A stretch of 64,000 nucleotides of DNA from the sequence record PP129558; one strand, given 5' to 3'. The notes below the pieces were generated by a model. That model ran no database searches. It had not been told where the DNA came from and was given only the letters and a program-made list of their open reading frames with translations. The translations under genes were made by a program, and so were the position numbers. The stretch is from Escherichia phage vB_EcoM_01. Numbering within the stretch: position 1 is the first letter of the stretch; each line of letters begins with the position of its first letter. Shown here piece after piece: positions 1 through 64,000 of this stretch.

Positions 1-35
1 NNNNNNNNNNNNNNNNNNNNNNNNNNNNNNNNNNN
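1..35. other. N-run at window start (unresolved sequence)
   Basis: 35 consecutive n. Confidence 0.99.
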
Positions 36-36
36 G

Positions 37-207
37 GTTATCTATGATAAGGAGACGCAAAGGGCGTATTCCCTACCTGCTGATATTGCCCCAGGTACTA
101 CTGCCATTAGTCTTAGTGCTGCTGTACTTGTGCATTCGGCGGGTTCTGTAGACCTTGGGGAATTAGCTGTATCTTGTGATTTAAAAAGTAATGAGAACAC
201 ACTATGA
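37..207 (+). CDS. 3' end of an upstream structural gene (5' truncated by window edge)
   Basis: Frame open from 37 to TGA at 205-207; stop overlaps ATG of next gene (ATGA). Confidence 0.4.
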   Translation, partial: VIYDKETQRAYSLPADIAPGTTAISLSAAVLVHSAGSVDLGELAVSCDLKSNENTL

Positions 208-446
208 GAAAATTTTTAATAGGTATGTTCTGTACATATCCTGATAATAAAGTCAGTTCTACGAAAGTCTGGAACGCTGTAGGCATGTCGGTTATGACAG
301 GCATGTTTATCTTTTTAGGAATAGAAAAAGAAATTCCTGAATGGATGGGTTGGGCTTTTGTTTTCATGATAACTCCTTCTCGCCTCATGAAAAATCTTAT
401 TGATTTACGCTGGGGCAGATCACAATCTACCAAAGAGGATGACTAA
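204..446 (+). CDS. small hydrophobic protein
   Basis: 80 aa ORF, hydrophobic core, stop/start junction with flanking plus-strand genes; competing antisense ORF 113-433 judged less likely. Confidence 0.45.
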   Translation: MRKFLIGMFCTYPDNKVSSTKVWNAVGMSVMTGMFIFLGIEKEIPEWMGWAFVFMITPSRLMKNLIDLRWGRSQSTKEDD

Positions 447-1933
447 TGGACGAATATGGTTTGACAGATGCGGGATTTGTAATCCCGACTTTTGACGATG
501 TTTTAAACAACTACATGACAGCAGTAAAAAACACATTTGGTGCAGATGCAGCCACTTCGGAAGATACTGTGATCGGACAACTGTTTAGAATAATTGCATA
601 CACAGATTACACATTGTGGGAAGGTATGCAAGGTGTTTATAATACTCAAACACTGGATGGTGCAGAAGGTATTTATCTTGATGAAATCTTTTCTAAACGC
701 GGTTTCTATCGAGCAGGTGCAGCAGCAAGTACAGGTTATGCATATGTTAAGAGTAATAACAAAGCAGCTTGGACTTATGAGCTAGGCACGGATATTTACT
801 TCAACTCTGATAGTGATATGAACTACTATGTTAGCACACCAACTATGTTGAATGCTAAGATTGCAGCTTATCAAATCTCTCGTGCTAATGCAACTGCTAC
901 AGGTGTTCCAAATATTACTTTTTATGCACAAAGTGCGGTCGATGGAGGACTAAACAGTAAAACACTTGCACCTGGTTCTTCTACATTTATAACCGATCTT
1001 GAAACTTTTATCAAGGCAAATTTAACAGAAGCTGATCGTAGTCTTGTATTTTCTGATTCAGGTAACTTATCAATTGGTTTTACTTCTTTAACCAGTGATA
1101 CTCCAGTGGGTCTGGTAACTCCTATTAAATTTTATGCTAGTGTTCCGGTTGGAACCAAATGGAGTGAGATTCCGGTAGTTGCAGCAGAGAAAGGATACAA
1201 TCCTGTTGGTGTGGAGTCTATTACAGGGATATCTTCTACCTTTACAGGTTATCTTGACAGTGGTAACTTCTATTCATTTTCTCCTGGTCGAGATGTTGAG
1301 ACAGACGCAGAATTCCGCTCTCGTTTCAATGACAACGTTGATGAAGCTAACGCAGGGACACGAGCAGCTATTGTGAAAGCTCTGTTGCTTACAGATGGTG
1401 TTACTAAGGTGAAGATTTATGATAACCCTACGTTACATGATCAAGAACACGCTCCAGCTATGACTTTCCAGACTATAGTTTATGGTGGCAGTGCAGAAGA
1501 AATTGCAAATGTTATCTATAAAACCAAACCAATTAACACTTTGACACACGGAACAACTAACATAACAGTTACAACAGAAGATGGAGGACAAGAAATTATT
1601 CGCTTCTCCCCTGGTGCTTCTGCTATGTATTCTGTAAAACTTGTTTATCAAACTGTCAACGGAACAACTTTAAGTGGAACAGAAAAACAAAACATCGTAG
1701 AAGCTTTACAAAACCTGCAAGCTTACTTTGAGTTAGGTTCTTCAGTAACAAACGATCAAATCAAAGGTGTTATTTATGCAGCACTTGCTTTTGGACGCTT
1801 GACTTCTCTTCGTGTTTATGTTAAACTTAATACTGAGGATGACAGTAAATATACAGAGAATAATATAGTTCCTGCTTATAATGTTGTCCCTTCTTTTGAC
1901 CTTGATAACATTTCTTACGAGTATGGAGTGTAA
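446..1933 (+). CDS. virion structural protein (tail/baseplate module), function unresolved
   Basis: 495 aa ORF, AAGAGG RBS upstream, first of a co-oriented tightly packed structural block. Confidence 0.7.
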   Translation: MDEYGLTDAGFVIPTFDDVLNNYMTAVKNTFGADAATSEDTVIGQLFRIIAYTDYTLWEGMQGVYNTQTLDGAEGIYLDEIFSKRGFYRAGAAASTGYAYVKSNNKAAWTYELGTDIYFNSDSDMNYYVSTPTMLNAKIAAYQISRANATATGVPNITFYAQSAVDGGLNSKTLAPGSSTFITDLETFIKANLTEADRSLVFSDSGNLSIGFTSLTSDTPVGLVTPIKFYASVPVGTKWSEIPVVAAEKGYNPVGVESITGISSTFTGYLDSGNFYSFSPGRDVETDAEFRSRFNDNVDEANAGTRAAIVKALLLTDGVTKVKIYDNPTLHDQEHAPAMTFQTIVYGGSAEEIANVIYKTKPINTLTHGTTNITVTTEDGGQEIIRFSPGASAMYSVKLVYQTVNGTTLSGTEKQNIVEALQNLQAYFELGSSVTNDQIKGVIYAALAFGRLTSLRVYVKLNTEDDSKYTENNIVPAYNVVPSFDLDNISYEYGV

Positions 1934-1935
1934 AA

Positions 1936-2565
1936 ATGGCAGTGAGTGTTGACCATGTAACAACTTGGGCCAGTATCAATGAAGACGTTAAAAACCTTCT
2001 GATTGAAGATTTTAAATCTTCTCCTAACATTGTCAAGCTCCTCTACATCGTATCCAGTGAAAAGCAAAAGATAGATCAGGCAATGATCTATCTTGCTAAA
2101 CACCGCTTGATCTCCACAGCCACAGGCAAATACCTAGATATCTTAGGAGAAGAAATGGGGATCGAACGTAATGGCTCTGATGATGAAGAGTATAGAACAA
2201 TATTAAAAATCAGGGCTTACCGCGTAGCCTCATCGGGGACTCGTGGTGACATAATTGATATCTTCGCCCGTTTCACAGGAACAGAGCGTGAAACGCTTAA
2301 TACTTACGTAGGTTTGAATAAAACCTTTGATGTGTTTTTCTACAACCTGTGTCTTCAATCTGATCAAGCTTTAGAGCAGTTGCTAAGTGTTTTCCCTATT
2401 ATTAGTAGCTACCGTCTTGGAGCAAAAGCAGGATCAGCTTTTGGTTTTAGTTCTTATTATGCTACCAAACCACCTCATGGTATTGGTGGTTTAGGTTCCC
2501 TGTACATGGAATCTACTGGGGATGAAACAGGACGCATGTGTACGCTTCTCAAGCAAATAGATTAA
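1936..2565 (+). CDS. structural module protein
   Basis: 209 aa ORF, 2-nt spacing from upstream gene, GGAG RBS. Confidence 0.65.
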   Translation: MAVSVDHVTTWASINEDVKNLLIEDFKSSPNIVKLLYIVSSEKQKIDQAMIYLAKHRLISTATGKYLDILGEEMGIERNGSDDEEYRTILKIRAYRVASSGTRGDIIDIFARFTGTERETLNTYVGLNKTFDVFFYNLCLQSDQALEQLLSVFPIISSYRLGAKAGSAFGFSSYYATKPPHGIGGLGSLYMESTGDETGRMCTLLKQID

Positions 2566-2574
2566 GGAGTTTAA

Positions 2575-3636
2575 ATGGCGAAGCCAATATATTATCCTGA
2601 CTGGGCTACACAAACTGTAACGCTCCCAGGAACTTTAAACACAAACAAAATTAGACCTAAAGAAACCATCCGCACAGTTGGTATGGATTATGGTCAAATC
2701 ATGACTTGCGAAGAAATGAACTGGATTCTTAATAATATCGGTTTATGGATTCGTTATTTGGTGGATGACTTTATTCCAACTTTACCTAATACTTACTTGC
2801 CTTTAGTTGGAACTAAGATTACAATGGCAGGTGATGCTACTGGTGAGGCTACTTGGAACGGTGATAAAGAAGTTATTTTATCTGTCCAAGTTCAAGATAA
2901 CAGTCATAATCACTTATCGGCAAACATTACAGATGCTACTAGTTCAATAGTAACACCAAATGTGTTGGTAAAACGTGATGCAGGTGGTGCTATTTATGGT
3001 GGTGATGTTTATGTTAATGGTACTTCCACAACAGATCCTGCAACCCTGTTTTTCAAGAACTTTGCAGGACAGACTAATGGTGAGATTTCTGCCGAATACC
3101 AAAGTGGAGGTCAGCTTTATATTTATCGTAGAAATCCTAGTACAGGTAGTGTAGCCGCAGGTGTTCGTTTATATGATGCAGGTTATGTTCTAATAGACAA
3201 TCCAAGATCAAACAATGGACAAGACACTTCTAACGGAAATGCCTTGGTTCGCTTAGATTATCTGAATTCTCGTTTGACTTCTCTTCAGAACACATTGCAA
3301 ACGAATATTAATACTGTTCAAAACAACCTGAATAGTGTTAACAACAACCTCTCTTCCCGTATAAACAATGTAGAAAGTAATCATCAAAGTCAGATTACAA
3401 ATAACTACAACTATGCTAATGGAACCTTTGTAAGAGATATTCGTTACACTAGCCAAGGTGTGTATTATCCGCCAGGGAACGAAGTTTCTTGGACTTATAT
3501 CTGTTCTTCTGGTTATGTTCTTTCTGGTATTATTGTTCAGGAAACAGGTCGTAGTTCTGCGGATAACATTGGTGGGGTTTACTTCAAACGCCTCCAGCGC
3601 AACGTTAACGGAAACTGGTACGATATTGGAGGCTAA
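2575..3636 (+). CDS. tail fibre-like protein
   Basis: 353 aa; Asn/Thr/Gly-rich with a coiled repeat segment (NTLQTNINTVQNNLNSVNNNLSSRINNVESN); AAGGAG RBS. Confidence 0.6.
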   Translation: MAKPIYYPDWATQTVTLPGTLNTNKIRPKETIRTVGMDYGQIMTCEEMNWILNNIGLWIRYLVDDFIPTLPNTYLPLVGTKITMAGDATGEATWNGDKEVILSVQVQDNSHNHLSANITDATSSIVTPNVLVKRDAGGAIYGGDVYVNGTSTTDPATLFFKNFAGQTNGEISAEYQSGGQLYIYRRNPSTGSVAAGVRLYDAGYVLIDNPRSNNGQDTSNGNALVRLDYLNSRLTSLQNTLQTNINTVQNNLNSVNNNLSSRINNVESNHQSQITNNYNYANGTFVRDIRYTSQGVYYPPGNEVSWTYICSSGYVLSGIIVQETGRSSADNIGGVYFKRLQRNVNGNWYDIGG

Positions 3637-4182
3637 ATGATATTTACAAATTTTAAAAAGTATATTCCTGAAGATCCTGAACTAAAAGAATTGGTAGAAG
3701 CAGAGAACATTCTTTTCCTTCGTTGTGATCAAGGTTACGATTGGTATGATTTACGTAGCACAGAATTCAATAACGATAAAATGAAAGTCGTTTTTGATGA
3801 TCAAAATCGTATTGTGTTTTGGAATACTGATCCTACACTACTTTGCCCTGAAGATCTTTCTATAGCACAAGTAGACTTTAATATAGATACTTTTGAGGAT
3901 ATTAGGAACAAGGTTTTGGATTTAGAAACCTTAACTCTTAAGGATAAAGAGTATTCCCGTGAAGAGTTGATGACGCAAGCTAGTGCAAAGATTCGCTCTT
4001 TACAAGAGACAGCGGTAGCACTTATAACACCTTTACAATATGCTAAAGATTTAGAAATGGCTACTGAAGATGAATTAGCTTATCTTAAAAATCTTCAAGT
4101 TTATGTGGTTAAACTAAACCGTGTTCCGCTTCAAAAAAACTATCCTTACACTATAGATTGGCCTACATTACCGACGGAATAA
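3637..4182 (+). CDS. hypothetical protein (possible fibre assembly/chaperone)
   Basis: 181 aa ORF directly following the fibre gene. Confidence 0.5.
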   Translation: MIFTNFKKYIPEDPELKELVEAENILFLRCDQGYDWYDLRSTEFNNDKMKVVFDDQNRIVFWNTDPTLLCPEDLSIAQVDFNIDTFEDIRNKVLDLETLTLKDKEYSREELMTQASAKIRSLQETAVALITPLQYAKDLEMATEDELAYLKNLQVYVVKLNRVPLQKNYPYTIDWPTLPTE

Positions 4183-4191
4183 GGGATCACT

Positions 4192-4527
4192 ATGGAATTT
4201 CAAGAAGCATGGGGACTTGCAAAGGATGCAATCATCCCTTTAATCGGAGTCATCTGGTTCTTTTTCAAACAAAAAATGGATAAATTCGGCTCTGATCTTG
4301 AGGAAATGGAGGAGAAAAGTCGAGAGCTAGAGAAGAAGTTGGTCTTTGTTGAATCAACTTATGCAACTAAAGCCGAACTTACCCAGATGCTAAATCAAAT
4401 TAACTCTACATTAATGGCAAATAATAACACTCTTGAGCAAAAGATTGAAAAGATTATGGACCTCAAGAATGCTACTATTCAAATGATGCTAGATGACATA
4501 GTTAAACGTACACAGAATAAGGGGTAA
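4192..4527 (+). CDS. small protein with N-terminal TM helix and coiled coil
   Basis: 111 aa, hydrophobic IIPLIGVIWFFF then charged coiled-coil-like region. Confidence 0.5.
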   Translation: MEFQEAWGLAKDAIIPLIGVIWFFFKQKMDKFGSDLEEMEEKSRELEKKLVFVESTYATKAELTQMLNQINSTLMANNNTLEQKIEKIMDLKNATIQMMLDDIVKRTQNKG

Positions 4528-4530
4528 TTA

Positions 4531-7500
4531 ATGGCAACATTCCCAACATATCCAGCAACGTCTCTTGAACAGGGCGTAGATCTGGTTATTTTCTCGTCTA
4601 ACCAACTCCATGATGTTATTAATGGAAGTGCTACAGAGAGTATTGAAACAGAATCAGGGTTGATACCAACCCTGAGAAAAGCCCTTGTTGACAACTTTTT
4701 CTTTAAAAGTCCATTAGATTGGGCGCAAGGCACAAACGAAACAGTTTTTAACCAACTTCGTTATTTCCAGAACGGAGTGTTGAGTGGTTATTACTATGCG
4801 CCTAATGCTACGCTGGTAAACCCAATTCCTATGCAAGGGACTCCAGTAGGAGATAACAACTGGGTATTGTGGGGACTGAAGACAGAACAACTAGCAACAG
4901 AAGTCACCCCTTGGGTATATTCTGGTGCAACTGGTTATGAAACAGTAATCAGTCCTCCCTACATCTTTGATAGTGCTATTGTTACAATCAATGGTGTTAT
5001 TCAGGTTCTGGGAGAAGCTTTCCGCATAGAAGATAGTAAAATCATTTTATCTGAACCTTTGGGACATGATCCTGCAACAGGACTGCCAAACAAGCTTTTT
5101 GCCTATATTGGTAAAATCGTAGCTTCCGCAGATACAGATCCTAACTTAGAAAACCGTCTTGTCAGTTTAGAAACAAAAACTGAAGAACTGACAGAAAGCA
5201 TGGATAAAGTACCTTTACAAACTATTGCTCGTAAATACGGTTTGTTGGATGATGAAGTAGCTTACGCAACAGCGGGTCAATCATTAACAGGGATTAAAGC
5301 TCTGTATGATCCGGTAGCACAATCTTCCTACACATTGCCTCCTAACATCACAGGGACTTTAACATCTTTGTCTGTTTCTGGAGTAATGACTTATTCTGGC
5401 GGATCTGTAGACCTTTCTGCATTAGCTGTTGAACGTGGACAGTTTGTTCATTTGCCTACAAGCTTTGGTAATAACGTAACTCTGACAGCTAAAAATCAGA
5501 CGATTGGGCGTGGCGCTGGTCGCTATCGTTGGGCGGGGAGTTTACCAAAAAGTATTTTAGCTTCTGATACATTGGAAACAAGTGGTGGATTAGGTCCAAA
5601 TGCATGGGTTCTAACTAATACAGAAGGACTGTTAACCCCTCGTGGTGGAACATACAACGATTTATTCGATGTTGTCTACTTGTCAGAATTTGCTAACAAT
5701 ACAACTACCTATGCCACACCAGAAGCAGCTTTCCAGGCGGCACTGTTAGCAGCAAAAGCTTCGAAAAGTAAGATTCTCGACGCTTACGGTTGTGATATGA
5801 CTTTCACGACAAGCTCTTTTGATATTCAAGATATCACTTTGCGTGGGGGTGTGTTCCGTGGTCAACGCGACTATCGTGTGCAAAATGCTACAGTAGAAGG
5901 CACAACTTTCCGTAACTCTCGTGTTATGTATTGGGGTGGTGCTGTGCGCATGTTCGATTGTTTGTGGGACGGTGCTCCTCGCGCAGGTCAAGTTGGTAGC
6001 TTGGTATTCCAAGGCAACCCAATATCAGGTACTTTTGAAATTGATAATTGTACTTTTAAAAATGGGTTATATGGCATCCTTCAACAAGGAACAGGGGAAC
6101 CAGTAACACGTGGTGTCTTCCGTAACCTTACCTTCATGGACATGCAAGGTGATGCAATAGAACTGAACGTCATCAATAAACATTATGACGATGGTTGTGT
6201 GATTGAGAATATTTACCTGTCTAATATCGATGGGACTAACGCTCCTATTCCTCTGTCCAACTGGGGTATCGGTATCGGTGTAGCTGGTAAAGGACCATAT
6301 GGTTACGGAATCCCTGATGATCAATATTGCAAGAATATTACAATTCGTAACGTTTTTGCAAAACGTTGTCGTCAGATTGTCCACGTAGAAGTTGGTCGTA
6401 ATATCTCTATCGAAAACATTCATGGCGATCCAGATCAAACCGTATCTGTTGGGACAGGTTTGGCAACAGGCGCAGTTGTAATGTATGGAAGTAAAGATTT
6501 TACGATTGACGGTGTTTACGGAGAGCCTAAAACAGACGGTAGCACACTTGCAAGTAATATCCGTATGATTTATTTGGAGTGGGGAACTAACGCAGTTCTG
6601 GACGAAGAGGGTAATCCGGTAGTTCCGGCACAGGGTAGACCTTCAAACCCATGCTTTAACTATTCTGTTCGTAACATTCACACCAAAACTGGGCGTGTTT
6701 TTGCGGGAGTTTCCGCTGGGCCAGGTTATGAAAACAGAGTTAGCTTTGAAAATATTCGTTGCGCTGCATTGCAGTTGTTCGGTATAGCTTCTTGGCTTTC
6801 AATGTCTAACATCACCTGTAATATCTTCGATTGTGTTGGTCAACCTGAATCTGGTCCAGGGACATTTTATGATGGATTCTTCCGTAGAGAAAAATCTGTT
6901 CTTGAAATGGTTAACGTAAACTGTTACCCAGATGGCAAGACGATGGTTACTGGTCGTCCACAGTGGAGCCGTTGCCGTTACTCGGATATTCATCGTGTCA
7001 ACTGTAATGTTGAAGCTAATATGTATACCAATATCGCAGGTGGTATTGGAGCTATTGTAGGGACAACGGGCAAAGTTTATTACTTAGAGCCTAATCCTAG
7101 TCGAAACATTGATGGAATGCATTTCCCAACAGGGAAAGAGTTTGACAAAGGTGATATGATAGTCAAGGCGGATAATACGTTCTTCCTTGTAACAACAAGT
7201 GGGGCATATATTCCAGATATCCCAGCTTTCGGTATTCGAGCTACACAAGCAGGAGATACCTTCCTGACACAGAACTTGACTCCTAACGGGACAGCAACAA
7301 ATGCTTCTTGGTTGTATCATTACCCTCTGTCAGCAGGGACACGTATCCGTATTCCTGGTGCTGGCGTAGGTGGAGCAGATTTGGACACAGTTATTACTCG
7401 TGCACCTTATCAAGATAATGATACGTGGACTAACCCAGTTAAAATAGACATTGCAGATCCAATTGTAACGCCTACAAGTGCTGGAGTTAGAATTAAAACC

Positions 7501-7584
7501 ATACCTAATGATTCCAGTAATGTTTCTGTAGGTAATACTGCGGTTATTCGCCCAACGCCAGTAGTAGATGTGCCAACAACCTAA
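4531..7584 (+). CDS. tailspike/tail fibre with parallel beta-helix-like repeats (possible polysaccharide depolymerase)
   Basis: 1017 aa; recurring short motifs (FRNLTFMDMQG, FRNSRVMYWGG, ITIRNVFAKRC, VRNIHTKTG) typical of right-handed beta-helix; followed by a hairpin. Confidence 0.6.
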   Translation: MATFPTYPATSLEQGVDLVIFSSNQLHDVINGSATESIETESGLIPTLRKALVDNFFFKSPLDWAQGTNETVFNQLRYFQNGVLSGYYYAPNATLVNPIPMQGTPVGDNNWVLWGLKTEQLATEVTPWVYSGATGYETVISPPYIFDSAIVTINGVIQVLGEAFRIEDSKIILSEPLGHDPATGLPNKLFAYIGKIVASADTDPNLENRLVSLETKTEELTESMDKVPLQTIARKYGLLDDEVAYATAGQSLTGIKALYDPVAQSSYTLPPNITGTLTSLSVSGVMTYSGGSVDLSALAVERGQFVHLPTSFGNNVTLTAKNQTIGRGAGRYRWAGSLPKSILASDTLETSGGLGPNAWVLTNTEGLLTPRGGTYNDLFDVVYLSEFANNTTTYATPEAAFQAALLAAKASKSKILDAYGCDMTFTTSSFDIQDITLRGGVFRGQRDYRVQNATVEGTTFRNSRVMYWGGAVRMFDCLWDGAPRAGQVGSLVFQGNPISGTFEIDNCTFKNGLYGILQQGTGEPVTRGVFRNLTFMDMQGDAIELNVINKHYDDGCVIENIYLSNIDGTNAPIPLSNWGIGIGVAGKGPYGYGIPDDQYCKNITIRNVFAKRCRQIVHVEVGRNISIENIHGDPDQTVSVGTGLATGAVVMYGSKDFTIDGVYGEPKTDGSTLASNIRMIYLEWGTNAVLDEEGNPVVPAQGRPSNPCFNYSVRNIHTKTGRVFAGVSAGPGYENRVSFENIRCAALQLFGIASWLSMSNITCNIFDCVGQPESGPGTFYDGFFRREKSVLEMVNVNCYPDGKTMVTGRPQWSRCRYSDIHRVNCNVEANMYTNIAGGIGAIVGTTGKVYYLEPNPSRNIDGMHFPTGKEFDKGDMIVKADNTFFLVTTSGAYIPDIPAFGIRATQAGDTFLTQNLTPNGTATNASWLYHYPLSAGTRIRIPGAGVGGADLDTVITRAPYQDNDTWTNPVKIDIADPIVTPTSAGVRIKTIPNDSSNVSVGNTAVIRPTPVVDVPTT

Positions 7585-7590
7585 TGGAAT

Positions 7591-7612
7591 AGAGGGGGAA
7601 TCCCCCCTCTTC
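7591..7612 (+). terminator. stem-loop downstream of tailspike gene
   Basis: agaggggg-aat-cccccctct inverted repeat, weak T tract. Confidence 0.4.
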
Positions 7613-7646
7613 TTCCAATAGAATGGTCTAATGATAGGAGAGATAA

Positions 7647-9671
7647 ATGAATTTAACAAGACCTAATAGTGCGATAGCCGATCTGGTAGAAGCTACTTAT
7701 CGAAAACGTCGCAGCTTTGAGGCAGGTTTTACATTACGTAATTCCCGTGAAGTTTTGCTGTTAGCAGCAGAAGGGAATTATTACCAATGGAAAGGAACTT
7801 TTCCTAAAGTAGTTCCAGCAAACTCTACGCCAGCCACCACAGGTGGTATTTCTTCCCTTGCATGGCAAAGTGTTGGGACCGCTGATGATATAGCAATTAT
7901 CAATGCCAAGTTTACGGCAGTGCAACAACAGATCGATGATTTGTCAGAAGCAATACCTGAAGCTGGTAAATCGGCTTATCAGATCGCACTTGATAATGGT
8001 TTTGTTGGAACAGAAGCACAATGGCTTGCTTCTTTGAAAGGGGATACTGGTGCTCAACTTAATATTAAAGGATCATTAGCAAGCACTAGTGAACTACCAT
8101 CTACAGGTAACGTTGCAGGGGATGGTTATATCGTAGGTGATGTTATTTACGCTTGGGACGGTTCTGTTTGGAAACTTATTTCTTCTCTTGGACCAGAAGG
8201 GAAATCAGCTTACGAGGTATGGTTGGCAGATGGTAATACAGGATCTGTTTATGACTTTCTTGCCTCTATAAAAGGTGATAAAGGAGACGTTGGTCCTACA
8301 GGTCCACAGGGTGCACCTGGTGTCAACGCTAATGGTTTTGATTATCGTGGGGATTTGCCTTCTACAAGTAACTTACCACAACCTAACTCTGAAAACGTAA
8401 GCCAAGCTTATTCTATCAGTGGTAATCTTTATGTCTCCAATGGGACAGCTTGGGTCAACATGGGTAATATTGTTGGTCCTCAAGGTCCACAAGGTGAGGC
8501 AGGTAAAGACGGTCTAGATGGAACAGATGGAGATGAAGGGAAATCTGCATATCAAAGTTGGCTGGATGCTGGTAATGAAGGGACAGAAGTAGATTTTATT
8601 GCCTCGCTTAAAGGTCCAAAAGGAGACAAGGGAGAGCAAGGAGAACGAGGACCACAAGGCGAATTAGGTCCACAAGGACCAGTGGGTGCAACAGGATCAG
8701 GTTTAGAGATTATCGGGGTTCTGAACAGCGAAGCTGAACTTCCTCCGACTGGAGAAGTAGGTGACGCATATAAAATTAATAATGATTTGTATGTTTGGGT
8801 TCAAGATGCTACGGAATGGATGAATGTTGGTAGTCTTGGAGGAACATCAATTACAGCTAAAGGTCATGTTCCGAACAGTGAAGCTCTACCTGTTTACAAT
8901 AACTATGGTGATGCTTACTTAACTGAAGACACTAGTAATCTTTACATCTATACCTACGATCAAGACACCAATTCCGCATCTTTTGTTGACATGGGAAGTA
9001 TTAAAGGCGACAAAGGTGAAAAAGGGGATAAAGGAGATAAGGGTGATCCTGGAACAAACGGAACCAACGGTACTGATGGGACCAACGGTAAGGACGGCGC
9101 ACAGTGGTTTGTAGCAACAACTAATCCAGTCACAGGAGACGGTGTTATCAATGATTACGCCTTCAATACTACTACTGGAGCAGTATTTAAGAAAACAGAT
9201 TCTTCTACGTGGACACTTATAGGAACTCTTCCTAGTATACCAGAAGCCCCTCAAGACGGCTTGACGTATGGTCGTTCTGATGGAAACTGGATCGAAATAT
9301 CAGGATCAGATCCTACGGAAGCTATAACACCAACTAAAGTTACAGCAGGTTTCATGGAACTTGAAACAACTACTGCCAACTCTGGAGCATCTTGGACTCC
9401 TTCTGGAACTTCCAATATGTATGTTGTTACAGTAACTGACGCTCTGACAGTTGGAGCATGGCCTGGTGTCACTGGCTCTACAAAACCTAAAGCGTTTTCA
9501 GCAATGATTTATTTGATTCAAGATACAACGGGACACACGGTTACACTAGATGCGTCTTATGGAGCACTAAATGATACAGAAATAGCAACTACTGCTAACG
9601 CAGTAACAATTTTGCAATTAACGTATCCTGGTGTGGGTGATATCGTGGACATGGTTGTTGTAACACGATAA
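7647..9671 (+). CDS. collagen-like repeat tail fibre protein
   Basis: 674 aa; several Gly-X-Y runs (GPQGPQGEAGKDGLDGTDGDEG; GPKGDKGEQGERGPQGELGPQGPVGATG; GDKGEKGDKGDKGDPGTNGTNGTDGTNGKDG) and three copies of GKSAY(Q/E)..L(D/A)..G..F(L/I)AS(L/I)KG. Confidence 0.8.
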   Translation: MNLTRPNSAIADLVEATYRKRRSFEAGFTLRNSREVLLLAAEGNYYQWKGTFPKVVPANSTPATTGGISSLAWQSVGTADDIAIINAKFTAVQQQIDDLSEAIPEAGKSAYQIALDNGFVGTEAQWLASLKGDTGAQLNIKGSLASTSELPSTGNVAGDGYIVGDVIYAWDGSVWKLISSLGPEGKSAYEVWLADGNTGSVYDFLASIKGDKGDVGPTGPQGAPGVNANGFDYRGDLPSTSNLPQPNSENVSQAYSISGNLYVSNGTAWVNMGNIVGPQGPQGEAGKDGLDGTDGDEGKSAYQSWLDAGNEGTEVDFIASLKGPKGDKGEQGERGPQGELGPQGPVGATGSGLEIIGVLNSEAELPPTGEVGDAYKINNDLYVWVQDATEWMNVGSLGGTSITAKGHVPNSEALPVYNNYGDAYLTEDTSNLYIYTYDQDTNSASFVDMGSIKGDKGEKGDKGDKGDPGTNGTNGTDGTNGKDGAQWFVATTNPVTGDGVINDYAFNTTTGAVFKKTDSSTWTLIGTLPSIPEAPQDGLTYGRSDGNWIEISGSDPTEAITPTKVTAGFMELETTTANSGASWTPSGTSNMYVVTVTDALTVGAWPGVTGSTKPKAFSAMIYLIQDTTGHTVTLDASYGALNDTEIATTANAVTILQLTYPGVGDIVDMVVVTR

Positions 9672-9673
9672 CA

Positions 9674-9700
9674 GAAGCCCCGAAAGGGGCTTTCTTTTTA
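9674..9700 (+). terminator. rho-independent terminator
   Basis: gaagcccc-gaaa-ggggcttt hairpin followed by ctttttat. Confidence 0.65.
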
Positions 9701-9712
9701 TGGAGGGTTTAA

Positions 9713-12385
9713 ATGTTTCCAATTCCAATATTTACTATTATGACCAGCACTGGTGTCGTTCCTCTGCCAGCAGGTATTGTTAAAAAAGTAATCACTTTAG
9801 ATTACCCAGATAATGCTGGCAATTCTAATAGCAGTTTAGCAATTTTGCTTAATGATGGTAGATTGTTTACTCAAGGCGCAAACCTTTTTGGTGAGATTGC
9901 AGATGGAACTCGTAGTGCACGATTCAATAATTTCCACTTAGCTTCTACTGTAGTAGCGGATGTGTTTACCGCAGATCGTTGTTTTGTTATTAAAACTAAC
10001 AGTGGAGGATGGCAATATTCAGGATTGACAGCAGGATTGGTAGGATCTATAGCAGCAGGTGGTACGGACGCATGTGTAACTACTTGGACCAGCTTTCCAT
10101 CTGTAATAACAGGGACTATCTCTTTAGCTAATCTTAAAGAGGTTAAGGGAGGATATAACAATACTCTCTGGTTAATGAATAGTGGTGTTCTTTATGGATC
10201 AGGTCAAAACACAGTAGGTAGTTTAGGTGCAAGTACTACTAACGAAGTTTCTACTCCTCGTCAGATAACAAGTGCAGCAGTTGCTTTTGATGCAGGTTAC
10301 AACCAATGTTCTTATGTCAACAATGTGGGAACCTTGCGTGTTTGTGGAGCCAGTAAAGGTTTAGCAGGTAATAATAACACAACAACAGCTTTTGTCAATG
10401 CCAAGATATCCGCTACTGAAACAGTGTATGTCAAAGATTACATCAATACAGTTTCCCAGACAATAGTTGTAGGAGATACCTCCGGTGGCACGGGTACAGT
10501 AAACTACTTATATGTTAGATCTAATACAGAAACAACCTACACTAAACTGGATACCTTTGCAGCAGGTTTCTCAACATGGAAGTTTCCACCAAGCCGCCAC
10601 TCTTTTTTCGTTGGGATCAATAATTCCTTGTGGGCTATTGGTAAGAACTACACTGCAAACTTAGGTTTGGGGTATGATTCTGCGAGCGGAGATCCACTCC
10701 AAGTGGGAAAACCAGTTAAACCTGAAGGAGTGGGTTCTTGGGATATAAACAAGCTCACAAGCGTTCATACGCTGAATATGGATGTTACTAACCAATTAGG
10801 TTATCAAGGAACCTTTTTCGTTTATAATGGAGATATGTATTATTCCGGTATTTGGAAAGATGGGAAAGCCTCGTATCTGTTCAATAGTGGTCTAAACTAT
10901 AATAAATTCACACCAATAGCAAGCTCCGTGATTACGGGCGATATTCTGGCAACTGGCTTAACTACAGATTCTTTAGGAATTTGTATTGTAGGTGGAACTA
11001 AACAGTTGACACATTCTGTTAGCCCAGAAGGAGGTAAACTTTTCAATATTAAATACACTTCTTCTGCCCCTGCAAACATGACAATATCATCTACTGGTTT
11101 AATGACTTTCCATGCAGAAGGTGGTTTTGATGCAGGTATGACAGCCTTAAACGCTGAAGGAACAACTTTATCAGATACCTCTGGAGGATATGCTTCAACA
11201 TTGAGCGTTTACACTCCTAGCTTATCTGCGATGGATGTAGGAACAACACAAACAATGGTAGCAGAAATAACGCCAACAGGAGCAGCAAGCTTACCTGGTA
11301 TGGTTGTTGAGTATACAACTACAGATCCTAATGTTGCTACAGTAGATCCTACAACTGGTGTAATAACTGGTGTTGGTGATGGTGGTTGTAGAATTGGTTG
11401 CACAGCTACGTATCAAGGTGTTGTTACCGCTTCTGATAGTTCTTATTTAACGGTGAATGCTGTTGCGGGAAAGGAGTTAGCTCCATCTCCGAGTAGTAGC
11501 TTAACGGTTCTAAACGGATATTTCAACCACTCGGCAGATGGGGCAATTACGTTCCCAATTTTATCGGGTACTGTCACACCAGCTAACTTTGTAGTTAAGG
11601 TGGATGACGTTGTAATACCTTCAAATAAAGTAATATTTAGAAATAAAGCTTTCTCTACAGTGGATAGCTATCCAGCAGGAGAATATAGACTGGCTATTGA
11701 ATTTGCAAGTGCTTCAGTAGTTAATAGTGTGGAAGTGTCTATGGAAGCAAACCCAAGTCTTTTAGAACTTTGGGGCGGTAATAGAATCAGTTATTCTACA
11801 AGCCCAGCCTCACAATTCTTAAAAGGTTGTGCTAACTTAAGACGAATAACTTCTGATTGTTTTAGTAACACATCTTACACCGGAACATCTATAAGTGGTA
11901 TCTTCTCTGGCTGTACAAGTTTGACAGCTATCCCTGAAGGTTTATTCAGTGATACTTTATTTCCTTCAATGACAACAATGTCAAGCACGTTTGAAGGTTG
12001 TACATCTTTAACATCTATTCCTTCAGATTTATTTAAGAATCTATCAAAAGTTACAAGATATTCTTACACCTTTAAAGATTGCACGTCTCTTGCAGAAGTT
12101 CCAGCAGGAATGTTTGATAATATTCCAACGAAAGTGACCTCTTTAACAGCTACATTCCAAGGTTGTTTAGCACTTACAGATTTTAATAAAATCTTTAATG
12201 ACAACCCAGGGTTAACTGTTTGTGGTAAACGTGGAGCATTATCTTCTTTCTTTAGTGGATGCACAAATCTTACAGGAACAGGAACAACATTAACAAATAC
12301 ATTAGGCGGAGTAGCTAATAGTTACCTATTCAGGTATTGCACAAAACTTTCTGATTATAACAACATTCCTTCCGGTTATAAATAA
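9713..12385 (+). CDS. large tail fibre/adhesin-like protein with C-terminal leucine-rich repeats
   Basis: 890 aa; repeated F(S/E/K/Q)GCTSLT.IP..LF units in the C-terminal third (BspA-type LRR-like); Ser/Thr/Gly-rich N-terminal two thirds. Confidence 0.7.
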   Translation: MFPIPIFTIMTSTGVVPLPAGIVKKVITLDYPDNAGNSNSSLAILLNDGRLFTQGANLFGEIADGTRSARFNNFHLASTVVADVFTADRCFVIKTNSGGWQYSGLTAGLVGSIAAGGTDACVTTWTSFPSVITGTISLANLKEVKGGYNNTLWLMNSGVLYGSGQNTVGSLGASTTNEVSTPRQITSAAVAFDAGYNQCSYVNNVGTLRVCGASKGLAGNNNTTTAFVNAKISATETVYVKDYINTVSQTIVVGDTSGGTGTVNYLYVRSNTETTYTKLDTFAAGFSTWKFPPSRHSFFVGINNSLWAIGKNYTANLGLGYDSASGDPLQVGKPVKPEGVGSWDINKLTSVHTLNMDVTNQLGYQGTFFVYNGDMYYSGIWKDGKASYLFNSGLNYNKFTPIASSVITGDILATGLTTDSLGICIVGGTKQLTHSVSPEGGKLFNIKYTSSAPANMTISSTGLMTFHAEGGFDAGMTALNAEGTTLSDTSGGYASTLSVYTPSLSAMDVGTTQTMVAEITPTGAASLPGMVVEYTTTDPNVATVDPTTGVITGVGDGGCRIGCTATYQGVVTASDSSYLTVNAVAGKELAPSPSSSLTVLNGYFNHSADGAITFPILSGTVTPANFVVKVDDVVIPSNKVIFRNKAFSTVDSYPAGEYRLAIEFASASVVNSVEVSMEANPSLLELWGGNRISYSTSPASQFLKGCANLRRITSDCFSNTSYTGTSISGIFSGCTSLTAIPEGLFSDTLFPSMTTMSSTFEGCTSLTSIPSDLFKNLSKVTRYSYTFKDCTSLAEVPAGMFDNIPTKVTSLTATFQGCLALTDFNKIFNDNPGLTVCGKRGALSSFFSGCTNLTGTGTTLTNTLGGVANSYLFRYCTKLSDYNNIPSGYK

Positions 12386-12390
12386 GAAAA

Positions 12391-12417
12391 GGAGCCATTT
12401 GGCTCCTTTCTTTTATA
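12391..12417. terminator. bidirectional terminator between convergent genes
   Basis: ggagcc-attt-ggctcc hairpin flanked by A-run upstream and T-run downstream. Confidence 0.6.
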
Positions 12418-12441
12418 AAAACTCTTTATAAATCAATAAGA

Positions 12442-13329
12442 TCAGAACGGAATATCATCATCGAAGTCCATTGGAGGTTCTTCTTGATTGCTTGGAGTTG
12501 GTTCTGGTTGTGGTTCAGGCTTTTTAACTTCTTTCTTCTCTTCTTTCTTAGGTTGTTCTGCGGAACCACGAATGGCAGCAGCAACTTTATCAGACAAAGC
12601 TAGAACTTTACGAGCAGAGTCAATCAGATCTTCTACAGATACAGTCTTAATGGTATGGTCTTTACAAGCATTGAGAATAGCGTGACCAACAGATGCCCCA
12701 AGATCATAATCATTAATATCAACGCCACGAGATTCAGCAATTTCAGATTTCAGCGTGACAGTTGCAGATTGAACAACCCCAGCGATATCGAAAGCATCGC
12801 CTTTAACACCATTACGAATCAGTTCCAGTGCACCATTTACTGCGTGACCAGTTTCCAGACCTACAGTATCACGTTTTTTATAGGACTGCTTAGGAGCAGC
12901 ATCGTTGGAACCTTTATTGCCAGAAGATTTGTTAGACTTCTGAACACCATCGGTAGACAATACTGTAATACGAGATTTTTTAGTATTGTAGTAAGTTTTA
13001 CCGCCTTTATTATCAACGCGATCAATATCAATACTTACTTCTACACCTTTTTCAATAGTGATCCAATTATCACCTTCTTTGACTTGCAGGTTTTCATAAC
13101 CTTCTTTCAGTTCAATGTCACCAAGAGAAATCCAAACACCTTTCTCATCTGGTTTAGCACCTTTCTCTTTCAGAACAAGAGAGGCTCGGTGAGTTGAAAC
13201 AATCGTTTTTCCTTCCCAATGAAAAGTTTTAGGTTCAGCGAATTTATCCAGTTTAACGTAGTCTACGATACCAGTTGCATAAGTTACGGTTTTGCCTTTA
13301 CGATCAGTTTCAGTATTAATTACGGACAT
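12442..13329 (-). CDS. single-stranded DNA-binding protein-like
   Basis: 295 aa; Gly/Ser/Lys-rich linker, acidic C terminus ending MDFDDDIPF (E. coli SSB-type tail). Confidence 0.6.
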   Translation of the reverse strand: MSVINTETDRKGKTVTYATGIVDYVKLDKFAEPKTFHWEGKTIVSTHRASLVLKEKGAKPDEKGVWISLGDIELKEGYENLQVKEGDNWITIEKGVEVSIDIDRVDNKGGKTYYNTKKSRITVLSTDGVQKSNKSSGNKGSNDAAPKQSYKKRDTVGLETGHAVNGALELIRNGVKGDAFDIAGVVQSATVTLKSEIAESRGVDINDYDLGASVGHAILNACKDHTIKTVSVEDLIDSARKVLALSDKVAAAIRGSAEQPKKEEKKEVKKPEPQPEPTPSNQEEPPMDFDDDIPF

Positions 13330-13345
13330 TATTATCTCCTCTACA

Positions 13346-13738
13346 TTACATTAATTTTGCACAGAAAGAGCGGAGTCTTTCCATATCATCTTGCTCTAAC
13401 AGGTATTTACCTTTACCTATTCCAACTCCAATTTCACCATTAGGAAAATGAACTATTTGCACTGGGAAACCTCCGAGTTTAATTGTGGCAGCTTTGCCTT
13501 CTTCGTCTATAACGTTTCGGATTGTATCTTGCAGTGAAATGAATTCTTTGTTTGTAACAGTGGTTTCAATTATTTCAGATGTTTCGACACGAGCAGTTAG
13601 CTTCTTGTTTCCACCTTGAATAACCAAAATTTGAAAATAAAAAGAGTTGTCAAGACCTACAACATTTTTCTCAACTAGTGTCAAACTGGTGTAGTTTCCA
13701 TAAACAGTTTCAACAGCTATCTTAGAACGTTCAGTCAT
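13346..13738 (-). CDS. hypothetical protein
   Basis: 130 aa ORF, co-oriented. Confidence 0.5.
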   Translation of the reverse strand: MTERSKIAVETVYGNYTSLTLVEKNVVGLDNSFYFQILVIQGGNKKLTARVETSEIIETTVTNKEFISLQDTIRNVIDEEGKAATIKLGGFPVQIVHFPNGEIGVGIGKGKYLLEQDDMERLRSFCAKLM

Positions 13739-13747
13739 TGAATGCTA

Positions 13748-13776
13748 TCCTATCATAAAATGTTTAATATTGTCAA
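13748..13776 (-). promoter_or_regulatory. candidate sigma70-like promoter
   Basis: TTGACA (rc of 13771-13776), about 18 nt spacer, TAGGAT, upstream of 13738 start. Confidence 0.3.
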
Positions 13777-13783
13777 GCTTTAA

Positions 13784-14377
13784 TTACCAAGGAATATCAT
13801 CTTCTTCCAATCTGGTATCTACTTGAGGTGGACGTGGAACCTTAACCTCTTTCACAAAACGAAGATATGGGAAACGTGTAGCAATTTTAATAACATGTTT
13901 GGCATCTTCTCTAACATCTTTGTGCAAGAAGCAGATCCCTGTTTCCAAGGTTGTTTCAAAATCTTTAGAATAATAACAGTCCTTCCCATCAAATGCAGCC
14001 TGGCAGATGGACAGATCGAACTCATTTAGAAAGGTTGTCATTACATTTGGGTCCATAATCATAAGGTTGCAAAGCTGACCATCACGTTCAAACTCAAAAA
14101 CGTGTTTAAGACCAGTAACACCTTCATAATTGTCAGAAGCCTCTTTGTTTCCTAGTTTACGAATATTGGTTCCCATTAAAGCAGATGCAATTAATCCTTG
14201 TACTTGTTCTTCAGTCCGATGTGCAGGAAGGGATGTATAGAAATCCAGATCACGTCCAGCAATATCAAGAATACGCCAATCACGAACAGCACCGCCAGCC
14301 AAGACAGAATTAGGATCAGCGATCTTTAATACGGTAAGAATTTCTTTGGCAATATTGATTTGTTTTGATTTAGTCAT
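13784..14377 (-). CDS. minimal nucleotidyltransferase-fold protein with SSB-like C-terminal tail
   Basis: 197 aa; LAGGAVRDWRILDIAGRDLDFYT matches the GG(A/S)xRD...DxD motif of CCA-adding/poly(A) polymerase type nucleotidyltransferases; C terminus LEEDDIPW. Confidence 0.5.
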   Translation of the reverse strand: MTKSKQINIAKEILTVLKIADPNSVLAGGAVRDWRILDIAGRDLDFYTSLPAHRTEEQVQGLIASALMGTNIRKLGNKEASDNYEGVTGLKHVFEFERDGQLCNLMIMDPNVMTTFLNEFDLSICQAAFDGKDCYYSKDFETTLETGICFLHKDVREDAKHVIKIATRFPYLRFVKEVKVPRPPQVDTRLEEDDIPW

Positions 14378-14588
14378 TGATACGCTCCACAGTTACTTTT
14401 ACAACATCGTCCATATTAATCTCATCCCCCAAGACCTCAATAACACCTTCCTCATAAAGTCGAGCACATTCTTCCCACACTTCAGCTTCCGTCATTCCAC
14501 CTGCAATCTTATTTGCAAGACCTTTAATAACATCTTCATTTTGTTCATCAACAAGAATTGAAACATTAAAGCTCACTAATTTACGCAT
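14370..14588 (-). CDS. hypothetical small acidic protein
   Basis: 72 aa ORF. Confidence 0.45.
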   Translation of the reverse strand: MRKLVSFNVSILVDEQNEDVIKGLANKIAGGMTEAEVWEECARLYEEGVIEVLGDEINMDDVVKVTVERIND

Positions 14589-14597
14589 TGTTTTCTC

Positions 14598-14759
14598 CTT
14601 ATACTTCTAAACGGAAAGTTTCTTTAGATACAAAATCGTATCCACCTTTTTCAAGCCAGTCATTGTAAACCTCATCGGCTTGAGATTCTATCATAAAATA
14701 CCGAGTGGTAACTTCGTCTCCGACAATACGCACAATTTTATAGCAAATCATGATACCAT
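14598..14759 (-). CDS. hypothetical small protein
   Basis: 53 aa ORF not in the supplied track; GGAGGA RBS 6 nt upstream of ATG at 14759. Confidence 0.4.
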
Positions 14760-14765
14760 TTCCCA

Positions 14766-14957
14766 TTAATCTTCCTCCAGATCAATTTCATTATAACAAT
14801 GTATGCAGAAACCATCATTGTGCATATGTTGTTCATAGGACATATCTTTACCACAAGACCAACAACGGATATCCCCATCGTCCCATTCACGTTCTTCTTC
14901 ACCTTCAAATTCATCTGGTAGGTAAGGCATACCAAAATAATCTAAATCGTAACTCAT
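14766..14957 (-). CDS. small zinc-ribbon-like protein
   Basis: Start taken at internal ATG (MSYDLDY) with AGGAGA RBS; CWSC...CIHC cysteine pairs. Confidence 0.5.
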   Translation of the reverse strand: MSYDLDYFGMPYLPDEFEGEEEREWDDGDIRCWSCGKDMSYEQHMHNDGFCIHCYNEIDLEED

Positions 14958-14970
14958 ATCTTCTCCTATA

Positions 14971-14989
14971 AAGGGGCAGAAGCCCCTTA
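14971..14989 (-). terminator. stem-loop downstream of DNA polymerase gene
   Basis: aaggggc-agaa-gcccctt inverted repeat. Confidence 0.4.
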
Positions 14990-15006
14990 TAAAACAACAT
15001 GTTAGA

Positions 15007-18000
15007 TCAATGACAGGATGCCCAGGAATTACCCACGTCATATCCGGCAGTAAGCTGAACGTTAAGATTGTAAAATTCTCCAGCCTTAGTAACAGCTAAA
15101 GCAGCAAGCTCACCTGCCCGACTATAAGCTGTAAACCATCCACCTTTAGGAGATTCATGAATGTTAGCCCAAATTTGCCCTGTCTCTTTTTCCTTATTAT
15201 GCTTCCATTCTTCAACTTTAGCAAGGCATTCTTTATCAATTTTCTTTTGTTCTTCAGGATCGTCTACTTTCTTCCAACCTAATGATTCAGGTGAAAACCA
15301 TTTAAATTCTACAAGGTTACGAGAAACTTCAAGCTGGGCTTCATCGTGATATGCAATCATTTGTTGCACGAAGTCTTTATTCTTCCAGTCATCTTTAAAG
15401 AAGTCAACACTTAGCCCTTCTTCTTCTATCATGTCGTCATAAATAACCATTGCACGTTTAGCGCAGATAACCCCACCACTTTGGAACAGAGAGTTAAGAA
15501 TCGCGTGAGCAGAACGAGTAGGAACCTTACGACCGTCAATACCCAAAACATACTGTTTACCAGTCTTAACCCAGAAATCGTTTAAACGTTCTTTAAGACG
15601 TGCCAGTGGGAATGCAGCTTCCCAGAAAGCATCAAACACCAATTGACCTGTAAACTTATCGCTACCAATTGTTTTAGCAACCTTGTCGGCTTGTGCACCA
15701 TAGGTAATACCATACTTAACAGATTTAGCAGGACTACGTTCAAATTTACGTCCAATAGTTTCAGTGATACGTTTTGCCATCATTGTGTGAACATCGTTAG
15801 GTTTCTCTAACAACAGAGCGTTACAATATTCATGTGGCTCCGGCTCGTACCGCCAACAGTAGTGTGATTCAATTTTTGCTTCCAAAGAGTCGAAGTCGTA
15901 GCCGATCTGGAAGTATTTAGGCNNGTCTCTTATACACATCTGACGCTGCCGACGACAGACGTGGTGTGTAGATCTCGGTGGTCGCCGTATCATTAAAAAN
16001 NNNNNNNNNNNNNNNNNNNNNNNNNNNNNNNNNNNNNNNNNNNNNNNNNNNNNNNNNNNNNNNNNNNNNNNNNNNNNNNNNNNNNNNNNNNNNNNNNNNN
16101 NNNNNNNNNNNNNNNNNNNNNNNNNNNNNNNNNNNNNNNNNNNNNNNNNNNNNNNNNNNNNNNNNNNNNNNNNNNNNNNNNNNNNNNNNNNNNNNNNNNN
16201 NNNNNNNNNNNNNNNNNNNNNNNNNNNNNNNNNNNNNNNNNNNNNNNNNNNNNNNNNNNNNNNNNNNNNNNNNNNNNNNNNNNNNNNNNNNNNNNNNNNN
16301 NNNNNNNNNNNNNNNNNNNNNNNNNNNNNNNNNNNNNNNNNNNNNNNNNNNNNNNNNNNNNNNNNNNNNNNNNNNNNNNNNNNNNNNNNNNNNNNNNNNN
16401 NNNNNNNNNNNNNNNNNNNNNNNNNNNNNNNNNNNNNNNNNNNNNNNNNNNNNNNNNNNNNNNNNNNNNNNNNNNNNNNNNNNNNNNNNNNNNNNNNNNN
16501 NNNNNNNNNNNATCATTGTGTGAACATCGTTAGGTTTCTCTAACAACAGAGCGTTACAATATTCATGTGGCTCCGGCTCGTACCGCCAACAGTAGTGTGA
16601 TTCAATTTTTGCTTCCAAAGAGTCGAAGTCGTAGCCGATCTGGAAGTATTTAGGAACCTCTACACCAAACAAGTTACGCATCTCCCATCCAAACAAAGAT
16701 GTGACACGAGGAATGTTAGCTACAGACCTATGCTTCATACGAGAGGTTGCAGCATCACATGTAGCTGCTGGGGTAGGAATACGACCATCCGCCCTTACTG
16801 CGGCTAAGAAACCTTTATCGTATTCTTGATCTTCTTCATCTTCTTCCCAATCAGCACCGCCACCTAAAATAGAGTTCCTACGATGCTTATACGTTAAGTA
16901 TTCTACAATCTGTGTAGCATAAGGGAATTTCTCACCCAAAGCTTGCAGGTTAGGACAGATTTCTTTTTCCTGACCTTTGGTAAAACATGGGTTAGTCAAT
17001 ACTTTAAGACCGCGACCTTTACCTTTTGCTATACGCTCTTGAATCTTCCTTTCCAAGGTTTCCGGTGTGCACTCCAGATGATCACAACGGTCCTGACAAA
17101 AATTAGAAGATAAAGTTTGCTCAACGTAAGCTCGAATACCTTTCTGAAGTTCTTCCTCGCTCTTTTTAATCTTGGTGCCAGATTTAAGAGTCAAGTCTTT
17201 ATCTTTATATTCAGACGGTACCCAACCTAATCCTACAAGCCAGTTTTTAATATGGGTTGTATCGTTCAATGTTGCAGGGATGTGAGGATCACATAAAGGC
17301 TCATCTGCTGCAACTGGCAGTTTCCACTCTTTCCCCAACATAACTAACCACCAATCTCCATCCCTCTCTTCCAAATGACCATCATGTTTCTTAGCAAAAT
17401 TGATCATATGGTTAGTTGGCTCTAAGTTCTTTTTAATTTGCAACTTAGGTGGAATAAAAGCCTTAAGATAGCCTTTTGTTGCTGGTTTAGGTGGCAAAAT
17501 AGGCTCAACGAGTAAACGAAGACGCTCCATTTCTGCATCCAAAAAAGCAAGGTTCTCTTCTGCTTGCTTCATGTTAAAAGCAAATCCACGGTGTTCCTGG
17601 CGTGTAATAATGTCTGCTACACGTTGTTCAAGTTCAAATGGACCTTCCCATTTATCATAATCACCCCACTCTTCCATAAGGTAATTATATACGCTTGTAT
17701 TAGCTTTGTTGTCATAGATACAGTAATAAAGCATATCCGCAGCAAAAGTCTTAAATCGATCTTCTTCTGGAATCTCTTTACGGAAATCTATTTTTACATC
17801 ACCACCTGCTTTTCGAGAAAGTGCTGCCAAGCTATGTCCTGATTTGCCCTCAATCTTTCGATCTGGGTTTAACACTTTACTCAAAATCAAGGAGTCAATA
17901 AGTTTTACCTTATTTTTGCCCCACGTATTATATTTAACACTGTAATCTAATCCATAAAACAGTTTTGTAGCCAACCAGTCGTAGTTGATACCGTTGTGAG

Positions 18001-18337
18001 CCACAGCCATTTCAACCAGATATTCAGGCTTGTCTTCAAAATAACCTTCATGATTAATAAAGTCTGGGAAATCTTTTAGTTGAAAATGTGTGTAATCTTG
18101 CGCCACATACTCTTTAAGAACATATGTGTATTTACCATCTGACTCTTCATAAGGACGCCCATCAAAGATGTATTTAGGGCCATCGTGGAAAGCTACTATT
18201 TCTCCTGTTTCATGGTTCTCTAAGACAATACAGTGCATTTGAAATGTGTCTTTGAGACGATAAGGACTAGCTAAATAATCAATAGTGTCATTATTCAACA
18301 ATCCGTTTGCTTCAATATCCCATGTAAACTTACTCAC
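15007..18337 (-). CDS. family A (Pol I-like) DNA polymerase with 3'-5' exonuclease domain; gene interrupted by assembly artifact
   Basis: N terminus FTWDIEANGL (exo motif); C-terminal part RSPAKSVKYGITYGAQADKVAKTIG resembles family A motif B; the ORF is split by adapter plus N gap at 15922-16511 with 144 bp duplicated on both sides. Confidence 0.8.
15922..15999. other. sequencing adapter contamination (Tn5 mosaic end + index + flow-cell sequence), not biological
   Basis: tctcttatacacatctgacgctgccgacga...gtgtagatctcggtggtcgccgtatcatt is a Nextera-type adapter read-through. Confidence 0.9.
16000..16511. other. scaffold gap (N-run) with duplicated flanks
   Basis: 512 n; 15779-15922 is repeated at 16511-16654. 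Confidence 0.95.
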
Positions 18338-19131
18338 TATTCCTCCTTTCTAATGTTCTCCAGAACCCACTGAAGTTCTTTTAAACTTAAACTTCTTACT
18401 CCCGCAGTTTTACTAGCTTCAGCTTTAAGTAACGGGTAAGCCTCAATGATACGCGTTTTAAGATCAGAAGTCAAGGCTTTTAAAAAATAGGTAGATGCTT
18501 CAGATAAAGAATCTTCTTCTGATAACACTTTACCTGCACTTGCTCCCGCTCTCCTAACGGCTATATCGTAGTCTTTACTGTTACCTAATACGAACAGTCG
18601 ATTCTCTCCTAAAACAACGGGAGAACGCTTCTCGTTGCGTTTAATCCATATCTGGAATACACAAGGAACATCCCAAGGTTCTCCATGAAGAATAAAAGAT
18701 CCTTTTGGACATTCTTCTTCGTAAAGAAGATGCATGTGGGGATTTAGTTTGTGTGCAAAAAAGATTTTTTGAAATGTGCGAGGCAAGATAAAACAAATAC
18801 CACCTTCGTTATCCAACATTTCAGCACAATGGTTAAAGAACTTAATGGCAAGACTGGCATTTTTTCCAAACGGAGGATTACCGACAAAAGCAGTTACACT
18901 GCCAACAGACTCAACAGATTGAGCTAAAAAATCTGCCTCAATACAATCTTCAAACTTAGGGTCAATATCAAAAGAAGTTATGTTTTTAAAACAAGAAGAG
19001 AAAGCTCCTTCTCCCGCAGATGGTTCTACGTAGTTAGCTTCCTCTCCAAAAATTTCTTTGATCTTATCACATAAGAACCCCGCATAAGCGGGGTTAGTGT
19101 AATATTGATCAAGTGTATTCAACTTGCTCAA
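18337..19131 (-). CDS. DNA N6-adenine methyltransferase (orphan)
   Basis: 264 aa; EPSAGEGAF (AdoMet motif I-like) and VGNPPFG ((D/N)PP(F/Y) catalytic motif). Confidence 0.65.
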   Translation of the reverse strand: MSKLNTLDQYYTNPAYAGFLCDKIKEIFGEEANYVEPSAGEGAFSSCFKNITSFDIDPKFEDCIEADFLAQSVESVGSVTAFVGNPPFGKNASLAIKFFNHCAEMLDNEGGICFILPRTFQKIFFAHKLNPHMHLLYEEECPKGSFILHGEPWDVPCVFQIWIKRNEKRSPVVLGENRLFVLGNSKDYDIAVRRAGASAGKVLSEEDSLSEASTYFLKALTSDLKTRIIEAYPLLKAEASKTAGVRSLSLKELQWVLENIRKEE

Positions 19132-19140
19132 TAGTCCTCC

Positions 19141-19572
19141 TTAGTTGTTAGCGAACTCAATAGTGAGGTCAACTTTACCATCGTCAGAAATAACCATGTT
19201 TTTGGTATTTTTAAAGATGATATCTACTTTACCTTCACTTACACGACAGAATGCGACACCATCTGCAACTTTATCGATATAATATTTGTAAGAAAGAATA
19301 CCCACTTTACTACGACCAGCACCTTTTGTGAAAGAAGGGCTTACATCGAAACGGAAACCTTTAGAAGAAACAACACGGTAAGAACGTCCAGTTGGAAGAT
19401 GTTCAATAACAGAGACATTGTTCTCAACAACTTTTACAGCAAACTCTTCAGGATGATCCTCAACAATCATATGTGGGATGGCAAATGCCAACGCTTGTTT
19501 GTGTTTAATAACACCAGCACCCAGAGCACCAGCAGCTTTAACTTTTGCATTCAGATCGATTGTCATACGCAT
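19141..19572 (-). CDS. hypothetical protein
   Basis: 143 aa ORF with AAGAGGAGAAG RBS and upstream promoter. Confidence 0.55.
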   Translation of the reverse strand: MRMTIDLNAKVKAAGALGAGVIKHKQALAFAIPHMIVEDHPEEFAVKVVENNVSVIEHLPTGRSYRVVSSKGFRFDVSPSFTKGAGRSKVGILSYKYYIDKVADGVAFCRVSEGKVDIIFKNTKNMVISDDGKVDLTIEFANN

Positions 19573-19605
19573 TTTTACTTCTCCTCTTGTTTGGTTGATG
19601 AGACA

Positions 19606-19634
19606 AGTATAAGTCCCTTCCGTAAAGTTGTCAA
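19606..19634 (-). promoter_or_regulatory. near-consensus sigma70 promoter
   Basis: minus-strand TTGACA-17 nt-TATACT upstream of 19572 start. Confidence 0.5.
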
Positions 19635-19640
19635 CAGGTA

Positions 19641-19666
19641 TTTTTAATAAAAGGGCCGAAGCCCTT
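19641..19666 (-). terminator. rho-independent terminator after primase-helicase gene
   Basis: agggc-ttcg-gccct hairpin then TTTTATTAAAAA on minus strand. Confidence 0.55.
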
Positions 19667-21443
19667 AATAGTTGCTATCCGTAGGCAAATTAGCAGGATT
19701 GTTGAAATACTGCTCTTTGTCATGCAGAGTTGCAGTTCTAATGTCATAGTAAAACTGCCCTGCCGGACCAGTTTCCGAGAACTCACGGTTTTTTAGGATA
19801 AAGCAATGAGTCGTATTGCGTTCTACAGGGTCTTCAGCGGCTTTATCTCGTTCCAAAGCCAAGGTAATACCAGCACCTTTAGCCAAGAAACTACTACCCA
19901 TTGCATCGTCCTCTGTTAAGTGTTCATTGCCACCATTAGCCGACTTCTTAACGTGTGAGATGACGATAATGGTTATAGCATACTCTTTCATGATGCGCTT
20001 CAACCATGTTGCTAACTCTTCCTGGGCTTGAACATCCATACCAGAAAGCAAATCAGAATAAGGGTCGATAACAAGAATTGTTACTCCAAAATAGATGATC
20101 ATCTCCAAAACTTTTTCTTTGATAGACTCCACATCTGCTCCACGATCATCACACACATAAAAACGTGGTGATCCATCTTCTCTTTCGTAAAAATCTAGGA
20201 TTTTTTCTTTATTCTCTTCCAAGATTTGAAATTTCTCTTCCGGTGTTTTCCTGTGTAGAGGAATATGCAGGAACGAGGACAACAGGTTACGAGAATATTT
20301 CTTATAAGTTGCTTCCAAGGACAGAATACCTAGGGTATGTTCTGGGTGCGCAACAATAATATGTTTGGTGATCTCGTTCACCATCAAAGTTTTACCGATA
20401 CTGGTCTTTGCCAGGATAACTGTAATCTCTTCCTCTACTAAACCACCACCCAGCATATTTGCAGCAACACGCATAAAAGGAGGCAAGGTAATCATCTTGG
20501 ATTCCAAGCATTCTAATGCAGCTTCATACAAGACATTAGAAGCATAAACACCTGCTGGGGTGTATAGACGAGCACTCCAAAAAGCTTTTACGAAATCTTT
20601 TGCACGACCTTCTTCCAGATACTGATTGGCATCCTTAAGATCCATCTGCATACGGTAGACTTTGTTACGAGGCAGCACCTTAACAATATTTTCAAATGCC
20701 TCATTACCTGCTTTGTCATTATCCATGCAAACAATAATCTTCTTAAATTTTTCAAAGAAAGGATATTGTGCCTGAACTTGTTTATACATACTGGTTTCAC
20801 CAGTTGTGCCACTAACTACTGCTGGAAGTTCATATTTGTTGTCCAAGTTTTCAGACAGCATTTGATAAGCTGCCAGAGCATCGTGTTCACCACCTGTAAT
20901 TACCACAGTATGAGAACGGTCTGCAAAACGAATTTGTCCAAAAAGATCTACATCTTTACCTACTTGACCAATAGGTTTGCTGAAATCTTTAGGATGAATA
21001 CGACGCTTAAAACCAACCAACTCTTTACCGATAGTAGTTGGATATAAACAACTTTCTACTACCATCTGATCCCCTTCCTGACGGTATTCATAACGAACAC
21101 CATAGAAAGATGAAACTTTTTCTTTAATGCCTCGATAACCACGTGGGTTGGTTGATGTTTCTTGAACAATTTTACGATGAATCTGTTTATTAAATTCCGA
21201 ACCCACAATCTCCTCCTCTTCTTCTAAAACTTCACCATTTTCTCGTAACCATTCTACGCTAGGAATAGTGTATTCACACGCAAAGCACTTAGCACCTTTA
21301 TGCTCTCCATTAGAATCTAATCCATAAACCATCAGGTTATTACGAGAGCGATCCTTGCCATTTTTCATGCAGCGCGGACAACCTGTATGCCCTTCCTTGC
21401 TAAGATCAACATCAAATCCATATTTAGTTATAATGTGCGACAC
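19665..21443 (-). CDS. primase-helicase (zinc-finger primase N-term, DnaB-like helicase C-term)
   Basis: 592 aa; CPRC...CFAC zinc motif; SIGKT Walker A-like and ILVIDPYSDL Walker B-like. Confidence 0.65.
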   Translation of the reverse strand: MSHIITKYGFDVDLSKEGHTGCPRCMKNGKDRSRNNLMVYGLDSNGEHKGAKCFACEYTIPSVEWLRENGEVLEEEEEIVGSEFNKQIHRKIVQETSTNPRGYRGIKEKVSSFYGVRYEYRQEGDQMVVESCLYPTTIGKELVGFKRRIHPKDFSKPIGQVGKDVDLFGQIRFADRSHTVVITGGEHDALAAYQMLSENLDNKYELPAVVSGTTGETSMYKQVQAQYPFFEKFKKIIVCMDNDKAGNEAFENIVKVLPRNKVYRMQMDLKDANQYLEEGRAKDFVKAFWSARLYTPAGVYASNVLYEAALECLESKMITLPPFMRVAANMLGGGLVEEEITVILAKTSIGKTLMVNEITKHIIVAHPEHTLGILSLEATYKKYSRNLLSSFLHIPLHRKTPEEKFQILEENKEKILDFYEREDGSPRFYVCDDRGADVESIKEKVLEMIIYFGVTILVIDPYSDLLSGMDVQAQEELATWLKRIMKEYAITIIVISHVKKSANGGNEHLTEDDAMGSSFLAKGAGITLALERDKAAEDPVERNTTHCFILKNREFSETGPAGQFYYDIRTATLHDKEQYFNNPANLPTDSNY

Positions 21444-21455
21444 TTTGTTCTCCTG

Positions 21456-21734
21456 TTAAAATGGTTCGTTAGTCTCCATCATATATTCTGCTTCTAGTTC
21501 TTCCATGTGCTTTCTAAATTGGAAAGCAATTTCTGCTACAGTTACATTTAAATCTTTTTCAAAAACTTCTGTAGAGCCTTCATAAAAACGAATACCGTCG
21601 ATTAAAAGCCCTCCGTGGTAATCCCAATCACTTTCACGAGAAAGCGGGTTAGGCTCTTCATAATAGTAATCCACCTCCACGACTAAGGCTTTCCCGTTAC
21701 GAGTGGTGTATTCAAAATCAAAAGTGTTAATCAT
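21456..21734 (-). CDS. hypothetical protein
   Basis: 92 aa ORF. Confidence 0.45.
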   Translation of the reverse strand: MINTFDFEYTTRNGKALVVEVDYYYEEPNPLSRESDWDYHGGLLIDGIRFYEGSTEVFEKDLNVTVAEIAFQFRKHMEELEAEYMMETNEPF

Positions 21735-22678
21735 TATAGCTCCTCAAATAAAAGTCTACGACGCTCATTCAACACATCAATGTGATAATGAGTCCTGACA
21801 TACTTAGCTAATGCTAATCCTTTCTCCATGCAAACATCGGGAGCACTTAATAAGTATTCCGTAATATCTTTCCACTCGGAAGGTGTTTCAGCAAAGAATA
21901 ACAAATCTTTAAACTCTTGTGTATGATAATTCTCACGAGGAGAACAGATCAAAGGTAAACCCTTAGCACCTGCCTCAAGAATTTTAAGATTGCTTTTTGC
22001 ATTATTAAACACGTTATCAAGCAATGGCGCAAGACTGATTTGATGACCATCGTAAGATTCCATGTAGTTGGCATATGGTCTTACACCTTCATAAACACAA
22101 GTTGGTGCTACATTTTCTCTGATCACAGACCATTCACGACTACTTAAAACTTCAGAATCCCTACGAAAACCACATATTGTAAGATCTTTACCAAAATCGG
22201 GCAAGATAGCCAAATCTTGTTTATGTGTTTCACTTCCAGCCCAGACTAATGGAGTTTTGGAGTAGCGATCACGGGTCAACACAAATTGACCTTCATCGTA
22301 AGGAAGACCATTAGGGATTATGTGCACATTATCATTGTATTGTGAAAGTTCAACTTGCAAAGCAGGTGTCGTAGTTGTAACAAGATCGCTGTGCTCTAAA
22401 AACCATTTTAAATGTTCACGAATACCTGATTCAAAAATACCTTCTAACATGTGTCCTTTTGGAATAACTAAAGAGTCATCCAAATCCATAACCATTTTAA
22501 AGCCTAGGTTTTTAAGGGCTAAAAAGCCCTCTTTACCTTTTGTTGGCACTCCGTTAAAAACGAAAACGTTGTGTTTAGGTTGTGAAGAGAACTGCCTTGA
22601 GTAAGGCAGCACTACCCTATGGAAATCGCAGACACTATAATTGATTCCGTTACGATTGTCAAGAATTATTTGTCCCAT
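21734..22678 (-). CDS. glycosyltransferase-like protein (GT-B-like), paralogue 1
   Basis: 314 aa; C-terminal NLKILEAGAKGLPLICS resembles the E-x7-G..P sugar-donor motif of GT1/GT4 enzymes; paralogous to next gene. Confidence 0.5.
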   Translation of the reverse strand: MGQIILDNRNGINYSVCDFHRVVLPYSRQFSSQPKHNVFVFNGVPTKGKEGFLALKNLGFKMVMDLDDSLVIPKGHMLEGIFESGIREHLKWFLEHSDLVTTTTPALQVELSQYNDNVHIIPNGLPYDEGQFVLTRDRYSKTPLVWAGSETHKQDLAILPDFGKDLTICGFRRDSEVLSSREWSVIRENVAPTCVYEGVRPYANYMESYDGHQISLAPLLDNVFNNAKSNLKILEAGAKGLPLICSPRENYHTQEFKDLLFFAETPSEWKDITEYLLSAPDVCMEKGLALAKYVRTHYHIDVLNERRRLLFEEL

Positions 22679-22685
22679 ACTTCAC

Positions 22686-23633
22686 CTACAAACTTTCAAT
22701 AACCTGGCGTCGCAACTCATTTGCATCTGCCAGATTATAATGTGTTCGAACATGTTCAGCCAAGAACAAGCCACGATCTTCCCGATAATTTGGATTGCGA
22801 AGAAGCTTAACAATTTCGTAATGCCATTCTGCTTTATTCTCTGCGTAAGTAACAGCACGAGCATCTACAGGGTTAAAATAAGGTAATACCTTAGAACAAA
22901 CAATCGGAATACCTTTTGCCCCAGCTTCAAGGATTTTGAGATTACTTTTACAATTATTAAAATCATTGTCTACCAAAGGAGCTATAGCAATAGCATGACT
23001 TTCGTAAACACTCATGTAATTATCTAAATCTTTTACAGCAGCTTTATATTTGGCGTTTGGTAAATTTCTACGGATCTTAATCCACTCTTGCCCTGTGATA
23101 CTCTGCGATGCTTCATATCCTGCAATAGTAAGAAGTTCATCATCGAAAGTATTAGAGACTAGTCGTAAATCGGGTTCGTGACTAGCACCGCCAGCCCATA
23201 CAACAGGGGTACCGGATGAACGATCATTTGACAAAGTGAATTGTCCGCTATCAAAAGGAAGTGCATTTCGGATCACAACAACATTCCTATTTAAGTGACG
23301 GATCTTATATGCCAAATATTCCGTAGTCACAATGACCACATCGGCAAGCTTAACCATAGCTACAATAGCATGAGTGTTTGACTCATATAAACTTGCTAAA
23401 TAATGTTCTGGATTAAGTTGGTAGAAATCATCTAAATCTACAACAATCTTAACACCTTGACGTTTCAGGGACAGAACATATTCTGCCCCTTTAGAATGAA
23501 TACGGTTAAACACGACAACATCTTTCTTAGGCTGAAAATTATTGTTGTTAAATGGTATAACAATACGATGATAATCACAACCACTGTGAGGTTTTGCATC
23601 AATTTTCAGTTTAGTCCATTTTTTATTTGACAT
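22686..23633 (-). CDS. glycosyltransferase-like protein (GT-B-like), paralogue 2
   Basis: Shares NLKILEAGAKGIPIVCS and TPVVWAGG motifs with 21734-22678; start set at ATG 23633 with GAGGAGG RBS (track ORF extends to 23672). Confidence 0.5.
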   Translation of the reverse strand: MSNKKWTKLKIDAKPHSGCDYHRIVIPFNNNNFQPKKDVVVFNRIHSKGAEYVLSLKRQGVKIVVDLDDFYQLNPEHYLASLYESNTHAIVAMVKLADVVIVTTEYLAYKIRHLNRNVVVIRNALPFDSGQFTLSNDRSSGTPVVWAGGASHEPDLRLVSNTFDDELLTIAGYEASQSITGQEWIKIRRNLPNAKYKAAVKDLDNYMSVYESHAIAIAPLVDNDFNNCKSNLKILEAGAKGIPIVCSKVLPYFNPVDARAVTYAENKAEWHYEIVKLLRNPNYREDRGLFLAEHVRTHYNLADANELRRQVIESL

Positions 23634-24306
23634 GTGCCAGTGCCTCCTCATAAGAAATTCGGATTTTCCCATTTTTAATATCTTCTAAAGACGCTTTATA
23701 TTCTTCCCAGTTAATGCCAATAGCAACTTCTTTCTCTTCTTTTGTCAGATTAGCAAAAGGCATAGGATTGTTTCCAAAAACATCGTCTGGGTGGATATAA
23801 GCCATGATACGAAGTGGACAAGGTATTGCCTGAATGCCCTGATTCAAACCAGCAGCTTTCAAACGGTGTACCCATTCAGCATCTTCAAAACCATAGCCGT
23901 GAGTGTAAGGGCGGAAATAACCCATCTTCTCAACAACGGCACGAGAATACATTGCAAATTGACACATTGCAAGTTCCCAGAGAATAACTTCTCCTTTACT
24001 CCCAACAACTTTATCTTTGAAATACTCCGGCATACCAAAGAAATCCCATCCTCCAGAGACAGCTTGATCTACAAAATATGTTTCCCATCCCTCCATGATT
24101 GGGTAGCAATCGTCGTCAAAAATAAACCAATAATCATAACCTTCTTCATAAAACTGGTGCATAAGTTCATTCCTGGCGTAAGCTACACCTTTACGATCTG
24201 GATCGTTGAATACTCGAAAATCTGCATGTGGATCTGTTACAAGGTAGTCTTTAAGTGGACGGACACCTACAGTGATAACACCCACTCCGATTTTAATATT
24301 TTCCAT
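23623..24306 (-). CDS. glycosyltransferase-like protein (GT-A fold, DxD)
   Basis: 227 aa; GVGVITVG near N terminus, FIFDDDCYP (DxD-like), GFEDAEW. Confidence 0.45.
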   Translation of the reverse strand: MENIKIGVGVITVGVRPLKDYLVTDPHADFRVFNDPDRKGVAYARNELMHQFYEEGYDYWFIFDDDCYPIMEGWETYFVDQAVSGGWDFFGMPEYFKDKVVGSKGEVILWELAMCQFAMYSRAVVEKMGYFRPYTHGYGFEDAEWVHRLKAAGLNQGIQAIPCPLRIMAYIHPDDVFGNNPMPFANLTKEEKEVAIGINWEEYKASLEDIKNGKIRISYEEALAHVK

Positions 24307-24314
24307 TTTCTCTC

Positions 24315-24878
24315 CTAAATAGTTTTACTGTGATCGTGACAGTGTAATAAATGATGTATAGACCGTTGAGGATTTGTTTGACCTAATCTGTAAATGTGAA
24401 ACAGATACATTCCCCGCATCAATCCTAACCTCTTTCCTTTTTCATGTAAAGTGCGAGAGAAAATTAAGTCGAATTGGATAGATTTTTCTTCGAAAGGAAT
24501 TTCATTCCACAATGATTTTCTAAAAAGCAAAAAGAAACCTGCCAGAGGTGTTCCGAAAGGAACTTCTTCAACACTCACTTTATGATATTCTCTTGCAATC
24601 TTAGCATATTCTATATGGTTTAGAATATCTGGATCATCGTTAATTTGGTTAGAGAAAAGCTGATAACCACTACCTAACCTGTTACAAGTTGCACCTATTA
24701 CATCAAAAGGCGGGTTTGACATAACAAGCTCTTCAAGCATAGATGGTTGATCAGGCAGGAGGAACATTGTATCGGTATCTCTTAAGCACACCCAACTATC
24801 ATCTGGAAGAACGGCAATAGCTTCATTGATAGCCTTGCCGATATTTCCTGTCAGATAGGGAGTAATATAATAAATCAT
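24315..24878 (-). CDS. possible glycosyltransferase (GT-A-like) / hypothetical
   Basis: 187 aa; YITPY...RDTD motifs; same block as three GT-like genes. Confidence 0.35.
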   Translation of the reverse strand: MIYYITPYLTGNIGKAINEAIAVLPDDSWVCLRDTDTMFLLPDQPSMLEELVMSNPPFDVIGATCNRLGSGYQLFSNQINDDPDILNHIEYAKIAREYHKVSVEEVPFGTPLAGFFLLFRKSLWNEIPFEEKSIQFDLIFSRTLHEKGKRLGLMRGMYLFHIYRLGQTNPQRSIHHLLHCHDHSKTI

Positions 24879-24894
24879 TCTCCCCTCCGTTATA

Positions 24895-25086
24895 TTAACT
24901 GTCAGCTACAATCCCACGTTTAATCATTTCTTGTTGGATTTGGATGACACGATCTCGTGCTTCCATATATTCTTTAAAAGATTCTTGGAGATGGTCACGA
25001 GCTACATCCCGTAGTTTAATCAGCTTGTCGTTTGTCACTTCTTGAAGAGAGATCTCGCCAGTTTCATTGGTCCCAAGCGTTTTCAT
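24895..25086 (-). CDS. hypothetical small protein
   Basis: 63 aa ORF. Confidence 0.4.
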   Translation of the reverse strand: MKTLGTNETGEISLQEVTNDKLIKLRDVARDHLQESFKEYMEARDRVIQIQQEMIKRGIVADS

Positions 25087-25342
25087 TTACAACCTCCTTA
25101 ATAGCTACTGCACAGTTCTTACAAATACATTGACCTTTGTTCTTAGAAATTTCAATGTAAGGTTCATTTTCGTTTTCTCCGCGTCGTGAATCGTATATTA
25201 CTGTATTGAAGCAGACAACGCAAATGTTTTTAATAACGACATATTTTTGCACTTTCTGTTTAGTGCGAAAATTGACTTCAATGACTTCTCCCATCAATGA
25301 ATCTCCCCTAAAATGTTGTTTTGAGACATTACTGCGGAGCAT
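25064..25342 (-). CDS. small Cys-rich (zinc-ribbon-like) protein
   Basis: 92 aa; CVVC...CICKNC. Confidence 0.4.
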   Translation of the reverse strand: MLRSNVSKQHFRGDSLMGEVIEVNFRTKQKVQKYVVIKNICVVCFNTVIYDSRRGENENEPYIEISKNKGQCICKNCAVAIKEVVNENAWDQ

Positions 25343-25578
25343 TCTACAGCATCATGAGTCCTTGCAAAACGCTCCCACAACACAGCATCTACTTTAAGAA
25401 CCATACAAGGATAAATACTGTCGTTGATCATATCAATGCTATATTTATCTACATCCTTTTCATCTTCCATAAACAAAGTAGCGTATGCTTCTAAATGCTT
25501 ACGGGTGTAGTATACATCCTCTTCGGTAAGACCGACAACCAGGTAACTTGCTACAACAACAGTATTATCTTCTTGCAT
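25294..25578 (-). CDS. hypothetical protein
   Basis: Start placed at internal ATG (MQEDNT) to avoid overlap with upstream gene. Confidence 0.4.
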   Translation of the reverse strand: MQEDNTVVVASYLVVGLTEEDVYYTRKHLEAYATLFMEDEKDVDKYSIDMINDSIYPCMVLKVDAVLWERFARTHDAVECSAVMSQNNILGEIH

Positions 25579-25579
25579 T

Positions 25580-26101
25580 TTAACTCCCCTTTGGTAGATA
25601 GAAACCATGCACTTTATCTCGATAAACAAGACGCATATCACGTTCCCAGTGTGTCCTTATATTCCGTTTCTTGAAGTATAGAGCACCTTTAGTAACATCT
25701 AAAACAGACCGCAATTCAGGAAAATGTTTCTCTAAATAAAGTAAACGCTCCGCTATTGCTTTTGCTTCCTGCCACTTATCTTTCTCTGTTACGTTAAAAG
25801 TTTTCGCATATGAGAATTGTCCTTTCTGGAACAAGACTCCTCTGACTGTGTTAGGGAAGTAGGTATCATTTCTTCTGTTGATTACCACATTCCCAACGGC
25901 ATTCATTCCTTTTTTACCCAGACCTCGACCTTCTGCGTAAATTGCACAAGCTAATAGAATTTTATCATTATATTGCTTTGTACATTTGTGAACTACTTTA
26001 GCAGTTTTTACGTTTGCAGCTTCGGCTTTCGCCACAACAGGTGTAAATGTAAAAGCAGTTAAGGATAGTAACGCAACTGTTACAAAGTTTTTTATCAGCA
26101 A
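25580..26101 (-). CDS. secreted cell-wall hydrolase (SleB/CwlJ-like)
   Basis: 173 aa; N-terminal signal-like segment; CAIYAEGRG...GMNAVGNVVINR...VLFQKGQFS resembles spore-cortex-lytic hydrolase family. Confidence 0.6.
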   Translation of the reverse strand: MLIKNFVTVALLSLTAFTFTPVVAKAEAANVKTAKVVHKCTKQYNDKILLACAIYAEGRGLGKKGMNAVGNVVINRRNDTYFPNTVRGVLFQKGQFSYAKTFNVTEKDKWQEAKAIAERLLYLEKHFPELRSVLDVTKGALYFKKRNIRTHWERDMRLVYRDKVHGFYLPKGS

Positions 26102-26200
26102 ATTTTGCCTCCTTTTTAAGTTAACGAATTTCTAGTATAACACGATAGAGGCTTTATTGCAAGAGGGGGATTTCTCCCCCTCAAAATCATTTGTTAATTA

Positions 26201-26803
26201 TTACGGACATTCATACCATTCTTTTTTACCACCAAAGGCCATCACCACATCACAAATATCCAGACCAGCTTTACCTACACCATATGCTTTCAGCTTCCAT
26301 TCCCCATCTTCACGAACCAAGGAAGCCACGTGGCAGATTGTGTTGCCAGCTACTTCAGGAGCCAGGAAGTCAAAATCCAGAATTTCCACATTGCGCTCGG
26401 AGTCGAAGATTTTAAGCATACCTTCAGAAGCATGACCAAAACGTTTCAGACCTGTATCATCATCAATGGTCAGAACAAAGGCAATCTCTTGTGCGTCAGG
26501 AGAGATTTTAGCCAGAGTAATATCAATCTGCTCCATGCTGCCAGTTCCATCACGAACATCGTCACCAGCGAAGGTAGAACGTTCAGGATCAAACTTGTTA
26601 GCATAGCAAACCAGATGACGTGCAGACAGCATTTCAGGATTGCCAGCGGCATTGTGACGACAAACCAGTGCACTTACATCCAGATCTAGTTTAGAATCAG
26701 ATTTCCAAGAGAATTCCAGGCGCAGTTCTTTCAGAGCCGGAGCAACTTTCTTCAGGGAAATTTTTTCGCTAGAGCCTTTTTTCAGGGAAATTTTATCAGT
26801 CAT
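26201..26803 (-). CDS. terD: TerD-domain protein
   Basis: 200 aa; N-terminal ISLKK repeats, LDLDVSALV, GDDVRDGTGSMEQIDITL, IAFVLTIDD, DGEWKLKAYGVG match conserved TerD blocks. Confidence 0.8.
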   Translation of the reverse strand: MTDKISLKKGSSEKISLKKVAPALKELRLEFSWKSDSKLDLDVSALVCRHNAAGNPEMLSARHLVCYANKFDPERSTFAGDDVRDGTGSMEQIDITLAKISPDAQEIAFVLTIDDDTGLKRFGHASEGMLKIFDSERNVEILDFDFLAPEVAGNTICHVASLVREDGEWKLKAYGVGKAGLDICDVVMAFGGKKEWYECP

Positions 26804-26818
26804 CTTTTGTCTCCTCTA

Positions 26819-27088
26819 TTATTTAAGTGTAATACCAGTTACAGTCAATTCTACTTCCAAAAGCTTAGATGTGTTTTGGATTGATACTAATTGTGCATGA
26901 TGGTTTAGTTCTACAGCAGAATAATCATTTTCCCCATCATCTACTTTTAAATAAACAATGATTTCACTAAGGTCTAAACCATTTTCGTCAAATGCATTTT
27001 CATAAACGAAAGTATCTCCTACATCCAAATCTTTAATGGTAAGGCATCGTTTATTTACTTTTTGCTCATCAATTTCGAAGTTTAACAC
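26819..27088 (-). CDS. small protein, paralogue of 28110-28388
   Basis: 89 aa; shares DLDVG.TF.Y..A.DE.GLD and VEL.VT.ITLK with the other copy. Confidence 0.5.
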   Translation of the reverse strand: MLNFEIDEQKVNKRCLTIKDLDVGDTFVYENAFDENGLDLSEIIVYLKVDDGENDYSAVELNHHAQLVSIQNTSKLLEVELTVTGITLK

Positions 27089-27317
27089 TTCTTCCTCCTA
27101 ATGTTATCTCCGGTTTGTATATACGAAGAATTATAGCATTTTCATTTTCTTTGTCAACCCATTCTTCATAATCAGGCCATACATGAATCTCTACTCTACT
27201 TACAATATCTTCCATTCGCACAGTCCCAATGAAATACTCTTTGAGACTGCGCATAATGAAAGCTTCTCTCTCGCGCCAATAATTTTCTATGACTTGAGAG
27301 GCAAGCTCGTCGATCAT
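27069..27317 (-). CDS. hypothetical protein
   Basis: 82 aa ORF. Confidence 0.45.
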   Translation of the reverse strand: MIDELASQVIENYWREREAFIMRSLKEYFIGTVRMEDIVSRVEIHVWPDYEEWVDKENENAIILRIYKPEITLGGRSVKLRN

Positions 27318-28108
27318 TTTTTAGCACCTACTTTAACAACCCACTCTCCGAACTCTTCAGATAAGAGTTTGTCATAAAGCTCTGAATCTGTCAAGTCTAA
27401 ATCTTTAATGCCAATAAAACCAACATTATCATAAGCATTTGCCAGTTCTTTCAGGAAGCCAAACTTCTCATTACCAACGCCAACCATGAACCAATAAATA
27501 GGTTTATTCTTATTCTCTTCGATAAGACGACGAACAGCACTAGGATCACCATTCTCACCATCAGTCTGGAAGAATACAACACCAGGGGTAACGTCAGCAC
27601 CTGGTTCAGATACAGCTACAACTTTTTCACGCTCTACAGACACTGTTTCAGTTTTACCAAGCAGACGATTAAAGAAGCCTTTCTTTGGAGCCTCCTCTTG
27701 TACCACTTGTTTAGTGGTAATATATTTAGTAACAGTGCCAAAATACTCATCGTAGATATCCGCCATTACAGGGGCGTAATTTGTTCCACCTCCGATACGA
27801 ACATTACGCATACATTTACCAACATAATCGTCGTAAACATCTGCTGTTGCTGGAGTAAGCTCTTGGGAACTCGTATTGAAGGCCCACATATCAATTTGTT
27901 GATTATCGTCGAACAGCATACCAAAAGGAAGCAGTTTACCTACAAAATCACTCACTACCCCACTAGAATATAGACCATGCATACTACCAGAAATATCTAG
28001 AGCACATGCTACACGAAGAACAATCTTACCTTCGTTCAGGTTCTTATTCTTTTTCAGAGAGAAAGCAAGGTTTTCTTGACGTTTTTTCAGGCTGATTTTC
28101 TCGGACAT
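27314..28108 (-). CDS. von Willebrand factor A domain protein (TerY/TerF-like)
   Basis: 264 aa; MIDAS-type motif VACALDISGSM; N terminus carries ISLKK/FSLKK segments like the TerD gene. Confidence 0.65.
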   Translation of the reverse strand: MSEKISLKKRQENLAFSLKKNKNLNEGKIVLRVACALDISGSMHGLYSSGVVSDFVGKLLPFGMLFDDNQQIDMWAFNTSSQELTPATADVYDDYVGKCMRNVRIGGGTNYAPVMADIYDEYFGTVTKYITTKQVVQEEAPKKGFFNRLLGKTETVSVEREKVVAVSEPGADVTPGVVFFQTDGENGDPSAVRRLIEENKNKPIYWFMVGVGNEKFGFLKELANAYDNVGFIGIKDLDLTDSELYDKLLSEEFGEWVVKVGAKK

Positions 28109-28109
28109 A

Positions 28110-28388
28110 TTATTTCTCCTTTTTAAGTGTAATATTGGTAACTTCTAAATCTACTTCCACCATATTTGTATCTGGTGGGATGCAATGAGTATAGCCTCGT
28201 TGTGCTAGTGATCCATTAATACAGATCGCACTGTTTGTGGAATTTTTAATGAACACCAAGTTACGGTAGGTATCCAACCCTGCGTCTTCATAGGCATCAT
28301 AATACATGAATGTGGCCCCTACGTCAAGATCTTCGAAAGCAATAGGTAAATCCTGACTTTTTTCTTCTTGAATATTGAATCTAAACAC
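28110..28388 (-). CDS. small protein, paralogue of 26819-27088
   Basis: Start proposed at GTG 28388 with GAGGAGG RBS (track ORF starts 28454). Confidence 0.45.
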   Translation of the reverse strand: MFRFNIQEEKSQDLPIAFEDLDVGATFMYYDAYEDAGLDTYRNLVFIKNSTNSAICINGSLAQRGYTHCIPPDTNMVEVDLEVTNITLKKEK

Positions 28389-28944
28389 GCATACCTCCTC
28401 TACCAATTTTGAAGCCCAAATCGTAAGCTTCCTTAGTGATCTTTTGTAACTCACTTATAGGAAGTGTTACAAGAGGATCATCTTCTTCAATTTCCATCTT
28501 GTCATCTTCTGTTTCAATGAGAGTATTATGCACTTTGTGATAAGGGTTGTCAACACGTTTAAACTTATTCTTTTCTGTGCTGAAAAAACAATCTGGATCT
28601 TCTTCACCATCACCCCAACCTTGGTTAGGATCTCCGTCAGATTGTTCTGTAGGGATTTCACCTGTAAAGTACTCTTCCAGCACCATAGCAATACCGTCTC
28701 TTGGATTTGAGGAATGCATTAAATCACAAACCTTACCCCAATCCGTAGCCCATTCGAACCGTTCACGAACGCCATTTTCACCCTCTTTTCCAGAGAAAAC
28801 ACAACCATAACTATCATAGTTGCCATACATCTCTTCAATAACAACACCGTCCTTCAAAAGAAAGAGGTAGCAAGGTGATCCGTCGAAAGAAGTAGAAAGG
28901 GCAGCTTTGCCCGATTCTTTGCACAAAAAGCTAAAACAACCCAT
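28381..28944 (-). CDS. hypothetical protein
   Basis: 187 aa ORF, acidic. Confidence 0.5.
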   Translation of the reverse strand: MGCFSFLCKESGKAALSTSFDGSPCYLFLLKDGVVIEEMYGNYDSYGCVFSGKEGENGVRERFEWATDWGKVCDLMHSSNPRDGIAMVLEEYFTGEIPTEQSDGDPNQGWGDGEEDPDCFFSTEKNKFKRVDNPYHKVHNTLIETEDDKMEIEEDDPLVTLPISELQKITKEAYDLGFKIGRGGMRV

Positions 28945-29147
28945 TACAAACCCTCCTTCAGATTATCAAGAGCTACAGTGGTTTCACAAGAGTCTCCATA
29001 AGTTTTATGATGTTCCAGAAAAGCTTCGGGTCCACCCCAGTCATTATCTTGTGTATTCCAGCCATCAATAAAAGCATCTTCAATGATTGTGATCAGTTCT
29101 TGTCGGGTTAACTGGATAATATTAGGATCGTTATCGTAGTTAAACAT
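28944..29147 (-). CDS. hypothetical protein
   Basis: 67 aa ORF. Confidence 0.4.
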   Translation of the reverse strand: MFNYDNDPNIIQLTRQELITIIEDAFIDGWNTQDNDWGGPEAFLEHHKTYGDSCETTVALDNLKEGL

Positions 29148-29312
29148 CTTCTTCCTCCTCTAAAATATGGAACCCGTAATTACAATAATCCTGAAAGGTT
29201 TCGTGCGCAAGATCTTCTATATCCTCTTGAGACATATCATCTTCAATTTCGATATCCACAACCTCATTGCATCCACACCAAGCAGTTTCAATATTCACTC
29301 GTAATATTTTCA

Positions 29313-29513
29313 TTACTCCTCCTCCTCCTCATTGAAGTCAATATCTGCAAGGAGTTCGAATTTACGGAAGTTACGACAACCTTCATAAATATAACAATCA
29401 CGACAAACTGCTAGAACACTTGGGGGATATATACCTCCCATCGGTGCGAATCGTTTTTCGTCATCATAACGGACACCAATGTCTTCATCAATTATATAGA
29501 TACGGATTCTCAT
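29313..29513 (-). CDS. small Cys-rich protein
   Basis: 66 aa; CRDCYIYEGC. Confidence 0.4.
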   Translation of the reverse strand: MRIRIYIIDEDIGVRYDDEKRFAPMGGIYPPSVLAVCRDCYIYEGCRNFRKFELLADIDFNEEEEE

Positions 29514-30622
29514 TTACCAAGCCCTCGTTTCACAGCAGCTACCATCCCGTCTTCCAGAGATTGAACTTCATTAATATAATCAACACGAGCAGCACGGGCT
29601 TCCGTATTGATGCGGTTAGTTTCTTCCAACATCTTAACCAAGTTTTCCTGATCGTGACGCAGAGTTTCAATATCCAACACTTGACGGTTAGCCAGTGCTG
29701 CTGCTTCGATCTGATTTTGTGTGGCAAGATCGCTACCCAGTTTAATTGCCAGGTTAAATTCATCAAGAACGTTATTCTGTGTCTCTGCGGCTTTCATTTG
29801 ACGTAAGCTCTCAATATACATTGAGAAGTTAGCAGAGTAAGCAGGAATAACATTATTCACTATGTTACGCGCAGATCGCATTAAGCTTGCAGAAACTTTT
29901 TGCATACCTTGCACACGTGGTCCCATTTGGACACACAGTAGGCGCAATGCTTTTAAATCCGCAATACGAATCTCCAGAAGATCCAAAGTATCTCGGATCG
30001 CTTGTCGCTGTTCTACCGCATCTTCTGGAAGAGCAGCCAAAGCTTGTTCTTCTTTTTCGTAGGTTGCTGTTAGAAGCTGCATATCTCGGTTCAAACTTGC
30101 AGCATATTGTCCAATAGCTTGATGTAGCTTTTCAAGATATACCAAGGAATCTTCTTCTTTGCGAATATCCATTTGAAGGTTCTTTACCAACTCTTCAATA
30201 CGGTTATTAACATTATCAAACTCCCCAAACAGGTCTTCTTTCATACCCATAACTTTTTTAATGAGTTTAGTAATACCTTTGCTTTGTTTAATAGAGTTTG
30301 GATCAAGTTGTTTTGCCTGTTTAATCAAAGCTGTGAGTCGTTCACTCATCTGATCGCCTTGATTACTACGTTGATGTTTTAATACCTCGGCATTCAAGGA
30401 ACGCAAGGTTGTTCCTGCCTCTGCCCCGATCTCTTCGATCTCTTGTCGTGTCATAGAAGGCAAAACTGGGACTTCTTGCGGTGCGGCTGGTGCATAAACA
30501 GGACTGGCATCTAACACGCTTGGAGCAAATACAGATTTACTTGCATCTGTTGTTGCAGTGAATACACTGATTTCAGACTTCTTCTGACCACCAGTAGCTG
30601 CTTTTAAAAACGGACTTGTCAT
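29510..30622 (-). CDS. telA: TelA/KlaA-like (toxic anion resistance family) protein
   Basis: 370 aa, largely helical/coiled, overall resemblance to TelA family; lies with TerD, vWA and TerC genes. Confidence 0.55.
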   Translation of the reverse strand: MTSPFLKAATGGQKKSEISVFTATTDASKSVFAPSVLDASPVYAPAAPQEVPVLPSMTRQEIEEIGAEAGTTLRSLNAEVLKHQRSNQGDQMSERLTALIKQAKQLDPNSIKQSKGITKLIKKVMGMKEDLFGEFDNVNNRIEELVKNLQMDIRKEEDSLVYLEKLHQAIGQYAASLNRDMQLLTATYEKEEQALAALPEDAVEQRQAIRDTLDLLEIRIADLKALRLLCVQMGPRVQGMQKVSASLMRSARNIVNNVIPAYSANFSMYIESLRQMKAAETQNNVLDEFNLAIKLGSDLATQNQIEAAALANRQVLDIETLRHDQENLVKMLEETNRINTEARAARVDYINEVQSLEDGMVAAVKRGLGK

Positions 30623-31209
30623 TCTTCATTCTCCTCTTCTGCATCTCTTATGTATGGTGAAACACCGTATTCTTTAGCTACTTTAATCCAATCGTCCCAT
30701 TTATACAACCATAATTTTCCTTCTGTTCCTTCTTTATCTGATTTTAACCACATATTAGGTTGCTTACCTGGATACATGCGATTAGGTTTACGATTATACC
30801 CTCTAACACATCTTGTCGCAAACCTATCCACCAAAACAAGAACATATTTATATTCATGGTTCAACGGCTCTTTGGAAGTAGCTTTAGGGTTTGCCCCTAA
30901 TTCTGCTGCCAGTTTTTGCCAATGAGCACCGTGCCGACTAAACTTACCCATACAACCATCAATAGCATGAGCAATTTCGTGCTTCATTGTATCCACGATC
31001 ATATCTCTTGTAGAGTTCTTATGCAAGTGCCAATTTACAACAACAATTTTATCTCGGTAGTTGCACCAACCGAAAGAGTTATTCACTTTGTTTCTAACGC
31101 AAGCTTTATATCCTGCTTCACGTAACATGTTGTAGTAAACAGGAAAATCTTCTTTTATTTCCTGCATCACTTCCCACCACAAGAGTTGCAAGTCTCTCTC
31201 GGTATACAT
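30619..31209 (-). CDS. SprT-like zinc metallopeptidase-fold protein
   Basis: 196 aa; HEIAHAIDG (HExxH) followed by Cys/His cluster. Confidence 0.45.
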   Translation of the reverse strand: MYTERDLQLLWWEVMQEIKEDFPVYYNMLREAGYKACVRNKVNNSFGWCNYRDKIVVVNWHLHKNSTRDMIVDTMKHEIAHAIDGCMGKFSRHGAHWQKLAAELGANPKATSKEPLNHEYKYVLVLVDRFATRCVRGYNRKPNRMYPGKQPNMWLKSDKEGTEGKLWLYKWDDWIKVAKEYGVSPYIRDAEEENEE

Positions 31210-31212
31210 AAC

Positions 31213-31806
31213 TTACACCTTAAAAGTGAAATGCGTGGTCGTGGCTTCAAAATCAGGGCCAGATAAACGTGCACTGAAATCTGAAATATTTGTAATTAAA
31301 AAGCTTTTATGCATACCCAACACAGCCACGCTTTCAATATCTTCTACTAACATTTCAATCATGTTAGAAACATGGCTGAACGTAGTGTTTTGTTTTTTGA
31401 TGGTGTAGAAAGAAAGATTCCCACCTGCTGTATAAGATACTTCTTCAAAATCTTTAATCGTATACTGTGTCCCATCAGTAAAGAAAATGGTAGCTTTATT
31501 AGTAGCACGTTTCTTGTTTTTTGGTCCTTTTTTACGTTTACTGCGAGTAGGAAAACCATTTGGGAATACCGTAGCTACAAATTCTTCAGGAGAAACCTCC
31601 TTACCGAAATCATAACCATAAGAAACAGCATCTATAAACTCATCGTCCTCATTTTTAAAATAATGAAAATAGGGCCAATTTGACAGGTTATCAAGCATCT
31701 TGTGCTCATCCACAGCAGAGAACGTATCCCTCAAAGCACGTGTGATTTGCAAAGCATTAGGCAACCTTTTAACACCTACGATGGAAGTACGAATAGAAAT
31801 TGTCAT
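31213..31806 (-). CDS. hypothetical protein
   Basis: 197 aa ORF. Confidence 0.5.
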   Translation of the reverse strand: MTISIRTSIVGVKRLPNALQITRALRDTFSAVDEHKMLDNLSNWPYFHYFKNEDDEFIDAVSYGYDFGKEVSPEEFVATVFPNGFPTRSKRKKGPKNKKRATNKATIFFTDGTQYTIKDFEEVSYTAGGNLSFYTIKKQNTTFSHVSNMIEMLVEDIESVAVLGMHKSFLITNISDFSARLSGPDFEATTTHFTFKV

Positions 31807-31820
31807 TATTTTTCTCCTTA

Positions 31821-32258
31821 TTAACGTCGCTTGCTACGAGATGAACTCTTTTTACTTAAAGGACTATTGTAAGATTTACGAGTTGTATAGCTGCTATTTG
31901 TTTTAAAAGTTTGTCTCGGCTTTTCATAAGTTTTTATCTCTTGTTTAGGCTTACCATAAAAATTAGTTTTCGGTTTAGGTGTGTTATAATGTTTATTAAT
32001 AATCGTTCTGTTATCGTTATAATCCCCGCCGCTACGATTACTACCACCGCTCATCATATGTCCTAACAACATACCTGTAGCAAACTCACCAACACCGCTA
32101 CTACTAGAACCGCCACCATTGTTGATAATAGTTGTATCTCCGTCAGATCCTTGTTGAGTGTATTGTTGAGGAGGTTGTTGATATTGTGTAGGATTTGTTT
32201 CATCCTCGCAAGCTGTTAAAAAGATACAACCAATTAAAATCAGGGCTAGTTTTTTCAT
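31821..32258 (-). CDS. Gly/Ser-rich lipoprotein
   Basis: Start at ATG 32258 (MKKLALILIGCIFLTAC: signal peptide plus lipobox) with GAGGAAAG RBS. Confidence 0.5.
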   Translation of the reverse strand: MKKLALILIGCIFLTACEDETNPTQYQQPPQQYTQQGSDGDTTIINNGGGSSSSGVGEFATGMLLGHMMSGGSNRSGGDYNDNRTIINKHYNTPKPKTNFYGKPKQEIKTYEKPRQTFKTNSSYTTRKSYNSPLSKKSSSRSKRR

Positions 32259-32441
32259 ATTTGCTTTCCTCGTTTTGACTATTAATACATCTGTGTTTGA
32301 AATCTCCAGAGAAGCAATAAAGCTGCTCTCCATCTCGGTATAAACTCACTTTACTGCCGTTGATTACGCTTGTCAATACAAAAATTACAACAAACAACCC
32401 TATTGCAAAACAAATATTTTCAAACACAACCAACAAGTATT

Positions 32442-32792
32442 TCATTTTAAAAATACCTCATCATCAGTTTCATTATCCCAGAAGAACAAATCCCAACCAT
32501 TAGGATCATTCCACTTGGCGGCTGGAGAAGTCCAGATTTGTTCGATATCAATATTCAAAACTTCGCCGTTTCGTTTTGAAACAGCCTTGGTTAATTCCCA
32601 ACGAGATACAGGTTCTACCTCTCCTGAACCACTTCCACAACAAGCTACTACGTTAGGAGGAAGGTTAATTGGATCTTTGGTCACAATCATAACGCTTACC
32701 CCAGGGTAAACTTTTGAAAGATAATCTGAAACGTAATCAACATCACCAGGTAAATCCCAAACAAGTTTTTGAATTTCATCAAAATTACTCAT
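32442..32792 (-). CDS. hypothetical protein
   Basis: 116 aa ORF. Confidence 0.5.
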   Translation of the reverse strand: MSNFDEIQKLVWDLPGDVDYVSDYLSKVYPGVSVMIVTKDPINLPPNVVACCGSGSGEVEPVSRWELTKAVSKRNGEVLNIDIEQIWTSPAAKWNDPNGWDLFFWDNETDDEVFLK

Positions 32793-32800
32793 AAGTCTCT

Positions 32801-32828
32801 CCTATAAAATAGCCTCCCGAAGGAGGCT
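32801..32828 (-). terminator. rho-independent terminator after terC
   Basis: gcctcc-ttcg-ggaggc hairpin followed by TATTTTAT on minus strand. Confidence 0.5.
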
Positions 32829-32834
32829 CATCTA

Positions 32835-33809
32835 TTAAACAGTAGCTTCTTCTTTTTCAGGGAAGATAAAGCTTGCAATAACACCAAGAGCTAATGTGCC
32901 TAGAACAATCATCAGACTTACGTTAGGGGAAATATCATGCGGGAGGAATGACCACTTGGCATGAAGTGTTTCACCGAACGGGTGATACATAAGTTTAGCA
33001 CCAACAAACACCAGAACCACAGCAACAGCTTTCTCTAAGTGAACCAAATATTTCACAGCTACACTTAACACAAAGAAAAGTGCACGTAAACCAAGAACAG
33101 CCATCAGCATTGCAGAATAAACTAGCAGAGGTTCTTGTGTCACACCGATCACAGCCGGAACTGAATCAAAAGAGAAGACAATATCTGTAAGCTCAATAAC
33201 AAACACACAAAGAAGAGCAGGAGTTGCATATTTAATACCATTCTTAATGGTAATGAACTTTTCACCATCCAGTGCATTGTGCACAGGCAGAACTTTACCT
33301 ACTAAACGAACAGCCCAATGCTTAGAGTAATCAATATCCTCTTCTTCGTCACCACCTTTGATGATAGCCACGGCAGACCAAGCTACAATCAAACCGAACA
33401 ACACTTGGACCGACCAATGAAGGTTAAACAAAGCGGTCCCTGCTGCAACAAAAATACCTCGGAAGACAATGGCTCCTGCAATCCCCCAAAGTAAAATCTT
33501 ATGTTGGAGATGTGTGCTCTTAATTCCAAAGCTTGCAAAAATTGCCATGAACACCATCAGGTTATCTACAGAAAGACTCTTTTCCAACACATAGCCACTT
33601 AGGAAAAGCGCGGCAAACTCTTTACCATGTTCTACCCAAATGAATGCGTAATATCCTAAAGCTAAAGCAATCCAAAAAACAGACCAAAGCAAAGCAGATT
33701 TAATTCCAATTTCTTTATTCTCTTTATGACCAAAGAAATCGATACCAATAGACAATGCTAAAATACCAACTAAAACAACTACATCAATAATTGGGAAACC
33801 AAGTTGCAT
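32835..33809 (-). CDS. terC: TerC-family integral membrane protein
   Basis: 324 aa, multiple TM helices; hallmark SGYVLEKSLSVDNLMVF motif. Confidence 0.8.
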   Translation of the reverse strand: MQLGFPIIDVVVLVGILALSIGIDFFGHKENKEIGIKSALLWSVFWIALALGYYAFIWVEHGKEFAALFLSGYVLEKSLSVDNLMVFMAIFASFGIKSTHLQHKILLWGIAGAIVFRGIFVAAGTALFNLHWSVQVLFGLIVAWSAVAIIKGGDEEEDIDYSKHWAVRLVGKVLPVHNALDGEKFITIKNGIKYATPALLCVFVIELTDIVFSFDSVPAVIGVTQEPLLVYSAMLMAVLGLRALFFVLSVAVKYLVHLEKAVAVVLVFVGAKLMYHPFGETLHAKWSFLPHDISPNVSLMIVLGTLALGVIASFIFPEKEEATV

Positions 33810-33826
33810 TCTTTTCTCCTCTCTTT

Positions 33827-33885
33827 GCGGGGAACTATTCCCCGCTTCATGTGATATATCTTACTCTTTTTAAGAACTATGTCAA
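33827..33885 (-). promoter_or_regulatory. promoter plus 5' hairpin module upstream of terC (same architecture as the 55.7-59.9 kb array)
   Basis: minus strand: TTGACA-16 nt-TAAGAT-atatcacatga-GCGGGGAA tagt TTCCCCGC-RBS-ATG. Confidence 0.55.
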
Positions 33886-33888
33886 CAC

Positions 33889-34110
33889 TTATTTTGTTGA
33901 ATGAGAGGAAAAGATTCCTCGTAATACAGCCAGAATAAACGAAACACAAACCACGGTCCAGAAGGTTACTGGAACAGTGATATCTGCATGACCCATAACT
34001 TCAGCAACATAGTTGTAAGCCAGCAACAGTAACCAAGCTGGAATCAAACTAAGCATAAAAGCAATAACAAAAAAGCTTACCACTGCAACAATACCTGCAA
34101 AAACACCCAT
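33889..34110 (-). CDS. small membrane protein (two TM helices)
   Basis: 73 aa, two hydrophobic helices. Confidence 0.5.
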   Translation of the reverse strand: MGVFAGIVAVVSFFVIAFMLSLIPAWLLLLAYNYVAEVMGHADITVPVTFWTVVCVSFILAVLRGIFSSHSTK

Positions 34111-34122
34111 ACTAATCTCCTC

Positions 34123-34608
34123 TTAAAGTTTATAAATAGTCACATCGTGACCAGCTTTTACTAAAGTTTCTTTGATCATGACTTCAATGATAGCCCAATT
34201 ACCTCCAGCATGACCTGCACCTATCATAGGTAGACCAATCTTATGTGCTGGTTGATCTCCTTTATCGTAATTGTGTAAGTCCATTGCCATAGCTGCAAGA
34301 GCATCATATAGCGCATCATAATCTAGTTGACGACCTTTACTATTGTATCCATAACGATACTGTCCATAAAGGTTGTATACCATAGGGTTAGGATAATCTT
34401 CTGGTTCCCCTAAACTAAAAGAACCAAGCTTTTTCTGGTTTCCTGCTCCTGTAGCTAAATCTGCTTCGTATGCATATGGAAACGCATATTTTATTTGTGG
34501 GGCAATACCTGCCCCCATATTACACATACAGTTGCAACAATGAGCAATAACAGTTACTTCACCTGCTTTAGCGGCATCAATAAGATTACCTGTTTTCATT
34601 TTAAGCAT
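34123..34608 (-). CDS. macro-domain protein (ADP-ribose binding/processing)
   Basis: VIAHCCNCMCNMGAGIA and LPMIGAGHAGGNW resemble macro-domain Gly-rich loops; start at ATG 34608 with AAGGAG RBS (track ORF extends to 34713). Confidence 0.55.
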   Translation of the reverse strand: MLKMKTGNLIDAAKAGEVTVIAHCCNCMCNMGAGIAPQIKYAFPYAYEADLATGAGNQKKLGSFSLGEPEDYPNPMVYNLYGQYRYGYNSKGRQLDYDALYDALAAMAMDLHNYDKGDQPAHKIGLPMIGAGHAGGNWAIIEVMIKETLVKAGHDVTIYKL

Positions 34609-34621
34609 TTTTAGCTCCTTA

Positions 34622-35284
34622 TTACAGAACATGTTGTTTTGTGTAACGATCCAAGAATTCAAAGTTTTCAGCATACTTTGAAATTCGGTTGTAACCTTCT
34701 CCCAAACATCCAAAGAAAAGTTGCTCTACATAGTAGTGTGGCAATTGGCTAAGAATGATTTTGAAGTCTTCGTGATTTTGGCCCATAAGATACTTAATAG
34801 GACGAACAAGGCACTGTGCATCACGTTCTTCATTAATCATTTTAACAAACGCTTCTGGTGTATTAATATAATTAAAATTCAGTTTAGCTTCGGTATCTGC
34901 TTGATTACCTTCATATTTTGCAAAATACAAGAAGTAAACATCATTTTTAACTTGATTTTCATCAAGGATCTCAATCAGTTTGTCTTCATGAGTTCCAGTG
35001 ATATTTACATCATCAATAAACACAAGCTTCTTATCACCCCAGAATTCTTTGTTGCAGTAGAATGTATCCCCATCAATAAGTTTCTTACGACTAGCTTTAT
35101 CCAAGAAACCATAATCGTTGATATAGCTAACTTTACGATGAATAATATCCAGTTCTGCTGAACGACCTTGGTCATATTGTGATTGCAACATATTAAAGTA
35201 ATTAATAAAATGATCTGTCATCATTGTTGCAGCATTATGCACATGGTTGTAAGGAGAAGGAATGATAACAAATTGTTCCCCCAA
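34622..35284 (-). CDS. phosphoribosyltransferase (type I PRTase fold); N terminus uncertain
   Basis: KKLVFIDDVNITGTHEDK is a PRPP-binding motif; track start is TTG; upstream ORF 35235-35450 could be the true N terminus via a shift at a G5 run. Confidence 0.65.
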   Translation of the reverse strand: MGEQFVIIPSPYNHVHNAATMMTDHFINYFNMLQSQYDQGRSAELDIIHRKVSYINDYGFLDKASRKKLIDGDTFYCNKEFWGDKKLVFIDDVNITGTHEDKLIEILDENQVKNDVYFLYFAKYEGNQADTEAKLNFNYINTPEAFVKMINEERDAQCLVRPIKYLMGQNHEDFKIILSQLPHYYVEQLFFGCLGEGYNRISKYAENFEFLDRYTKQHVL

Positions 35285-35442
35285 TATGTTTCATTGCTAC
35301 TTGAGCAAAAAACTGAAGTGCCAATTCTTTACCCATACGACGCGCAGCTTGGTTACTACCAAATTTCAATTTTGAATAATCTTGGATATCAAAAGTAGCA
35401 GTTTCCAGATCATCAAATTTATTTGCAAAAATTTGAGTTTGA

Positions 35443-36099
35443 TTACGCATTTACAATTTCTCCTCTTTTAAGTTTCTCTAGTAAGTCGTTAGGGTTCTTA
35501 ATATGACAGAAGTTAAATCCTAAGTCAACACATTTTCCATCATATTCTTCACTATCGCCTACGTGCAATACTTCGTGCCCTAACAGAGGGATCGGAGAAT
35601 ACGTGAGCGTGCGAGCAAAGAATCGCGGATCTGGTTTACAAAGTAAAGCTTCATCTGAGAAATGGGTGAACTCAAAACAATTCCAACTATCAAACTTACA
35701 AGCACGACGCAGGATATCCCCTGATATGAAGTTGGTATTGCTCTTAATACTCAAATCATAACGCCCCGAAAGATACAGCAAGTACATCGGCAGATCCACG
35801 GCTACGTGTGGTGGAAACTTAAGGAACCACTGTTCACACTCGAAACGAAGCTTTGCAGACTTCCAAGGCGTTATCCCAAGTTCAGAACCAAGTCTTTCCC
35901 AAGCGTATGCTGCACACTCGGCTTTGCCTTGAAGTGCTGCATTATCCAGTTCCTTTTTGATCTTTTTATAAGCTGCTCTTGCTTCCACTTCCGTAATATC
36001 TCCATATTTTGCGATAGTCCAGGCTCGCATGTCTGCGTAATTGGAGTTTGCTGTGATCAGTGTGTTCCATACATCAAAAGAGATATGTTTAATAGTCAT
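35443..36099 (-). CDS. HAD-superfamily hydrolase
   Basis: 218 aa; motif I ISFDVWNTLI, motif III KPDPRFF, motif IV HVGDSEEYD. Confidence 0.7.
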   Translation of the reverse strand: MTIKHISFDVWNTLITANSNYADMRAWTIAKYGDITEVEARAAYKKIKKELDNAALQGKAECAAYAWERLGSELGITPWKSAKLRFECEQWFLKFPPHVAVDLPMYLLYLSGRYDLSIKSNTNFISGDILRRACKFDSWNCFEFTHFSDEALLCKPDPRFFARTLTYSPIPLLGHEVLHVGDSEEYDGKCVDLGFNFCHIKNPNDLLEKLKRGEIVNA

Positions 36100-36100
36100 A

Positions 36101-36706
36101 TTAAGCCCACCATGCGTCTAAGTTAAGATTACTGTCCACTACCACTTGTTCTATGTGGTAGCCTTTTATCTGTATCCCACTGTTCAAGAGCATATCATAC
36201 GCTTCATTGAAACGCAACTTATCTTCTGCGGAATATAAGCGAGCATTATAAAATCGGTAATCAATTTCTTCAGCATTAGAAGAAATACGGAAGAAGTTTG
36301 TTTCTACTTCGGGATCACTTGCTGAAGTCTTAATGTGAACTTCTCCGTAATTTTCTTTACTTAGATCCATGAAAAGAACACAGGCAACATGTTTAAACAT
36401 TCGTTCCAGTTTGTAACGAACAACATTGAAACCTGCATTCTCAAGTTTTTCTACACACTGCAACATTAAAGTAGTGTCGAGATCGCTTTGATACTTTGTT
36501 AACATACGATCACGTTGAGACTTTGTATCCCGATGTAAATCAATTGTTGTGCATTTGGCACCAATAATCTTAGCTGCTTTCATCAACTCTTCAGAACTAA
36601 CGTTAGATAAAGTAAGATGAAAATGGGCTTTCCACACTTTTTTAGCAGGGACACCAAAAGATTTATCCCCACTATTCGGCATGTTGACTACTACACTATG
36701 TTGCAT
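36101..36706 (-). CDS. hypothetical protein (weak 2H phosphoesterase-like signature)
   Basis: 201 aa; HFHLTL and VHIKTS as possible H-x-T/S-x pairs; weak. Confidence 0.4.
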   Translation of the reverse strand: MQHSVVVNMPNSGDKSFGVPAKKVWKAHFHLTLSNVSSEELMKAAKIIGAKCTTIDLHRDTKSQRDRMLTKYQSDLDTTLMLQCVEKLENAGFNVVRYKLERMFKHVACVLFMDLSKENYGEVHIKTSASDPEVETNFFRISSNAEEIDYRFYNARLYSAEDKLRFNEAYDMLLNSGIQIKGYHIEQVVVDSNLNLDAWWA

Positions 36707-36721
36707 TACTTATCTCCTCAC

Positions 36722-36946
36722 TTAAAATGGAAGTCTTTGAAGTTCATCTCCTCCGATATCAAGTAATTTAGCAACATCTCGATCAGAAAGCAACTCTTTT
36801 CTTTGTAAAATATCCACAAGGGTTGCAAGAATGTCCTTAACGTCCCGATCACTGTTCTTCAAAAGTTCTCCTGCCGTCCCTACTCTATCTCCTACAGCAA
36901 AATATGTAACCATGAAACCTCCTAAGTTAATCTGATTGCCAACCAC
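36722..36946 (-). CDS. hypothetical small protein
   Basis: 74 aa ORF. Confidence 0.35.
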   Translation of the reverse strand: MVGNQINLGGFMVTYFAVGDRVGTAGELLKNSDRDVKDILATLVDILQRKELLSDRDVAKLLDIGGDELQRLPF

Positions 36947-37397
36947 TTGCCGTTTTGGTCCATAATCTTTGATTATCTGACCCTCTGAAAGGTTTTGTAG
37001 TTGGATTGTTTATTTCATACTTTCCGTCTACAATAATGTCAACAAGATTTTTAATATACAAAGGCACTTCCTCAAAAGTATATCCTGTATACACCATTAT
37101 ATCTTTGCTTGACCCATAAACGTCTCTAACCTTTTCTATAAGGTTTTTAACATTGTAAATATTCTGCGGATCTAATGGCTCTCCTCCTAAAATTGTTAAA
37201 CCTTTTACAAACGGTCTTGACAAATCTTTTAAAACTTGCTCTACATTTTCGTGAGTAAACGGTTTCCCGTAAGAATAAGACCAGGCTTTTTGGTTAAAAC
37301 AGCCACGACAACCGTGGCTACAACCACTAACCCAGAGGGAGCACCTAACTCCCTCGCCATTAATAAGATCTACAGGTTCATATCCTGCAAAATTCAA
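36927..37397 (-). CDS. nrdG: anaerobic ribonucleotide reductase activating protein (radical SAM)
   Basis: 156 aa; CSHGCRGC cluster; immediately downstream of nrdD-like gene. Confidence 0.8.
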   Translation of the reverse strand: MNFAGYEPVDLINGEGVRCSLWVSGCSHGCRGCFNQKAWSYSYGKPFTHENVEQVLKDLSRPFVKGLTILGGEPLDPQNIYNVKNLIEKVRDVYGSSKDIMVYTGYTFEEVPLYIKNLVDIIVDGKYEINNPTTKPFRGSDNQRLWTKTASGWQSD

Positions 37398-39208
37398 AGA
37401 TGTTTCTCCCTTTGCAAAACTTCCTGCATTTTACCTTTGTTGTAAGGGCGTGAATTAGGGGCAGAAAGATACCCTGACACACGTCTAACTACAGAAATAG
37501 TTTCTTCTTCATGGTTGCCACAATCAGGACACTCAAACCCTTTAGCCGTTGCCTTAAATTCTCCATGAAAACCACACTTAAAGCATTGATCCACGGGCTG
37601 ATTAATACCAAAATAGTGAATATGTTCATAAGCGTAGTCTACTAAAGTCTCCAAAGCTTCTAAGTTATTCTTTAAGTTTGGTGTTTCGACATAACTTATG
37701 TTACCACCATTGCTAATCTGTGCAAAACCTGCTTCATAATCCCATTTTTCAAAAGGATTTGTTACCAACCATACAGGTTGATGAAAAGAATTAGTAAGAT
37801 AATCTCTTTCTACCAGACCTGGATATTTTTCATTTAAAGCTGTTGCAAATTTATAGCACAAGGATTCTGCTGGAGTTCCATAAAGACTAAATGCCAACTT
37901 AGATCGTTCTTTAAACACAGCACACACATCTTTCATATGTTGCAGAATGTTTTTACCTAGTTCCTTTTTATCTTTTTCCTCTGGATAAAGGATTTCCAAA
38001 GCTTCGGCAAGACCTACATAACCAATACTAATAGAAGCATAACCACCTTCAAACAAAGCACCAATTTCATCGTTGGCATTTAAACGCGCTAAAGCCCCTT
38101 CCATGAAAAGAATAGGGTTTTCAGATGCTTTGGTATGTCTGATACGGTTTACACGTAGCATGTGAGCATCGTAGGCTATCTCCATATGTTTATTAAGAAG
38201 ATCGGTGAAAGATTCTCCTTTACTTCTCGCTTCCGCAGCAATCAGAGGCAAGTTGATAGAAACTACTCCAAGGTTGAATCGTCCATCATATTTTTCTCCT
38301 TGTTCGGTGGCATAGTACGACAAAAAGGAACGACAACCCATGCTCGTAACAGTACCATCTGCTGATCCCGTAACTTCTTTGTTCAAAGGAACAGAAATAA
38401 AGTCTGGATAAATACGATCAGCACAACATGCCAAAGCTTGTTGCTTAAGGTCATAGTTAGGATCACTAGGTTTCATGTTAACGCCTTCTTGTAAAAAGAA
38501 AATAACTTTAGGGAATACAGGCGTTACATGATCTTTGCCTAGACCATTACTATGCACTTTAAGATAGTTAGCTGTGATCATTCTGCCAAAAACAGAGGTA
38601 TCCAGACCCATACTGATTGTAATAAAAGGAGATTGTCCATTTACACTCATTAAAGTATTAACCTGATACAAGAGAGTTTGCATAGCATCATATACATCTT
38701 GTTCGGTCATTTCCAGGGCTTCTTTCCTTGCATAACAGCCGTAGCGACGTTTGGTTATCTCCATGTTTTTAAGGAAACTAGCTTCAACATAAGGACTAAG
38801 ACCTTTATCAATGTGCGCACACGTTTGACCTCCATACTGACTGGAGGCAACAGCTTGAATGATTTGAGTTAGCACTGTAGTAGCTACCCCAATAGATTTT
38901 GGTTTTTCTATCTGTGCGGCTCCGATCTTAAAACCATTCTCTAACATATCTTGATAATTAACAAGACAACAGTTTGTAAGAGGAGAGAGCAGATAATCCA
39001 AGTCGTGAATATGCCCAAAACCTTCTGTATGCCATTCTGACAAGTTTTTTGGCAGTATCTGTGTCATTGCCATATGTTTGCTTAAAATCCCCGCCAAGAG
39101 ATCCCTATGTGTGTTAACGAGGTGGGAAGGTTTGTTTGCATTCTCTCTAGTGTATGTTTCTGAAGTGCGATCTAAAAAAGAAAAAACATCTTGGTACAAA
39201 TCTTTCAT
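37394..39208 (-). CDS. nrdD: anaerobic ribonucleoside-triphosphate reductase
   Basis: 604 aa; C-terminal CFKCG...CPDCG zinc site and RRVSGYL glycyl-radical-like motif. Confidence 0.8.
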   Translation of the reverse strand: MKDLYQDVFSFLDRTSETYTRENANKPSHLVNTHRDLLAGILSKHMAMTQILPKNLSEWHTEGFGHIHDLDYLLSPLTNCCLVNYQDMLENGFKIGAAQIEKPKSIGVATTVLTQIIQAVASSQYGGQTCAHIDKGLSPYVEASFLKNMEITKRRYGCYARKEALEMTEQDVYDAMQTLLYQVNTLMSVNGQSPFITISMGLDTSVFGRMITANYLKVHSNGLGKDHVTPVFPKVIFFLQEGVNMKPSDPNYDLKQQALACCADRIYPDFISVPLNKEVTGSADGTVTSMGCRSFLSYYATEQGEKYDGRFNLGVVSINLPLIAAEARSKGESFTDLLNKHMEIAYDAHMLRVNRIRHTKASENPILFMEGALARLNANDEIGALFEGGYASISIGYVGLAEALEILYPEEKDKKELGKNILQHMKDVCAVFKERSKLAFSLYGTPAESLCYKFATALNEKYPGLVERDYLTNSFHQPVWLVTNPFEKWDYEAGFAQISNGGNISYVETPNLKNNLEALETLVDYAYEHIHYFGINQPVDQCFKCGFHGEFKATAKGFECPDCGNHEEETISVVRRVSGYLSAPNSRPYNKGKMQEVLQREKHL

Positions 39209-39308
39209 TATTAATCCTTATTTTGTGAGTAGAACTATTATTCTACCTCTTCCAACCGAAAAAAGCTTTGAGGAAAATCAAAAAAGGCGCAAAGTGCGCC
39301 TTTAAGTT

Positions 39309-40727
39309 TTATCGTTTGGAGAGGAATTGTCTTCCCATGATCTTACCGTTCTTTACAGCGGTCCCATCGTGTCCATTATAATCCCAAGTTCCATCAATGT
39401 TACGCAAGAAGCTATCACGAACAGTGTAGGCTTTACCGTTCTCTACTTTACTTTCTTCAACAATGATTGCCATAACAAGCTTATTTTCAATTTCGGTAGT
39501 AACCGATTCTTTAATACCCTCTGTAACTTCACGATCATATTGGATATAAACTCGCTCCTCGGTCACTTGCACGTCTACCACATTTTTAAATGTGTATGTC
39601 TGCTGTGTAGTGTAAAGGACACGAACAACACTCTTCTTACCTACTGGCGGCTTCTTACGAGGCTTACGGTAACGTGGTTTAGGGTTGTTAGTTGGAAGCC
39701 AACCAACAATATCCCGATCATATCCAACATGACCCCAAGTGAAATGCGTAGCCGATCCACTATCCGTAGTTCCGTCACGAAAGAGAACTTCTACGTGACC
39801 ACCACAAGGGCGGTGTCCACCATTATTATAGTTGTATTTTGCCGTGCGCGGGAGAATGAAGTATTCTTTAATTGCCCACTCTTCCAGATTGTCGATATTC
39901 CAAGTGAATACTGTTCCCTTAGCAACATCTGTTTGACCATTGTTGAAGCGAACCTGCACGAAATCTTCTGAAGGCATAACACCTGTGTTCGGCAGATATT
40001 CAAATGCAGTATCTTCCGCTACAAACTGTTCTTCCTCTTGCTCCTCAATACTTGGCACAGGCGCAGCTTCATCGTATTTCGCAGCAAACATATTTTTAAA
40101 TTCTTGAGCCGTGACTTCTACAAGGCCGCGATCACCAGTAGCAACAGAGTGTGGGCGTGGTAAATCCCCAACTTCAATATGCATTGCATCTAAGCCTGCT
40201 TGACGATCAAAGAAGATAACCTTGCGGAATTGTTTATCTTTATATTGTGGCAGTTCATACATACTTGGATCGATTGTCTTCAAACGTTCAGCATCTTCTG
40301 GCTTCCAGAAGCTTTTACCTGTTGCAAATCTAAAGTCTACCAGTAGTTTAACAACATCTCCTAATGATAAACTATCTGCATCTACGAAAACGTCTTCGAT
40401 TCCCAATAACCCTGATTTCTTAAGAATCAGATCTAACATGTAACCTCCTGTGGTTTGTTCTGCGTCTGGATAACGATCAACACTGGTGCTGGTTACACCG
40501 TTTATTTCACCAGTGGAGGCATTGTAGGAAATATATGGGAAGGTCATATCGTTCATTGCAAAATCACCTGAACAGGTTGGATCATCTTCTCCCTCCCAGC
40601 CATACACCTTCACAATACCTTCACATAATTTGTCATACACACCAGCGCGACGTGCTGCTTCAGCAACTTCCTGTTTACGGGCAAATTTATTAATCATGAT
40701 TCCTCCTGTTAATTGCCATAGATGCAC
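39309..40727 (-). CDS. hypothetical protein
   Basis: 472 aa ORF, no motif recognised. Confidence 0.55.
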   Translation of the reverse strand: MHLWQLTGGIMINKFARKQEVAEAARRAGVYDKLCEGIVKVYGWEGEDDPTCSGDFAMNDMTFPYISYNASTGEINGVTSTSVDRYPDAEQTTGGYMLDLILKKSGLLGIEDVFVDADSLSLGDVVKLLVDFRFATGKSFWKPEDAERLKTIDPSMYELPQYKDKQFRKVIFFDRQAGLDAMHIEVGDLPRPHSVATGDRGLVEVTAQEFKNMFAAKYDEAAPVPSIEEQEEEQFVAEDTAFEYLPNTGVMPSEDFVQVRFNNGQTDVAKGTVFTWNIDNLEEWAIKEYFILPRTAKYNYNNGGHRPCGGHVEVLFRDGTTDSGSATHFTWGHVGYDRDIVGWLPTNNPKPRYRKPRKKPPVGKKSVVRVLYTTQQTYTFKNVVDVQVTEERVYIQYDREVTEGIKESVTTEIENKLVMAIIVEESKVENGKAYTVRDSFLRNIDGTWDYNGHDGTAVKNGKIMGRQFLSKR

Positions 40728-41247
40728 GAGGTTCGGCTATGGCTGTTGCATAAATATATGGATGACCTTGTGGGGACAATCTTGTTCCGAATGACCCTAA
40801 TTCTAAACCATTCATGTCTTCCACGTCAAGCCCTATTTCTGTTTCTACAATTCTTGTTTGGACTTTGTAGTAGGTCCAGAAGAAGTATCGCATTTCTTCG
40901 GCATACTCTTTCACTTCACCAAAGCTGGGATAGAACTCAATCAACTCCAGCTTCAAGAAGATGTTGAAGTGAGAATCATCCAACACTTCCTCTGTGCGGT
41001 AACATGGTGTCAGGGCCATGTAGGGATGACCAGCGATAAACTCGTAGCCATCCTTTTCCATTTGCAAGAATGATTGCTCGGCACTGGCAACATAAAACTT
41101 CCCATTAGGATGCCCCAAAGGAGCATCTTCTTTGCCAGGTGGCAGTGTGAATGCCAAAATATCTGCATCCACTAAATAAGGAACATCTAACATTTCAGCA
41201 AAGCGTCCATAACTCTGGATGGCTTCGGCAATCACACCTGTGTTCAT
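40690..41247 (-). CDS. hypothetical protein
   Basis: 185 aa ORF. Confidence 0.5.
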   Translation of the reverse strand: MNTGVIAEAIQSYGRFAEMLDVPYLVDADILAFTLPPGKEDAPLGHPNGKFYVASAEQSFLQMEKDGYEFIAGHPYMALTPCYRTEEVLDDSHFNIFLKLELIEFYPSFGEVKEYAEEMRYFFWTYYKVQTRIVETEIGLDVEDMNGLELGSFGTRLSPQGHPYIYATAIAEPRASMAINRRNHD

Positions 41248-41495
41248 GACCTTCCTCCTGTGCGAAACGCACGTTTAGTAATGTTTGACATAATGATCAA
41301 ATCTTGTAAAGTCGTACCTGGGAACTGTTGTTCTAACACTCCCTCGACAGCACCTATAATATCAGATAGTTCAACAAGTTGCATTATTTTGCAATCCTGT
41401 TCAACAGCATCGAAAAGTTCTTCCACTTCCTCTTTAATCTTTTCTATGCTTCCGTAAGATTGTTTCTTAATGTCTGTTATGTGATACCCTGCCAT
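41244..41495 (-). CDS. hypothetical protein
   Basis: 83 aa ORF. Confidence 0.45.
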   Translation of the reverse strand: MAGYHITDIKKQSYGSIEKIKEEVEELFDAVEQDCKIMQLVELSDIIGAVEGVLEQQFPGTTLQDLIIMSNITKRAFRTGGRS

Positions 41496-43088
41496 TTAAC
41501 GATCCTCTCTGATTTGATTAATCTTACGAGCAAGGGCAGCTATAAGTTTATCTTCTTCAGATACAGGAGCCGTGCTCTTACCTAAACGATGCATGTCTAA
41601 AATCTCTTGAACAGTTCGGTTCCATTGCAGGCATTTAATACAACGTGTATGTGCAACATACAGAAGATTTCGTTCTGATTCTTCAAGACCTACCCACTCA
41701 CCCTTCTTATCATAATTGGAAGGAAAGTCATTTGCAACAATAACCTGATCCCACTCCAAGCCTTTTGATTTATGGGCTGTAGTTAAAGTAACTTTAGCCG
41801 TTGGGGAGTTACGGTGCATACGCAGAGTGTATGCAATATTACTAGCTTTACCAGAGACAACAATATTTAAAAGTCGTTTTGCATCAGGATCTGATTCTGC
41901 ACACTCTACGAACTCTTCCCAAGAAGTGTAAGGGAGAACTGTCTCATGTTTAACTTTGTCCAAATCTCCTCTACGTAAAGCATTAACGCTGTCAACCATA
42001 GAAATGAAATCTTTGGTATCTACGTTAATAATAATCTCTTCTCCGTTAGCGATTCGATCCATAGCTTCGAGCAACAGGGTCAAATTCTTACGGAAAATAA
42101 TGGTGTAAGGTTTACTATAATCTACCACATCAGAATGAAAACTTCCAGTGACAGTATCATAACCTTTGCCTACCAGCGGATGCTTCAGAGGTGAGCGATC
42201 AGAAAGGATCGCATTAGCAATGTCCGCAACTTTAGGACCAAAGCGAAAACAAGCTGTCAGAGGCAACTCAACCCCATATGTAGCCGTTTGCTTCATCATG
42301 TTCTGGCTTCCACGGAACTGATAAATACTCTGAAATTCATCACCCACAACAACAATACGTTTAGCCGATTTAGCATTGCGAAGGATAGACAGGAATGCAG
42401 GGTTAACATCCTGGAATTCATCTCCAAAAATAATATCATATCCTAAATCTTCTTTACTCAATTCGAAGAGTTTCACATAGGTGTCATGAGTCATAATGGT
42501 TTCTGATTTAGGATCAATACGCTCACGCCAAAGTTGCTTCGCATATTTAACAACTTCGTTAATAAGTTTTTGTTCGTTGATATTCTTACGTTTAAGATCT
42601 GACATATGCACTTTAGGAAAATGTTTATGTCCAATATGTTCATCGTCAGAAAACTCATATTTAGCTAAAGTTTGTTTTACCATTAACCCGATCATTGCAC
42701 GAGTCAGTAGCACTTTACCATTCTTATCAATCAAGTTCTGAATCTTGAATTTTTTGGCAATCTCACTACCAGTTCCAGCTACGTTAACATATTGACCTTC
42801 TGGACGAGACAATTTGTGTCGAAGGTTTTGTGGAAGACGCTGGTAACAGATTGAATGTAGCGTTCGGCACATAACATTAGGCGGCATTTTACGTCGAGCT
42901 TCCTCTGCCATACTTTTGTTAAACGCCAAGTATAGAATACTGTCATTTGTGCCATTAGCCAACATATACAGTGTTGACGTTTTACCTGATCCAGATTTAG
43001 CTTGAATTGTAACGAAACGATTTTCTTGATACCCACTTTCAATAGCATATTGTTCATCGGTAGGTGTAAAACTCAATTGTGTAGACAC
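41496..43088 (-). CDS. superfamily 1 DNA helicase (UvrD/RecD/Dda-like)
   Basis: 530 aa; Walker A QAKSGSGKTS, Walker B IIFGDEFQDV, C-terminal TTAHKSKGLEWDQVIV. Confidence 0.7.
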   Translation of the reverse strand: MSTQLSFTPTDEQYAIESGYQENRFVTIQAKSGSGKTSTLYMLANGTNDSILYLAFNKSMAEEARRKMPPNVMCRTLHSICYQRLPQNLRHKLSRPEGQYVNVAGTGSEIAKKFKIQNLIDKNGKVLLTRAMIGLMVKQTLAKYEFSDDEHIGHKHFPKVHMSDLKRKNINEQKLINEVVKYAKQLWRERIDPKSETIMTHDTYVKLFELSKEDLGYDIIFGDEFQDVNPAFLSILRNAKSAKRIVVVGDEFQSIYQFRGSQNMMKQTATYGVELPLTACFRFGPKVADIANAILSDRSPLKHPLVGKGYDTVTGSFHSDVVDYSKPYTIIFRKNLTLLLEAMDRIANGEEIIINVDTKDFISMVDSVNALRRGDLDKVKHETVLPYTSWEEFVECAESDPDAKRLLNIVVSGKASNIAYTLRMHRNSPTAKVTLTTAHKSKGLEWDQVIVANDFPSNYDKKGEWVGLEESERNLLYVAHTRCIKCLQWNRTVQEILDMHRLGKSTAPVSEEDKLIAALARKINQIREDR

Positions 43089-43102
43089 GTATTTCTCCTC
43101 TC

Positions 43103-43618
43103 TTAATAAAAACTCTTGACAATCCTCATCATTTCCTTAGCTCTGCTGGCGTAAGGTTCTTTTAGATTAGGTGGCAAATGTGCATTAATGTATCCCATTT
43201 GTTTTTCCCATGTCCACTTATCTTTAAATCTTGGCATGGTGTCTCCTGCTAAACTGTTTTCTTTTCGTGTTTGAATAATCCAATTGCATGGAAAATGCAC
43301 ACCACCTTTACGGAAGGGAATATAATGTCCCAATGTGAATGCCTTATTGTTCTTTAAACGTCCAGCTAAATTAAGATTAACAATAAGACTACGAAACACG
43401 TAGTATTGATAAAGATTGTCAACAGTATATACAGAGTAGTATGCTCTAAGTGCATTATCTCTACTAAGATTACCAACATCCAAACTGCACCAGTTTAAAT
43501 TACTTGGATCGTAGTTGTGATTATCAATCCATTCTTCTCTTTCCTCAAATTCTGCATTAACAGCAGACTGCCCTGCTGTAGATACAAAAAGAGAATTTGC
43601 ATCAAAGAACATACTCAC
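43103..43618 (-). CDS. hypothetical protein
   Basis: 171 aa ORF. Confidence 0.5.
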   Translation of the reverse strand: MSMFFDANSLFVSTAGQSAVNAEFEEREEWIDNHNYDPSNLNWCSLDVGNLSRDNALRAYYSVYTVDNLYQYYVFRSLIVNLNLAGRLKNNKAFTLGHYIPFRKGGVHFPCNWIIQTRKENSLAGDTMPRFKDKWTWEKQMGYINAHLPPNLKEPYASRAKEMMRIVKSFY

Positions 43619-43625
43619 TCCCCCT

Positions 43626-44036
43626 TTAGTTTACATCGTTTAGAGCATTACCAATCTTTAAGATAATAACATCATTAAGAGCTTCTTCTCCATTAAGGCC
43701 AGAGAAAGCAGGAGTAACGAAAGTTACCATATAATAATGGTCTTCTTGTAGGATTGCGATAACGCCATCTAGTTTAACATCTCCTGTGAAACGAAAAACT
43801 TTCAACTTTTGTTCTAAAGGAAGATCTCCTTCAACATTTAAAACCATATCTCCGACACCAAACTTTTCTGCCCCGATGTAGATGTAAGCTTGGTCCTCTT
43901 TTTTATGATAATACAATGTTGCTTGTTTGTCTTGTAGTGTTGTGATACCAAACACATCTACATCAATAATATTTTTCAAAAATTCTCCTCCCAAATCCAA
44001 TAATTGTCTACATAAGTAGGATGCCTTTTGTCCCAC
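43626..44036 (-). CDS. hypothetical protein
   Basis: 136 aa ORF; overlaps upstream ORF, start uncertain. Confidence 0.4.
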   Translation of the reverse strand: MGQKASYLCRQLLDLGGEFLKNIIDVDVFGITTLQDKQATLYYHKKEDQAYIYIGAEKFGVGDMVLNVEGDLPLEQKLKVFRFTGDVKLDGVIAILQEDHYYMVTFVTPAFSGLNGEEALNDVIILKIGNALNDVN

Positions 44037-44344
44037 TCTTTTCTAGCCCAAGCTACGGCTGCTACCAATACATCTCCATGACAAGGTTGAGGTGAGCAGT
44101 AGCAAACTAAATCTTTCCCTTCTAACTCTAATAAATCTTCAAGAGTGATCTTACCACAACGAATTTGCTCCCACAACCACTCTTTATACCTTTGTATGGT
44201 TGATCCTCGTGGTTCATCATCTTTTAACTTAAAAGGATTTGCAAACTTAGAGGCTTTTAGTCCCATATGTGGCATTGCTCTACCAATATAAACAGCACCT
44301 TCTGGGATTGTTTTGCCTAAATGGTAAAAGTTTAATACCTTCAT
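43976..44344 (-). CDS. conserved Cys/His-motif protein (DUF4326-like)
   Basis: 122 aa; DLVCYCSPQPCHGDVL. Confidence 0.45.
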   Translation of the reverse strand: MKVLNFYHLGKTIPEGAVYIGRAMPHMGLKASKFANPFKLKDDEPRGSTIQRYKEWLWEQIRCGKITLEDLLELEGKDLVCYCSPQPCHGDVLVAAVAWARKEWDKRHPTYVDNYWIWEENF

Positions 44345-44345
44345 A

Positions 44346-44708
44346 TTAACCTAAACACATACGTGCGATCAGACCCTGGATGAGTTTATCTGCTTCTTCA
44401 CGATCATAGTCGGTATCTTCTATACCACCATCTTCGTCACGATAAACTTTACCTTCCAGGTACCCAGCATCGATCAAACCAATAATCAAATCGAACTGCC
44501 AGCAAGAGTTACCGAAAGGGCGTTTTCCACTGAAACTGTCTTCTTCTTCCCAAAGTGTAGAGAGCAGTCGTCTGAAATATTCACGCACAGTAACAGTTCC
44601 AAGATCATCGTCTTCAAAAACAACATCTAAAGCGTCTGGTTCAGCTTTCTCTACAACAGGCACATAACGTTGACCATTAATAACAACATCTACAATCGTT
44701 TCTCTCAT
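44346..44708 (-). CDS. hypothetical protein
   Basis: 120 aa ORF. Confidence 0.5.
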   Translation of the reverse strand: MRETIVDVVINGQRYVPVVEKAEPDALDVVFEDDDLGTVTVREYFRRLLSTLWEEEDSFSGKRPFGNSCWQFDLIIGLIDAGYLEGKVYRDEDGGIEDTDYDREEADKLIQGLIARMCLG

Positions 44709-45067
44709 TTTTCCTCCTTCTTGTATTCTAAGAACATGTCAACTTCATAAGCTGTCCGTTCATCAAATTTGCTAGGATCTACTAAAATAAAAAGTTGTTT
44801 ATTTATATCTTGAAACTCTTTTACTACAATGTAAAGGTGTTTCTTACAAGAGAAGCCTGTTGCTTGATAAGCATCACCCCAATCATCCACACCTTTTAAT
44901 GTTTCTACATACTTACATTTTATTTTATCTTTACCATCTTGGTAAAGTGCTTCACCTCCGAACCATGTGAAGAATTTAGTGCGATCTGCCCCAACCTTGA
45001 AGCCGTCACGAGCAAAAACACCAGCAGAGGCTAATAACAGCAAGGCAAACAGCACTTTTCTCATCAC
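44705..45067 (-). CDS. secreted/periplasmic protein
   Basis: 120 aa; signal peptide MMRKVLFALLLLASAGVFA. Confidence 0.5.
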   Translation of the reverse strand: MMRKVLFALLLLASAGVFARDGFKVGADRTKFFTWFGGEALYQDGKDKIKCKYVETLKGVDDWGDAYQATGFSCKKHLYIVVKEFQDINKQLFILVDPSKFDERTAYEVDMFLEYKKEEK

Positions 45068-45372
45068 ATCTCCTCGTCGGACTTCAAGGCTTTAGAGAAT
45101 ACTACATTAAACATTTCACCGCAACCATTATTAACATAATACATGATGTAATTATCATCTTCGTCTACAGGCGCACGATACTCCAATTCATAACTATACA
45201 GATTAGAATTACTTGTGCAACCTTGTGGATACCAAAAGTAAAGTTCACCACAAGATTCTACCCATTTAAGACCAGTCCGATCTTCAAACACCAATGTAGA
45301 AGGGTTTTCTGAATCTTTCACAGCTTCTTCATACTGTTGATGTACCATAACTGCTAATGATAATGTACTCAT
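45064..45372 (-). CDS. hypothetical protein
   Basis: about 102 aa; start taken at ATG 45372. Confidence 0.45.
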   Translation of the reverse strand: MSTLSLAVMVHQQYEEAVKDSENPSTLVFEDRTGLKWVESCGELYFWYPQGCTSNSNLYSYELEYRAPVDEDDNYIMYYVNNGCGEMFNVVFSKALKSDEEM

Positions 45373-45588
45373 CACGCCTCCAAATAGTGTTTACAAATGA
45401 CAAAACGCCATGTTTGTTTGTAATAGTCTCTTTTTTCAAGAGCCTCTTTGTAAGAGGGTATACGTTGCGACAGAAGCATCCATTCACAATCTGCACCCAT
45501 TCTTCCATAAAGCGCGTAACGGATGTTACTTTGTTTATCTCCCATAAATGCCTCCTTAATCTTGTTTACAAGTATACCCTCTAATTAG

Positions 45589-45786
45589 TTACACTTTTTC
45601 CCAAGTACCAAAAGCACAGGAAGGGTAGATTCCAACTTGAGGGTTTCCGTTATCATCTTTGAAAGTAAAACTGTTGTTGTCTTTATCAAGAACTGTAGAA
45701 TAAATCTTACCAACAGTAACGCAGTTGGAAGCTTGACCCAGTTCAGTGAGAGTAAGACATTTCATTTTCTGTTTCTTTGTAGCCAT
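45589..45786 (-). CDS. hypothetical small protein
   Basis: 65 aa ORF. Confidence 0.4.
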   Translation of the reverse strand: MATKKQKMKCLTLTELGQASNCVTVGKIYSTVLDKDNNSFTFKDDNGNPQVGIYPSCAFGTWEKV

Positions 45787-45868
45787 TTATAAAATCTCCT
45801 TAGTAAGTGAATCTTTATTCTACACAAAGAGCTTTGCACATGTCAAGTAACTCTTTGTCAGATTAGTC

Positions 45869-46138
45869 TTAATGATTAGTGATGTTGATGACAATCTTAG
45901 TTTCAACCTTAGCCCAACAGTAGTCTGCTTCATTAAAACGACTAGTCACAATGTATTCTCCTGCACGAGAACCTGTTAAGCACACTGCACCTGTATCTGT
46001 AGCTAAGTAGTAGTCCCGTTCTTGTTCACTTACTTCTGAATCGTAGTAGTAGAAAACAGACATAGGTTCAATTTCATCTAAACGATATAATTTTGGAACA
46101 GGGGATTTCTCGATAAACTCGATAGAAGTCTTACTCAT
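45869..46138 (-). CDS. hypothetical protein
   Basis: 89 aa ORF. Confidence 0.45.
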   Translation of the reverse strand: MSKTSIEFIEKSPVPKLYRLDEIEPMSVFYYYDSEVSEQERDYYLATDTGAVCLTGSRAGEYIVTSRFNEADYCWAKVETKIVINITNH

Positions 46139-46371
46139 TTGTTTTCTCCTAGATCTAAACTAATTAAGAAGTCACGAAGGATGATCATTTGTTCTGTAGA
46201 TAATGATAATACACCTTCTCCATAAATATCACCAGACCATTCAGCAGTTAGATCTAGTGTACCAGTACCAGGAAACCAATCAACAGTGATCTGATTACCA
46301 TTAGAGTCAGGTAGTATTTCACTAACTAACATAACACACTCTCCTATTATTGTTCTTGATCTTACGATCAT
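46135..46371 (-). CDS. hypothetical protein
   Basis: 78 aa ORF, stop/start overlap with upstream gene. Confidence 0.45.
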   Translation of the reverse strand: MIVRSRTIIGECVMLVSEILPDSNGNQITVDWFPGTGTLDLTAEWSGDIYGEGVLSLSTEQMIILRDFLISLDLGENK

Positions 46372-46501
46372 CTACCGATAAGAACAAGTACTTAAATCTC
46401 TGTTCTTCGAACATCTAACGATAGAGATTAATCTATTACATAATCTATACTCGCTATCGCTCGACCCTTCGGGGTTAGGGTAGCATATTTTTTGAAAAAA
46501 G

Positions 46502-46825
46502 TCAACACTTATTTTTGGTAAGTAGAGAAATCAATTGTTCACCTGCTTCTGGTGCATATAGTGCTTTAGTATCGAAGTCAAAGAAGTGAGTGACCCCTGT
46601 TACTTTGGATGCCTGAATAGATAATCGTGCAAGCTTAAGCAGATTATCCATTTCCGCAATCTTTGCACGAAATACTGCACGTGTAGCGTCAAAAGCTGCA
46701 TGTGGCATGTATTTACGATTTAGACTACTACGTTTAAATTTACGATAATCTGCAATGATCTTGTTACGTTCTTTGTTCAAGTGCTTTACCAGTGCAGTGT
46801 ATACATGTGGTTCTTTGTTAGCCAT
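46502..46825 (-). CDS. hypothetical basic protein
   Basis: Start at ATG 46825 with GAGGAG RBS (track ORF extends to 46858). Confidence 0.45.
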   Translation of the reverse strand: MANKEPHVYTALVKHLNKERNKIIADYRKFKRSSLNRKYMPHAAFDATRAVFRAKIAEMDNLLKLARLSIQASKVTGVTHFFDFDTKALYAPEAGEQLISLLTKNKC

Positions 46826-47030
46826 TGTTAATCTCCTCTTCATATGTTGGTAGTGCATGGTATGCGATCACAGGTGCCAAGTCAAAATAAAAATGACCAT
46901 TGATAACAGCTATCGTGCCATTGCGTATTTTGTTAACTTCACAGAATCCCTTCTTGCCGTTTGCCATGATTACAAGCCACTCTCCGATAGGAACATCCTC
47001 GGTACCAGATACTTTAATCCATCCACTCAC
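46818..47030 (-). CDS. hypothetical protein
   Basis: 70 aa ORF. Confidence 0.4.
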   Translation of the reverse strand: MSGWIKVSGTEDVPIGEWLVIMANGKKGFCEVNKIRNGTIAVINGHFYFDLAPVIAYHALPTYEEEINNG

Positions 47031-47284
47031 TTTACTTCCCCTTTGTAATCGGACACTATACCAGGTCTTACTTTTGCCTTAAGATGTTTCAACTCTACCA
47101 TAGGAGTTGCCACTTGTATAGGGCTAACTTCAACCTTGTAGATAGTATATTCATAAGTCGCATATTTACCGATGGAATGCAAATACTTAATTGCGTGTTC
47201 AGGGGAATCTGCTTCAACATACCCTAAATCTTTCGTAGTACGACCTTCGGTATCGCCTTCAGTGGTTACGTGATAAAGTGTCAT
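47027..47284 (-). CDS. hypothetical protein
   Basis: 85 aa ORF. Confidence 0.45.
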   Translation of the reverse strand: MTLYHVTTEGDTEGRTTKDLGYVEADSPEHAIKYLHSIGKYATYEYTIYKVEVSPIQVATPMVELKHLKAKVRPGIVSDYKGEVK

Positions 47285-47604
47285 AAAACCTCCTTCTGGT
47301 TGGCTGCTTCAATCATAACGTTAAGAGTCTCCATACCGCTTTCAACTGCTTGAGCAATCTCTTGGAACACTGTTTTCTTAAAGATGTATAAAGATCCTGC
47401 CTGTAAGCGTTGCACACAGCATAAGAGGGTTTGGTGATCCATAACAAAGTCTCCATAAGCACAATCAATTTTCCCTGTGATTGGGTTGTCTCGTGAGCGA
47501 GGATCGTATTCTAATGTGATATGCGTTACACCAGGTAAAGTAACAAACTGACAACGGATGTTGACACGTGGTGCAATTGACACGCTAAACAAACTGTTTG
47601 ACAT
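47281..47604 (-). CDS. hypothetical protein
   Basis: 107 aa ORF. Confidence 0.45.
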   Translation of the reverse strand: MSNSLFSVSIAPRVNIRCQFVTLPGVTHITLEYDPRSRDNPITGKIDCAYGDFVMDHQTLLCCVQRLQAGSLYIFKKTVFQEIAQAVESGMETLNVMIEAANQKEVL

Positions 47605-47747
47605 TTAAACCTCCTCGTAGTAAGGCAAAGCTTTGATCAGCTGTTCTGAAGTGCCATTCTCTGTCCATGTAACCCCGTTGTCAAGAGAAACATACCCTTT
47701 CTTATCGATGAATTTACGGAGACAACCAGTGAACTTGTTTTTGTAGA

Positions 47748-48191
47748 TCATTTCTTCTTTCCTTTCTTTAATTTGTTGTGACCTTTACCCTTATAAAGCT
47801 TGTGATTACGAGCAGATGGGTTATTTTGGTTCTCCAGTCGGCTAACAGGTGTATTCCAAAGATTTCCTGCTACAAAAGATGCTGCCACAAGTTCTTCCAG
47901 GTATACAAAATCCAAAGCAGGTATCTTTGTTTCCCTCATCTTGCGTTCTACATTAGACAACACGCCTTCTTCCTTACTGTCTTCTTTTTCAATTACAGAC
48001 CAACCCTCTTCCTGCCAAGCTTCCCCTCTGAACCAAGTTTCCATGTTATAACCTTGTTCGTCGAGAATAACACCATCTCGCATCTCAAACCATTCGCCAC
48101 CACAAAAATGGCGGTGCTCAACACGTCTACCTTCCTTCATTGCTTCTTTAGCTTCGGGCCAAGTCAGTTTGATGTTTTGGATGTTTTGCAT
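47748..48191 (-). CDS. hypothetical protein with basic C-terminal tail
   Basis: 147 aa; first gene of the minus-strand block. Confidence 0.5.
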   Translation of the reverse strand: MQNIQNIKLTWPEAKEAMKEGRRVEHRHFCGGEWFEMRDGVILDEQGYNMETWFRGEAWQEEGWSVIEKEDSKEEGVLSNVERKMRETKIPALDFVYLEELVAASFVAGNLWNTPVSRLENQNNPSARNHKLYKGKGHNKLKKGKKK

Positions 48192-48305
48192 TTGTTTTCT
48201 CCTTTTGTTTGGTAGGAGTTGATCTTAACAAGATTAAAAAGTATGTCAATACTTGATCTGAAATTATTTTCAGGTATCATGTATGAACATTAACAAGAGA
48301 GGTAG
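48192..48305. promoter_or_regulatory. strand-switch intergenic region with probable divergent promoters
   Basis: Divergent gene starts at 48191 (-) and 48306 (+); AT-rich, repeated TTGATCT, short dyad gatcttaacaagat. Confidence 0.4.
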
Positions 48306-48599
48306 ATGATAAACATTACTTTAGCAACTAAGAATATTTCTGAAACAATTAACGGTTTTGGTGTGATTGTAGCCTTGCACGGTAACAATGAGAAATGGTT
48401 GGCTTCTTTTGAAGAGGATCGTCAACACAACATTATTTTAGATGCCCCTATAAAAGTTATGCATATCGTTGGTGAAAGCAAAGTGCTCACTTCCTCCCGT
48501 TCAAAAGAACAAATTACAAATGAATTAGTAAAACTGCTTGACAATGTTCTTAACATGTTTGATAATGCACCCATCGATACAAAACGTGTCTTAATGTGA
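48306..48599 (+). CDS. hypothetical protein
   Basis: 97 aa ORF. Confidence 0.5.
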   Translation: MINITLATKNISETINGFGVIVALHGNNEKWLASFEEDRQHNIILDAPIKVMHIVGESKVLTSSRSKEQITNELVKLLDNVLNMFDNAPIDTKRVLM

Positions 48600-48611
48600 G
48601 AGGAGAACAAA

Positions 48612-48899
48612 ATGTACTATTCACAAGACGAAGTAGCAAACATTAAACTGGCAGTGGGAGATCTTATTGTGTCACCTAACTACTATTGGGATAACACAGA
48701 TTTGGTTGAAGTAGTAACCCATGTTGGAGTTGAAGGTATTGTGCTCTACACACTAGGTGGAGGTGTTGTTGGGGAAATGGAACGTTATACGACAACGAAG
48801 AAACTGGTAAGCTCTTATCACATGTTTTTACACCAAGGTTCGGAAGAGTATACAGCTTTCTTGTTGAAATTAGATGCAGATCGGGAGAAGGCACGATGA
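48612..48899 (+). CDS. hypothetical protein
   Basis: 95 aa ORF, GAGGAGAA RBS. Confidence 0.5.
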   Translation: MYYSQDEVANIKLAVGDLIVSPNYYWDNTDLVEVVTHVGVEGIVLYTLGGGVVGEMERYTTTKKLVSSYHMFLHQGSEEYTAFLLKLDADREKAR

Positions 48900-49252
48900 A
48901 AATTGTACACGATGAAATTCAAATAGAAGAAAGTGACCTGATGGATTTGGATGCAGCTTTGGGGAAGGTAATCTATGCAGGAATTAAAGCCTTCCGTGAG
49001 AAGGCAAACAATAGCACGTTTGTCATGATCCCCACTAAACTGATGCGTGTTTTGTATCCAAATAGAAGTGCGCCGTATACAAATGAAGAAGAGGAGACAG
49101 GTAGAAGAGAGTGGTTAAATATTTTAGAAAAGATGGAGAATGCTTTTATTGATAGTGGTAATCCAGAAATCGTGTATGCTGAAGATCAAAGGAAGGCACG
49201 GTTAGAGGGCCGTCTTTTATTCGCTAGTTATTTTGATAATCTTTGGAGCTAA
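48896..49252 (+). CDS. hypothetical protein
   Basis: 118 aa ORF, overlapping stop/start. Confidence 0.5.
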   Translation: MKIVHDEIQIEESDLMDLDAALGKVIYAGIKAFREKANNSTFVMIPTKLMRVLYPNRSAPYTNEEEETGRREWLNILEKMENAFIDSGNPEIVYAEDQRKARLEGRLLFASYFDNLWS

Positions 49253-49431
49253 ATATGTCTGAATTCTTCACAATGGCTTTCTTAGGGATCTATCTGATTA
49301 TTAGTGCTGTTGGCTTAATCATGTCTCTAATAGAGGAAATGGGAATTAAGTGGAATTGTGCATTCGGTATAGCTCTTATGCTCACTCCGGTTTGGATCTA
49401 CATCTGCAAAGCAGTTGAACTAATTGGTTAA
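49243..49431 (+). CDS. small membrane protein
   Basis: 62 aa, two hydrophobic helices. Confidence 0.45.
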   Translation: MELNMSEFFTMAFLGIYLIISAVGLIMSLIEEMGIKWNCAFGIALMLTPVWIYICKAVELIG

Positions 49432-49458
49432 TAGGGGNTAATATGNTTNAGTNNNGAG

Positions 49459-49782
49459 ATGAGAGACGTAATTGCCACTCTGGTAGTTGATCATGGTGTT
49501 GAAGTTGAGCGTCACGTTTGGAAAGATGAGCCTCCTTTCTTTGATTTGGCATCACGGGCTAAAAGTCACATGTATCTCCTTGAAGATGATAAGGATTTTA
49601 TTCTGCGTATGCGTTATGATCGAGAGTTTAGAATTCCTCTTGACACAGATCCTGATGATGTAGTATTGTGGTTGGCAGAGCATTTCGCATTTAACGCTCT
49701 ACATGGAAGAAGTTTTGGTAATGAACGTTGGGATACCATTTGTCGTAAACATAATATTGAACCAGAATACGGGAGTATGTAA
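49459..49782 (+). CDS. hypothetical protein
   Basis: 107 aa ORF; ambiguous bases just upstream (49438-49456). Confidence 0.45.
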   Translation: MRDVIATLVVDHGVEVERHVWKDEPPFFDLASRAKSHMYLLEDDKDFILRMRYDREFRIPLDTDPDDVVLWLAEHFAFNALHGRSFGNERWDTICRKHNIEPEYGSM

Positions 49783-50033
49783 TGTTAAGCATCAAACCTA
49801 AAATGATTACTGAAGATCAAAAAGATTACATTTATAAATGTGGTCGGGTGTGGAAAGAATACACTAAAGGTAATGAAGTTATTGTAGTTACGGAACATGC
49901 TATTTCTTTATCAGATCTTTTTGGTGATTATTTGCAAGTCATTAAAATTGGTATTGACAGAGGTTTGGTGCAGGTGTTAACATTATCCCAAGTTGAAGCA
50001 GAACACTTAGACAAAATCATTGTCGAGTTCTAA
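49782..50033 (+). CDS. hypothetical protein
   Basis: 83 aa ORF. Confidence 0.45.
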   Translation: MLSIKPKMITEDQKDYIYKCGRVWKEYTKGNEVIVVTEHAISLSDLFGDYLQVIKIGIDRGLVQVLTLSQVEAEHLDKIIVEF

Positions 50034-50211
50034 GAGGAGAAAGAATATGATCTCTTTAGAATCAATAGCTTTTAAGAAAGGGTATACCGCAGGGTTCAAG
50101 TTTGGTATGTTTAATAAAGTAAATCCATACTGTCCAATGACACACAAAAAGGAATTCGAAGAATGGGAAGATGGATTTTCTAAAGGCTACCAGGCAAAGG
50201 GTTGGTTGTAA
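50020..50211 (+). CDS. hypothetical protein
   Basis: 63 aa ORF. Confidence 0.4.
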   Translation: MSSSKRRKNMISLESIAFKKGYTAGFKFGMFNKVNPYCPMTHKKEFEEWEDGFSKGYQAKGWL

Positions 50212-50220
50212 GGAGAGAAT

Positions 50221-50385
50221 ATGATTTTAAACTTCATCATCAACTTGTGTTTGACATTGGGACTACTCTGTGCAATAGTATCCCCTCTGATTGGTGAATA
50301 TTTTTCTGAACTGGCGATGTTTATAGTTCTTGGTGCGGCTGTTGCTAATATGTTTGTCGCTGCGATTTGTATGTTGTGGGAATAG
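50221..50385 (+). CDS. small membrane protein
   Basis: 54 aa ORF not in track; AAGGAGAGAAT RBS; two hydrophobic helices. Confidence 0.4.
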   Translation: MILNFIINLCLTLGLLCAIVSPLIGEYFSELAMFIVLGAAVANMFVAAICMLWE

Positions 50386-50397
50386 GAGGGGAAGTTT

Positions 50398-50754
50398 ATG
50401 AAAAAATTAATCTTAGCCACATTGCTGGCTACCGTAAGCTTCACCACTTACGCTCAAAAATTTGTAGCAGTTAAAACAGATATTGGTAAAGATGTTGTGA
50501 TCACAGGCAACAAGTTTTACTATACACCTGGAAATGGTGTTCTAGAAGAGTGTAAAGATGTTGAGGCATATACAGGAAAAGAAGATAACACGGAACGTCC
50601 TTTTTATTCGATTATAGCCACTTGCAAAAATGAAATAGTAGCTATTAAACAATATAAAGATGCCCCTGGAGGAGAATACTTATTAGTCAAGAATATTAAG
50701 AGTGAAAAAACTGCAAAGTTTACAGTAATTATTTTAAAAGGAGAAACGTTCTAA
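50398..50754 (+). CDS. secreted protein
   Basis: 118 aa; signal peptide MKKLILATLLATVSFTTYA; GGAGGGGAAG RBS. Confidence 0.5.
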   Translation: MKKLILATLLATVSFTTYAQKFVAVKTDIGKDVVITGNKFYYTPGNGVLEECKDVEAYTGKEDNTERPFYSIIATCKNEIVAIKQYKDAPGGEYLLVKNIKSEKTAKFTVIILKGETF

Positions 50755-51893
50755 TGAAATACACTATTTTTGGAGATGTGGCTGTTGTAAATAAGGAATA
50801 TGGTGTTGAAGCTAATAAACTTCCTGCTGGAGTTTGGGTTGTCAACTGCGATCCGCACGGTAACTACTCTTTAGTGCGTGGCGAAAGTTTCTCTCTTCCG
50901 AACACTCTTTATGGGGAAACTAAAGACCGCGCCGCACATGTTATTAAAACATTTGCTCGTCGTAGTAAAGAAGGTAAAAATACTGGGGTGTTACTGACAG
51001 GGACAAAGGGCAGTGGTAAGACGATGTTAGCTAAACTGATTAGCATGTCCCTAATGTCCACAGAAGGTTTAGGTATTCCAACCATTTTGGTGACACAGCC
51101 TTACACAGACGCTGGATTCTTAGAATTTATGAGTAAAATTACAGATCGTGCTGTTGTTTTATTTGACGAGTTTGATAAAGTGTACGCTAAGAAAGAAGAT
51201 CAGGAAGCACTGTTGACCTTGTTGGATGGAACAGGAAGTGGAAATAAACTTTACATCCTCACTAAAAATAGTGGCTATATCTCGGAATATTTTGTAAACC
51301 GTCCTAGTCGTATCTATTACAGTTTCAATTACGATAAACTGTCTAGTGAAACTATGTTAGATTACTTGGATAAGAACTTGGTAAATAAAAAGCACGTAGA
51401 TAACTTCCAACGTTTATGGGATGTTAGTACAGAGTTGTCTTTCGATGTTATTCAAGGCATTGTAGAAGAATTGAATTTCTATCCAAAAATGACTTTTAAA
51501 GAATGTCTTGAAATGATGGGTATTTCTTTAGGGAACGATGCTAAATGGAATGTGGCTTCTATCGTAGCTAATGGCAAAACCTTGAAGGTGAATTGGATCA
51601 ATAACTGGCACGACTTCACCCCTACTAAGTTTTTGTCGGGTGCTTGTTCCCTGAACATCTATCTACAAAGTTTGAAAGATGATGAAGTGGAAGCAATGGA
51701 AACCAACAGTTATGTTATCCTGGATGAAGATGGTGATCCACATATTGATCTATGTGCAACGGCTGATGGTCTAACTTGTGATCTGATTGAAGGTGGTAAG
51801 ATTCTTGTGATGAGCACTACACCAGGAAACACTTTGCGAGTGGTGCTGGAGCCTGTAACACAACGTTCCACTACACTGGGTAGCGTGTTCTGA
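50754..51893 (+). CDS. AAA+ family ATPase
   Basis: 379 aa; Walker A LLTGTKGSGKTMLAK, Walker B VVLFDEFDKV. Confidence 0.65.
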   Translation: MKYTIFGDVAVVNKEYGVEANKLPAGVWVVNCDPHGNYSLVRGESFSLPNTLYGETKDRAAHVIKTFARRSKEGKNTGVLLTGTKGSGKTMLAKLISMSLMSTEGLGIPTILVTQPYTDAGFLEFMSKITDRAVVLFDEFDKVYAKKEDQEALLTLLDGTGSGNKLYILTKNSGYISEYFVNRPSRIYYSFNYDKLSSETMLDYLDKNLVNKKHVDNFQRLWDVSTELSFDVIQGIVEELNFYPKMTFKECLEMMGISLGNDAKWNVASIVANGKTLKVNWINNWHDFTPTKFLSGACSLNIYLQSLKDDEVEAMETNSYVILDEDGDPHIDLCATADGLTCDLIEGGKILVMSTTPGNTLRVVLEPVTQRSTTLGSVF

Positions 51894-51910
51894 TACAGCA
51901 CAAATAGCTA

Positions 51911-51935
51911 AACCCGCTTCGGCGGGTTTTGTTAT
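51911..51935 (+). terminator. rho-independent terminator
   Basis: aacccgc-ttcg-gcgggtt hairpin followed by TTTGTT. Confidence 0.6.
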
Positions 51936-51973
51936 ATTGATTTCAGACTTATAGGGAGAGAGGATAGACAAAG

Positions 51974-53146
51974 ATGGCGAAGACGTTAGAACAGTATATA
52001 GGAGAATGTAAACCAATAGCGGAAGCTAAAGGATATGAGATTATAGGGATTGTAGAGCCATTTAAAGNAGGTGTGCACACGAAGATGATCAACTTCTGCC
52101 CTAATCNNNNNNNNNNNNNNNNNNNNNNNNNNNNNNNNNNNNNNNNNNNNNNNNNNNNNNNNNNNNNNNNNNNNNNNNNNNNNNNNNNNNNNNNNNNNNN
52201 NNNNNNNNNNNNNNNNNNNNNNNNNNNNNNNNNNNNNNNNNNNNNNNNNNNNNNNNNNNNNNNNNNNNNNNNNNNNNNNNNNNNNNNNNNNNNNNNNNNN
52301 NNNNNNNNNNNNNNNNNNNNNNNNNNNNNNNNNNNNNNNNNNNNNNNNNNNNNNNNNNNNNNNNNNNNNNNNNNNNNNNNNNNNNNNNNNNNNNNNNNNN
52401 NNNNNNNNNNNNNNNNNNNNNNNNNNNNNNNNNNNNNNNNNNNNNNNNNNNNNNNNNNNNNNNNNNNNNNNNNNNNNNNNNNNNNNNNNNNNNNNNNNNN
52501 NNCTGCCTGCTCTCACGATGAGTATGTGCAAGCTGGGGTGTGTGATGGTAAGTTTTATGTCGCAGGGAATGACCTTAAACAAGGGAAGATTCCTTGCCGT
52601 TGTGCAACTAACTGTCATTACACAGAAGCACAGATTACCTATAGGGTAAAAAAGGCAGTAGAAAGGAAAGGGTATATCTGGGTAGGTTGGATCGGGAAAC
52701 CGTCTGTAAGATTAGGTAAGTTTAAATATGGATGTAAGAAACATGGGGTACAAATAGGACGTGCCAGTGGTTTGTTAAATCATGGTACTGGTTGTCCGCA
52801 ATGTGCTAACCAGACACAACAACAATGTTACATTAACCACATCCATGATGAACAAGGTATTCTCTGTGCTTTGAAATTTGGAATTGCCAATAATAGTGAT
52901 CGCCGTATCAAAAAACAAAATAGTCATAATGTGTTTACTATGAAACAGGTCCAAGTGTGGCACTTCCCTACTGTGAAGCAATGCAAAGATGCAGAGAAGC
53001 GTTGTAAGCGTGTCCTTCACACGGAAGCAGTGAGCAAATATGCTATGCCAGATGGCTACACAGAGACAGTGGAGTTATCTTGCATGGCATCAATACAAAA
53101 CATTTATAAACTTTATGGTGGAACATTACAGGAGGAAACATGTTAG
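51974..53146 (+). CDS. Cys-rich protein (zinc-ribbon motifs), interrupted by gap
   Basis: C-terminal 214 aa after gap has CRCATNC and CPQC; N-terminal 44 aa before gap; internal sequence unknown (52107-52502 N). Confidence 0.4.
   Translation: MAKTLEQYIGECKPIAEAKGYEIIGIVEPFKXGVHTKMINFCPNXXXXXXXXXXXXXXXXXXXXXXXXXXXXXXXXXXXXXXXXXXXXXXXXXXXXXXXXXXXXXXXXXXXXXXXXXXXXXXXXXXXXXXXXXXXXXXXXXXXXXXXXXXXXXXXXXXXXXXXXXXXXXXXXXXXXXACSHDEYVQAGVCDGKFYVAGNDLKQGKIPCRCATNCHYTEAQITYRVKKAVERKGYIWVGWIGKPSVRLGKFKYGCKKHGVQIGRASGLLNHGTGCPQCANQTQQQCYINHIHDEQGILCALKFGIANNSDRRIKKQNSHNVFTMKQVQVWHFPTVKQCKDAEKRCKRVLHTEAVSKYAMPDGYTETVELSCMASIQNIYKLYGGTLQEETC
52107..52502. other. scaffold gap (N-run)
   Basis: 396 n. Confidence 0.95.
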
Positions 53147-53505
53147 TTGACGTTCAAATTATGCGCAACGAAAGAATGGACTTCTTTGAAGCAGTAGAGA
53201 AACATCTGATCAGATGGGACTATGAATTTGTTCCTGCTGGATGTGGACCAGTAGAGCATTTAGCGGAAGACGATGATGTATACATGATCATTCGTCAAGT
53301 GTACCAGACAGACCAGTGTGAAGAAACTCCCGAACTGATTTTGTTTGAGTGTAAAGATCTTGCAAAATATTTTGACTATGGCGGAAAAGAGGGTCATAAT
53401 CTCTCCAGATACAATAAACGTCTACTTATCTTAGACTACATGCGGAACAACAAACACAAACTCATCGACGCAGACGCAGTTTATGGCTACTGGTGGATGG
53501 ACTAA
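53140..53505 (+). CDS. hypothetical protein
   Basis: 121 aa ORF. Confidence 0.5.
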   Translation: MLVDVQIMRNERMDFFEAVEKHLIRWDYEFVPAGCGPVEHLAEDDDVYMIIRQVYQTDQCEETPELILFECKDLAKYFDYGGKEGHNLSRYNKRLLILDYMRNNKHKLIDADAVYGYWWMD

Positions 53506-53518
53506 CAAAGGAGAAACT

Positions 53519-53698
53519 ATGGCACGTTTAGCAGACCATGAAATCTTTAAACCTATTCTGAACCACTATGATGAACTTAAAGCAGTGTTGGATTGTTATA
53601 GAGAGGATGAAGAACGTTTGGAAGTCAATCTTAAGATAGTTCTGATGAAAGCTTTTCAAGACGGGCAAGCTAAAGTTTTAGAAGGCATGAAAAAATGA
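53519..53698 (+). CDS. hypothetical small protein
   Basis: Start at ATG 53519 with AAGGAGAAA RBS (track ORF begins 53483). Confidence 0.45.
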   Translation: MARLADHEIFKPILNHYDELKAVLDCYREDEERLEVNLKIVLMKAFQDGQAKVLEGMKK

Positions 53699-54237
53699 GA
53701 ATAACTGACGAATATGTATTCTTCTTTTCACATAAAGATGTGTTTAGTAATTGGTATATTGCACCCTTTACAGAAACTGAACCAGGTTACAATGAGACTT
53801 TCTGTTGTGTTGAGCAATATATGATGTGGCGTAAGGCTTTGCTGTTCAAGGATCATGCGATTGCAGCAGCTATCCTTGATCACTCGACTATACGTGACAA
53901 CGAGAGAAAACAAGCATACTACAAACGTATGGGTCGAGCGGTATCTGGTTTTAATAATGATATGTGGGAAGAGAACCGTGAGCGTATTGTTATGCGAGGT
54001 TTATGCTTGAAATATGTACAGAATCCAGATTTGTATGCAGACTTACACCTTTACCAATACAAAACGTTTGTTGAAGCAAGTCCTTACGATAAGGTTTACG
54101 GTATTGGAATGGGAATGTATGAACCAGGGGTGCTAAACCCTGCCACCTGGAAAGGGCAAAATCTTTTAGGTAAATATCATAACAAACTGATCGAAATACT
54201 TTTCCCAGACAAAATACCGCAAAGACGATATTTGTGA
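53695..54237 (+). CDS. NADAR-domain protein (YbiA-like)
   Basis: 180 aa; FFFSHKDVFSNW, EQYMMWRKA, RMGRAVSGF...MWEENRERIVMRGL..KYVQNPDL, EASPYDKVYGIG align block-for-block with E. coli YbiA. Confidence 0.75.
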   Translation: MRITDEYVFFFSHKDVFSNWYIAPFTETEPGYNETFCCVEQYMMWRKALLFKDHAIAAAILDHSTIRDNERKQAYYKRMGRAVSGFNNDMWEENRERIVMRGLCLKYVQNPDLYADLHLYQYKTFVEASPYDKVYGIGMGMYEPGVLNPATWKGQNLLGKYHNKLIEILFPDKIPQRRYL

Positions 54238-54478
54238 TATTTTAACTTTTTTCATTTTTAGAACAAAGGCGTCACTTTGTAGCACAGAAATAAGGCTCCT
54301 ACAGCACCGTAGAGAGCCTGTTATTTTGTCCTATACAAACCCTTGTCTTTTTCAGTTTGCATCACTAGGACTCGATCTGAGTGGGTTCCTGAAGGTCTGC
54401 CAATAAGATTAAAGGTTATCTCAAATTCCCATTACCTATTATCTCAAAAATCCCTCAAATTATTTAAACTTTTTAAGA

Positions 54479-54666
54479 ATTTACAAAAGTGAAAGTTGAA
54501 AACCAAAATTTAAAGTTTAGGAAAATTATCTTAAAATGTCAGATACAAAACAAAACTCAAAAGTCAAGGAAAATTTTAAAAATTTTGCGCGCCCACAGTA
54601 TTTAAAGTTTTTTTGCTTTTACAAAAATGAAAGTACAAAAGCAAAATTTAAAGTTTACAAAAATTT
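54479..54666. repeat. pair of ~45 bp direct repeats (about 88 percent identical) plus recurring tttaaagttt
   Basis: copy 1 at 54479-54526, copy 2 at 54617-54666. Confidence 0.6.
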
Positions 54667-54705
54667 ATGCAGATGGGAATGAGAAGAGTTCTCATATGGA
54701 AATGC

Positions 54706-54784
54706 AAATGATAATGATTCGCATTTAGGTTTATAAATGAGATTGATTCTTATTTGATAAGGTAAATGATAATCATTCTCATTT
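54706..54784. promoter_or_regulatory. two Fur-box-like motifs
   Basis: aaaTGATAATGATTCGCATTt (54706-54726) and aaaTGATAATCATTCTCATTt (54764-54784); resemble Fur box GATAATGATAATCATTATC. Confidence 0.4.
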
Positions 54785-55010
54785 AGAGAATGACGCGCAG
54801 GGGCGGTGTTTGTCTCGCGCTCCCGTGTCCCCTCGCCATGTAATAAGAATAACAGATCCAGCCAGGAAAGCAAGCGATTATTTTATCTTTACATTTCTTT
54901 ACAAATATATAGCGCCCAGCCTACCGGCGATCAACCTTCCAACCAGCGCCCTGGTATGTTAGCCCCGCCTTTACGCCGTGGGGTGGCGCTTCCTCTCCTG
55001 TATGTAAAAC

Positions 55011-55039
55011 AGTATAAGCCCGATCCCTGGGCTTGTCAA
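55011..55039 (-). promoter_or_regulatory. near-consensus sigma70 promoter on minus strand within GC-rich island
   Basis: TTGACA (rc 55034-55039), 17 nt, TATACT (rc 55011-55016). Confidence 0.45.
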
Positions 55040-55041
55040 GA

Positions 55042-55308
55042 TTATTTTTTGTTTTCTTGCCAGGATAGGACACCTAACCAAAAATGCATATCGCCCCGCG
55101 CCCCTGGCGGGATCTTGCTTTCCCCGCCGCCACTGCAAGCCCATAAATAACCATCAGCGAACGGATCAAAATGTTCTATCTCTTCCACTTTATGATCGCC
55201 CAGGTTGAGAACTGTTTCAACCTTTAAGCCCGTTGCGCTTGCTACCTGGTGCACCGTGCCGCCTTGCCAGCCCAATGAGTGCATAAGGTGTAATGTAGTA
55301 TTTGTCAT
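55042..55308 (-). CDS. hypothetical protein (GC-rich island)
   Basis: 88 aa ORF with non-repetitive composition; weak RBS. Confidence 0.3.
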   Translation of the reverse strand: MTNTTLHLMHSLGWQGGTVHQVASATGLKVETVLNLGDHKVEEIEHFDPFADGYLWACSGGGESKIPPGARGDMHFWLGVLSWQENKK

Positions 55309-55495
55309 GGTATCGCCCTTTCTTTGTTGTGCGCCCAGGTTGGCGCGGTAGAAAGATGATAGCCGTTTCCTTCATATATAGCAAGCAAAAAGAAAATAAA
55401 AAAGATTGAAAAAGTGGTTGACGTTCCTCACCTGGTAGCNNNNTANTCNACCGTCCACCAACAAAAAACATCATTCATCACCTGGAGTTAAAATC

Positions 55496-55693
55496 ATGGC
55501 AACATTGCACATTGTGGCGAAAGCAGGACAAATCAGCGTCGTGGTAAACGGTTTTACTGAGTTCAGTCATCCCCAGGATGATCATGAAACGGTTTTATCT
55601 TTCATTGATTCCCTGTTAGAAATGGGAGTCATTACAGAAGACCAGCACGCTACAAAATGCAAGCGCGTTAATCAAATTGCAGGAATAGAATAA
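55496..55693 (+). CDS. hypothetical small protein
   Basis: 65 aa; GGAG RBS. Confidence 0.5.
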   Translation: MATLHIVAKAGQISVVVNGFTEFSHPQDDHETVLSFIDSLLEMGVITEDQHATKCKRVNQIAGIE

Positions 55694-55699
55694 AAAGTA

Positions 55700-55758
55700 T
55701 TGACAACAAACAACAACCTGATAAGATGTATCACATAGGGCGGGAAGTGGTTTCCCGC
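55700..55758 (+). promoter_or_regulatory. promoter plus 5' hairpin module
   Basis: TTGACA-16-TG-a-TAAGAT-gtatcacatag-GGCGGGAA gtggt TTCCCGC. Confidence 0.6.
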
Positions 55759-55783
55759 TCGTAACAGAAGAGAGATTATCATC

Positions 55784-56056
55784 ATGGCATCATATAGCGC
55801 AACAATGATCGTAGCTGGCACCACTGGTAAACCTATGTGCGGTGGCGGATCTTTCGCTAATATCAATATTGACGGGCGTTTATCCCTGGACGCAGCGATC
55901 ACCGTGGCGCGGGAAACATTTAAGAAAGAATGTAAATTCAATAAACAAGATTATCTCGGTTTCGCTATTGAAAAAACCGCGCGCTTTGTTGATTATAAAA
56001 GCCCGAAAATGGTTGATACTACACTAAAAGCGCAAGATGTAGCGTTTTTGCTTTAA
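55784..56056 (+). CDS. hypothetical small protein (array gene)
   Basis: 90 aa; AGAGAGATTATC RBS; preceded by module. Confidence 0.6.
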   Translation: MASYSATMIVAGTTGKPMCGGGSFANINIDGRLSLDAAITVARETFKKECKFNKQDYLGFAIEKTARFVDYKSPKMVDTTLKAQDVAFLL

Positions 56057-56059
56057 GGC

Positions 56060-56114
56060 TTGACATTAACGAATAATTTGTTTATATGTTACATAAAGCG
56101 GGAATAGTTCCCGC
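56060..56114 (+). promoter_or_regulatory. promoter plus 5' hairpin module
   Basis: TTGACA-17-TATATG...GCGGGAA tag TTCCCGC. Confidence 0.55.
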
Positions 56115-56132
56115 TATTTGTAAGGTGGTAGA

Positions 56133-56390
56133 ATGTTTTACATCAAATTAAAAGGTCACGTGATCGCGTTCAAAGATAACGCTTTTTACAGATTAGCAAA
56201 ATATGCGTTAATACATCCCCACTATGTTTATATAAGGGGGCGTGATGAAATAAATATCTTTGATCAAACAACATGCGAGAACATCGAGATCCGCAAGGTT
56301 GGCGTACGTGATTATCGTACATCTTTCTACCCTTGCAAGGATTCAGCAAGTCTTTTTAAAGTATGCCGATTGTTGAAAAAAGGTGGTTAA
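56133..56390 (+). CDS. hypothetical small protein (array gene)
   Basis: 85 aa; AAGGTGG RBS. Confidence 0.55.
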   Translation: MFYIKLKGHVIAFKDNAFYRLAKYALIHPHYVYIRGRDEINIFDQTTCENIEIRKVGVRDYRTSFYPCKDSASLFKVCRLLKKGG

Positions 56391-56949
56391 TATGGGCCGC
56401 GAATATGTGATCCAGTCTTGGGTAAAACATGAAGCAGATGATCCGCGCATCATTCCTGATTATCTTGTCGATGAATCCACGGGCTATAGCGGGGAGCAAA
56501 TAGGTAACAGATCAGCACGTAGTAACGGCAACGTAAAAGCGCGTTATGTGCGCCCTGGCTGGCTGGCAAATGGTAACGCTGATTTATCCAGTGCGGAAGA
56601 TGCGAGCGACGGCGCGAAAGATAATCCTTTGTACAAAATTGATCCGGCTTTTCGTGTCCTGGATGAATACCCCAGCAAGATAGCGGCGCTCGATCAAGCC
56701 CTGGAAAGTAAGCGCATCACCTGGACCGCTTACAACATGGCAAAAAACGTACTTGATGGTAAATTGATTCAAGCTGAAAGAAAATTAGCCAAAATTGCAG
56801 CCATAGCCCAGGAGGAAGACGAGGAGACAACGGAAGAGGAAGAGTACGAAGAGATCCCGCCGTTGTTGTGTGTTGATGCTTTTCCTGATTATCAGCCGAC
56901 AGAGGAAGAAAAAAGGATCGCGCTAGAAAACTTTGAAAATAGTCTTTGA
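56383..56949 (+). CDS. hypothetical protein with highly acidic C-terminal region
   Basis: 188 aa; EEDEETTEEEEYEE tract. Confidence 0.55.
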   Translation: MVNMGREYVIQSWVKHEADDPRIIPDYLVDESTGYSGEQIGNRSARSNGNVKARYVRPGWLANGNADLSSAEDASDGAKDNPLYKIDPAFRVLDEYPSKIAALDQALESKRITWTAYNMAKNVLDGKLIQAERKLAKIAAIAQEEDEETTEEEEYEEIPPLLCVDAFPDYQPTEEEKRIALENFENSL

Positions 56950-57003
56950 CATATCGCCGCCACTGGCATAATATTTACCACGTAGGGCGGCAATGGTGCC
57001 GCT
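56946..57003 (+). promoter_or_regulatory. promoter plus 5' hairpin module
   Basis: TTGACA (overlapping upstream stop)-17-TAATAT-ttaccacgtag-GGCGGCA atgg TGCCGCC. Confidence 0.55.
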
Positions 57004-57031
57004 CATAGTGAAATTATGCAAGAGGTTTACA

Positions 57032-57127
57032 ATGATTAATAAAGAAAATAGCTTGACGGTTGGAACGATTAACGCTATCATTTTCGCCGTTCCATTTTGG
57101 GTTGTAGTAGCGGCTATTATTTTCTAA
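57032..57127 (+). CDS. small hydrophobic peptide (31 aa)
   Basis: AAGAGG RBS 7 nt upstream; MINKENSLTVGTINAIIFAVPFWVVVAAIIF; not in track. Confidence 0.45.
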   Translation: MINKENSLTVGTINAIIFAVPFWVVVAAIIF

Positions 57128-57136
57128 AAAATATTC

Positions 57137-57196
57137 TTGACAACGTTTTTTAATCTGATAAGATGTATCACATAGGGCGGCGGAATACTTCCCCGC
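57137..57196 (+). promoter_or_regulatory. promoter plus 5' hairpin module
   Basis: TTGACA-16-TG-a-TAAGAT-gtatcacatag-GGCGGCGGAA tac TTCCCCGCC. Confidence 0.6.
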
Positions 57197-57218
57197 CAAA
57201 ACAAAAAAGGGTAACACA

Positions 57219-57581
57219 ATGAGCAAGCAAATCAATACTATCATGTTTAATCTGGTATCTTTCCGCGATGATATGAAAAATTTACCACGTGAAACGGTTG
57301 ATATTCATGTTTCAGCTTATCGCGCCCTTATTGATATGTTACCGCTAAAACGTGATCAACATGCCGCTAATATGATGCTTAATGCTATGCTTAAAAAGAT
57401 GATTCAAACGGATCTTACTCTGGCGTATGAGTATCAAGGGCGCTTATATGCGACTTACAACAAGGCGGTACCTGGTCTAGGAAGTACCGAAGAGTTGCAC
57501 GGCTTAAACCTGGATCAAAACACTTGGGATAGTATGCGCCGCGTTATGGTATGGGCCGAAAGCGGTAAAATTTACGAATAA
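57219..57581 (+). CDS. hypothetical protein (array gene)
   Basis: 120 aa; AAAAGGG RBS. Confidence 0.6.
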   Translation: MSKQINTIMFNLVSFRDDMKNLPRETVDIHVSAYRALIDMLPLKRDQHAANMMLNAMLKKMIQTDLTLAYEYQGRLYATYNKAVPGLGSTEELHGLNLDQNTWDSMRRVMVWAESGKIYE

Positions 57582-57587
57582 AAACGG

Positions 57588-57647
57588 TTGACACTGTTTA
57601 AAATTCTAGTATAGTTTACCACATAGGGCGGGAAGTGGTTTCCCGCC
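57588..57647 (+). promoter_or_regulatory. promoter plus 5' hairpin module
   Basis: TTGACA-16-TATAGT-ttaccacatag-GGCGGGAA gtggt TTCCCGCC. Confidence 0.6.
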
Positions 57648-57669
57648 AACAATGAAAAAGGTTAACATC

Positions 57670-58035
57670 ATGGCTANNANTNNNAANNNTNNTGNTTATG
57701 CTACCCTGGCTAACACTGCTAAAATTGAACTATCCAGCATTGAAGCGGTACATATTAGCGCCCGTCGCTGGTTTCAAAAGTCTTATGGTAATACTTATTT
57801 CTCTTTGATGGTTGACGTTGAGATCGGCGGTAAACTGATCGAAGTGGTTAACGTTCCGTTTCAATATGGCTATGGGGATCATTTTGATACCGTTGCCCTA
57901 GAAGAGTTTAGCAAGGTTATCAACCTGGAAGGTAAAGAATTTTCAAATTATGCCTACCTTTCCCGTTTTTGCCGTGATAATGGGATCGCTGTATACAGTC
58001 ATGCAAGCGATGTTAAACGTAAAAAAGATTTATAA
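57670..58035 (+). CDS. hypothetical protein (array gene); contains ambiguous bases
   Basis: Start placed at ATG 57670 with AAAAAGG RBS (track begins 57652 inside hairpin); n bases at 57677-57694. Confidence 0.5.
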   Translation: MAXXXXXXXYATLANTAKIELSSIEAVHISARRWFQKSYGNTYFSLMVDVEIGGKLIEVVNVPFQYGYGDHFDTVALEEFSKVINLEGKEFSNYAYLSRFCRDNGIAVYSHASDVKRKKDL

Positions 58036-58041
58036 AAAGCA

Positions 58042-58100
58042 TTGACAGCACGAATAAAAAGAGTAAACTGTATTACATAGAGAGCGGGAATAGTTCTCGC
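58042..58100 (+). promoter_or_regulatory. promoter plus 5' hairpin module
   Basis: TTGACA-16-TAAACT-gtattacatagag-GCGGGAA tag TTCTCGC (G-U wobble). Confidence 0.55.
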
Positions 58101-58124
58101 CTCACTGAAAAAGAGAGAAAAATC

Positions 58125-58364
58125 ATGGCTAAATCTAAAATGTACAACGGTCACAAAAACAAAACTCATTGGAATGTAAGCCTGTGGATTAATAACGATG
58201 AGGGATTGTATCGGTTTGCATTGGGATTGATCAATGAGTGCGGTAATAAAGATCAGGCGGCTGATTTAATGTGCTACCGTTTGAAACAGGATGGAATCAC
58301 TACAACGCCAGACGGCTTTAAGTATAGTAAAACTGCAATCCGCGCCGCTATGGTTGGAATGTAA
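58125..58364 (+). CDS. hypothetical small protein (array gene)
   Basis: 79 aa; AGAGAGAAAAATC RBS. Confidence 0.55.
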   Translation: MAKSKMYNGHKNKTHWNVSLWINNDEGLYRFALGLINECGNKDQAADLMCYRLKQDGITTTPDGFKYSKTAIRAAMVGM

Positions 58365-58373
58365 TAAAAACAG

Positions 58374-58432
58374 TTGACAACGTTTAAAATTAGTGTAAGA
58401 TGTATCACATAGGGCGGGAAGTGGTTTCCCGC
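58374..58432 (+). promoter_or_regulatory. promoter plus 5' hairpin module
   Basis: TTGACA-16-TAAGAT-gtatcacatag-GGCGGGAA gtggt TTCCCGCC. Confidence 0.6.
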
Positions 58433-58455
58433 CAACAACAGAGAGATTAAAGATT

Positions 58456-58683
58456 ATGGCTATCAATATTGTTCGTGTATCCGGCACCGTTGGCAGTTCC
58501 CAGGTTGTAGCAGTTGTAACAAACAAAAAGATTAATGATGTATGTGAGATCTTGAATAAGTGGGCTATTGCTAATTTTGGGGAATATGCAAGCGTTGAGT
58601 ACATCGAATCCTACCAGGTGCCGACCATCAGCCTAACCGATCTCAACGTTGATCGCCTGTTATGCCTGGATGAATTAATCTGA
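58456..58683 (+). CDS. hypothetical small protein (array gene)
   Basis: 75 aa; AGAGAGATTAAAG RBS. Confidence 0.55.
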   Translation: MAINIVRVSGTVGSSQVVAVVTNKKINDVCEILNKWAIANFGEYASVEYIESYQVPTISLTDLNVDRLLCLDELI

Positions 58684-58692
58684 AAAAGATTG

Positions 58693-58748
58693 TTGACACG
58701 GGAAAGAAAAAGAGTAAACTGTATTACGTAGGGCGGCAATAGTGCCGC
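58693..58748 (+). promoter_or_regulatory. promoter plus 5' hairpin module
   Basis: TTGACA-16-TAAACT-gtattacgtag-GGCGGCA atag TGCCGC. Confidence 0.55.
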
Positions 58749-58773
58749 TCACAACAGAAGAGAGATTATCACG

Positions 58774-58910
58774 ATGGCTAATATCCGTACACTGTTAAAA
58801 AATGCAAGTCAAGTTTTATTTTCAGATGACGAGTATTTCAACAAAGACATTACAGGCGTGAAAAATTTAAAANGNCNTNNANNANTNTAACGGCGACGAT
58901 GAAGAGTAAT
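58774..58910 (+). CDS. hypothetical small protein (array gene), ambiguous bases near 3' end
   Basis: AGAGAGATTATC RBS; ORF about 45 aa; n bases 58874-58890 make the end uncertain. Confidence 0.35.
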
Positions 58911-58975
58911 TAATAAGGCGGGGAATACTTCCCGCCACGCAGTGAATTTTCCGTTTGGGAAGTAAAAAATAAATC

Positions 58976-59037
58976 TTGACGATAATTTGTTATCTGATAG
59001 AATGTATTTCGTAGGGCGGGGCAATAAGGCAACGCCC
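58976..59037 (+). promoter_or_regulatory. promoter plus 5' hairpin module (variant)
   Basis: TTGACG-16-TG-a-TAGAAT-gtatttcgtag-GGCG...CGCCC. Confidence 0.5.
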
Positions 59038-59055
59038 ATTAATGAGGGTAGAATC

Positions 59056-59163
59056 ATGTTAGAGAAAATTTTCACGGTTGTAATAGTGGGCCTGGCGTTA
59101 TTGGTTGGAGTGGTTGCAACTATGGCTAACATGATCCTATCTTCCCACGGTATCGGCTAAAAG
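59056..59163 (+). CDS. small hydrophobic peptide (35 aa)
   Basis: GAGGGTAGAATC RBS; MLEKIFTVVIVGLALLVGVVATMANMILSSHGIG; not in track. Confidence 0.45.
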
Positions 59164-59248
59164 AGAGACACAACATGAAAACAGAAATCATTATTGAAAT
59201 CATCAACGGCTATAAAGAAGCCTTTATTTTTGCTGAATCACACATCTG

Positions 59249-59303
59249 NNNNNNNNNNNNNNNNNNNNNNNNNNNNNNNNNNNNNNNNNNNNNNNNNNNN
59301 NNN
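59249..59303. other. scaffold gap (N-run) with duplicated flanks
   Basis: 59094-59240 is repeated at 59304-59450. Confidence 0.9.
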
Positions 59304-59384
59304 GGCGTTATTGGTTGGAGTGGTTGCAACTATGGCTAACATGATCCTATCTTCCCACGGTATCGGCTAAAAGAGAGACACAAC

Positions 59385-59771
59385 ATGAAAACAGAAATCA
59401 TTATTGAAATCATCAACGGCTATAAAGAAGCCTTTATTTTTGCTGAATCAGCAAGGGATCATGAAGGTAATTTTATCGATAACTTAGACGATTATGATTT
59501 TTCTCCTAGCGCGGACGAACGGATCGCCCAGGATGTAACAGCCTTTATTAATGCTAATCTTGCCGCTATCTCTGAGGCAATGAGCGACGGCGCAACAGCC
59601 AACCAGATCGGGAATGATTTACATTTTACCCGTAACGGTCACGGCGTAGGATTTTGGGATCGCCCTGAAATATACACCACTAACACGGCGAACCGCCTAA
59701 CAAATGCAGCTAAGTTTATGCCGAACGTGTCGGCTTACATTGGTGAAGATAATTTGATTTATATTGAATAA
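59385..59771 (+). CDS. hypothetical protein (array gene)
   Basis: 128 aa; AAGAGAGACACAAC RBS; truncated duplicate of 5' end at 59175-59240. Confidence 0.55.
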   Translation: MKTEIIIEIINGYKEAFIFAESARDHEGNFIDNLDDYDFSPSADERIAQDVTAFINANLAAISEAMSDGATANQIGNDLHFTRNGHGVGFWDRPEIYTTNTANRLTNAAKFMPNVSAYIGEDNLIYIE

Positions 59772-59777
59772 AAAGTA

Positions 59778-59889
59778 TTGACACAGATCGCCAGTGTGCT
59801 AATATTTACCACGTAGGGCGGCAATGGNNNNNNNGANACNGATCGCCAGTGTGCTAATATTTACCACGTAGGGCGGCAATGGTGCCGCC
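59778..59889 (+). promoter_or_regulatory. promoter plus 5' hairpin module (duplicated by assembly artifact)
   Basis: TTGACA-16-TAATAT-ttaccacgtag-GGCGGCA atgg TGCCGCC; repeated after n block 59828-59840. Confidence 0.55.
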
Positions 59890-59907
59890 GATAATGAGGA
59901 AAGTAAA

Positions 59908-60207
59908 ATGGAAACTATCGCTATTGTTACCGTAGAAAAACTGGTTGTTGGTGATGTATTCGCGTTAATGGTGCCTAACAGCAGCAAGCTGGGCGCTTAT
60001 GAAGTAATGGATCATAAAAATGAATCATTTGGCGACGGTTGCACAATGGCGGTAAAATCTTTAAGGGATGGAATCATCCGCCAGGCTAACTGGCACAAAG
60101 GGAATCAAGTCGGTTTAATATCAGCTAATTTCTTGCCAGAAGAGCAAACATTAGATCAACTGTCAGGCGGTAAGACGTTAGCCGAACTACTGGAAACAGC
60201 GATCTAA
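59908..60207 (+). CDS. hypothetical protein (array gene)
   Basis: 99 aa; GAGGAAAG RBS. Confidence 0.55.
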   Translation: METIAIVTVEKLVVGDVFALMVPNSSKLGAYEVMDHKNESFGDGCTMAVKSLRDGIIRQANWHKGNQVGLISANFLPEEQTLDQLSGGKTLAELLETAI

Positions 60208-60212
60208 TCGAC

Positions 60213-60228
60213 AAGGGGCGGCAACGCC
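60213..60228 (+). other. intergenic RNA stem-loop with GNRA-type loop
   Basis: GGGGCG-GCAA-CGCCCC, no T tract; repeated at 60493-60508 by assembly duplication. Confidence 0.4.
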
Positions 60229-60298
60229 CCCATTAAACGCAATAGGAAGAGGATAGACACATGAAAAAGATGATCGCAGTAGTTGCCCTGGTTGTTGG

Positions 60299-60429
60299 NN
60301 NNNNNNNNNNNNNNNNNNNNNNNNNNNNNNNNNNNNNNNNNNNNNNNNNNNNNNNNNNNNNNNNNNNNNNNNNNNNNNNNNNNNNNNNNNNNNNNNNNNN
60401 NNNNNNNNNNNNNNNNNNNNNNNNNNNNN
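60299..60429. other. scaffold gap (N-run) with duplicated flanks
   Basis: about 150 bp before the gap is repeated after it (60430 onward). Confidence 0.9.
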
Positions 60430-60541
60430 CATTAGATCAACTGTCAGGCGGTAAGACGTTAGCCGAACTACTGGAAACAGCGATCTAATCGACAAGGGGC
60501 GGCAACGCCCCCATTAAACGCAATAGGAAGAGGATAGACAC

Positions 60542-60832
60542 ATGAAAAAGATGATCGCAGTAGTTGCCCTGGTTGTTGGTATTAACGCGCCTGTACTGGC
60601 TAATGAGTTGCCAGAATCCATCACGCTAACCGATATCAACGCAGTGAACCGGATCGGTGTTAATTATCGCCTATGCCTTGCCGCTAAAACTTTCCAGGAC
60701 GGCACGACAGAATACCACGGATTCGAGGGTATACGCTGCGGTGAGCTTGCACGCGACCTTAAGGAAGATCCAGACCTTGAGGCCATACCGATGACCGTAA
60801 ACGGTAAAGCTTACGTAAACCGCCAACAATGA
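60542..60832 (+). CDS. secreted small protein
   Basis: 96 aa; signal peptide MKKMIAVVALVVGINAPVLA; GGAAGAGGA RBS. Confidence 0.55.
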   Translation: MKKMIAVVALVVGINAPVLANELPESITLTDINAVNRIGVNYRLCLAAKTFQDGTTEYHGFEGIRCGELARDLKEDPDLEAIPMTVNGKAYVNRQQ

Positions 60833-60963
60833 GAAAGGTAATCATCACAATGGGGATCGTAGTAGCAACGCTGGCGCTTATTCCCTTCCTGGTTGAATAT
60901 GTGCTGATTAATGTTGTCCTGGTAGTCAGTGACATATTGGAAACGGTTGGCACCTGGTTTTAA
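60829..60963 (+). CDS. small membrane peptide (44 aa)
   Basis: ATGA stop/start overlap with upstream gene; MRKVIITMGIVVATLALIPFLVEYVLINVVLVVSDILETVGTWF; not in track. Confidence 0.45.
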   Translation: MRKVIITMGIVVATLALIPFLVEYVLINVVLVVSDILETVGTWF

Positions 60964-60972
60964 AAATAAATA

Positions 60973-61002
60973 AACAGGACTTGTTTTTGTCCTGTTTTTT
61001 GT
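60973..61002 (+). terminator. rho-independent terminator at end of array
   Basis: aacaggac-ttgttttt-gtcctgtt hairpin followed by TTTTTTGTT. Confidence 0.7.
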
Positions 61003-61139
61003 TATACTTATTGAACGGGCGGCACCTGGGAGCAGGCGAAGATAATCACCGGAAGATCCCGCTATATATCGATAGCTAATACCTATCAAACAACAAAACA
61101 TCAAAGAGATAAACTATCAAATCTTTACAATCCTACCTA

Positions 61140-61168
61140 TTGACCGATAAATCACAACAGTTTAATAT
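61140..61168 (+). promoter_or_regulatory. sigma70-like promoter (no hairpin)
   Basis: TTGACC-17-TAATAT upstream of 61217 start. Confidence 0.4.
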
Positions 61169-61216
61169 TGTTTTTAGAGGTTAGAATATTCCCCAAACGA
61201 AAACAGGAAAAAGAAA

Positions 61217-62456
61217 ATGAAAGAAGTTATGATCCTCAAAAAATCACCTATTTTACGTGGTGGCTTTATCGCTTACTCTGATGATCTGTTAATTGCAACA
61301 GTTGCAAAAATACTAAAATCAGAAGATGACAGTAAANNNNNNNNNNNNNNNNNNNNNNNNNNNNNNNNNNNNNNNNNNNNNNNNNNNNNNNNNNNNNNNN
61401 NNNNNNNNNNNNNNNNNNNNNNNNNNNNNNNNNNNNNNNNNNNNNNNNNNNNNNNNNNNNNNNNNNNNNNNNNNNNNNNNNNNNNNNNNNNNNNNNNNNN
61501 NNNNNNNNNNNNNNNNNNNNNNNNNNNNNNNNNNNNNNNNNNNNNNNNNNNNNNNNNNNNNNNNNNNNNNNNNNNNNNNNNNNNNNNNNNNNNNNNNNNN
61601 NNNNNNNNNNNNNNNNNNNNNNNNNNNNNNNNNNNNNNNNNNNNNNNNNNNNNNNNNNNNNNNNNNNNNNNNNNNNNNNNNNNNNNNNNNNNNNNNNNNN
61701 NNNNNNNNNNNNNNNNNNNNNNNNNNNNNNNNNNNNNNNNNNNNNNNNNNNNNNNNNNNNNNNNNNNNNNNNNNNNNNNNNNNNNNNNNNNNNNNNNNNN
61801 NNNNNNNNNNNNNNNNNNNNNNNNNNNNNNNNNNNNNNNNNNNNNNNNNNNNNNNNNNNNNNNNNNNNNNNNNNNNNNNNNNNNNNNNNNNNNNNNNNNN
61901 NNNNNNNNNNNNNNNNNNNNNNNNNNNNNNNNNNNNNNNNNNNNNNNNNNNNNNNNNNNNNNNNNNNNNNNNNNNNNNNNNNNNNNNNNNNNNNNNNNNN
62001 NNNNNNNNNNNNNNNNNNNNNNNNNNNNNNNNNNNNNNNNNNNNNNNNNNNNNNNNNNNNNNNNNNNNNNNNNNNNNNNNNNNNNNNNNNNNNNNNNNNN
62101 NNNNNNNNNNNNNNNNNNNNNNNNNNNNNNNNNNNNNNNNNNNNNNNNNNNNNNNNNNNNNNNNNNNNNNNNNNNNNNNNNNNNNNNNNNNNNNNNNNNN
62201 NNNNNNNNNNNNNNNNNNNNNNNNNNNNNNNNNNNNNNNNNNNNNNNNNNNNNNNNNNNNNNNNNNNNNNNNNNNNNNNNNNNGGAAAATTGAATATCGC
62301 GAGATGATCGACGATGAAACGGGGCAGGATTTTAGCGAGTACGTTTATATTCGTTCCGAGACATTAGCCGAACGTTTGATCGAGAAAATGAAAGCAAAAA
62401 ATAAAATTAATTTATCTCATTGGATTGATATAACAAACGATCCAGCTTATCAGTAA
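61217..62456 (+). CDS. coding region interrupted by large gap (one or more genes)
   Basis: N-terminal 40 aa with RBS before gap; C-terminal 57 aa after gap ending at 62456 followed by terminator; 61337-62283 is N. Confidence 0.35.
61337..62283. other. scaffold gap (N-run)
   Basis: 947 n. Confidence 0.95.
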
Positions 62457-62471
62457 ATAACATTTCATACC

Positions 62472-62499
62472 AGGGCGCACAAAGCGCCCTTTCTTTTTG
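62472..62499 (+). terminator. rho-independent terminator
   Basis: agggcgc-acaaa-gcgccct hairpin followed by TTCTTTTTG. Confidence 0.65.
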
Positions 62500-62559
62500 C
62501 CCGAACAATGTTGATAGCTTTCGCCTATGAAAAACCGACACAGAACAAAACTGAATAAA

Positions 62560-63000
62560 TCGCGGTATCGAGCTAATCAACCATTAAACGAATAACCATA
62601 CCTCCCAGGGCAACAGGCTGTTAGAGAGCCATTTATAGCGGTTAAAATCGATCAACAACCAACAACAAACCATCAAAAACACCCTTTTACCTCCTTTCTA
62701 GTGCAATGATAACCATTATCATCTACCCATGATTATCTATGCAATATAAGCGCATAACTATAATGTTGATAATAGTTCGCAACAACTAACTAACCAACAA
62801 CCTAAAACAACAAGCAAACTAATCATAATCAAAGGAATAATAGCAAGATGATTGATAACGACAAACAATAAAACCATGATGAATACTAAGCAAGATAACG
62901 ATAACACGACAAAACAACCAACTAACGAACAATAACAAACGAAACCATTAAAATAATAACTATTAGCAAAATAGTGCCTGAATGAAATCATTACAAAACG
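62560..63000. repeat. strand-asymmetric A+C-rich low-complexity non-coding tract
   Basis: Plus strand dominated by caacaa/aacaa/ataac units, depleted in G and T; no credible ORF. Confidence 0.6.
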
Positions 63001-63023
63001 AATCATTCACAGAGTCATCATTA

Positions 63024-63240
63024 GCACGCTATGCCGGACACATAGCGAGCTAATAATAAGCCAACTACACCCCAACAATCATAACCATCGGTGATGGTTA
63101 TTTCTTGTTACTGCGTAGCTTGCAATAATTGCAAGCGTAATGACGCTTACACTTATTGCGCTGGCTTATTATTAGCATTATATGTAATTACCAAGATCAT
63201 AACATTAGCGCAATAACAATAATCATTGTGGTAATTACAT
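63024..63240. repeat. dense cluster of palindromes and inverted repeats
   Basis: cgctatg/catagcg (63026-63047); 14 bp arms 63049-63062 and 63163-63176; ataaccatcGgtgatggttat (63081-63101); gcttgcaatAattgcaagc (63118-63136); aagcgtaatgacgctt (63133-63148); atgtaattacc/ggtaattacat (63182-63192, 63230-63240). Confidence 0.7.
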
Positions 63241-63448
63241 AAGGAAATAATTAGCAAGATGAATAATTGCACGTAGCAACATGAGCGAATAGCGACAGNN
63301 NNCATAGTGTNNAAACATACAGGAAAATAAAGGCTAATCTTTTGGGGCGAATACTATCGCGTAGCGATATGTTGAGCAAGTTCTCTTAAACGTAAATAAA
63401 ATCAGAAAATTCTTGATTTGTTTTGGTTTTTATGTTAATAAACGTTTA

Positions 63449-63647
63449 AATAATAATCATTCTCATATAAATAATAGTCGGCTTGTCATGAGCGGGATTA
63501 GTTGACAATGTTCCGTCATATGATGAAGTTGCCAAGCCATTGATAAATAAGTGTTTGTGTGATTTATAATCAGGTGGCCCACCTTGTCGCTATGTTGGCA
63601 TGAGCCTTGCATAAGTCATTGAATACGAATGATAATTATTCTCATTC
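63449..63647. promoter_or_regulatory. two further Fur-box-like motifs
   Basis: aATAATAATCATTCTCATa (63449-63469) and aATGATAATTATTCTCATT (63627-63647); same core as 54706-54784. Confidence 0.35.
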
Positions 63648-63714
63648 GCATGATATTTGGGAATTGTCGCTGCGTGGACCTGACGGCCCGAAAATTCGCG
63701 TTAAGCACTTCTTA

Positions 63715-64000
<286 letters not shown>

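Follow-up and report, generated by a model that had tools for sequence, protein, structure and literature searches.

A Ter-type gene block with an associated phosphoribosyltransferase–HAD pair in a phAPEC8-like Escherichia coli phage

Why does a virulent phage carry homologues of bacterial tellurite-resistance (Ter) genes together with nucleotide-processing enzymes, and which of these genes belong together? The question arises from Escherichia phage vB_EcoM_01 (record PP129558), of which we analysed a stretch of 64,000 nucleotides (the window), a draft Phapecoctavirus contig of a phAPEC8-like E. coli phage. The genes for TerD, vWA, TelA, TerC, macrodomain, phosphoribosyltransferase (PRTase), HAD and SprT-like proteins, which an initial annotation had placed in the block, all lie there on the minus strand, within the following set of features:

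26201–26803, minus strand: TerD-domain protein, 200 aa (Pfam PF02342, E 3e-28)
26819–27088, minus strand: small protein directly upstream of terD, phrog_11278 paralogue a (PHROG match E 7e-45)
27314–28108, minus strand: TerF-type vWA protein, 264 aa (Pfam PF10138, vWA-TerF-like, E 2e-37)
28110–28385, minus strand: small protein directly upstream of the vWA gene, phrog_11278 paralogue b (PHROG match E 5e-50)
28381–28944, minus strand: conserved 187-aa protein inside the block (phrog_14928)
29510–30622, minus strand: TelA, 370 aa (Pfam PF05816, E 1e-33; phrog_5890 'tellurite resistance')
30619–31209, minus strand: SprT-like HExxH metalloprotease-like protein (Pfam PF10263, E 4e-9, above cut-off)
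32811–32828, minus strand: intrinsic-terminator-like hairpin and T-run just past terC (AGCCTCCTTCGGGAGGCT, then ATTTTAT)
32835–33809, minus strand: TerC/Alx-family membrane protein, 324 aa (Pfam PF03741, E 3e-40)
33810–33900, minus strand: host-type promoter (TTGACA-N16-TAAGAT, A-rich upstream element) and leader hairpin, then the terC ribosome-binding site
33889–34110, minus strand: hydrophobic, membrane-like protein of 73 aa, encoded between macro and terC (phrog_16065)
34123–34608, minus strand: macrodomain protein, 161 aa, TARG1/SCO6735/DarG-like (PDB 5e3b, E 3e-12; TaqDarG 5m31, E 4e-5)
34622–35450, minus strand: PRTase_3 (ComF-like) phosphoribosyltransferase, 275 aa when intact (Pfam PF15610 matches both pieces)
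35443–36099, minus strand: HAD-superfamily hydrolase, 218 aa (NCBIfam HAD-IA subfamilies; PDB 2om6, E 8e-5)
36101–36706, minus strand: 201-aa protein of an AbiEii-partner family ('AbiEi' in PADLOC, whose AbiEi models match)
36927–39208, minus strand: nrdG and nrdD, anaerobic ribonucleotide reductase (Pfam NRDD E 2e-164, Gly_radical, Fer4_12/Radical_SAM), upstream context

We searched the open reading frames of the block against Pfam at its curated cut-offs, and TerD, the TerF-type vWA protein, TelA, TerC, the SprT-like protein and PRTase_3 all score above them. The window holds a phage-borne Ter-type block (TerD, TerF-type vWA, TelA, TerC) to which a HAD enzyme and a PRTase of a Ter-associated family (PF15610) are coupled, and the block adjoins nrdDG in a virulent myovirus, with NrdG and NrdD encoded immediately upstream, as had been proposed.

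The Ter block of phAPEC8-like phages is an already known feature, because records of the genus annotate its genes and publications from 2018 and 2021 treat them; the novelty implied by the initial annotation does not hold. Over its whole length the block shares 96–97% identity with more than 50 Phapecoctavirus phage records, and RefSeq/GenBank records of the relatives carry labels such as "tellurite resistance / TerC / TelA-like". A 2018 paper pointed out the four ter genes of this lineage (PMC6141743), and phage Ter systems that include a PRTase and a HAD enzyme were described in 2021, together with a superinfection-exclusion hypothesis (PMC7824862). The genes are therefore routinely annotated but not functionally explained: their role in infection has been described as unknown (PMC9796965), and our literature search turned up no experimental study of a phage Ter gene. 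Overall, the first interpretation of the block is partly supported.

The systems reported by Iyer, Anantharaman, Krishnan, Burroughs and Aravind in 2021, in Acinetobacter phage vB_AbaM_ME3 and Caulobacter jumbo phages, likewise combine TerC, TerD, a TerF-type vWA protein and TelA with a 'signal biosynthesis' PRTase and HAD, and have been proposed to serve in competing with superinfecting phages; the paper explicitly names 'certain other related smaller tailed phages' as carriers (PMC7824862). In contrast to those of ME3 and the Caulobacter phages, the present block resides in a ~150-kb non-jumbo Stephanstirmvirinae myovirus, extends over ~10 kb with small lineage-specific genes interleaved, has terC as an early transcription unit of its own, and adds macro, SprT-like and AbiEii-partner-like genes. 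The TerC–TerD–TerF(vWA)–TelA families also occur in the lytic phages phiKp34 (Klebsiella), phiPsa374 (Pseudomonas) and ZCKP1. The last of these, with its 'four tellurite resistance genes', is a 96%-identical relative of the window, and colicin resistance and superinfection protection have been proposed for it (PMC6141743). TelA of the phiPsa374 type is only ~22% identical to TelA of the block, and the papers on the three phages contain no discussion of the HAD–PRTase_3 pair, the terC promoter unit or the accessory genes.

Bacterial Ter, yceCDEFGH and klaA-telA-telB loci, including terZABCDEF of plasmid R478 with its phage-inhibition and colicin-resistance phenotypes, encode homologous TerD, TerC, TelA and TerF-vWA proteins as well as a Ter-associated PRTase and HAD 'nucleoside-like metabolite' arm. 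Unlike these loci, the block is carried by a virulent phage rather than a cell, its TerD has a degenerate Ca2+ motif, and profile searches (Pfam and others) detected in it neither the classical terZAB, terE and TerB genes, nor TerA, nor ATP-grasp and C-C lyase biosynthetic genes, nor a TerY-kinase-phosphatase triad.

The TerD-domain protein matches Klebsiella TerD (2kxt, E 1.5e-15) and is 81% identical to its counterpart in the sister genus Justusliebigvirus; the Ca2+-site motif GDGDDE reads GTGSME in the phage protein. The UP17 record names this gene yceD, general stress protein 16U. Of the earlier label 'vWA/TerY-like', the vWA part stands, and the translation shows a DxSxS MIDAS motif (DISGS); the TerY part is rejected, the protein being TerF-type (PF10138). 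PADLOC defence models gave no match to it, and hence none to a TerY-P model if one is included there. For TelA, a sequence search for a solved structural relative found none. The small genes of the block share its conservation in Justusliebigvirus: phrog_11278 paralogue b is 65% identical, the 73-aa hydrophobic protein is syntenic at 60%, and the 187-aa protein, which has no match in Pfam or PADLOC, is syntenic at 76% identity.

TerC reaches 319 bits with NCBIfam TIGR03718 (TerC/Alx family metal homeostasis membrane protein), whose cut-off is 246. Its gene is equipped with a promoter of early type, a leader hairpin (dG −14.6 kcal/mol, z −4.7) and a terminator of its own, and the promoter is the only recognisable one in the Ter block; the phAPEC8 record annotates it as a 'putative host dependent promoter'. 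The same promoter/hairpin architecture recurs in seven copies at 55685–59824, which bears out the earlier remark that terC shares a promoter module with the small-gene array. A search upstream of terC for riboswitches, including the Mn2+ riboswitch, found none.

These features could also describe a set of metal-homeostasis genes, in which TerC exports Mn2+/Ca2+ in the manner of Alx and cations are buffered by TerD and the vWA protein, so that divalent-metal levels are tuned for phage metalloenzymes or metal toxicity is limited and no competitor is excluded. The family assignment of TerC, the relation of TerD to a Ca2+-binding family, the MIDAS motif, the adjoining ribonucleotide reductase genes and the separate, early transcription of terC predicted from its promoter all agree with such a role. 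Nevertheless, we consider it unlikely: it leaves the recurrent linkage to HAD–PRTase_3 and TelA without explanation, the Ca2+ motif is degenerate, a Mn2+ riboswitch is missing upstream of terC, and neither NrdD (a glycyl-radical enzyme) nor NrdG (an Fe-S protein) is Mn-dependent.

The PRTase had been assigned to 34622–35284. Its identity as PRTase_3 is correct (Pfam E 1e-32 for this piece), but the full gene encodes 275 aa, of which this open reading frame covers the C-terminal 220 only; the gene is split in the window by a +1 frameshift, an additional G within a run of G (C5 on the plus strand, 35278–35282). Alignment with EF1-1 shows one surplus G in the window's gene. In each of the 156 phage records with a PRTase_3 match, this match spans at least 80% of the protein, and it is one unbroken piece in every record among the matches listed; the extra base in the homopolymer is probably a draft error. 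If the frameshift is real, this isolate would be without the metabolite arm. The PRPP loop VFIDDVNITGTH is invariant and is the only part that matches HGPRT (E 0.24); no resemblance to Nampt or to any other PRTase of NAD salvage was seen. The HAD assignment, weak in Pfam, is backed by NCBIfam, PDB 2om6 and the conservation of HAD motifs. No variation is seen in the nucleophile Asp, the Lys or the acidic residues of motif IV, and Trp stands in place of Asp+2; since the enzyme lacks this general acid, it may not act as a simple nucleotide phosphatase. In each of the 24 loci examined, HAD is the gene immediately upstream of PRTase_3, making the two an invariant gene pair.

The clustering of genes in the block is not chance, because Justusliebigvirus keeps the gene order, with the core at 50–81% protein identity, and Ter genes recur beside HAD–PRTase_3 in unrelated phage contigs. 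Outside Stephanstirmvirinae, TerD, vWA and TelA genes (with or without TerC) are found within a few kilobases of the pair in 7 of 15 lineages, in varied orders. Some unrelated lineages have compact operons of TerC, TelA-like, TerD, unknown, vWA, HAD and PRTase genes (TelA-like by hhalign, probability 69%, E 4e-5, 273 columns). As each of the linked families is present in only ~0.3–0.4% of 50,697 phage records, repeated linkage cannot be put down to chance, and it supports a six-gene core. In the other 8 lineages, and also on Rhizobiaceae plasmids, the pair has no Ter genes nearby, so the coupling is optional.

This optional coupling raises the alternative that HAD–PRTase_3 and the macrodomain form an independent cassette for nucleotide, NAD or ADP-ribose counter-defence or salvage that merely lies near Ter genes here. 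The pair does stand alone in XaC1, Rhizobium, Brevundimonas and several metagenomic phages; a NMNAT/Nudix gene comes after it in locus L004, and in L007 PnuC and NadR-like genes, the published NARP3 pair (PMC13464706), are 2–3 kb away. In both Stephanstirmvirinae genera the macro gene follows the PRTase gene. This adjacency is confined to the subfamily among the 24 loci, however, in seven independent lineages the pair is an immediate neighbour of vWA, TerD or TelA, and PRTase_3 does not resemble NAD-salvage enzymes. Together with PF15610 itself, a family which we take to have been defined from Ter neighbourhoods, this makes an independent cassette improbable.

The macro domain falls below the Pfam cut-off, yet solved macrodomains match it. 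DarG models match the macro part only (NCBIfam E 1e-8, PADLOC E 1e-9); the Asn equivalent to DarG N22 is present and the K80 equivalent is not conserved. For the SprT-like protein, the HExxH motif is seen in the translation as HEIAH. A 2H fold, previously suggested for the 201-aa protein, finds no support in fold searches; the protein is a homologue of a small AbiEii-partner family. As in AbiE (AbiEi/AbiEii), a type IV toxin–antitoxin system of abortive infection, the PADLOC match is to AbiEi and cellular homologues occupy the antitoxin position. They lie directly upstream of AbiEii-RNA ligase genes on cellular contigs, and the phage copy is therefore an orphan antitoxin-position homologue. 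In contrast to AbiE, the partner toxin has AbiEii fused to an RNA ligase, the predicted fold comprises two ferredoxin-like repeats, and the Pfam AbiEi (wHTH) families give no match. Fusions of family members to NUDIX, HD_4 and Ham1 domains also occur; they suggest enzymatic activity or nucleotide binding and not the role of a DNA-binding repressor. Acinetobacter phage ME3 encodes a structural relative of the protein.

The Justusliebigvirus loci lack the SprT-like and 201-aa genes, and macro adjoins PRTase in one subfamily only, contrary to the earlier view of all three as consistent parts of the module; they are lineage-specific additions, not Ter parts. From their sequences, the macrodomain and 201-aa genes look like antitoxin-mimic counter-defence genes. 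They resemble the phage DarG2-like macrodomain AdfM, which is experimentally established (PMC13309987), and NADAR-type anti-DarT1 factors in being a stand-alone macrodomain and a stand-alone toxin-partner homologue, each without its toxin, although the macrodomain is closer to SCO6735/BT1257/TARG1 than to DarG2.

Two antitoxin-like genes flanking the block suggest a counter-defence neighbourhood, and a distant homologue of the 201-aa protein adjoins Acb1 and NADAR. The Ter core might itself be counter-defence, stabilising the inner membrane against depolarising or permeabilising abortive-infection effectors and not against other phages; TelA, TerC and TerD homologues do occur in envelope-stress operons, as the yceD label in UP17 illustrates. 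Yet no Ter gene matches a PADLOC or anti-defence family, and the published hypothesis prefers superinfection exclusion. We judge this reading very unlikely.

Our preferred explanation, in which we place slightly better than even confidence, is a composite block: a phage-adapted, abbreviated Ter core of six genes (TerC, TelA, TerD, TerF-type vWA, HAD and PRTase_3) with lineage-specific additions, providing a metabolite arm and envelope protection or superinfection exclusion. The degenerate TerD Ca2+ motif, the HAD without Asp+2, the optional coupling, the PRTase frameshift, the terC-only promoter and the failure to detect the classical ter genes or the ATP-grasp and C-C lyase genes are points against it. 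In this composite block, PRTase_3 would couple PRPP to a base, and the HAD enzyme would strip the 5'-phosphate to yield a nucleoside-like small molecule. TerC, a divalent-metal membrane protein of the Alx/TerC type, would be turned on by its own host-sigma70-type early promoter and, at the inner membrane, may act with soluble TerD (of a Ca2+-binding family), the vWA protein (with its MIDAS site) and TelA to reset both the ionic and the envelope state of the infected cell. The phage would most likely benefit by excluding superinfecting phages and colicins or, more generally, by protecting the infected envelope, in parallel with the phage and colicin resistance linked to plasmid ter clusters (cited in PMC6141743 and PMC8386662).

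Over its full length, the 10.5-kb region containing the Ter/Tel genes is 95–97% identical in nucleotide sequence to more than 50 complete phage genomes (including phAPEC8, ZCKP1, ESCO13 and EF1-1), and we therefore assign the window to Phapecoctavirus (Stephanstirmvirinae). Its source is a virulent E. coli myovirus of ~150 kb. Justusliebigvirus is a second group that matches the region, at lower identity. Some records bear the name of an Acinetobacter, Campylobacter or Pseudomonas phage, and their sequences have 97% identity, or a close relationship, to this genus of E. coli phages; the host labels are probably wrong or reflect contamination. A MAG contig recorded as 'Proteobacteria bacterium' (L009) is this phage.

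The window itself is an uncleaned draft scaffold. Illumina Nextera transposase plus P5 adapter sequence is embedded twice (15925–15999 and 63768–63844), beside N runs. Such runs are numerous (e.g., 16000–16511, 52107–52502, 59249–59303, 60299–60429 and 61337–62283), and exact duplications of 143–150 nt flank gaps at 15779/16512, 59094/59304 and 60149/60430. Single-base differences from related phages are therefore to be distrusted.

The genes named in the initial annotation are all minus-strand ORFs at the positions that it assigned, and NrdG and NrdD (36927–39208) are encoded directly upstream of the block, as it described. A SleB-type cell-wall hydrolase gene lies downstream. The block genes discussed here are as follows:

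26201–26803, minus strand, TerD
27314–28108, minus strand, TerF-type vWA protein
29510–30622, minus strand, TelA
30619–31209, minus strand, SprT-like protein
32835–33809, minus strand, TerC
34123–34608, minus strand, macrodomain protein
34622–35450, minus strand, PRTase_3 phosphoribosyltransferase
35443–36099, minus strand, HAD protein
36101–36706, minus strand, 201-aa protein

In profile searches, TerD, the vWA protein, TelA, the SprT-like protein, TerC and PRTase_3 exceed the curated Pfam cut-offs, which bears out their proposed identities. The TerD domain (PF02342, E = 3e-28) also matches PDB entry 2kxt (E = 1.5e-15). Its Ca2+-binding motif, GDN.TG.GDGDDE when intact, reads GDDVRDGTGSME in the phage; the acidic ligands are retained only in part, and the motif appears degenerate. 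TerC is an integral membrane protein (PF03741, E = 3e-40; NCBIfam TerC/Alx TIGR03718, 319 bits versus a cut-off of 246). TelA is assigned by PF05816 (E = 1e-33) and has no match among PDB sequences. The vWA protein belongs to PF10138 (vWA-TerF-like, E = 2e-37) and its translation contains the MIDAS DxSxS motif (DISGS), while the SprT-like protein (Pfam E = 4e-9) contains HEIAH. Of the components of the Ter stress-response system in the sense of Anantharaman, Iyer and Aravind, TerD, TerC, TelA, a TerF-type vWA protein and a linked PRTase and HAD are all present. Two paralogous small proteins (phrog_11278) are encoded at 26819–27088 and 28110–28385, immediately upstream of terD and the vWA gene, respectively. 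In bacterial TerF, the TerD and vWA domains are fused.

The block is not a classical terZABCDEF operon, since Pfam scans of 20 block ORFs (overlapping ORFs of 81 and 73 aa at a stricter threshold only) found no TerB and a single TerD-domain gene. Partial ter sets of this kind have been judged unlikely to confer tellurium resistance (PMC9796965). We also considered the TerY-P defence triad (TerY vWA protein, PP2C phosphatase and Ser/Thr kinase) and rejected it: the vWA protein has no PADLOC match, and the Pfam scans found no kinase or phosphatase domain of the triad in the block. In a further ORF of 170 aa (31821–32333), a lipoprotein-like signal (MKKLALILIGCIFLTAC) comes after an internal Met, and the tail is basic and rich in Gly and Ser; the product is probably a small lipoprotein. 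Its counterpart is kept in Justusliebigvirus.

The initial annotation had proposed that terC shares its promoter module with an array of small genes, and this holds: the same architecture occurs seven times at 55.7–59.8 kb on the plus strand. Members of the module family, which precede many small early-type genes and terC, are located at:

55685–59824, plus strand
48222–48249, minus strand
33810–33900, minus strand

The 80-nt gap 5' of terC contains, in order, an A-rich element, TTGACA, 16 nt, TAAGAT, TATCACAT, an 8-bp GC hairpin and a ribosome-binding site. The pattern TTGACA-N16-TANNAT is found nine times in the window versus 0.4 expected; the overall promoter count (49) is not above the shuffled expectation (41 ± 8.5). 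The terC leader is a single 8-bp hairpin (dG −14.6 kcal/mol, z −4.7), and a terminator-like hairpin lies 3' of the gene. With its own promoter module, leader hairpin and terminator-like hairpin, terC is thus predicted to form a unit of its own under a host-type promoter; in the phAPEC8 record of 2012, the terC promoter is labelled 'putative host dependent'. The other block genes showed no signal of this kind. Candidate sigma70-like promoters at 27157 and 28553 were discarded, as they are consensus hexamers inside ORFs, lack the hairpin module and may be chance matches. A yybP-ykoY Mn2+ riboswitch upstream of terC was likewise rejected, with no Rfam match at the gathering threshold or at E ≤ 1.

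To establish which genes belong together, we compared the block with related and unrelated phages. Its order is retained in Justusliebigvirus at 50–81% protein identity: BASEL phage Bas60 has nrdD, nrdG, HAD, PRTase, macro, a small membrane protein and TerC, and further downstream TelA, a 187-aa protein, phrog_11278, vWA and TerD. Neither the SprT-like gene nor the 201-aa gene is present in the Justusliebigvirus loci. Among 50,697 phage records, PRTase_3 occurs in 156, TerD in 148 and TelA in 224. In a survey of 24 PRTase_3 loci (annotated phages, IMG/VR and assemblies; iterated profile searches), HAD is directly upstream of PRTase in every one, and the macro gene adjoins PRTase in Stephanstirmvirinae only. 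Outside this subfamily, TerD, vWA and TelA, with or without TerC, lie within a few kilobases of the pair in 7 of 15 lineages, in differing arrangements. Three of these seven share a compact operon (TerC, X, TerD, Y, vWA, HAD, PRTase), in which X is probably a divergent TelA (hhalign probability 69%, E = 4e-5, 273 columns); the product of the gene between TerD and vWA (Y311) has no significant hhalign match to TelA. In the other eight lineages (Xanthomonas XaC1, Rhizobium, Brevundimonas and others), the HAD–PRTase_3 pair stands alone. From gene context, we recognize a recurrent six-gene phage Ter core (TerC, TelA, TerD, TerF-type vWA, HAD and PRTase_3). HAD–PRTase_3 appears to be an autonomous two-gene cassette, coupled to Ter proteins frequently but not constantly, and the macro, SprT-like and 201-aa genes appear to be local additions.

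For the PRTase, the proposed family is correct (PRTase_3, E = 1e-32), but the ORF originally assigned (34622–35284) is only its C-terminal 220 aa. The N-terminus is a 71-aa ORF in another frame (35235–35450), and PF15610 matches both fragments. Alignment with EF1-1 reveals that an extra G in a G-run (C5 on the plus strand, 35278–35282) splits the gene. At least 80% of the length of the 275-aa protein is covered in all 156 phage records with the gene, as a single unbroken piece in every record listed. Given the draft quality of the sequence, the frameshift is probably an assembly error. The PRPP loop VFIDDVNITGTH is seen in the translation; against PDB sequences, the PRTase profile matches this loop alone (HGPRT, E = 0.24), which gives no substrate inference.

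The HAD assignment is based on NCBIfam HAD-IA subfamilies, PDB entry 2om6 and HAD motifs that are invariant across aligned distant homologs. Motif I is D-V-W-N-T in all members (the window protein and its homologs in comparison loci L002–L007), so that Trp stands where the Asp+2 general acid would be expected, a substitution shared with the Pyrococcus protein 2om6. The phage protein may therefore differ in its chemistry from ordinary HAD phosphatases.

A pattern scan of 185,579 species genomes for bacterial relatives of the phage PRTase yielded a single MAG contig, and that contig is the phage itself. A plasmid search showed that Rhizobiaceae plasmids carry HAD–PRTase pairs without annotated Ter genes. 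Pairs that are 36–40% identical occur on large conjugative plasmids of Sinorhizobium and Rhizobium (L038 and L039); one has glycosyltransferase, radical-SAM and epimerase genes clustered around it, and another has a HAD gene of double length. In Xanthomonas phage XaC1 (L003, 12941–14527), the pair is followed by a 528-aa DUF2828 + DUF7788 protein in place of Ter genes, and in Rhizobium phages an NMNAT/Nudix gene follows PRTase (L004, 5862–6425). Metagenomic phage contig L007 (13029–14612) has a PnuC-like transporter and a NadR-like (AAA_28) gene 2–3 kb downstream of a Ter–HAD–PRTase operon, a gene pair recently published as NARP3.

The macrodomain is below threshold in Pfam and matches solved macrodomains (5e3b, E = 3e-12; BT1257; TaqDarG 5m31; TARG1) as well as the DarG models of NCBIfam and PADLOC. 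SCO6735 and BT1257 are its closest solved relatives, followed by TARG1 and DarG. The equivalent of TaqDarG N22 is kept (N26), and K80 aligns to Tyr/Arg. At 161 aa, the phage protein lacks the DarT-binding C-terminal domain of DarG, as do the AdfM-type orphans. An AdfM-like anti-DarT2 role is possible, and it is equally possible that the protein de-ADP-ribosylates protein. AdfM is the correct macrodomain precedent (PMC13309987); ICP1 AdfB was dismissed as such, since its description does not class it as a macrodomain protein and its sequence identity with DarG is low. The macro gene is 81% identical to the EF1-1 copy (L001, 11918–12391), whereas the flanking genes are 99–100% identical, which suggests mosaic exchange (a recombination patch) or else diversifying selection.

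The gene at 36101–36706 had been annotated as possibly 2H-like, a label that we withdraw, as we could not identify a 2H fold with two H-x-T/S motifs. The 201-aa protein has no match in Pfam (AbiEi families included), NCBIfam or, by sequence, PDB, and only 34 close homologs. It does match two PADLOC models named AbiEi over nearly the full model length (E = 5e-13). Among 1.84 billion representative proteins, a profile search identified 261 relatives, mostly stand-alone proteins of 170–210 aa. Some carry an N-terminal fusion:

P0195, P0202 and P0207, NUDIX
P0168, HD_4
P0302, Ham1-like
P0297, HTH

The fusions to nucleotide-pyrophosphatase/hydrolase domains hint at a nucleotide-directed function. 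On cellular-type contigs, the homolog overlaps a downstream gene of 480–705 aa in all four loci with enough downstream sequence. This partner combines AbiEii (PF08843) and T4 Rnl1-like RNA-ligase domains in the two Pfam-annotated loci, and homologs thereof are found in the other two. The cassettes, all on cellular metagenomic contigs, consist of a ~200-aa family member and the AbiEii/T4-Rnl1-like fusion:

L030, 7001–9441
L031, 1893–4015
L034, 5923–8717
L035, 591–3148

The cassette looks like an undescribed AbiE variant. In L030, caspase-like Peptidase_C14 genes and an Endo_dU gene lie around it. The phage protein shares 30% identity over 202 residues with a partner-type cellular homolog (BLAST, E = 1e-14), and no AbiEii homolog is present in the 64,000-nt window. 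Given the PADLOC AbiEi matches and the AbiEii-overlapping cellular homologs, the phage gene is thus predicted to be an orphan homolog of the antitoxin-position partner in an AbiEii-type system. Proteins of related structure, none of them characterized, are encoded by other phages (ME3 among them) and by giant viruses; the giant eukaryotic viruses include Klosneuvirus, Yasminevirus, Bodo saltans virus and Fadolivirus. On another phage contig, a 36%-identical homolog adjoins Acb1, near NADAR.

We infer, with reason, that the 201-aa protein may be an antitoxin mimic, a role that would parallel that of the published orphan anti-DarT enzymes (PMC13309987 and PMC11825919). A wider reading, which we consider unlikely, places a counter-defence islet at the nrdG-proximal end of the block. 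The 201-aa protein would neutralize AbiE-type nucleotidyltransferase immunity, perhaps enzymatically, the macro protein would reverse ADP-ribosylation and a nucleoside-like ligand from HAD–PRTase_3 would drive the Ter membrane module. The 201-aa protein would then be the first recognized phage-borne orphan of an uncharacterized antitoxin family that partners AbiEii–RNA-ligase toxins, is also fused to NUDIX, HD and Ham1 domains and has members in both jumbo phages and giant viruses of eukaryotes.

What ter genes do in phages is described as unknown in PMC9796965. For the core, the best-supported model combines the comparative-genomic scheme of PMC7824862 with the block anatomy described here. 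PRTase_3 and HAD would make a nucleoside-like molecule, and TerD, vWA and TelA would act beneath the membrane, with TerC. As a result, the envelope and the ion state of the infected cell would change in a way that shields the cell, most plausibly from superinfection by other phages and from colicins, in agreement with the phenotypes cited for plasmid ter clusters. The degenerate Ca2+ motif of TerD, the Trp in place of Asp+2 in HAD and the optional coupling between HAD–PRTase and Ter are caveats to this model. One rival reading is a role in metal homeostasis. In another, HAD, PRTase and macro would have an independent function related to NAD or ADP-ribose, and in a third, the protection would be against host defences that target the membrane.

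The initial annotation left open whether the block had been described before. The observation is correct and already known, since GenBank/RefSeq records of the genus routinely label its genes ('tellurite resistance', 'TelA-like', 'TerC', 'TerD family', 'VWA domain-containing', 'putative phosphoribosyltransferase', 'HAD', 'putative macrodomain protein', 'SprT-like') and comparative genomics has been published. The 2018 paper on ZCKP1, which is 96% identical to the window, discusses four tellurite-resistance genes and superinfection protection (PMC6141743). TerC, TerD, TerF and TelA clusters in lytic phages are described for phiKp34 and phiPsa374 (PMC8386662 and PMC9796965), and a complete phage Ter system including PRTase and HAD by Iyer et al. 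in 2021 (PMC7824862). Added here are the quantified linkage of the six-gene core, the split into core and accessory genes, the frameshift and draft-quality caveat and, perhaps as the one new piece, the placement of the '2H-like' gene in an AbiEii-partner family.

A specialist would not be surprised by the block itself. To our knowledge, few bacterial stress or 'resistance' genes without an agreed mechanism are as widespread as the ter genes, and we know of no functional test of them in strictly lytic phages, where they have been remarked on for more than a decade. The lineage, which includes the BASEL members Bas60 PaulScherrer, EmilieFrey and JohannJBalmer, infects E. coli K-12 and keeps the six-gene core complete. 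It is therefore a convenient system for determining the roles of TerC, TerD, TelA, vWA and the PRTase_3–HAD product, and for asking whether that product signals to the Ter proteins.

Follow-up and report, generated by a model that had tools for sequence, protein, structure and literature searches.

A promoter–hairpin module of the small-gene array type lies upstream of terC in the phAPEC8-like Escherichia phage vB_EcoM_01

Results

Organization of the terC locus

We analysed a stretch of 64,000 nucleotides of Escherichia phage vB_EcoM_01 (sequence record PP129558; hereafter the window), which is 96–97.5% identical to genomes of Phapecoctavirus, the phAPEC8-like E. coli myoviruses of ~150 kb that belong to the Stephanstirmvirinae. 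Along the phAPEC8 record, the window runs collinearly from 88.8 kb to the record end and on to 6.7 kb. The sequence has the character of a raw draft, with runs of N, exact duplications beside gaps and a poly-G tail that continues to the end, and it contains Nextera/P5 adapter read-through at 15925–15999 and 63768–63844.

The gene at the centre of this study lies within a 35-kb block of genes that all point leftward and serve replication and nucleotide metabolism (NrdDG, helicase, DNA polymerase), and a TelA-like neighbour is found near it. A preliminary description of the locus had taken its 324-residue product for a Ter-like membrane protein, and the profile searches bear this out: the protein matches Pfam PF03741 (3e-40, 138 bits against a cut-off of 27.8) and NCBIfam TIGR03718 (TerC/Alx, 319 bits against a cut-off of 246), falls into the 'R_switched_Alx' subfamily and corresponds to PHROG 7180, which is filed under 'moron, AMG and host takeover'. 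The gene and the elements around it are as follows, all on the minus strand.

33886–33899, minus strand: A-rich, UP-element-like stretch caacaaaataagtg upstream of the -35 box; the -35 boxes of the array described below are likewise preceded by 'aaTAAAAAnnn'
33891–33889, minus strand: TAA stop codon of an upstream open reading frame for a 73-residue membrane protein, inside the A-rich stretch
33880–33885, minus strand: -35 hexamer TTGACA, of which the first five bases (TTGAC) are invariant across all aligned modules
Between the -35 and -10 hexamers, minus strand: 16-nt spacer tagttcttaaaaagag
33858–33863, minus strand: -10 hexamer TAAGAT, with identical hexamer and spacing in the array modules at 55700, 57137 and 58374
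33846–33857, minus strand: conserved 12-nt linker atatcacatgaa / aTATCACATgaa, part of the 39-nt promoter motif that the phAPEC8 record derives from MEME
33827–33845, minus strand: stem-loop GCGGGGAA-TAG-TTCCCCGC with an 8-bp stem, followed by AAAGAGAGG, without a T-run
33807–33822, minus strand: Shine-Dalgarno (SD) sequence GGAG (33819–33816), unpaired in the predicted fold, and ATG start codon (33809–33807)
32835–33809, minus strand: terC/alx-family gene, 324 amino acids, with Pfam, NCBIfam and PHROG matches
32804–32828, minus strand: terminator-like hairpin AGCCTCC-TTCG-GGAGGCT (32828–32811) followed by ATTTTAT, 6 nt past the terC stop codon

Read along the minus strand from 33899 to 33807, the leader has the order caacaaaaTAAgtg-TTGACA-tagttcttaaaaagag-TAAGAT-atatcacatgaa-GCGGGGAA-tag-TTCCCCGC-aaagagaGGAGaaaaga-ATG. 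The preliminary description had read the motif as TTGACA-16-TAAGAT, an 11-nt linker and a hairpin with the loop 'tagt'; the promoter part of this reading is correct, whereas the linker is 12 nt long and the loop is the trinucleotide TAG. The two one-base slips cancel out, and a search pattern written with a 4-nt loop misses the terC site, whose actual loop has 3 nt. The promoter TTGACA-16-TAAGAT agrees with the sigma-70 consensus at 10 of the 12 hexamer positions and carries both A2 and T6 in its -10 box, from which we infer an active promoter of the host sigma-70 type with a predicted start site ~6–8 nt past the -10, inside the linker.

The gene is closed on its other side by the UUCG hairpin, which was flagged as terminator-like by the terminator scan, which combines a GC-rich hairpin with a U-tract, and which is kept with compensatory stem changes in 10/10 relatives, Klebsiella phage KP13-16 included. 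In the record of the related phage ASO2A (MZ726793), a terminator called by TransTermHP and WebGeSTer is placed directly after terC. Because promoter, leader hairpin, SD, gene and conserved terminator-like hairpin follow one another in one unit, terC looks like a self-contained unit. The terminator scan flagged no canonical terminator directly upstream of terC, so that read-through transcription into the gene, with other kinetics, likely contributes to terC RNA as well.

The leader was also compared with known regulatory elements. The whole window returned zero Rfam matches at the gathering score, while a permissive search (E up to 10) of 33700–33950 returned only noise, with neither a yybP-ykoY riboswitch nor any other known cis-element. 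Comparison of the leader hairpin by eye with lambda nut/boxB, rrn boxA and CsrA-type loops gave no convincing match.

The terC leader is a member of the array module family

The preliminary description had likened the terC leader to a series of promoter–hairpin modules some 22 kb away. The distance to the first of these (55700) is 21.8 kb, and the two loci are on opposite strands. The array comprises the following elements.

55688–59888, plus strand: array of at least 10 paralogous promoter–hairpin modules, each before a small open reading frame
55688–55759, 56052–56114, 56933–57006, 57124–57198 and 57576–57648, plus strand: five array modules
58029–58103, 58362–58434, 58680–58752, 58964–59037 and 59765–59888, plus strand: five further array modules, the last one split by an assembly scar

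The modules share the motif 'aaTAAAAAnnn-TTGACA-16-TAnnnT-gTAtcACATAG-GGCGG...CCGCC-~20 nt-ATG'. A profile was trained on nine copies from the array, without the terC copy, and both strands of the 64-kb window were scanned with it, filters off. The profile was sequence-only, since RNAalifold applied to the MAFFT alignment of the array yielded zero consensus pairs, the loop lengths being different. The terC site matched with 51.6 bits (E=4.8e-15) over 71 nt, corresponding to model positions 5–75 of 76, and outscored two training members of the profile, whereas the next non-array match in the window remained below 14 bits. The module that the preliminary description had placed on the minus strand upstream of terC is thus found where it had been described, by a profile made from the array alone.

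The likeness extends well beyond the two hexamers: the A-rich stretch, the spacer 'aaaaagagTAA', the linker TATCACAT and the sequence of the hairpin are alike as well, and every spacing agrees. At terC the spacer is 16 nt, the distance from the -10 to the stem 12 nt and that from the -10 to the ATG 48 nt; the corresponding values in the array are 16 (17), 10–14 and mostly 45–56 nt, and the terC leader also falls within the narrower family layout of a 16-nt spacer, a stem 10–12 nt past the -10 and an ATG ~45–56 nt past it. The notion that any strong sigma-70 promoter followed by a GC-rich hairpin would match in this way, with no relation to the array, has practically no chance of being right and is refuted by the scan scores: although the -35/-10 consensus is generic and further TTGACA-16-TAAGAT sites are present, generic promoter sites do not exceed 14 bits, while the terC site attains 51.6 bits over 71 nt. 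One such site, at 48249–48222 on the minus strand, scores 8.5 bits; these sites score low because the rest of the module is missing there. The terC leader is a true member of the array promoter–hairpin module family.

Distribution of the module

Within the window, the terC copy is the only full module outside the array. The same picture emerged from the motif scan of a whole genome, which the preliminary description had suggested: in the complete phAPEC8 sequence there are 17 array copies, all on the plus strand and spanning the record ends (143.7–147.6 kb and 0.2–4.5 kb), and the terC copy at 121.9 kb on the minus strand (56.1 bits) is the sole full copy elsewhere and the sole non-array match above 14 bits genome-wide. 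The array of phage ESCO13 contains ~20 module copies. A BLAST search with one module retrieved ~134 phage records, almost all of them belonging to the phAPEC8/phi92 group. We also observed bare hairpins of the module family, without a promoter, after some array genes (58913–58937 and 60210–60230).

As assembly scars fill the array in the PP129558 window, insertions and deletions were compared between ESCO13 and phAPEC8, and differences between the scar-ridden window array and phAPEC8 were dropped as evidence. In this small sample, a breakpoint of every indel or replacement event (4/4) falls inside a module or at most 25 nt from one, a placement for which we roughly estimate a chance probability of ~0.03.

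The terC hairpin is a conserved structure

The terC leader is predicted to fold with -14.6 kcal/mol (z=-4.35), and 0/200 shuffled sequences were equally stable. We collected orthologous terC leaders from phAPEC8, tuntematon, phiWec188, PHB05 (Justusliebigvirus), Klebsiella phage phi1_175008 and four IMG/VR contigs, the last encoding TerC proteins of 72–87% identity. All of them have the layout TTGAC(A/T)-16-TAnnnT, 8–12 nt, a GC-rich hairpin of 8–9 bp, SD and ATG; among the relatives examined, the module upstream of terC is absent only in Klebsiella phage KP13-16.

Close inspection of the orthologues reveals four types of stem (GCGGGGAA/TTCCCCGC, GCGGAGGA/TCCTCCGC, AGGGAGAG/CTCTCCCT and AGAGGGAG/CTCCCTCT). 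In an alignment of seven terC orthologues assessed against the named structure, 94.6% of the cells are paired, compared with 54–68% when the 3' partner is slid by 1–3 columns. Five of the eight stem pairs show double substitutions, and 0/500 shuffles of the seven leaders matched either the observed paired fraction or the covariation score. Given the fold z-score and the compensatory changes that keep the helix, the terC hairpin is a selected structure at this locus and is under purifying selection.

The arrays of PHB05 and phi1_175008 retain stems of the GGCGGG type (GGCGGGAA/GGCGGCA), whereas the terC stems of the same phages differ, which rules out concerted evolution of the terC hairpin with the array hairpins of its own lineage. 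Since array and terC stems diverge in this way in the Justusliebigvirus and Klebsiella phages, the sequence identity between terC and array is specific to Phapecoctavirus, and what terC keeps across the subfamily is the layout of the module rather than the sequence found in the array.

The apex of the loop reads T[AG]G in 41/48 distinct hairpins, and ATAG is kept in terC orthologues with entirely different stems. The loop is more strongly conserved than a generic stabiliser requires. A comparison of sense with antisense folding and of G·U asymmetry gave no significant separation between an RNA role and a DNA palindrome (34 vs 22, p=0.07).

A predicted 5'-proximal stem-loop in a proposed early-type cassette

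Cassettes that join a promoter to an early stem-loop (PeSL, for promoter-early stem-loop) are known from T4-type myoviruses (Arbiol et al. 2010, PMC2839356; Comeau et al. 2014, PMC4122927). We lean towards reading the terC leader as a PeSL-like early-gene cassette, composed of a predicted sigma-70 promoter, a 5'-proximal stem-loop acting as stabiliser or insulator, an SD and terC itself. Host RNA polymerase would start ~6–8 nt past TAAGAT, and the stem-loop would fold within the first ~5–25 nt of the terC mRNA, where it may protect the mRNA from RppH- and RNase E-mediated decay that depends on the 5' end, while leaving the strong GGAG SD free. With a start site at this distance, 4–6 unpaired 5' nucleotides are predicted to precede the terC stem. 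In work from the Belasco laboratory, this number is reportedly at the upper limit for 5'-end protection. The stem-loop could double as a 3' barrier for RNA coming from upstream; a function at 3' ends as well is suggested by the bare promoterless hairpins that follow some array genes (58913–58937 and 60210–60230). The module as a whole would give terC autonomous, host-polymerase-driven expression, presumably immediately post-infection, and would take the place of the metal-sensing riboswitch leader that Alx-subfamily genes of bacteria typically carry.

The constant geometry of the module is in keeping with a 5'-proximal position: across 39 distinct modules, which come from five phages and two IMG/VR contigs, the gap between the -10 and the stem is 6–15 nt, with a mode of 10–11. 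The E. coli ompA and papA mRNAs are stabilised by 5'-terminal stem-loops (Emory 1992; Bouvet & Belasco 1992; Bricker & Belasco 1999, all listed in the review PMC3997798), and by analogy we infer that the module stem-loop acts as an mRNA stabiliser.

The preliminary description had gone on to place terC in the same temporal class as the small early-type genes of the array. A shared early timing is plausible, although the place of terC within the 35-kb leftward block, with its likely read-through, weakens the case; the label 'early' is given to terC solely because of its sigma-70 consensus. Our literature search for transcriptome, start-site or promoter studies of Phapecoctavirus and the Stephanstirmvirinae found none.

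Alternative roles of the hairpin

The stem-loop might instead be a terminator or attenuator, a role proposed for T4-type PeSLs, that stops or damps read-through from upstream, so that each cassette, terC included, would be driven mainly by its own promoter. Such a role has a precedent in the PeSL stem-loop of RB49/phi1, the sole one tested, which cut the expression of a downstream lacZ about as much as rrnB T1 (PMC2839356); in addition, the MZ726793 record marks the hairpins, that of terC included, as WebGeSTer rho-independent terminators, and hairpins of the same family stand alone after stop codons in the array. The sequence past the stem nevertheless argues against it. The module hairpin departs from a canonical intrinsic terminator in having AAAGAGAG after the stem instead of a U-tract, 35/39 distinct modules have at most two T within the 8 nt past the stem, and the terminator scan flagged no module hairpin on the sense strand. 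Because the U-tract is missing, the stem-loop more likely stabilises or insulates than terminates. The geometry differs too, as the stem-loop of T4-type PeSLs mostly overlaps or precedes the -10, whereas here the hairpin always lies downstream of the predicted start of its own promoter. The promoter's own transcript would then be aborted as well, and an efficient terminator past each start site would presumably silence the own genes of ~20 tandem promoters. We regard a terminator as possible, though rather unlikely.

A second alternative holds that a phage or host factor binds sequence-specifically to the hairpin, or to the corresponding DNA palindrome at +5 to +25, and regulates the array and terC jointly, for instance in the shut-off of early expression, in antitermination or in translational control. 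A palindrome just past the start site occupies the classic position of an operator. In favour of such a site, the loop is nearly constant while the stems vary (T[AG]G apex in 41/48, ATAG in the stem-swapped terC orthologues), and the 5' arm GGCGG is kept in the arrays of three genus-level lineages; that the T[AG]G loop is kept even where the terC stem has been replaced hints at sequence-specific recognition. However, the array copies are paralogous, so that their loop conservation may stem from shared descent or gene conversion, and terC itself contributes only ~4 independent lineages, one of them with TTG. A rigid dimeric DNA-binding protein fits poorly, as the stems differ in length and the half-sites in spacing (GGCGG-N7 to N11-CCGCC), and within Klebsiella phage phi1_175008 the terC and array stems are unrelated (AGAGGGGG vs GCGGGAA). 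There is also no Rfam match, and no candidate binding protein was identified. Taken together, a dedicated binding site appears doubtful.

About as doubtful is a bolder version, in which the constant A-U-R-G apex would be the recognition site of an RNA-binding factor, ~20 small early genes and terC would form a post-transcriptional regulon and the modules would be mobile cassettes of the PeSL type. Were it true, a metal-homeostasis gene would be joined to ~20 small early genes in one regulon, and a subfamily of phages that is not related to T4 would have evolved or acquired a PeSL-type system of mobile regulatory cassettes.

Finally, the module at terC could be mainly a footprint of PeSL-type recombinational shuffling, in which homologous recombination between the repeated modules captured terC or still exchanges it, with a hairpin that has no function of its own at this locus. 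Several observations recall such shuffling: the breakpoints of the ESCO13/phAPEC8 array events lie at modules (4/4, rough chance probability 0.03), the homology between Phapecoctavirus and Justusliebigvirus around terC begins within the promoter, with a different upstream gene, and the PHROGs category of terC is 'moron, AMG and host takeover'. Against it, the terC hairpin has evolved by compensatory changes, and its position, promoter and SD are kept across lineages, which points to purifying selection. The cassette is moreover syntenic in all relatives examined and therefore gives no sign of recent movement. A functionless footprint is thus very improbable; a recombinational origin and a role in expression are in any case not mutually exclusive.

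Discussion

Implications for annotation and phage biology

For annotators, the locus would represent an Alx-type TerC gene that is an autonomous unit driven by the host polymerase and that lacks the metal-sensing leader of its bacterial counterparts. As such a unit, terC would probably be made from the first minutes of infection, a prediction of use in asking what role a metal-homeostasis membrane protein plays in a lytic coliphage used in therapy cocktails. The comparison also brings to light that one and the same hairpin bears inconsistent labels in public records, namely 'promoter' (PHIRE) and 'terminator' (WebGeSTer). More broadly, PeSL-like cassettes, which have so far been described in T4-type phages, seem to shape the plastic early region of phages like phAPEC8 and phi92 as well. 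The practical value of these results is modest and current understanding is not overturned. The feature is of a known kind, and its identification is statistically solid.

Comparison with existing annotation and known systems

Public records of phAPEC8-like phages already contain the promoter link between terC and the array. In the phAPEC8 record (JX561091, 2012), a 'putative host dependent promoter determined with MEME' is placed at 121933–121971 on the minus strand, directly before 'integral membrane protein TerC', and the same MEME label is given to four promoters of the array; the annotated 39-mers correspond to nnTTGACA-16-TAnnnT-gTAtcACAT. The array hairpins of that record are marked as a 20-nt 'putative promoter determined with PHIRE' (for example gtaGGGCGGCAATGGTGCCG), these 20-mers being the 5' arm plus loop of the hairpins. 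In the ASO2A record (MZ726793), array and terC alike carry a sigma-70 promoter followed by the hairpin, annotated as a WebGeSTer 'rho-independent terminator'. Both records thus cover the orthologous element but give no interpretation of it, and our literature search found no paper on the link between terC and the array, or on these elements in the Stephanstirmvirinae.

Among known leaders, the yybP-ykoY Mn2+ riboswitch of bacterial alx/terC genes is the one that the protein itself would suggest, since the phage TerC coding sequence belongs to the same 'R_switched_Alx' subfamily; unlike the bacterial alx leaders, however, the 78-nt leader region of the phage gene contains no Rfam family. The 5' stabilisers of ompA and papA share with the terC leader a stable hairpin near the 5' end, upstream of an exposed SD. 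The terC leader differs from them in that its start site is predicted, in its ~4–6 unpaired 5' nucleotides and in a conserved loop that the stabilisers do not need.

With its own promoter and a terminator-like hairpin flanking an auxiliary gene of host-derived type, terC also recalls the morons, promoter–gene–terminator units in the Hendrix/Juhala concept (summarised in PMC2839356). A moron is, however, inserted against the direction of transcription of a prophage, whereas terC points the same way as its neighbours, in a lytic phage, and takes its promoter from the phage's own repeated module family.

The most extensive correspondence is with the PeSLs. In the terC module as in these, an AT-rich stretch with the stop codon of the preceding frame is joined to a promoter of sigma-70 consensus, a stem-loop rich in G/C, an SD and an ATG; PeSL promoters have been shown to be very strong (PMC2839356). 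The array shares with PeSLs the presence of many copies between small ORFans in a plastic region, the breakage of close-relative indels at the repeats and the clustering itself (at least 10 copies in the window, 17 in phAPEC8 and ~20 in ESCO13, with the terC copy outside). The differences concern hosts, geometry and evidence. PeSLs occur in T4-type, Tevenvirinae-like phages, whereas the present module is carried by Phapecoctavirus of the Stephanstirmvirinae (the phAPEC8/phi92 group); its stem-loop is fixed 6–15 nt downstream of the -10, where that of PeSLs lies mostly between or over the -35 and -10 boxes; and it lacks a U-tract and is known from sequence, whereas terminator activity, mini-circles and promoters have been assayed for PeSLs. 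Unlike PeSLs, moreover, one copy has its place outside the plastic region, before the conserved auxiliary gene terC. The module is thus PeSL-like in look and probably in its working, rather than a demonstrated member of that class.

Transcription unit and neighbourhood of terC

The TerC/Alx-family membrane-protein gene terC (32835-33809, minus strand) is followed, 6 nt past its stop codon, by a hairpin (32804-32828, minus strand) that has a UUCG tetraloop and a short T-run and was kept with compensatory stem changes in all 10 relatives examined, including one without the upstream module. With this terminator-like hairpin at its 3' end, terC looks like a self-contained transcription unit. In Klebsiella phage KP13-16 (Stephanstirmvirinae; locus L012, 2460-2490), terC/alx has an annotated GTG start and a 28-nt intergenic region from which the promoter-hairpin module is absent, while the terminator-like hairpin on the 3' side is retained; this phage is a natural comparator lacking the module. 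Two further genes lie on the terC strand, 2-4 kb downstream:

29510-30622, minus strand: protein of the TelA family ('toxic anion resistance'; PF05816, 1e-33)
30619-31209, minus strand: SprT-like metallopeptidase-domain protein

The TelA-family gene thus places two ter/tel-type genes in close proximity in this phage.

A conserved apex in the module hairpins

The hairpins of the array of small genes and of terC have variable stems and, in 41 of 48 distinct copies, T[AG]G at the apex (loop variants ATGG, TAG, TGG and ATAGG), with an ATAG loop preserved even in terC orthologues whose stems are unrelated. Examples of the apex, found also in the relatives' loci L006, L008, L014, L016 and L017, are:

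33835-33837, module of terC
55746-55750, module of the array
58420-58424, module of the array

This near-invariant apex matched no nameable loop class, and may constitute a recognition motif.

Hairpins, promoters and palindromes outside complete modules

Hairpins of the module family also stand alone past stop codons, with no promoter, at 58913-58937 (GGCGGGGAAtacTTCCCGCC) and 60210-60230 (GGGGCGgcaaCGCCCC), both on the plus strand, and could be module remnants or 3'-end elements. A promoter-like site at 48222-48249 (minus strand) matches TTGACA-16-TAAGAT perfectly and has TG ahead of the -10, but carries no hairpin. It precedes an ATG (48190) by about 40 nt and sits at the divergent junction heading a long leftward block of replication and nucleotide-metabolism genes. 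This site shows that the hairpin is not a universal partner of this promoter type. Two palindromes are strongly terminator-like in both directions, each strand carrying a T-run, and likely mark real transcription-unit boundaries:

39283-39303: AAAGGCGCAaagTGCGCCTTT
60972-60997: AAACAGGAC...GTCCTGTTT

Draft state of the record

As a raw draft, the window contains numerous N runs and shows the following features:

15923-16511 and 63717-64000: sequencing artefacts
1-35, 52107-52502, 59249-59303, 60299-60429 and 61337-62283: further artefact-affected stretches
15779-15921 = 16512-16654, 59094-59240 = 59304-59450 and 60149-60298 = 60430-60579: exact duplicates flanking gaps

Read-through into Nextera mosaic-end and P5 adapter sequence (CTGTCTCTTATACACATCTGACGCTGCCGACGA...GTGTAGATCTCGGTGGTCGCCGTATCATT), with poly-A behind it, is present in two copies, the second leading into a poly-G tail of about 160 nt that reaches the window end. 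The adapter, homopolymer tails, N runs and gap-flanking duplicates are neither phage sequence nor genuine repeats. Separately, several records 96-99% identical to this E. coli phage are filed under unlikely hosts (Campylobacter phages B15 and A150, Acinetobacter phage vB_AbaM_ABPW7, Pseudomonas phage PsgM04F), and are probably mislabelled or contaminant isolates.

Array differences between relatives

All four gene-content differences between the complete arrays of ESCO13 (L017) and phAPEC8 (L008/L006) have a breakpoint within a promoter-hairpin module or at most 25 nt from one. In ESCO13 they lie at:

10740-12282
15387
16139-16348
18464-18758

The module-associated breakpoints are consistent with cassette shuffling like that of the promoter-early stem-loop (PeSL) cassettes of T4-type phages.

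Follow-up and report, generated by a model that had tools for sequence, protein, structure and literature searches.

The DNA analysed here, referred to as the window, is a stretch of 64,000 nucleotides of Escherichia phage vB_EcoM_01 (record PP129558) and belongs to Phapecoctavirus, i.e. to the phAPEC8-like E. coli phages of the Stephanstirmvirinae. Over 1.9 kb around the site described below it shows 95-98% identity to 39 phage records, nearly all of them named E. coli phages, with DIJ07P2 and WPEC1/2/4/6 as top matches (98%). The region carries, on the minus strand, a phosphoribosyltransferase (PRTase) gene that lies between a HAD-family hydrolase gene and a macro-domain gene and that is divided by a G run into two overlapping open reading frames:

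35443..36099, minus strand: HAD-family hydrolase gene, its 3' end overlapping the PRTase start codon by 8 nt
34622..35450, minus strand: complete ComF-like phosphoribosyltransferase gene (PF15610 / phrog_13415)
35235..35450, minus strand: 5' fragment ORF with ATG start, 71 aa, TAA stop at 35237-35235
35278..35282, minus strand: run of five G (C5 on the plus strand) where the single base is inserted; GGGG or GGAG in relatives
34622..35284, minus strand: 3' fragment ORF with mechanical TTG start, 220 aa, in the frame one base further 3'
34123..34608, minus strand: macro-domain (Poa1p/DarG-like) gene, 161 aa, directly downstream of the PRTase gene and used as lineage marker

Around the G run the coding (minus) strand reads ...GCA ATG AAA CAT ATT GGG GGA ACA ATT TGT..., with the five G at 35282..35278, corresponding to ttccccc at 35276-35282 of the plus strand, exactly where the preliminary description of this DNA had placed them. 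That description had understood the two ORFs as one gene split by a one-base change in the length of the G run, the removal of one G restoring the frame, and our analysis confirms this. Its estimate of about 285 aa for the fused protein was too high, as the deletion of one G results in 828 nt encoding 275 aa; the PRTase gene has 829 nt in the window compared to 828 nt (275 aa) in all relatives. The 3' ORF does begin at the TTG that had been given as its start, but this codon is a mechanical boundary only and is not preceded by a Shine-Dalgarno (SD) sequence. In the 71-aa ORF the first 57 residues are authentic, whereas the last 14 before the TAA (GTICYHSFSLQPCA) are out of frame; residues 2-220 of the 3' ORF correspond to residues 57-275 of the intact protein, including the PRPP-binding motif LVFIDDVNITGTH. 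Both frames are open simultaneously over 35290-35238 only.

This two-ORF layout is not due to chance: the fused translation matches PF15610, phrog_13415 and the TSP7_1 protein. It covers positions 9-264 of the 264 positions of the Pfam profile PF15610 (PRTase_3, ComF-like) with an E-value of 1.3e-41, and the score of the corrected 275/276-aa translation is 143.2 bits, the gathering cut-off being 28.7, which makes it a member of this family. The match to phrog_13415, a family in the PHROG category 'unknown function', spans residues 1-275 of the fused protein, and the identity to the TSP7_1 protein is 100.0% over 275 aa. As a PRTase gene it is an ordinary representative of a known Pfam/PHROG family, with intact annotations in dozens of relatives. 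Its intact orthologues within PF15610 / phrog_13415, such as phAPEC8 YP_007348585, TSP7_1 QPX72046 and phi92 gp186, show the same full profile coverage, the same PRTase motif and the same HAD hydrolase partner, whereas in the window the frame is broken after residue 57. Some GenBank records give the gene the putative name 'orotate PRTase', and literature searches on the PRTase family in Phapecoctavirus returned nothing useful.

The type I PRTase motif, for which we looked for a hydrophobic strand followed by two acidic residues and x-x-x-T-G-x-T, is present in the fused protein as D146 D147 x x I150 T151 G152 T153. Together with H154, the residues D146, D147, I150, T151, G152 and T153 are invariant in 54 sequences. 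A sequence search against the PDB gave only marginal matches to HGPRT (E about 0.5), confined to the PRPP-binding motif. An AlphaFold2 model built from 54 homologues (pLDDT 91.8, pTM 0.88) was compared to the PDB with Foldseek and retrieved HGPRT/HGXPRT, PyrR and H. pylori ComF with a probability of 1.0 and E-values down to 3e-6. The predicted structure thereby shows the type I PRTase fold, and its kinship to solved structures is distant because the TM-scores to those type I PRTases are just 0.35-0.45.

An alignment of the fused translation to its homologues, which had been proposed earlier as the way to see whether the upstream segment is conserved, identifies this segment as a conserved N-terminal part of the family. 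All phage records with a homologue (156/156) carry it as an unbroken single-frame segment beginning at residue 1 (or 6), at identities ranging from 100% to 36%. The best 120 of 241 database clusters all have lengths of 262-293 aa and query coverages of 90-100%, and PF15610 is present in all 120 homologues among the matches listed. Residues F20, Y25, S26, L28, K29, F30, G31, A36, G40 and A44 within the N-terminal segment are invariant in 54 sequences. In the predicted model residues 1-57 form a strand (4-12) and helices (22-29, 33-50 and 52-55) with pLDDT values of 94-98, and the break point falls into the loop between helix 52-55 and the core strand 60-64. These 57 residues belong to the fold and are conserved, and neither fragment is a self-contained domain.

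The start of the gene is set by its neighbourhood. Every annotated relative that we fetched carries a single 828-nt PRTase CDS that overlaps the end of the upstream HAD-hydrolase gene and is followed by the macro-domain gene. The pair of HAD gene and PRTase gene, in this order, is also found in phi92, PsgM04F, Xanthomonas phage XaC1, Rhizobium phage RHph_TM21B and Brevundimonas phage Gurke, in which the annotated PRTase start codons are homologous to ATG 35450 and likewise overlap the HAD gene. ATG 35450 is the true PRTase start because the conserved upstream HAD partner fixes its position.

With the extra G set aside, 827 of 828 nt are identical to an intact single-frame gene: a single synonymous nucleotide and no amino acid separate the corrected gene from that of TSP7_1, and from the genes of other relatives it differs at 14-24 nt but in only 1-3 aa. 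A decaying pseudogene can be ruled out, as the gene has a single lesion and no amino-acid change compared to TSP7_1.

We searched for the G5 allele in other sequences. In 60/60 GenBank relatives among the matches listed, a 120-nt query covering the site aligns to 119 nt, and an alignment with five relatives shows a run of four bases at the site in 5/5, i.e. GGGG and, in WPEC1, GGAG. A 32-nt pattern allowing G4 or G4+1 occurred in the G4 form only, on three metagenome contigs and one GTDB contig; the G5 allele was not found by this pattern search in IMG/VR, JGI metagenomes or GTDB genomes, IMG/VR lacking the G4 string as well. The exact 161-aa macro-domain sequence of the window is present on at least 23 contigs, and in 10/10 contigs shown the PRTase gene beside this exact allele has GGGG and an intact 275-aa ORF. 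A second, independent assembly of this phage was looked for and not found; among the lineage-matched contigs the best one reaches 96.2% identity over 6.5 kb. For the split products (71, 200 and 220 aa) the 153-billion-gene index holds no exact entry. Among the sequences searched, the extra G is private to this record.

In Logan contigs the gene is also found broken in another way, as P0133, a 126-aa member of the PRTase cluster. It differs by a T4->T5 change near the N-terminus and a G4->G5 change at GATGGGGAT, at positions equivalent to 35391-35394 and 35068-35071 of the window, and 9 contigs, the longest of 142.8 kb, carry this version. Frameshifts in homopolymers of this PRTase gene therefore recur in public assemblies.

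Several features of the record bear on how the extra base may have arisen. Untrimmed Illumina Nextera adapter read-through with index and P5 sequence is present at 15925-15999 and 63768-63847, being composed of CTGTCTCTTATACACATCT GACGCTGCCGACGA, the index CAGACGTGGT and GTGTAGATCTCGGTGGTCGCCGTATCATT. As the adapters lie inside the sequence, the record was built from untrimmed reads. Positions 63850-64000 consist of poly-A followed by roughly 150 nt of poly-G with interspersed N, and this poly-G end is a no-signal tail typical of two-colour Illumina chemistry. The record contains 2,193 N, some in blocks and some singly at scattered sites, with concentrations in the variable part (49-64 kb) and within a gene of 1,110 aa near 16 kb:

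1-35, 15923-16511, 49438-49455, 52068-52502, 55440-55449, 57677-57695, 58873-58887: N positions, first part
59249-59303, 59828-59840, 60299-60429, 61337-62283, 63299-63312, 63715-63998: N positions, second part

This pattern looks like the scaffolding gaps and read conflicts of a draft consensus. Among 583 informative homopolymer runs of at least 4 nt, the window has 2 private length alleles relative to all five aligned relatives, and both are +1 changes in G:C runs (2/73 G:C runs compared to 0/510 A:T runs). The allele other than that in the PRTase gene is the following:

50388..50391, plus strand: second private homopolymer allele, G4 vs G3, in the SD-to-ATG spacer TAGGAGGGGAAGTTTATG

At this site 60/60 relatives among the matches listed are one base shorter, the five aligned ones having G3, and the extra G makes the distance between SD and ATG of a small gene one base longer. 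As a test for an artefact the private G-run expansions are only suggestive because the lineage also has 431 private substitutions. A generally indel-ridden assembly, as from nanopore or Ion Torrent reads, is rejected, since the adapters are of the Illumina Nextera type and the PRTase gene is the only frameshifted one.

The preliminary description had left three options for the split, i.e. a sequencing error, a real inactivating mutation or programmed frameshifting. The first, as a sequencing or assembly error, and the second stay, and programmed frameshifting falls away, every homologue being single-frame. That the G5 run directs programmed recoding, by +1 ribosomal frameshifting or by transcriptional slippage, with the split regulating PRTase expression, is extremely improbable. 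A +1 shift of tRNA-Gly on GGG-G would yield the exact wild-type protein, and the next 88 nt form a more stable predicted fold than shuffled sequences do (z = -2.9); but the homologues need no frameshift, with 156/156 phage records being single-frame and all close relatives carrying the 828-nt CDS, and the G run itself is not conserved, as WPEC1 has GGAG and distant homologues have other codons and a variable linker at this place. The downstream stem is not conserved either (consensus energy -0.64 kcal/mol in five homologues), and the same stem is found unchanged in relatives needing no frameshift. The 0-frame A-site codon is GGA and not a stop, and a recoding signal would need to arise from a single private insertion. 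Five G are also far shorter than the tracts used in programmed transcriptional slippage, which takes place on runs of about 9 A/T, tracts typically being 8-9 nt or more. Neither a conserved two-frame arrangement nor a conserved slippery sequence with a stimulatory element was found in this family, and programmed frameshifting is rejected on conservation and is close to refuted. The site shares with E. coli prfB-type frameshifting the +1 frame offset and a P-site tRNA-Gly that could re-pair on GGG-G; unlike that type, it lacks a conserved split, an in-frame A-site stop and a conserved slippery or stimulatory element. Transcriptional slippage at a phase-variable locus is rejected as well, the tract having just 5 nt here and four bases in every relative examined. 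The RNA at 35190-35277 (minus strand) is predicted to form a long A/U-rich stem of -14.3 kcal/mol, which is probably due to chance in AT-rich coding sequence. A functional split into two genes, with the 71-aa piece and a separately initiated C-terminal piece working together or independently, is hardly credible: both ORFs exist and the 3' ORF retains the PRPP-binding motif, but an SD-like motif is absent within 20 nt upstream of both TTG 35284 and ATG 35224, the break lies inside a single compact and confidently modelled domain (pLDDT 91.8, N-terminal blocks 94-98), and a split version is present neither among the best 120 cluster representatives nor among the 156 phage records. An independent start of the 3' ORF is rejected, as neither candidate start is preceded by an SD motif.

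What is found at this locus is an ordinary homopolymer insertion, arising from an assembly error or a very recent mutation rather than from programmed frameshifting. We tentatively judge the extra G to be an error of the draft-quality consensus, a reading to which we give very nearly an even chance and which we hold slightly likelier than a change in the phage DNA. It is favoured because the allele is private, the gene is without decay, the record is a draft, both private run changes are +1 G and another public assembly (P0133) shows such frameshifts in this very gene. According to this reading, one G would have been added (G4 -> G5) to a conserved and otherwise intact 275-aa ComF-like PRTase gene during sequencing, assembly or consensus calling; the phage itself would start at ATG 35450 and produce the usual protein of 275 aa, the two ORFs being an artefact of the record. 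The alternative is a genuine and very recent slipped-strand G4->G5 event, fixed or in the majority in the phage stock and giving a null or strongly hypomorphic allele, for which we see somewhat less than an even chance. The PRTase would then be truncated after residue 57 and be an accessory gene dispensable in culture, a part of this alternative that we regard as just as uncertain. Such a real allele could be slightly leaky, in that rare +1 ribosomal slippage regenerates the wild-type ...HIGEQF..., the identity of the +1 slippage product to the wild type following directly from the sequence. G runs are classical slippage hot spots. The interior base calls look accurate because random errors would not give the pattern observed for the private substitutions, of which 202/246 in conserved CDS are synonymous (82%) and 198/246 are at codon position 3. 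The PRTase is the only clean frameshift among 95 judgeable TSP7_1 genes, and no nonsense changes were found among them; in the syntenic span 94 of 117 TSP7_1 genes are full-length and single-frame in the window, and, the PRTase aside, the others are accounted for by blocks of N, mosaic regions or missing genes. No N or contig edge lies within 14 kb of the site, which is part of a gap-free 33-kb stretch (16512-49437), and the adapters identify Illumina reads, for which consensus-level indels in 5-nt runs are rare at reasonable depth. The 431 private substitutions mark a distinct lineage, so that one or two private indels are compatible with real divergence. Against a real mutation stands the strong purifying selection elsewhere, with 156/156 phage records in a single frame, the best 120 cluster representatives all at 262-293 aa, and the PRTase genes of relatives changed at 14-24 nt but at only 1-3 aa. 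As the gene has neither a second lesion nor an amino-acid change compared to TSP7_1, the mutation would have to be extremely recent, and the poor curation of the record lowers the trust in any singleton indel. The present evidence is mixed and leaves the two readings, consensus error and very recent real mutation, almost equally probable.

A real and selected extra G is very unlikely. The loss or down-tuning of the PRTase may in this case benefit the phage on its propagation host, for example, and with just as small a probability, by escape from a host system that senses the PRTase or its product, with a low wild-type level being maintained via +1 slippage. If this were true, the phage would represent a natural knockout of a phage gene of unassigned function.

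Compared to a draft homopolymer indel or a slipped-strand frameshift as known from other genes, the split shows the same +1 in a short run, the same two overlapping ORFs and a private change in an otherwise identical gene, and we see no feature by which it departs from such cases. The lesion, a +1 change in a homopolymer, is of an ordinary sort, and nothing about it is new in kind. For annotation, this means that the two ORFs should be given as one gene, whose frame is either corrected or marked as shifted; neither a pair of hypothetical proteins nor a case of recoding should be annotated here. The record needs a quality flag and, besides resequencing, the removal of its adapters. A real insertion would provide a ready-made null allele of a conserved HAD hydrolase-linked PRTase, which would be of modest use for the study of this enzyme.

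The window contains further differences from its relatives. Compared to DIJ07P2, TSP7_1 and others, the macro-domain allele carries an in-frame 15-nt insertion (34244-34258) and a 3-nt deletion (~34278), and this 161-aa allele is not an error because the exact protein is present on the public contigs counted above. Private substitutions are clustered in mosaic segments, with 130, 53 and 56 per 4 kb at 40001-44000, 32001-36000 and 56001-60000, respectively, and about 10-20 per 4 kb outside these segments. A tail-fibre-like gene parts from DIJ07P2 at about 12.4 kb (12309-12450), and within the large gene at about 16 kb (15860-16589) the window and TSP7_1 have about 730 nt more than DIJ07P2.

The HAD-PRTase_3 pair, located on the minus strand in the 34123-36706 region of the window, is preserved with overlapping stop and start codons from Stephanstirmvirinae to jumbo Xanthomonas, Rhizobium and Brevundimonas phages. 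The genes next to the pair differ, with a macro domain in the window, NMN adenylyltransferase/Nudix in Rhizobium phage RHph_TM21B and an RNA ligase in XaC1. Pair and neighbours together hint at a nucleotide- or NAD/ADP-ribose-related two-step pathway.

Follow-up and report, generated by a model that had tools for sequence, protein, structure and literature searches.

The two direct repeats in the AT-rich spacer that follows the NADAR gene are, as read from the sequence, units 1 and 3 of an old tandem array of three units with a period of ~69 bp, which occupies positions 54459-54677 of the window (the whole stretch of 64,000 nucleotides that was analysed). The window is from a Phapecoctavirus, a phAPEC8-like myophage, and the array forms part of a non-coding region of roughly 0.8-1.1 kb that, on sequence comparison, is a module long kept by a large E. 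coli-type phage group. In general form, the units probably constitute a protein-binding array. The more specific assignment that we place first, as the phased protein-binding sites of a phage replication-start region, is made tentatively and with less than even confidence.

An earlier reading of this DNA (the original prediction) had described two repeats of roughly 45 bp with about 88% identity. The location held, since direct repeats are present at this place in the AT-rich spacer, where segments 54479-54526 and 54617-54664 share 41 of 48 bases at an offset of 138. The identity was 85%, however, and the two ~45 bp repeats gave way to three units of ~69 bp, of which the middle one has decayed. 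Without gaps, the repeat reaches 72 nt (54456-54527 against 54594-54665; 59/72 identical, 82%; 138 bp apart). The top ungapped direct-repeat score within 54440-54680 was 39.5. Dinucleotide-preserving shuffles of the same segment, 300 in number, served as the control and gave a score of 11.0 ± 1.6 with a maximum of 18.5, and none of them reached the score of the real sequence. The repeat is therefore no by-product of AT-richness.

The recurring tttaaagttt element was also recovered, with exact copies at 54509, 54601 and 54647 and one copy with a single mismatch (tttaaacttt) at 54463. Copies of the element fall within two types of box, box A (TTATTTAAAsTTTTT, at 54460 and 54598) and box B (AAAAsCAAAATnTAAAGTTT, at 54499 and 54637). 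The units are described here on the plus strand. Unit 1 (54459-54527) contains box A TTATTTAAACTTTTT at 54460-54474 and box B AAAACCAAAATTTAAAGTTT at 54499-54518, and unit 3 (54597-54677) contains box A GTATTTAAAGTTTTT at 54598-54612 and box B AAAAGCAAAATTTAAAGTTT at 54637-54656. Unit 2 (54528-54596) is degenerate; its box A is gone, and a box-B-like sequence, AAAACAAAACTCAAAAGTCA, is present at 54547-54566, in a weaker third copy of the second half of the repeat (54547-54575). The tail of unit 2, AAAATTTTAAAAATTTT plus GCGCGCCCAC, corresponds to TTTTTTAAAAATTCCCCAG, the unit-2 tail of other genera. Boxes within a unit are 39 bp apart, the box B copies are 48 and 90 bp apart, and the box A copies are 138 bp apart because the middle unit has lost its box A. 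Two small ORFs over the repeats (54489-54605 and 54627-54728) were considered as genes and rejected, since their likeness follows from the DNA repeat and they have no ribosome-binding site; no counterpart of these ORFs was seen in the diverged repeat units of other genera.

The original prediction had named absence of the repeats from related genomes as a ground for discarding it, and the repeats proved to be present in relatives. A megablast search with 54200-54900 returned 122 phage records, 66 of which cover at least 80% of the query. The best matches are 98-99.6% identical and come mostly from Phapecoctavirus (phAPEC8, ESCO5, ZCKP1 and others), and the sequence itself is present in many public genomes. 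Three tandem units lie at the equivalent position in three other Stephanstirmvirinae lineages, Citrobacter phage Tr1, phi92 (Justusliebigvirus) and Klebsiella phage phi1_175008, where they start with TTATTTAAAs(T)TTT and end with AAAAsCAAAATnTAAAGTTT or a close variant. Box A starts in these three phages are 67/68 and then 75/76 bp apart, and the distance from the last box A to the first of the palindromes that follow the array is 76 bp, as compared with 78 bp in the window and 73 bp in phiWec188. The second units of Tr1 and phi92 share 75% identity, as compared with 54-59% between the units of Tr1 itself. Several same-numbered units are thus closer between lineages than units are within a genome, indicating that the triplication predates the split of the lineages.

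In the Vequintavirinae, loci were read from Seunavirus, Mydovirus, Certrevirus, a Serratia phage and an unclassified contig. Three units were found at the equivalent place, with a period of ~67 bp (range 63-78) and a different box: the units begin with GGTTCTCGATCG or GGGTCTCGATCG and in most lineages end with GAAAAAATTTTT and then G/C. W70 has GAGAACTTGAGAGGTTTTTC repeats in place of the GGTTCTCGATCG-type units, and KP13-16 carries two repeats of ~186 bp at the equivalent position. Many of the boxes hold short palindromes (TTTAAA, CTCGATCGAG and GAAAAAATTTTTC). Across the sequences compared from Stephanstirmvirinae and Vequintavirinae, position, unit number and spacing are kept, and the short boxes differ by lineage. 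A scan of IMG/VR for three box A copies at the right spacing was set aside, as only 2 of its 21 matches were true relatives and the rest were chance matches in AT-rich giant-virus contigs.

The units are close to invariant among near relatives. An alignment of five close Phapecoctavirus genomes shows variation at 2 of the 219 sites of the units (0.9%), as compared with 3.6% of sites in the left spacer, 6.4% in the palindrome array, 2.2% in a GC-rich element further to the right, 15.7% in the NADAR gene and 24% in an 88-aa ORF. In phiWec188, which is more distant, the units have diverged at 26% of sites, a level like that of coding DNA, and the boxes and their spacing persist. A genome-wide search for further copies, proposed with the original prediction, returned one locus only: in the complete 149,268-bp genome of ESCO5 the three unit motifs are confined to the array, bar a few scattered and weak matches with 2-3 mismatches. 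No comparable repeat architecture was found in the other intergenic regions examined. The segment 54440-55480 gave no match in E. coli chromosomes and is therefore not host-derived.

The array sits in a nearly gene-free gap of 1.25 kb, with the NADAR gene (53695-54237) to the left and small plus-strand genes from 55496 to the right. The identity of the upstream gene was borne out by a Pfam NADAR domain (E = 3.4e-35). Comparison of the loci shows a module of fixed composition, with the NADAR gene and a terminator, three units, one to six Fur-box-like palindromes, the GC-rich element and a facing sigma-70 promoter. In existing records, this gap is variously annotated with a 'repeat_region', a terminator or small hypothetical ORFs; the small 'hypothetical' ORFs called over the module in many records probably cover non-coding control DNA. 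At the left border, GATATTT occurs twice on the plus strand (54227-54242), overlapping the NADAR stop codon, and every Stephanstirmvirinae or Vequintavirinae locus that was read has 2-4 copies of the motif at the corresponding place. A hairpin, GGCTCCTACAGCACCGTAGAGAGCC, with a T-run follows at 54294-54327 and is annotated as a rho-independent terminator in phAPEC8 and ASO2A; it is the predicted terminator of the NADAR operon and is possibly bidirectional. To the right, unit 3 directly adjoins the first of four Fur-box-like 19-bp palindromes with 29-bp spacing (54678-54783; starts at 54678, 54707, 54736 and 54765), in agreement with the claim that the repeats lie immediately upstream of Fur-like boxes. 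The site at 54762-54780 matches the Fur consensus GATAATGATAATCATTATC at 16 of 19 positions. The number of palindromes varies from 1 to 6 between lineages, and in ESCO5 they are confined to the module, with 4 copies, and to the terminal region, with 3.

The GC-rich non-coding element (54787-55010, minus strand) lies downstream of the minus-strand promoter and contains an invariant core of 26 nt, GTTAGCCCCGCCTTTnCGCCGTGGGG. It was found in 231 phage records from both subfamilies, with no match in E. coli chromosomes. Scans of sequence collections recovered it from phage contigs alone (13 of 15 of 142-153 kb, the others of 83 kb and 121 kb), apart from one 4-kb MAG contig. The sigma-70-type promoter, TTGACA-17-TATACT (11/12; 55011-55039, minus strand), points left to the palindromes and the repeats; its hexamers score at least 10/12 in 11 of the 13 lineages scanned, and its spacer sequence varies. 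Behind it lies the 88-aa ORF (55042-55308, minus strand; phrog_19316), the sole minus-strand gene of the block, for which AlphaFold gave a confident all-helical model (pLDDT 94) with no fold match in the PDB and no Pfam family. Its homologues were seen on short contigs and on phage-sized contigs (~140-148 kb), and none in a bacterial chromosomal context. A promoter-like sequence, TTGCTA-17-TATCAT (55356-55384, minus strand), lies upstream of this ORF.

The rightward small-gene block is served by an early promoter, TTGACG-17-TAnTCn (55418-55446, plus strand), at which a promoter is annotated in phAPEC8. It is partly N in the window, where the run at 55440-55449 hits its -10 region; other short N runs between early genes lie at 57677-57695, 58873-58887 and 59828-59840, and longer N blocks at 52107-52502 and 61337-62283. 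The Phapecoctavirus ETEC-TG is without ~54956-55337; it has thereby lost the 88-aa ORF together with the minus-strand promoter and the invariant core, and its units and palindromes are intact. The deletion (530-560 of the ETEC-TG stretch examined) sits at a GCGCCC(T/A)GG microhomology, and the 88-aa ORF's own promoter then abuts the remainder.

The fixed number and spacing of the units, their lineage-specific boxes, their single locus and their near-invariance argue for phased protein-binding sites on double-stranded DNA. The general idea of a binding array in the original prediction is supported by these properties and by the conserved position, whereas its description of the repeats as iteron-like and the label of an origin are not established. 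We infer that the units would be phased double-strand DNA sites, bound by a protein of the phage that evolves together with its box, and that a host protein on the palindromes, most likely Fur, would form a nucleoprotein complex with the phage protein bound to the units. The likeliest job of such a complex would be to mark the start site of phage DNA replication, where a leftward transcript made by the host RNA polymerase may open the AT-rich DNA of the array or prime it. This assignment fits the AT-richness, the promoter that faces the array and the annotation of T7-like replisome genes in ESCO5, among them a primase/helicase and a DNA polymerase I.

The primary origin of T7 consists of the promoters phi1.1A/B and an AT-rich stretch, and oriF and oriG of T4 are likewise transcript-primed. 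As in these origins, a promoter is directed here at an AT-rich region behind the early region, with the array 330-580 bp downstream, and the likeness to T7 extends to the annotation of T7-like replisome genes in this phage group. Unlike those of T7 and T4, the promoter is of the host sigma-70 type, ~330 bp of GC-rich element and palindromes come before the AT-rich DNA, and the AT-rich DNA is itself a phased repeat array. Several observations speak against a replication start: the distance between promoter and array exceeds that in T7, the repeats persist in ETEC-TG, from which the promoter and the invariant core are missing, and the T5 region, the nearest counterpart, bears the annotation of an injection stop signal and not of an origin. 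The predicted minus-strand RNA would be G-rich, given a plus-strand GC skew of -0.17 to -0.22 over 54800-55200, which is only suggestive of a primer or R-loop at the site; GC skew tracks the direction of transcription, with no origin signal at the array.

Iteron origins include lambda ori and plasmid origins of the oriV/oriS types, and crr of P4 has 120-bp direct repeats. The array is similar in that direct repeats lie in or beside AT-rich DNA at a single locus, and in that the repeat sequence is lineage-dependent, as would be the case if the binding protein evolved along with it. However, the units measure 67-78 bp, in contrast to iterons of 17-22 bp at a spacing of about two helical turns. 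No initiator-like gene was found beside the repeats, where the neighbours are the NADAR-domain gene and the gene for the 88-aa protein without family or fold match, and 54200-55500 contains no exact site for DnaA (TTWTNCACA) or IHF (WATCAANNNNTTR). As for the AT-rich unwinding region next to the repeats of an iteron origin, the array is itself the 200-bp stretch of lowest GC in ESCO5 (22.5% vs a mean of 39%) and ranks only about fourth in the genome by nearest-neighbour stability. A test for phased A-tract curvature gave no period peak near 10-11 bp in the array. In size and symmetry, lambda iterons are resembled more by the 19-bp palindromes at 29-bp spacing than by the AT-rich units.

Alternatively, the module may be a transcription boundary or control element between the NADAR operon and the terminal small early genes, which we regard as possible but rather unlikely. 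The units would then serve as weak promoters, as upstream elements or as sites for a phage regulator, and the Fur-like palindromes would work, through host Fur, as a roadblock or operator that limits leftward transcripts, or rightward transcripts born in the units, perhaps by iron status. The position of the module between a terminator and the first early promoter is consistent with such a function, as are the conserved promoter that faces the palindromes and the one box among them that matches the Fur consensus at 16 of 19 positions. Units 1 and 3 contain a weak plus-strand promoter-like sequence (TTTACA-18-CAAAAT, 9/12). Each of the two KP13-16 repeats holds a strong one aimed at the Fur-like boxes (TTGACA-17-CATAAT, 11/12, and TGGACA-17-CATAAT, 10/12, at 1147-1175 and 1333-1361 of the stretch examined), and in GEC_vB_MG a minus-strand promoter adjoins the Fur-like box. 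The promoter-like sites in the units are not conserved among Stephanstirmvirinae, however, and a plain regulator site needs neither three units at a fixed 67-76 bp nor 219 bp of near-invariant sequence.

Control by Fur would also have to be reconciled with the placement of the boxes. The iucA promoter of E. coli aerobactin, a Fur operator, contains GATAATGAGAATCATTAT. Like the E. coli operators, the boxes adjoining the repeats match the 19-bp consensus, at best at the 16 positions noted above. In a Fur operator the box lies over the -35/-10 region of a promoter, whereas no recognisable promoter overlaps the palindromes at 54678-54783 except for a 9/12 match on the minus strand, which counts against a control function in the window. 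The boxes also differ from E. coli operators in standing in arrays of 1-6 in virulent phages, and they are candidate Fur sites. The repeat units themselves are no Fur boxes.

A resemblance to phage T5 was detected at the palindromes. A distant blastn search with 54400-54800 matched the palindrome array to Justusliebigvirus, Certrevirus and many T5-like phages at ~9.3-10 kb, and the matches in T5-like phages lie inside the left terminal repeat. In T5 (NC_005859), five boxes at 9552-9715 fall within the feature at 9140-10149 that bears the annotation 'injection stop signal'. Next come TGTGCAAATCCGACA direct repeats (9743-10500), of which we read eight exact or near-exact copies and one partial copy; a major nick is at 9748. 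Davison counts nine DRD copies in T5 Repeat Region 3, places the first-step-transfer shear point of T5 at about 9618, and mentions neither Fur nor LexA for this region (bioRxiv 10.1101/866236). The boxes and direct repeats of phiR2-01 are arranged as in T5. The T5-type stop-signal region also contains a near-perfect LexA-box-like palindrome, TACTGTATA(A/T)ATATACAGTA (T5 ~9411-9430); in phiR2-01 this occurs twice (2862-2881 and 2963-2982 of the stretch examined), inside 96-nt perfect repeats.

By analogy, the module could be a counterpart of T5 Repeat Region 3, that is, an end-proximal cis site that pauses DNA entry or delimits the pre-early block, although we consider this unlikely. Both regions have an array of AATGAGAATCATT-type palindromes that blastn can detect, flanked by lineage-specific direct repeats on the side away from the nearest end, so that the order inward from the end is palindromes and then direct repeats, and both lie ~9-10 kb from that end behind small early genes. 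The physical end of the genome is marked by a direct terminal repeat of 329 bp (63375-63703, mapped from Schickermooser), and position 1 of BME3 maps to 63702 of the window. The module is thereby 8.9-9.25 kb from the right genome end, with the units at 9.0-9.25 kb and only small early genes in between; the distance is 11.6 kb in BME3 and 13.7 kb in Schickermooser, and 9.55-10.5 kb in T5. The terminal non-coding region (62470-63715) contains further Fur-like boxes at 62705, 63449 and 63628, and the ESCO5 record begins inside the terminal repeat, at 63628. Beyond the phage sequence, 63769-64000 consists of Nextera mosaic-end and P5 adapter followed by poly-A and poly-G, an untrimmed sequencing artefact.

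In T5, the region occupies the inner edge of a 10.2-kb terminal repeat. Here, a long T5-like terminal repeat reaching the module is ruled out by the 329-bp repeat of Schickermooser and the BME3 end. The direct repeats of T5 are 15-bp units with no fixed phase, nine by Davison's count, as against three 69-bp units. T5 has paired DnaA boxes and the genes A1 and A2, neither of which was found here, and a tblastn search of ESCO5 with the T5 left-terminal-repeat proteins (including A1 and A2) gave nothing below E = 0.03. T5 is in turn without the GC-rich element, the search for which returned no T5-like matches, and without the facing promoter. Moreover, the phage is contractile-tailed, and two-step transfer is not reported for it. 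A fuller version, in which the module would be the T5 stop-signal counterpart in rV5/phi92/phAPEC8-like myophages with a block made by host Fur and a phage protein, appears more doubtful still. Such a block, ~9-14 kb from the end, would pause DNA entry according to the iron state of the host, or alternatively would control progress from the terminal pre-early genes to the remaining genome.

It is also improbable, in our judgement, that the repeats act as RNA. A minus-strand transcript of ~700 nt, from ~55004 to ~54290, would carry three U-rich units in its 3' part, which might serve as a sponge, a decoy or a processed repeat RNA. The conserved promoter points at the repeats with no strong terminator in between (only a weak hairpin at 54794-54772), and the hairpin at 54294-54318 could stop leftward transcription. 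Repeat RNA has a precedent in phage, the pseudo-ToxI of phiTE. However, many of the boxes are palindromic and better fit recognition as double-stranded DNA, and a transcript from the promoter would tend to be stopped at the Fur-like sites before it reached the repeats. The GC-rich element may be a non-coding RNA, with weak evidence for structure on both strands: RNAalifold gave ~-22 kcal/mol on either strand with little covariation, and an Rfam search of 53600-56000 on both strands returned nothing meaningful (best match E = 5), so that neither program supports an RNA function. Tandem units of a type III antitoxin-like (ToxI) RNA would be ~36 nt and have a ToxN-type toxin that is linked to them or is their target; the units here are 69 nt and no toxin gene is adjacent. 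The pseudo-ToxI escape locus of phiTE was rejected as a counterpart, being located at 106.7 kb, elsewhere than the module.

A functionless, neutral leftover of local duplication in the AT-rich spacer, to which the decayed middle unit in Phapecoctavirus and the low sequence complexity of the boxes might point, is already strongly disfavoured and very improbable, given that unit number and spacing are kept across two subfamilies, that several same-numbered units are more alike across lineages than units within a genome, and that 0.9% of sites vary as against 16-24% in the adjacent genes.

Searches of the literature returned no description of the module, of the three-unit array or of Fur-like boxes either in these phages or in the terminal repeat of T5, and no transcriptome for this phage group. 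The module is a single, deeply conserved and unannotated cis-module with clear parts, each of which can be mutated, in the rV5/phi92/phAPEC8 group of phages that is widely used in phage therapy collections. Through the core of palindromes and repeats that it has in common with T5, the long-standing question of what the T5 injection stop signal is can be addressed directly. If the module were indeed a counterpart of the T5 region with host Fur on its palindromes, a specific host factor could be named for the T5 stop signal, and two-step control would reach beyond the T5-like siphophages.
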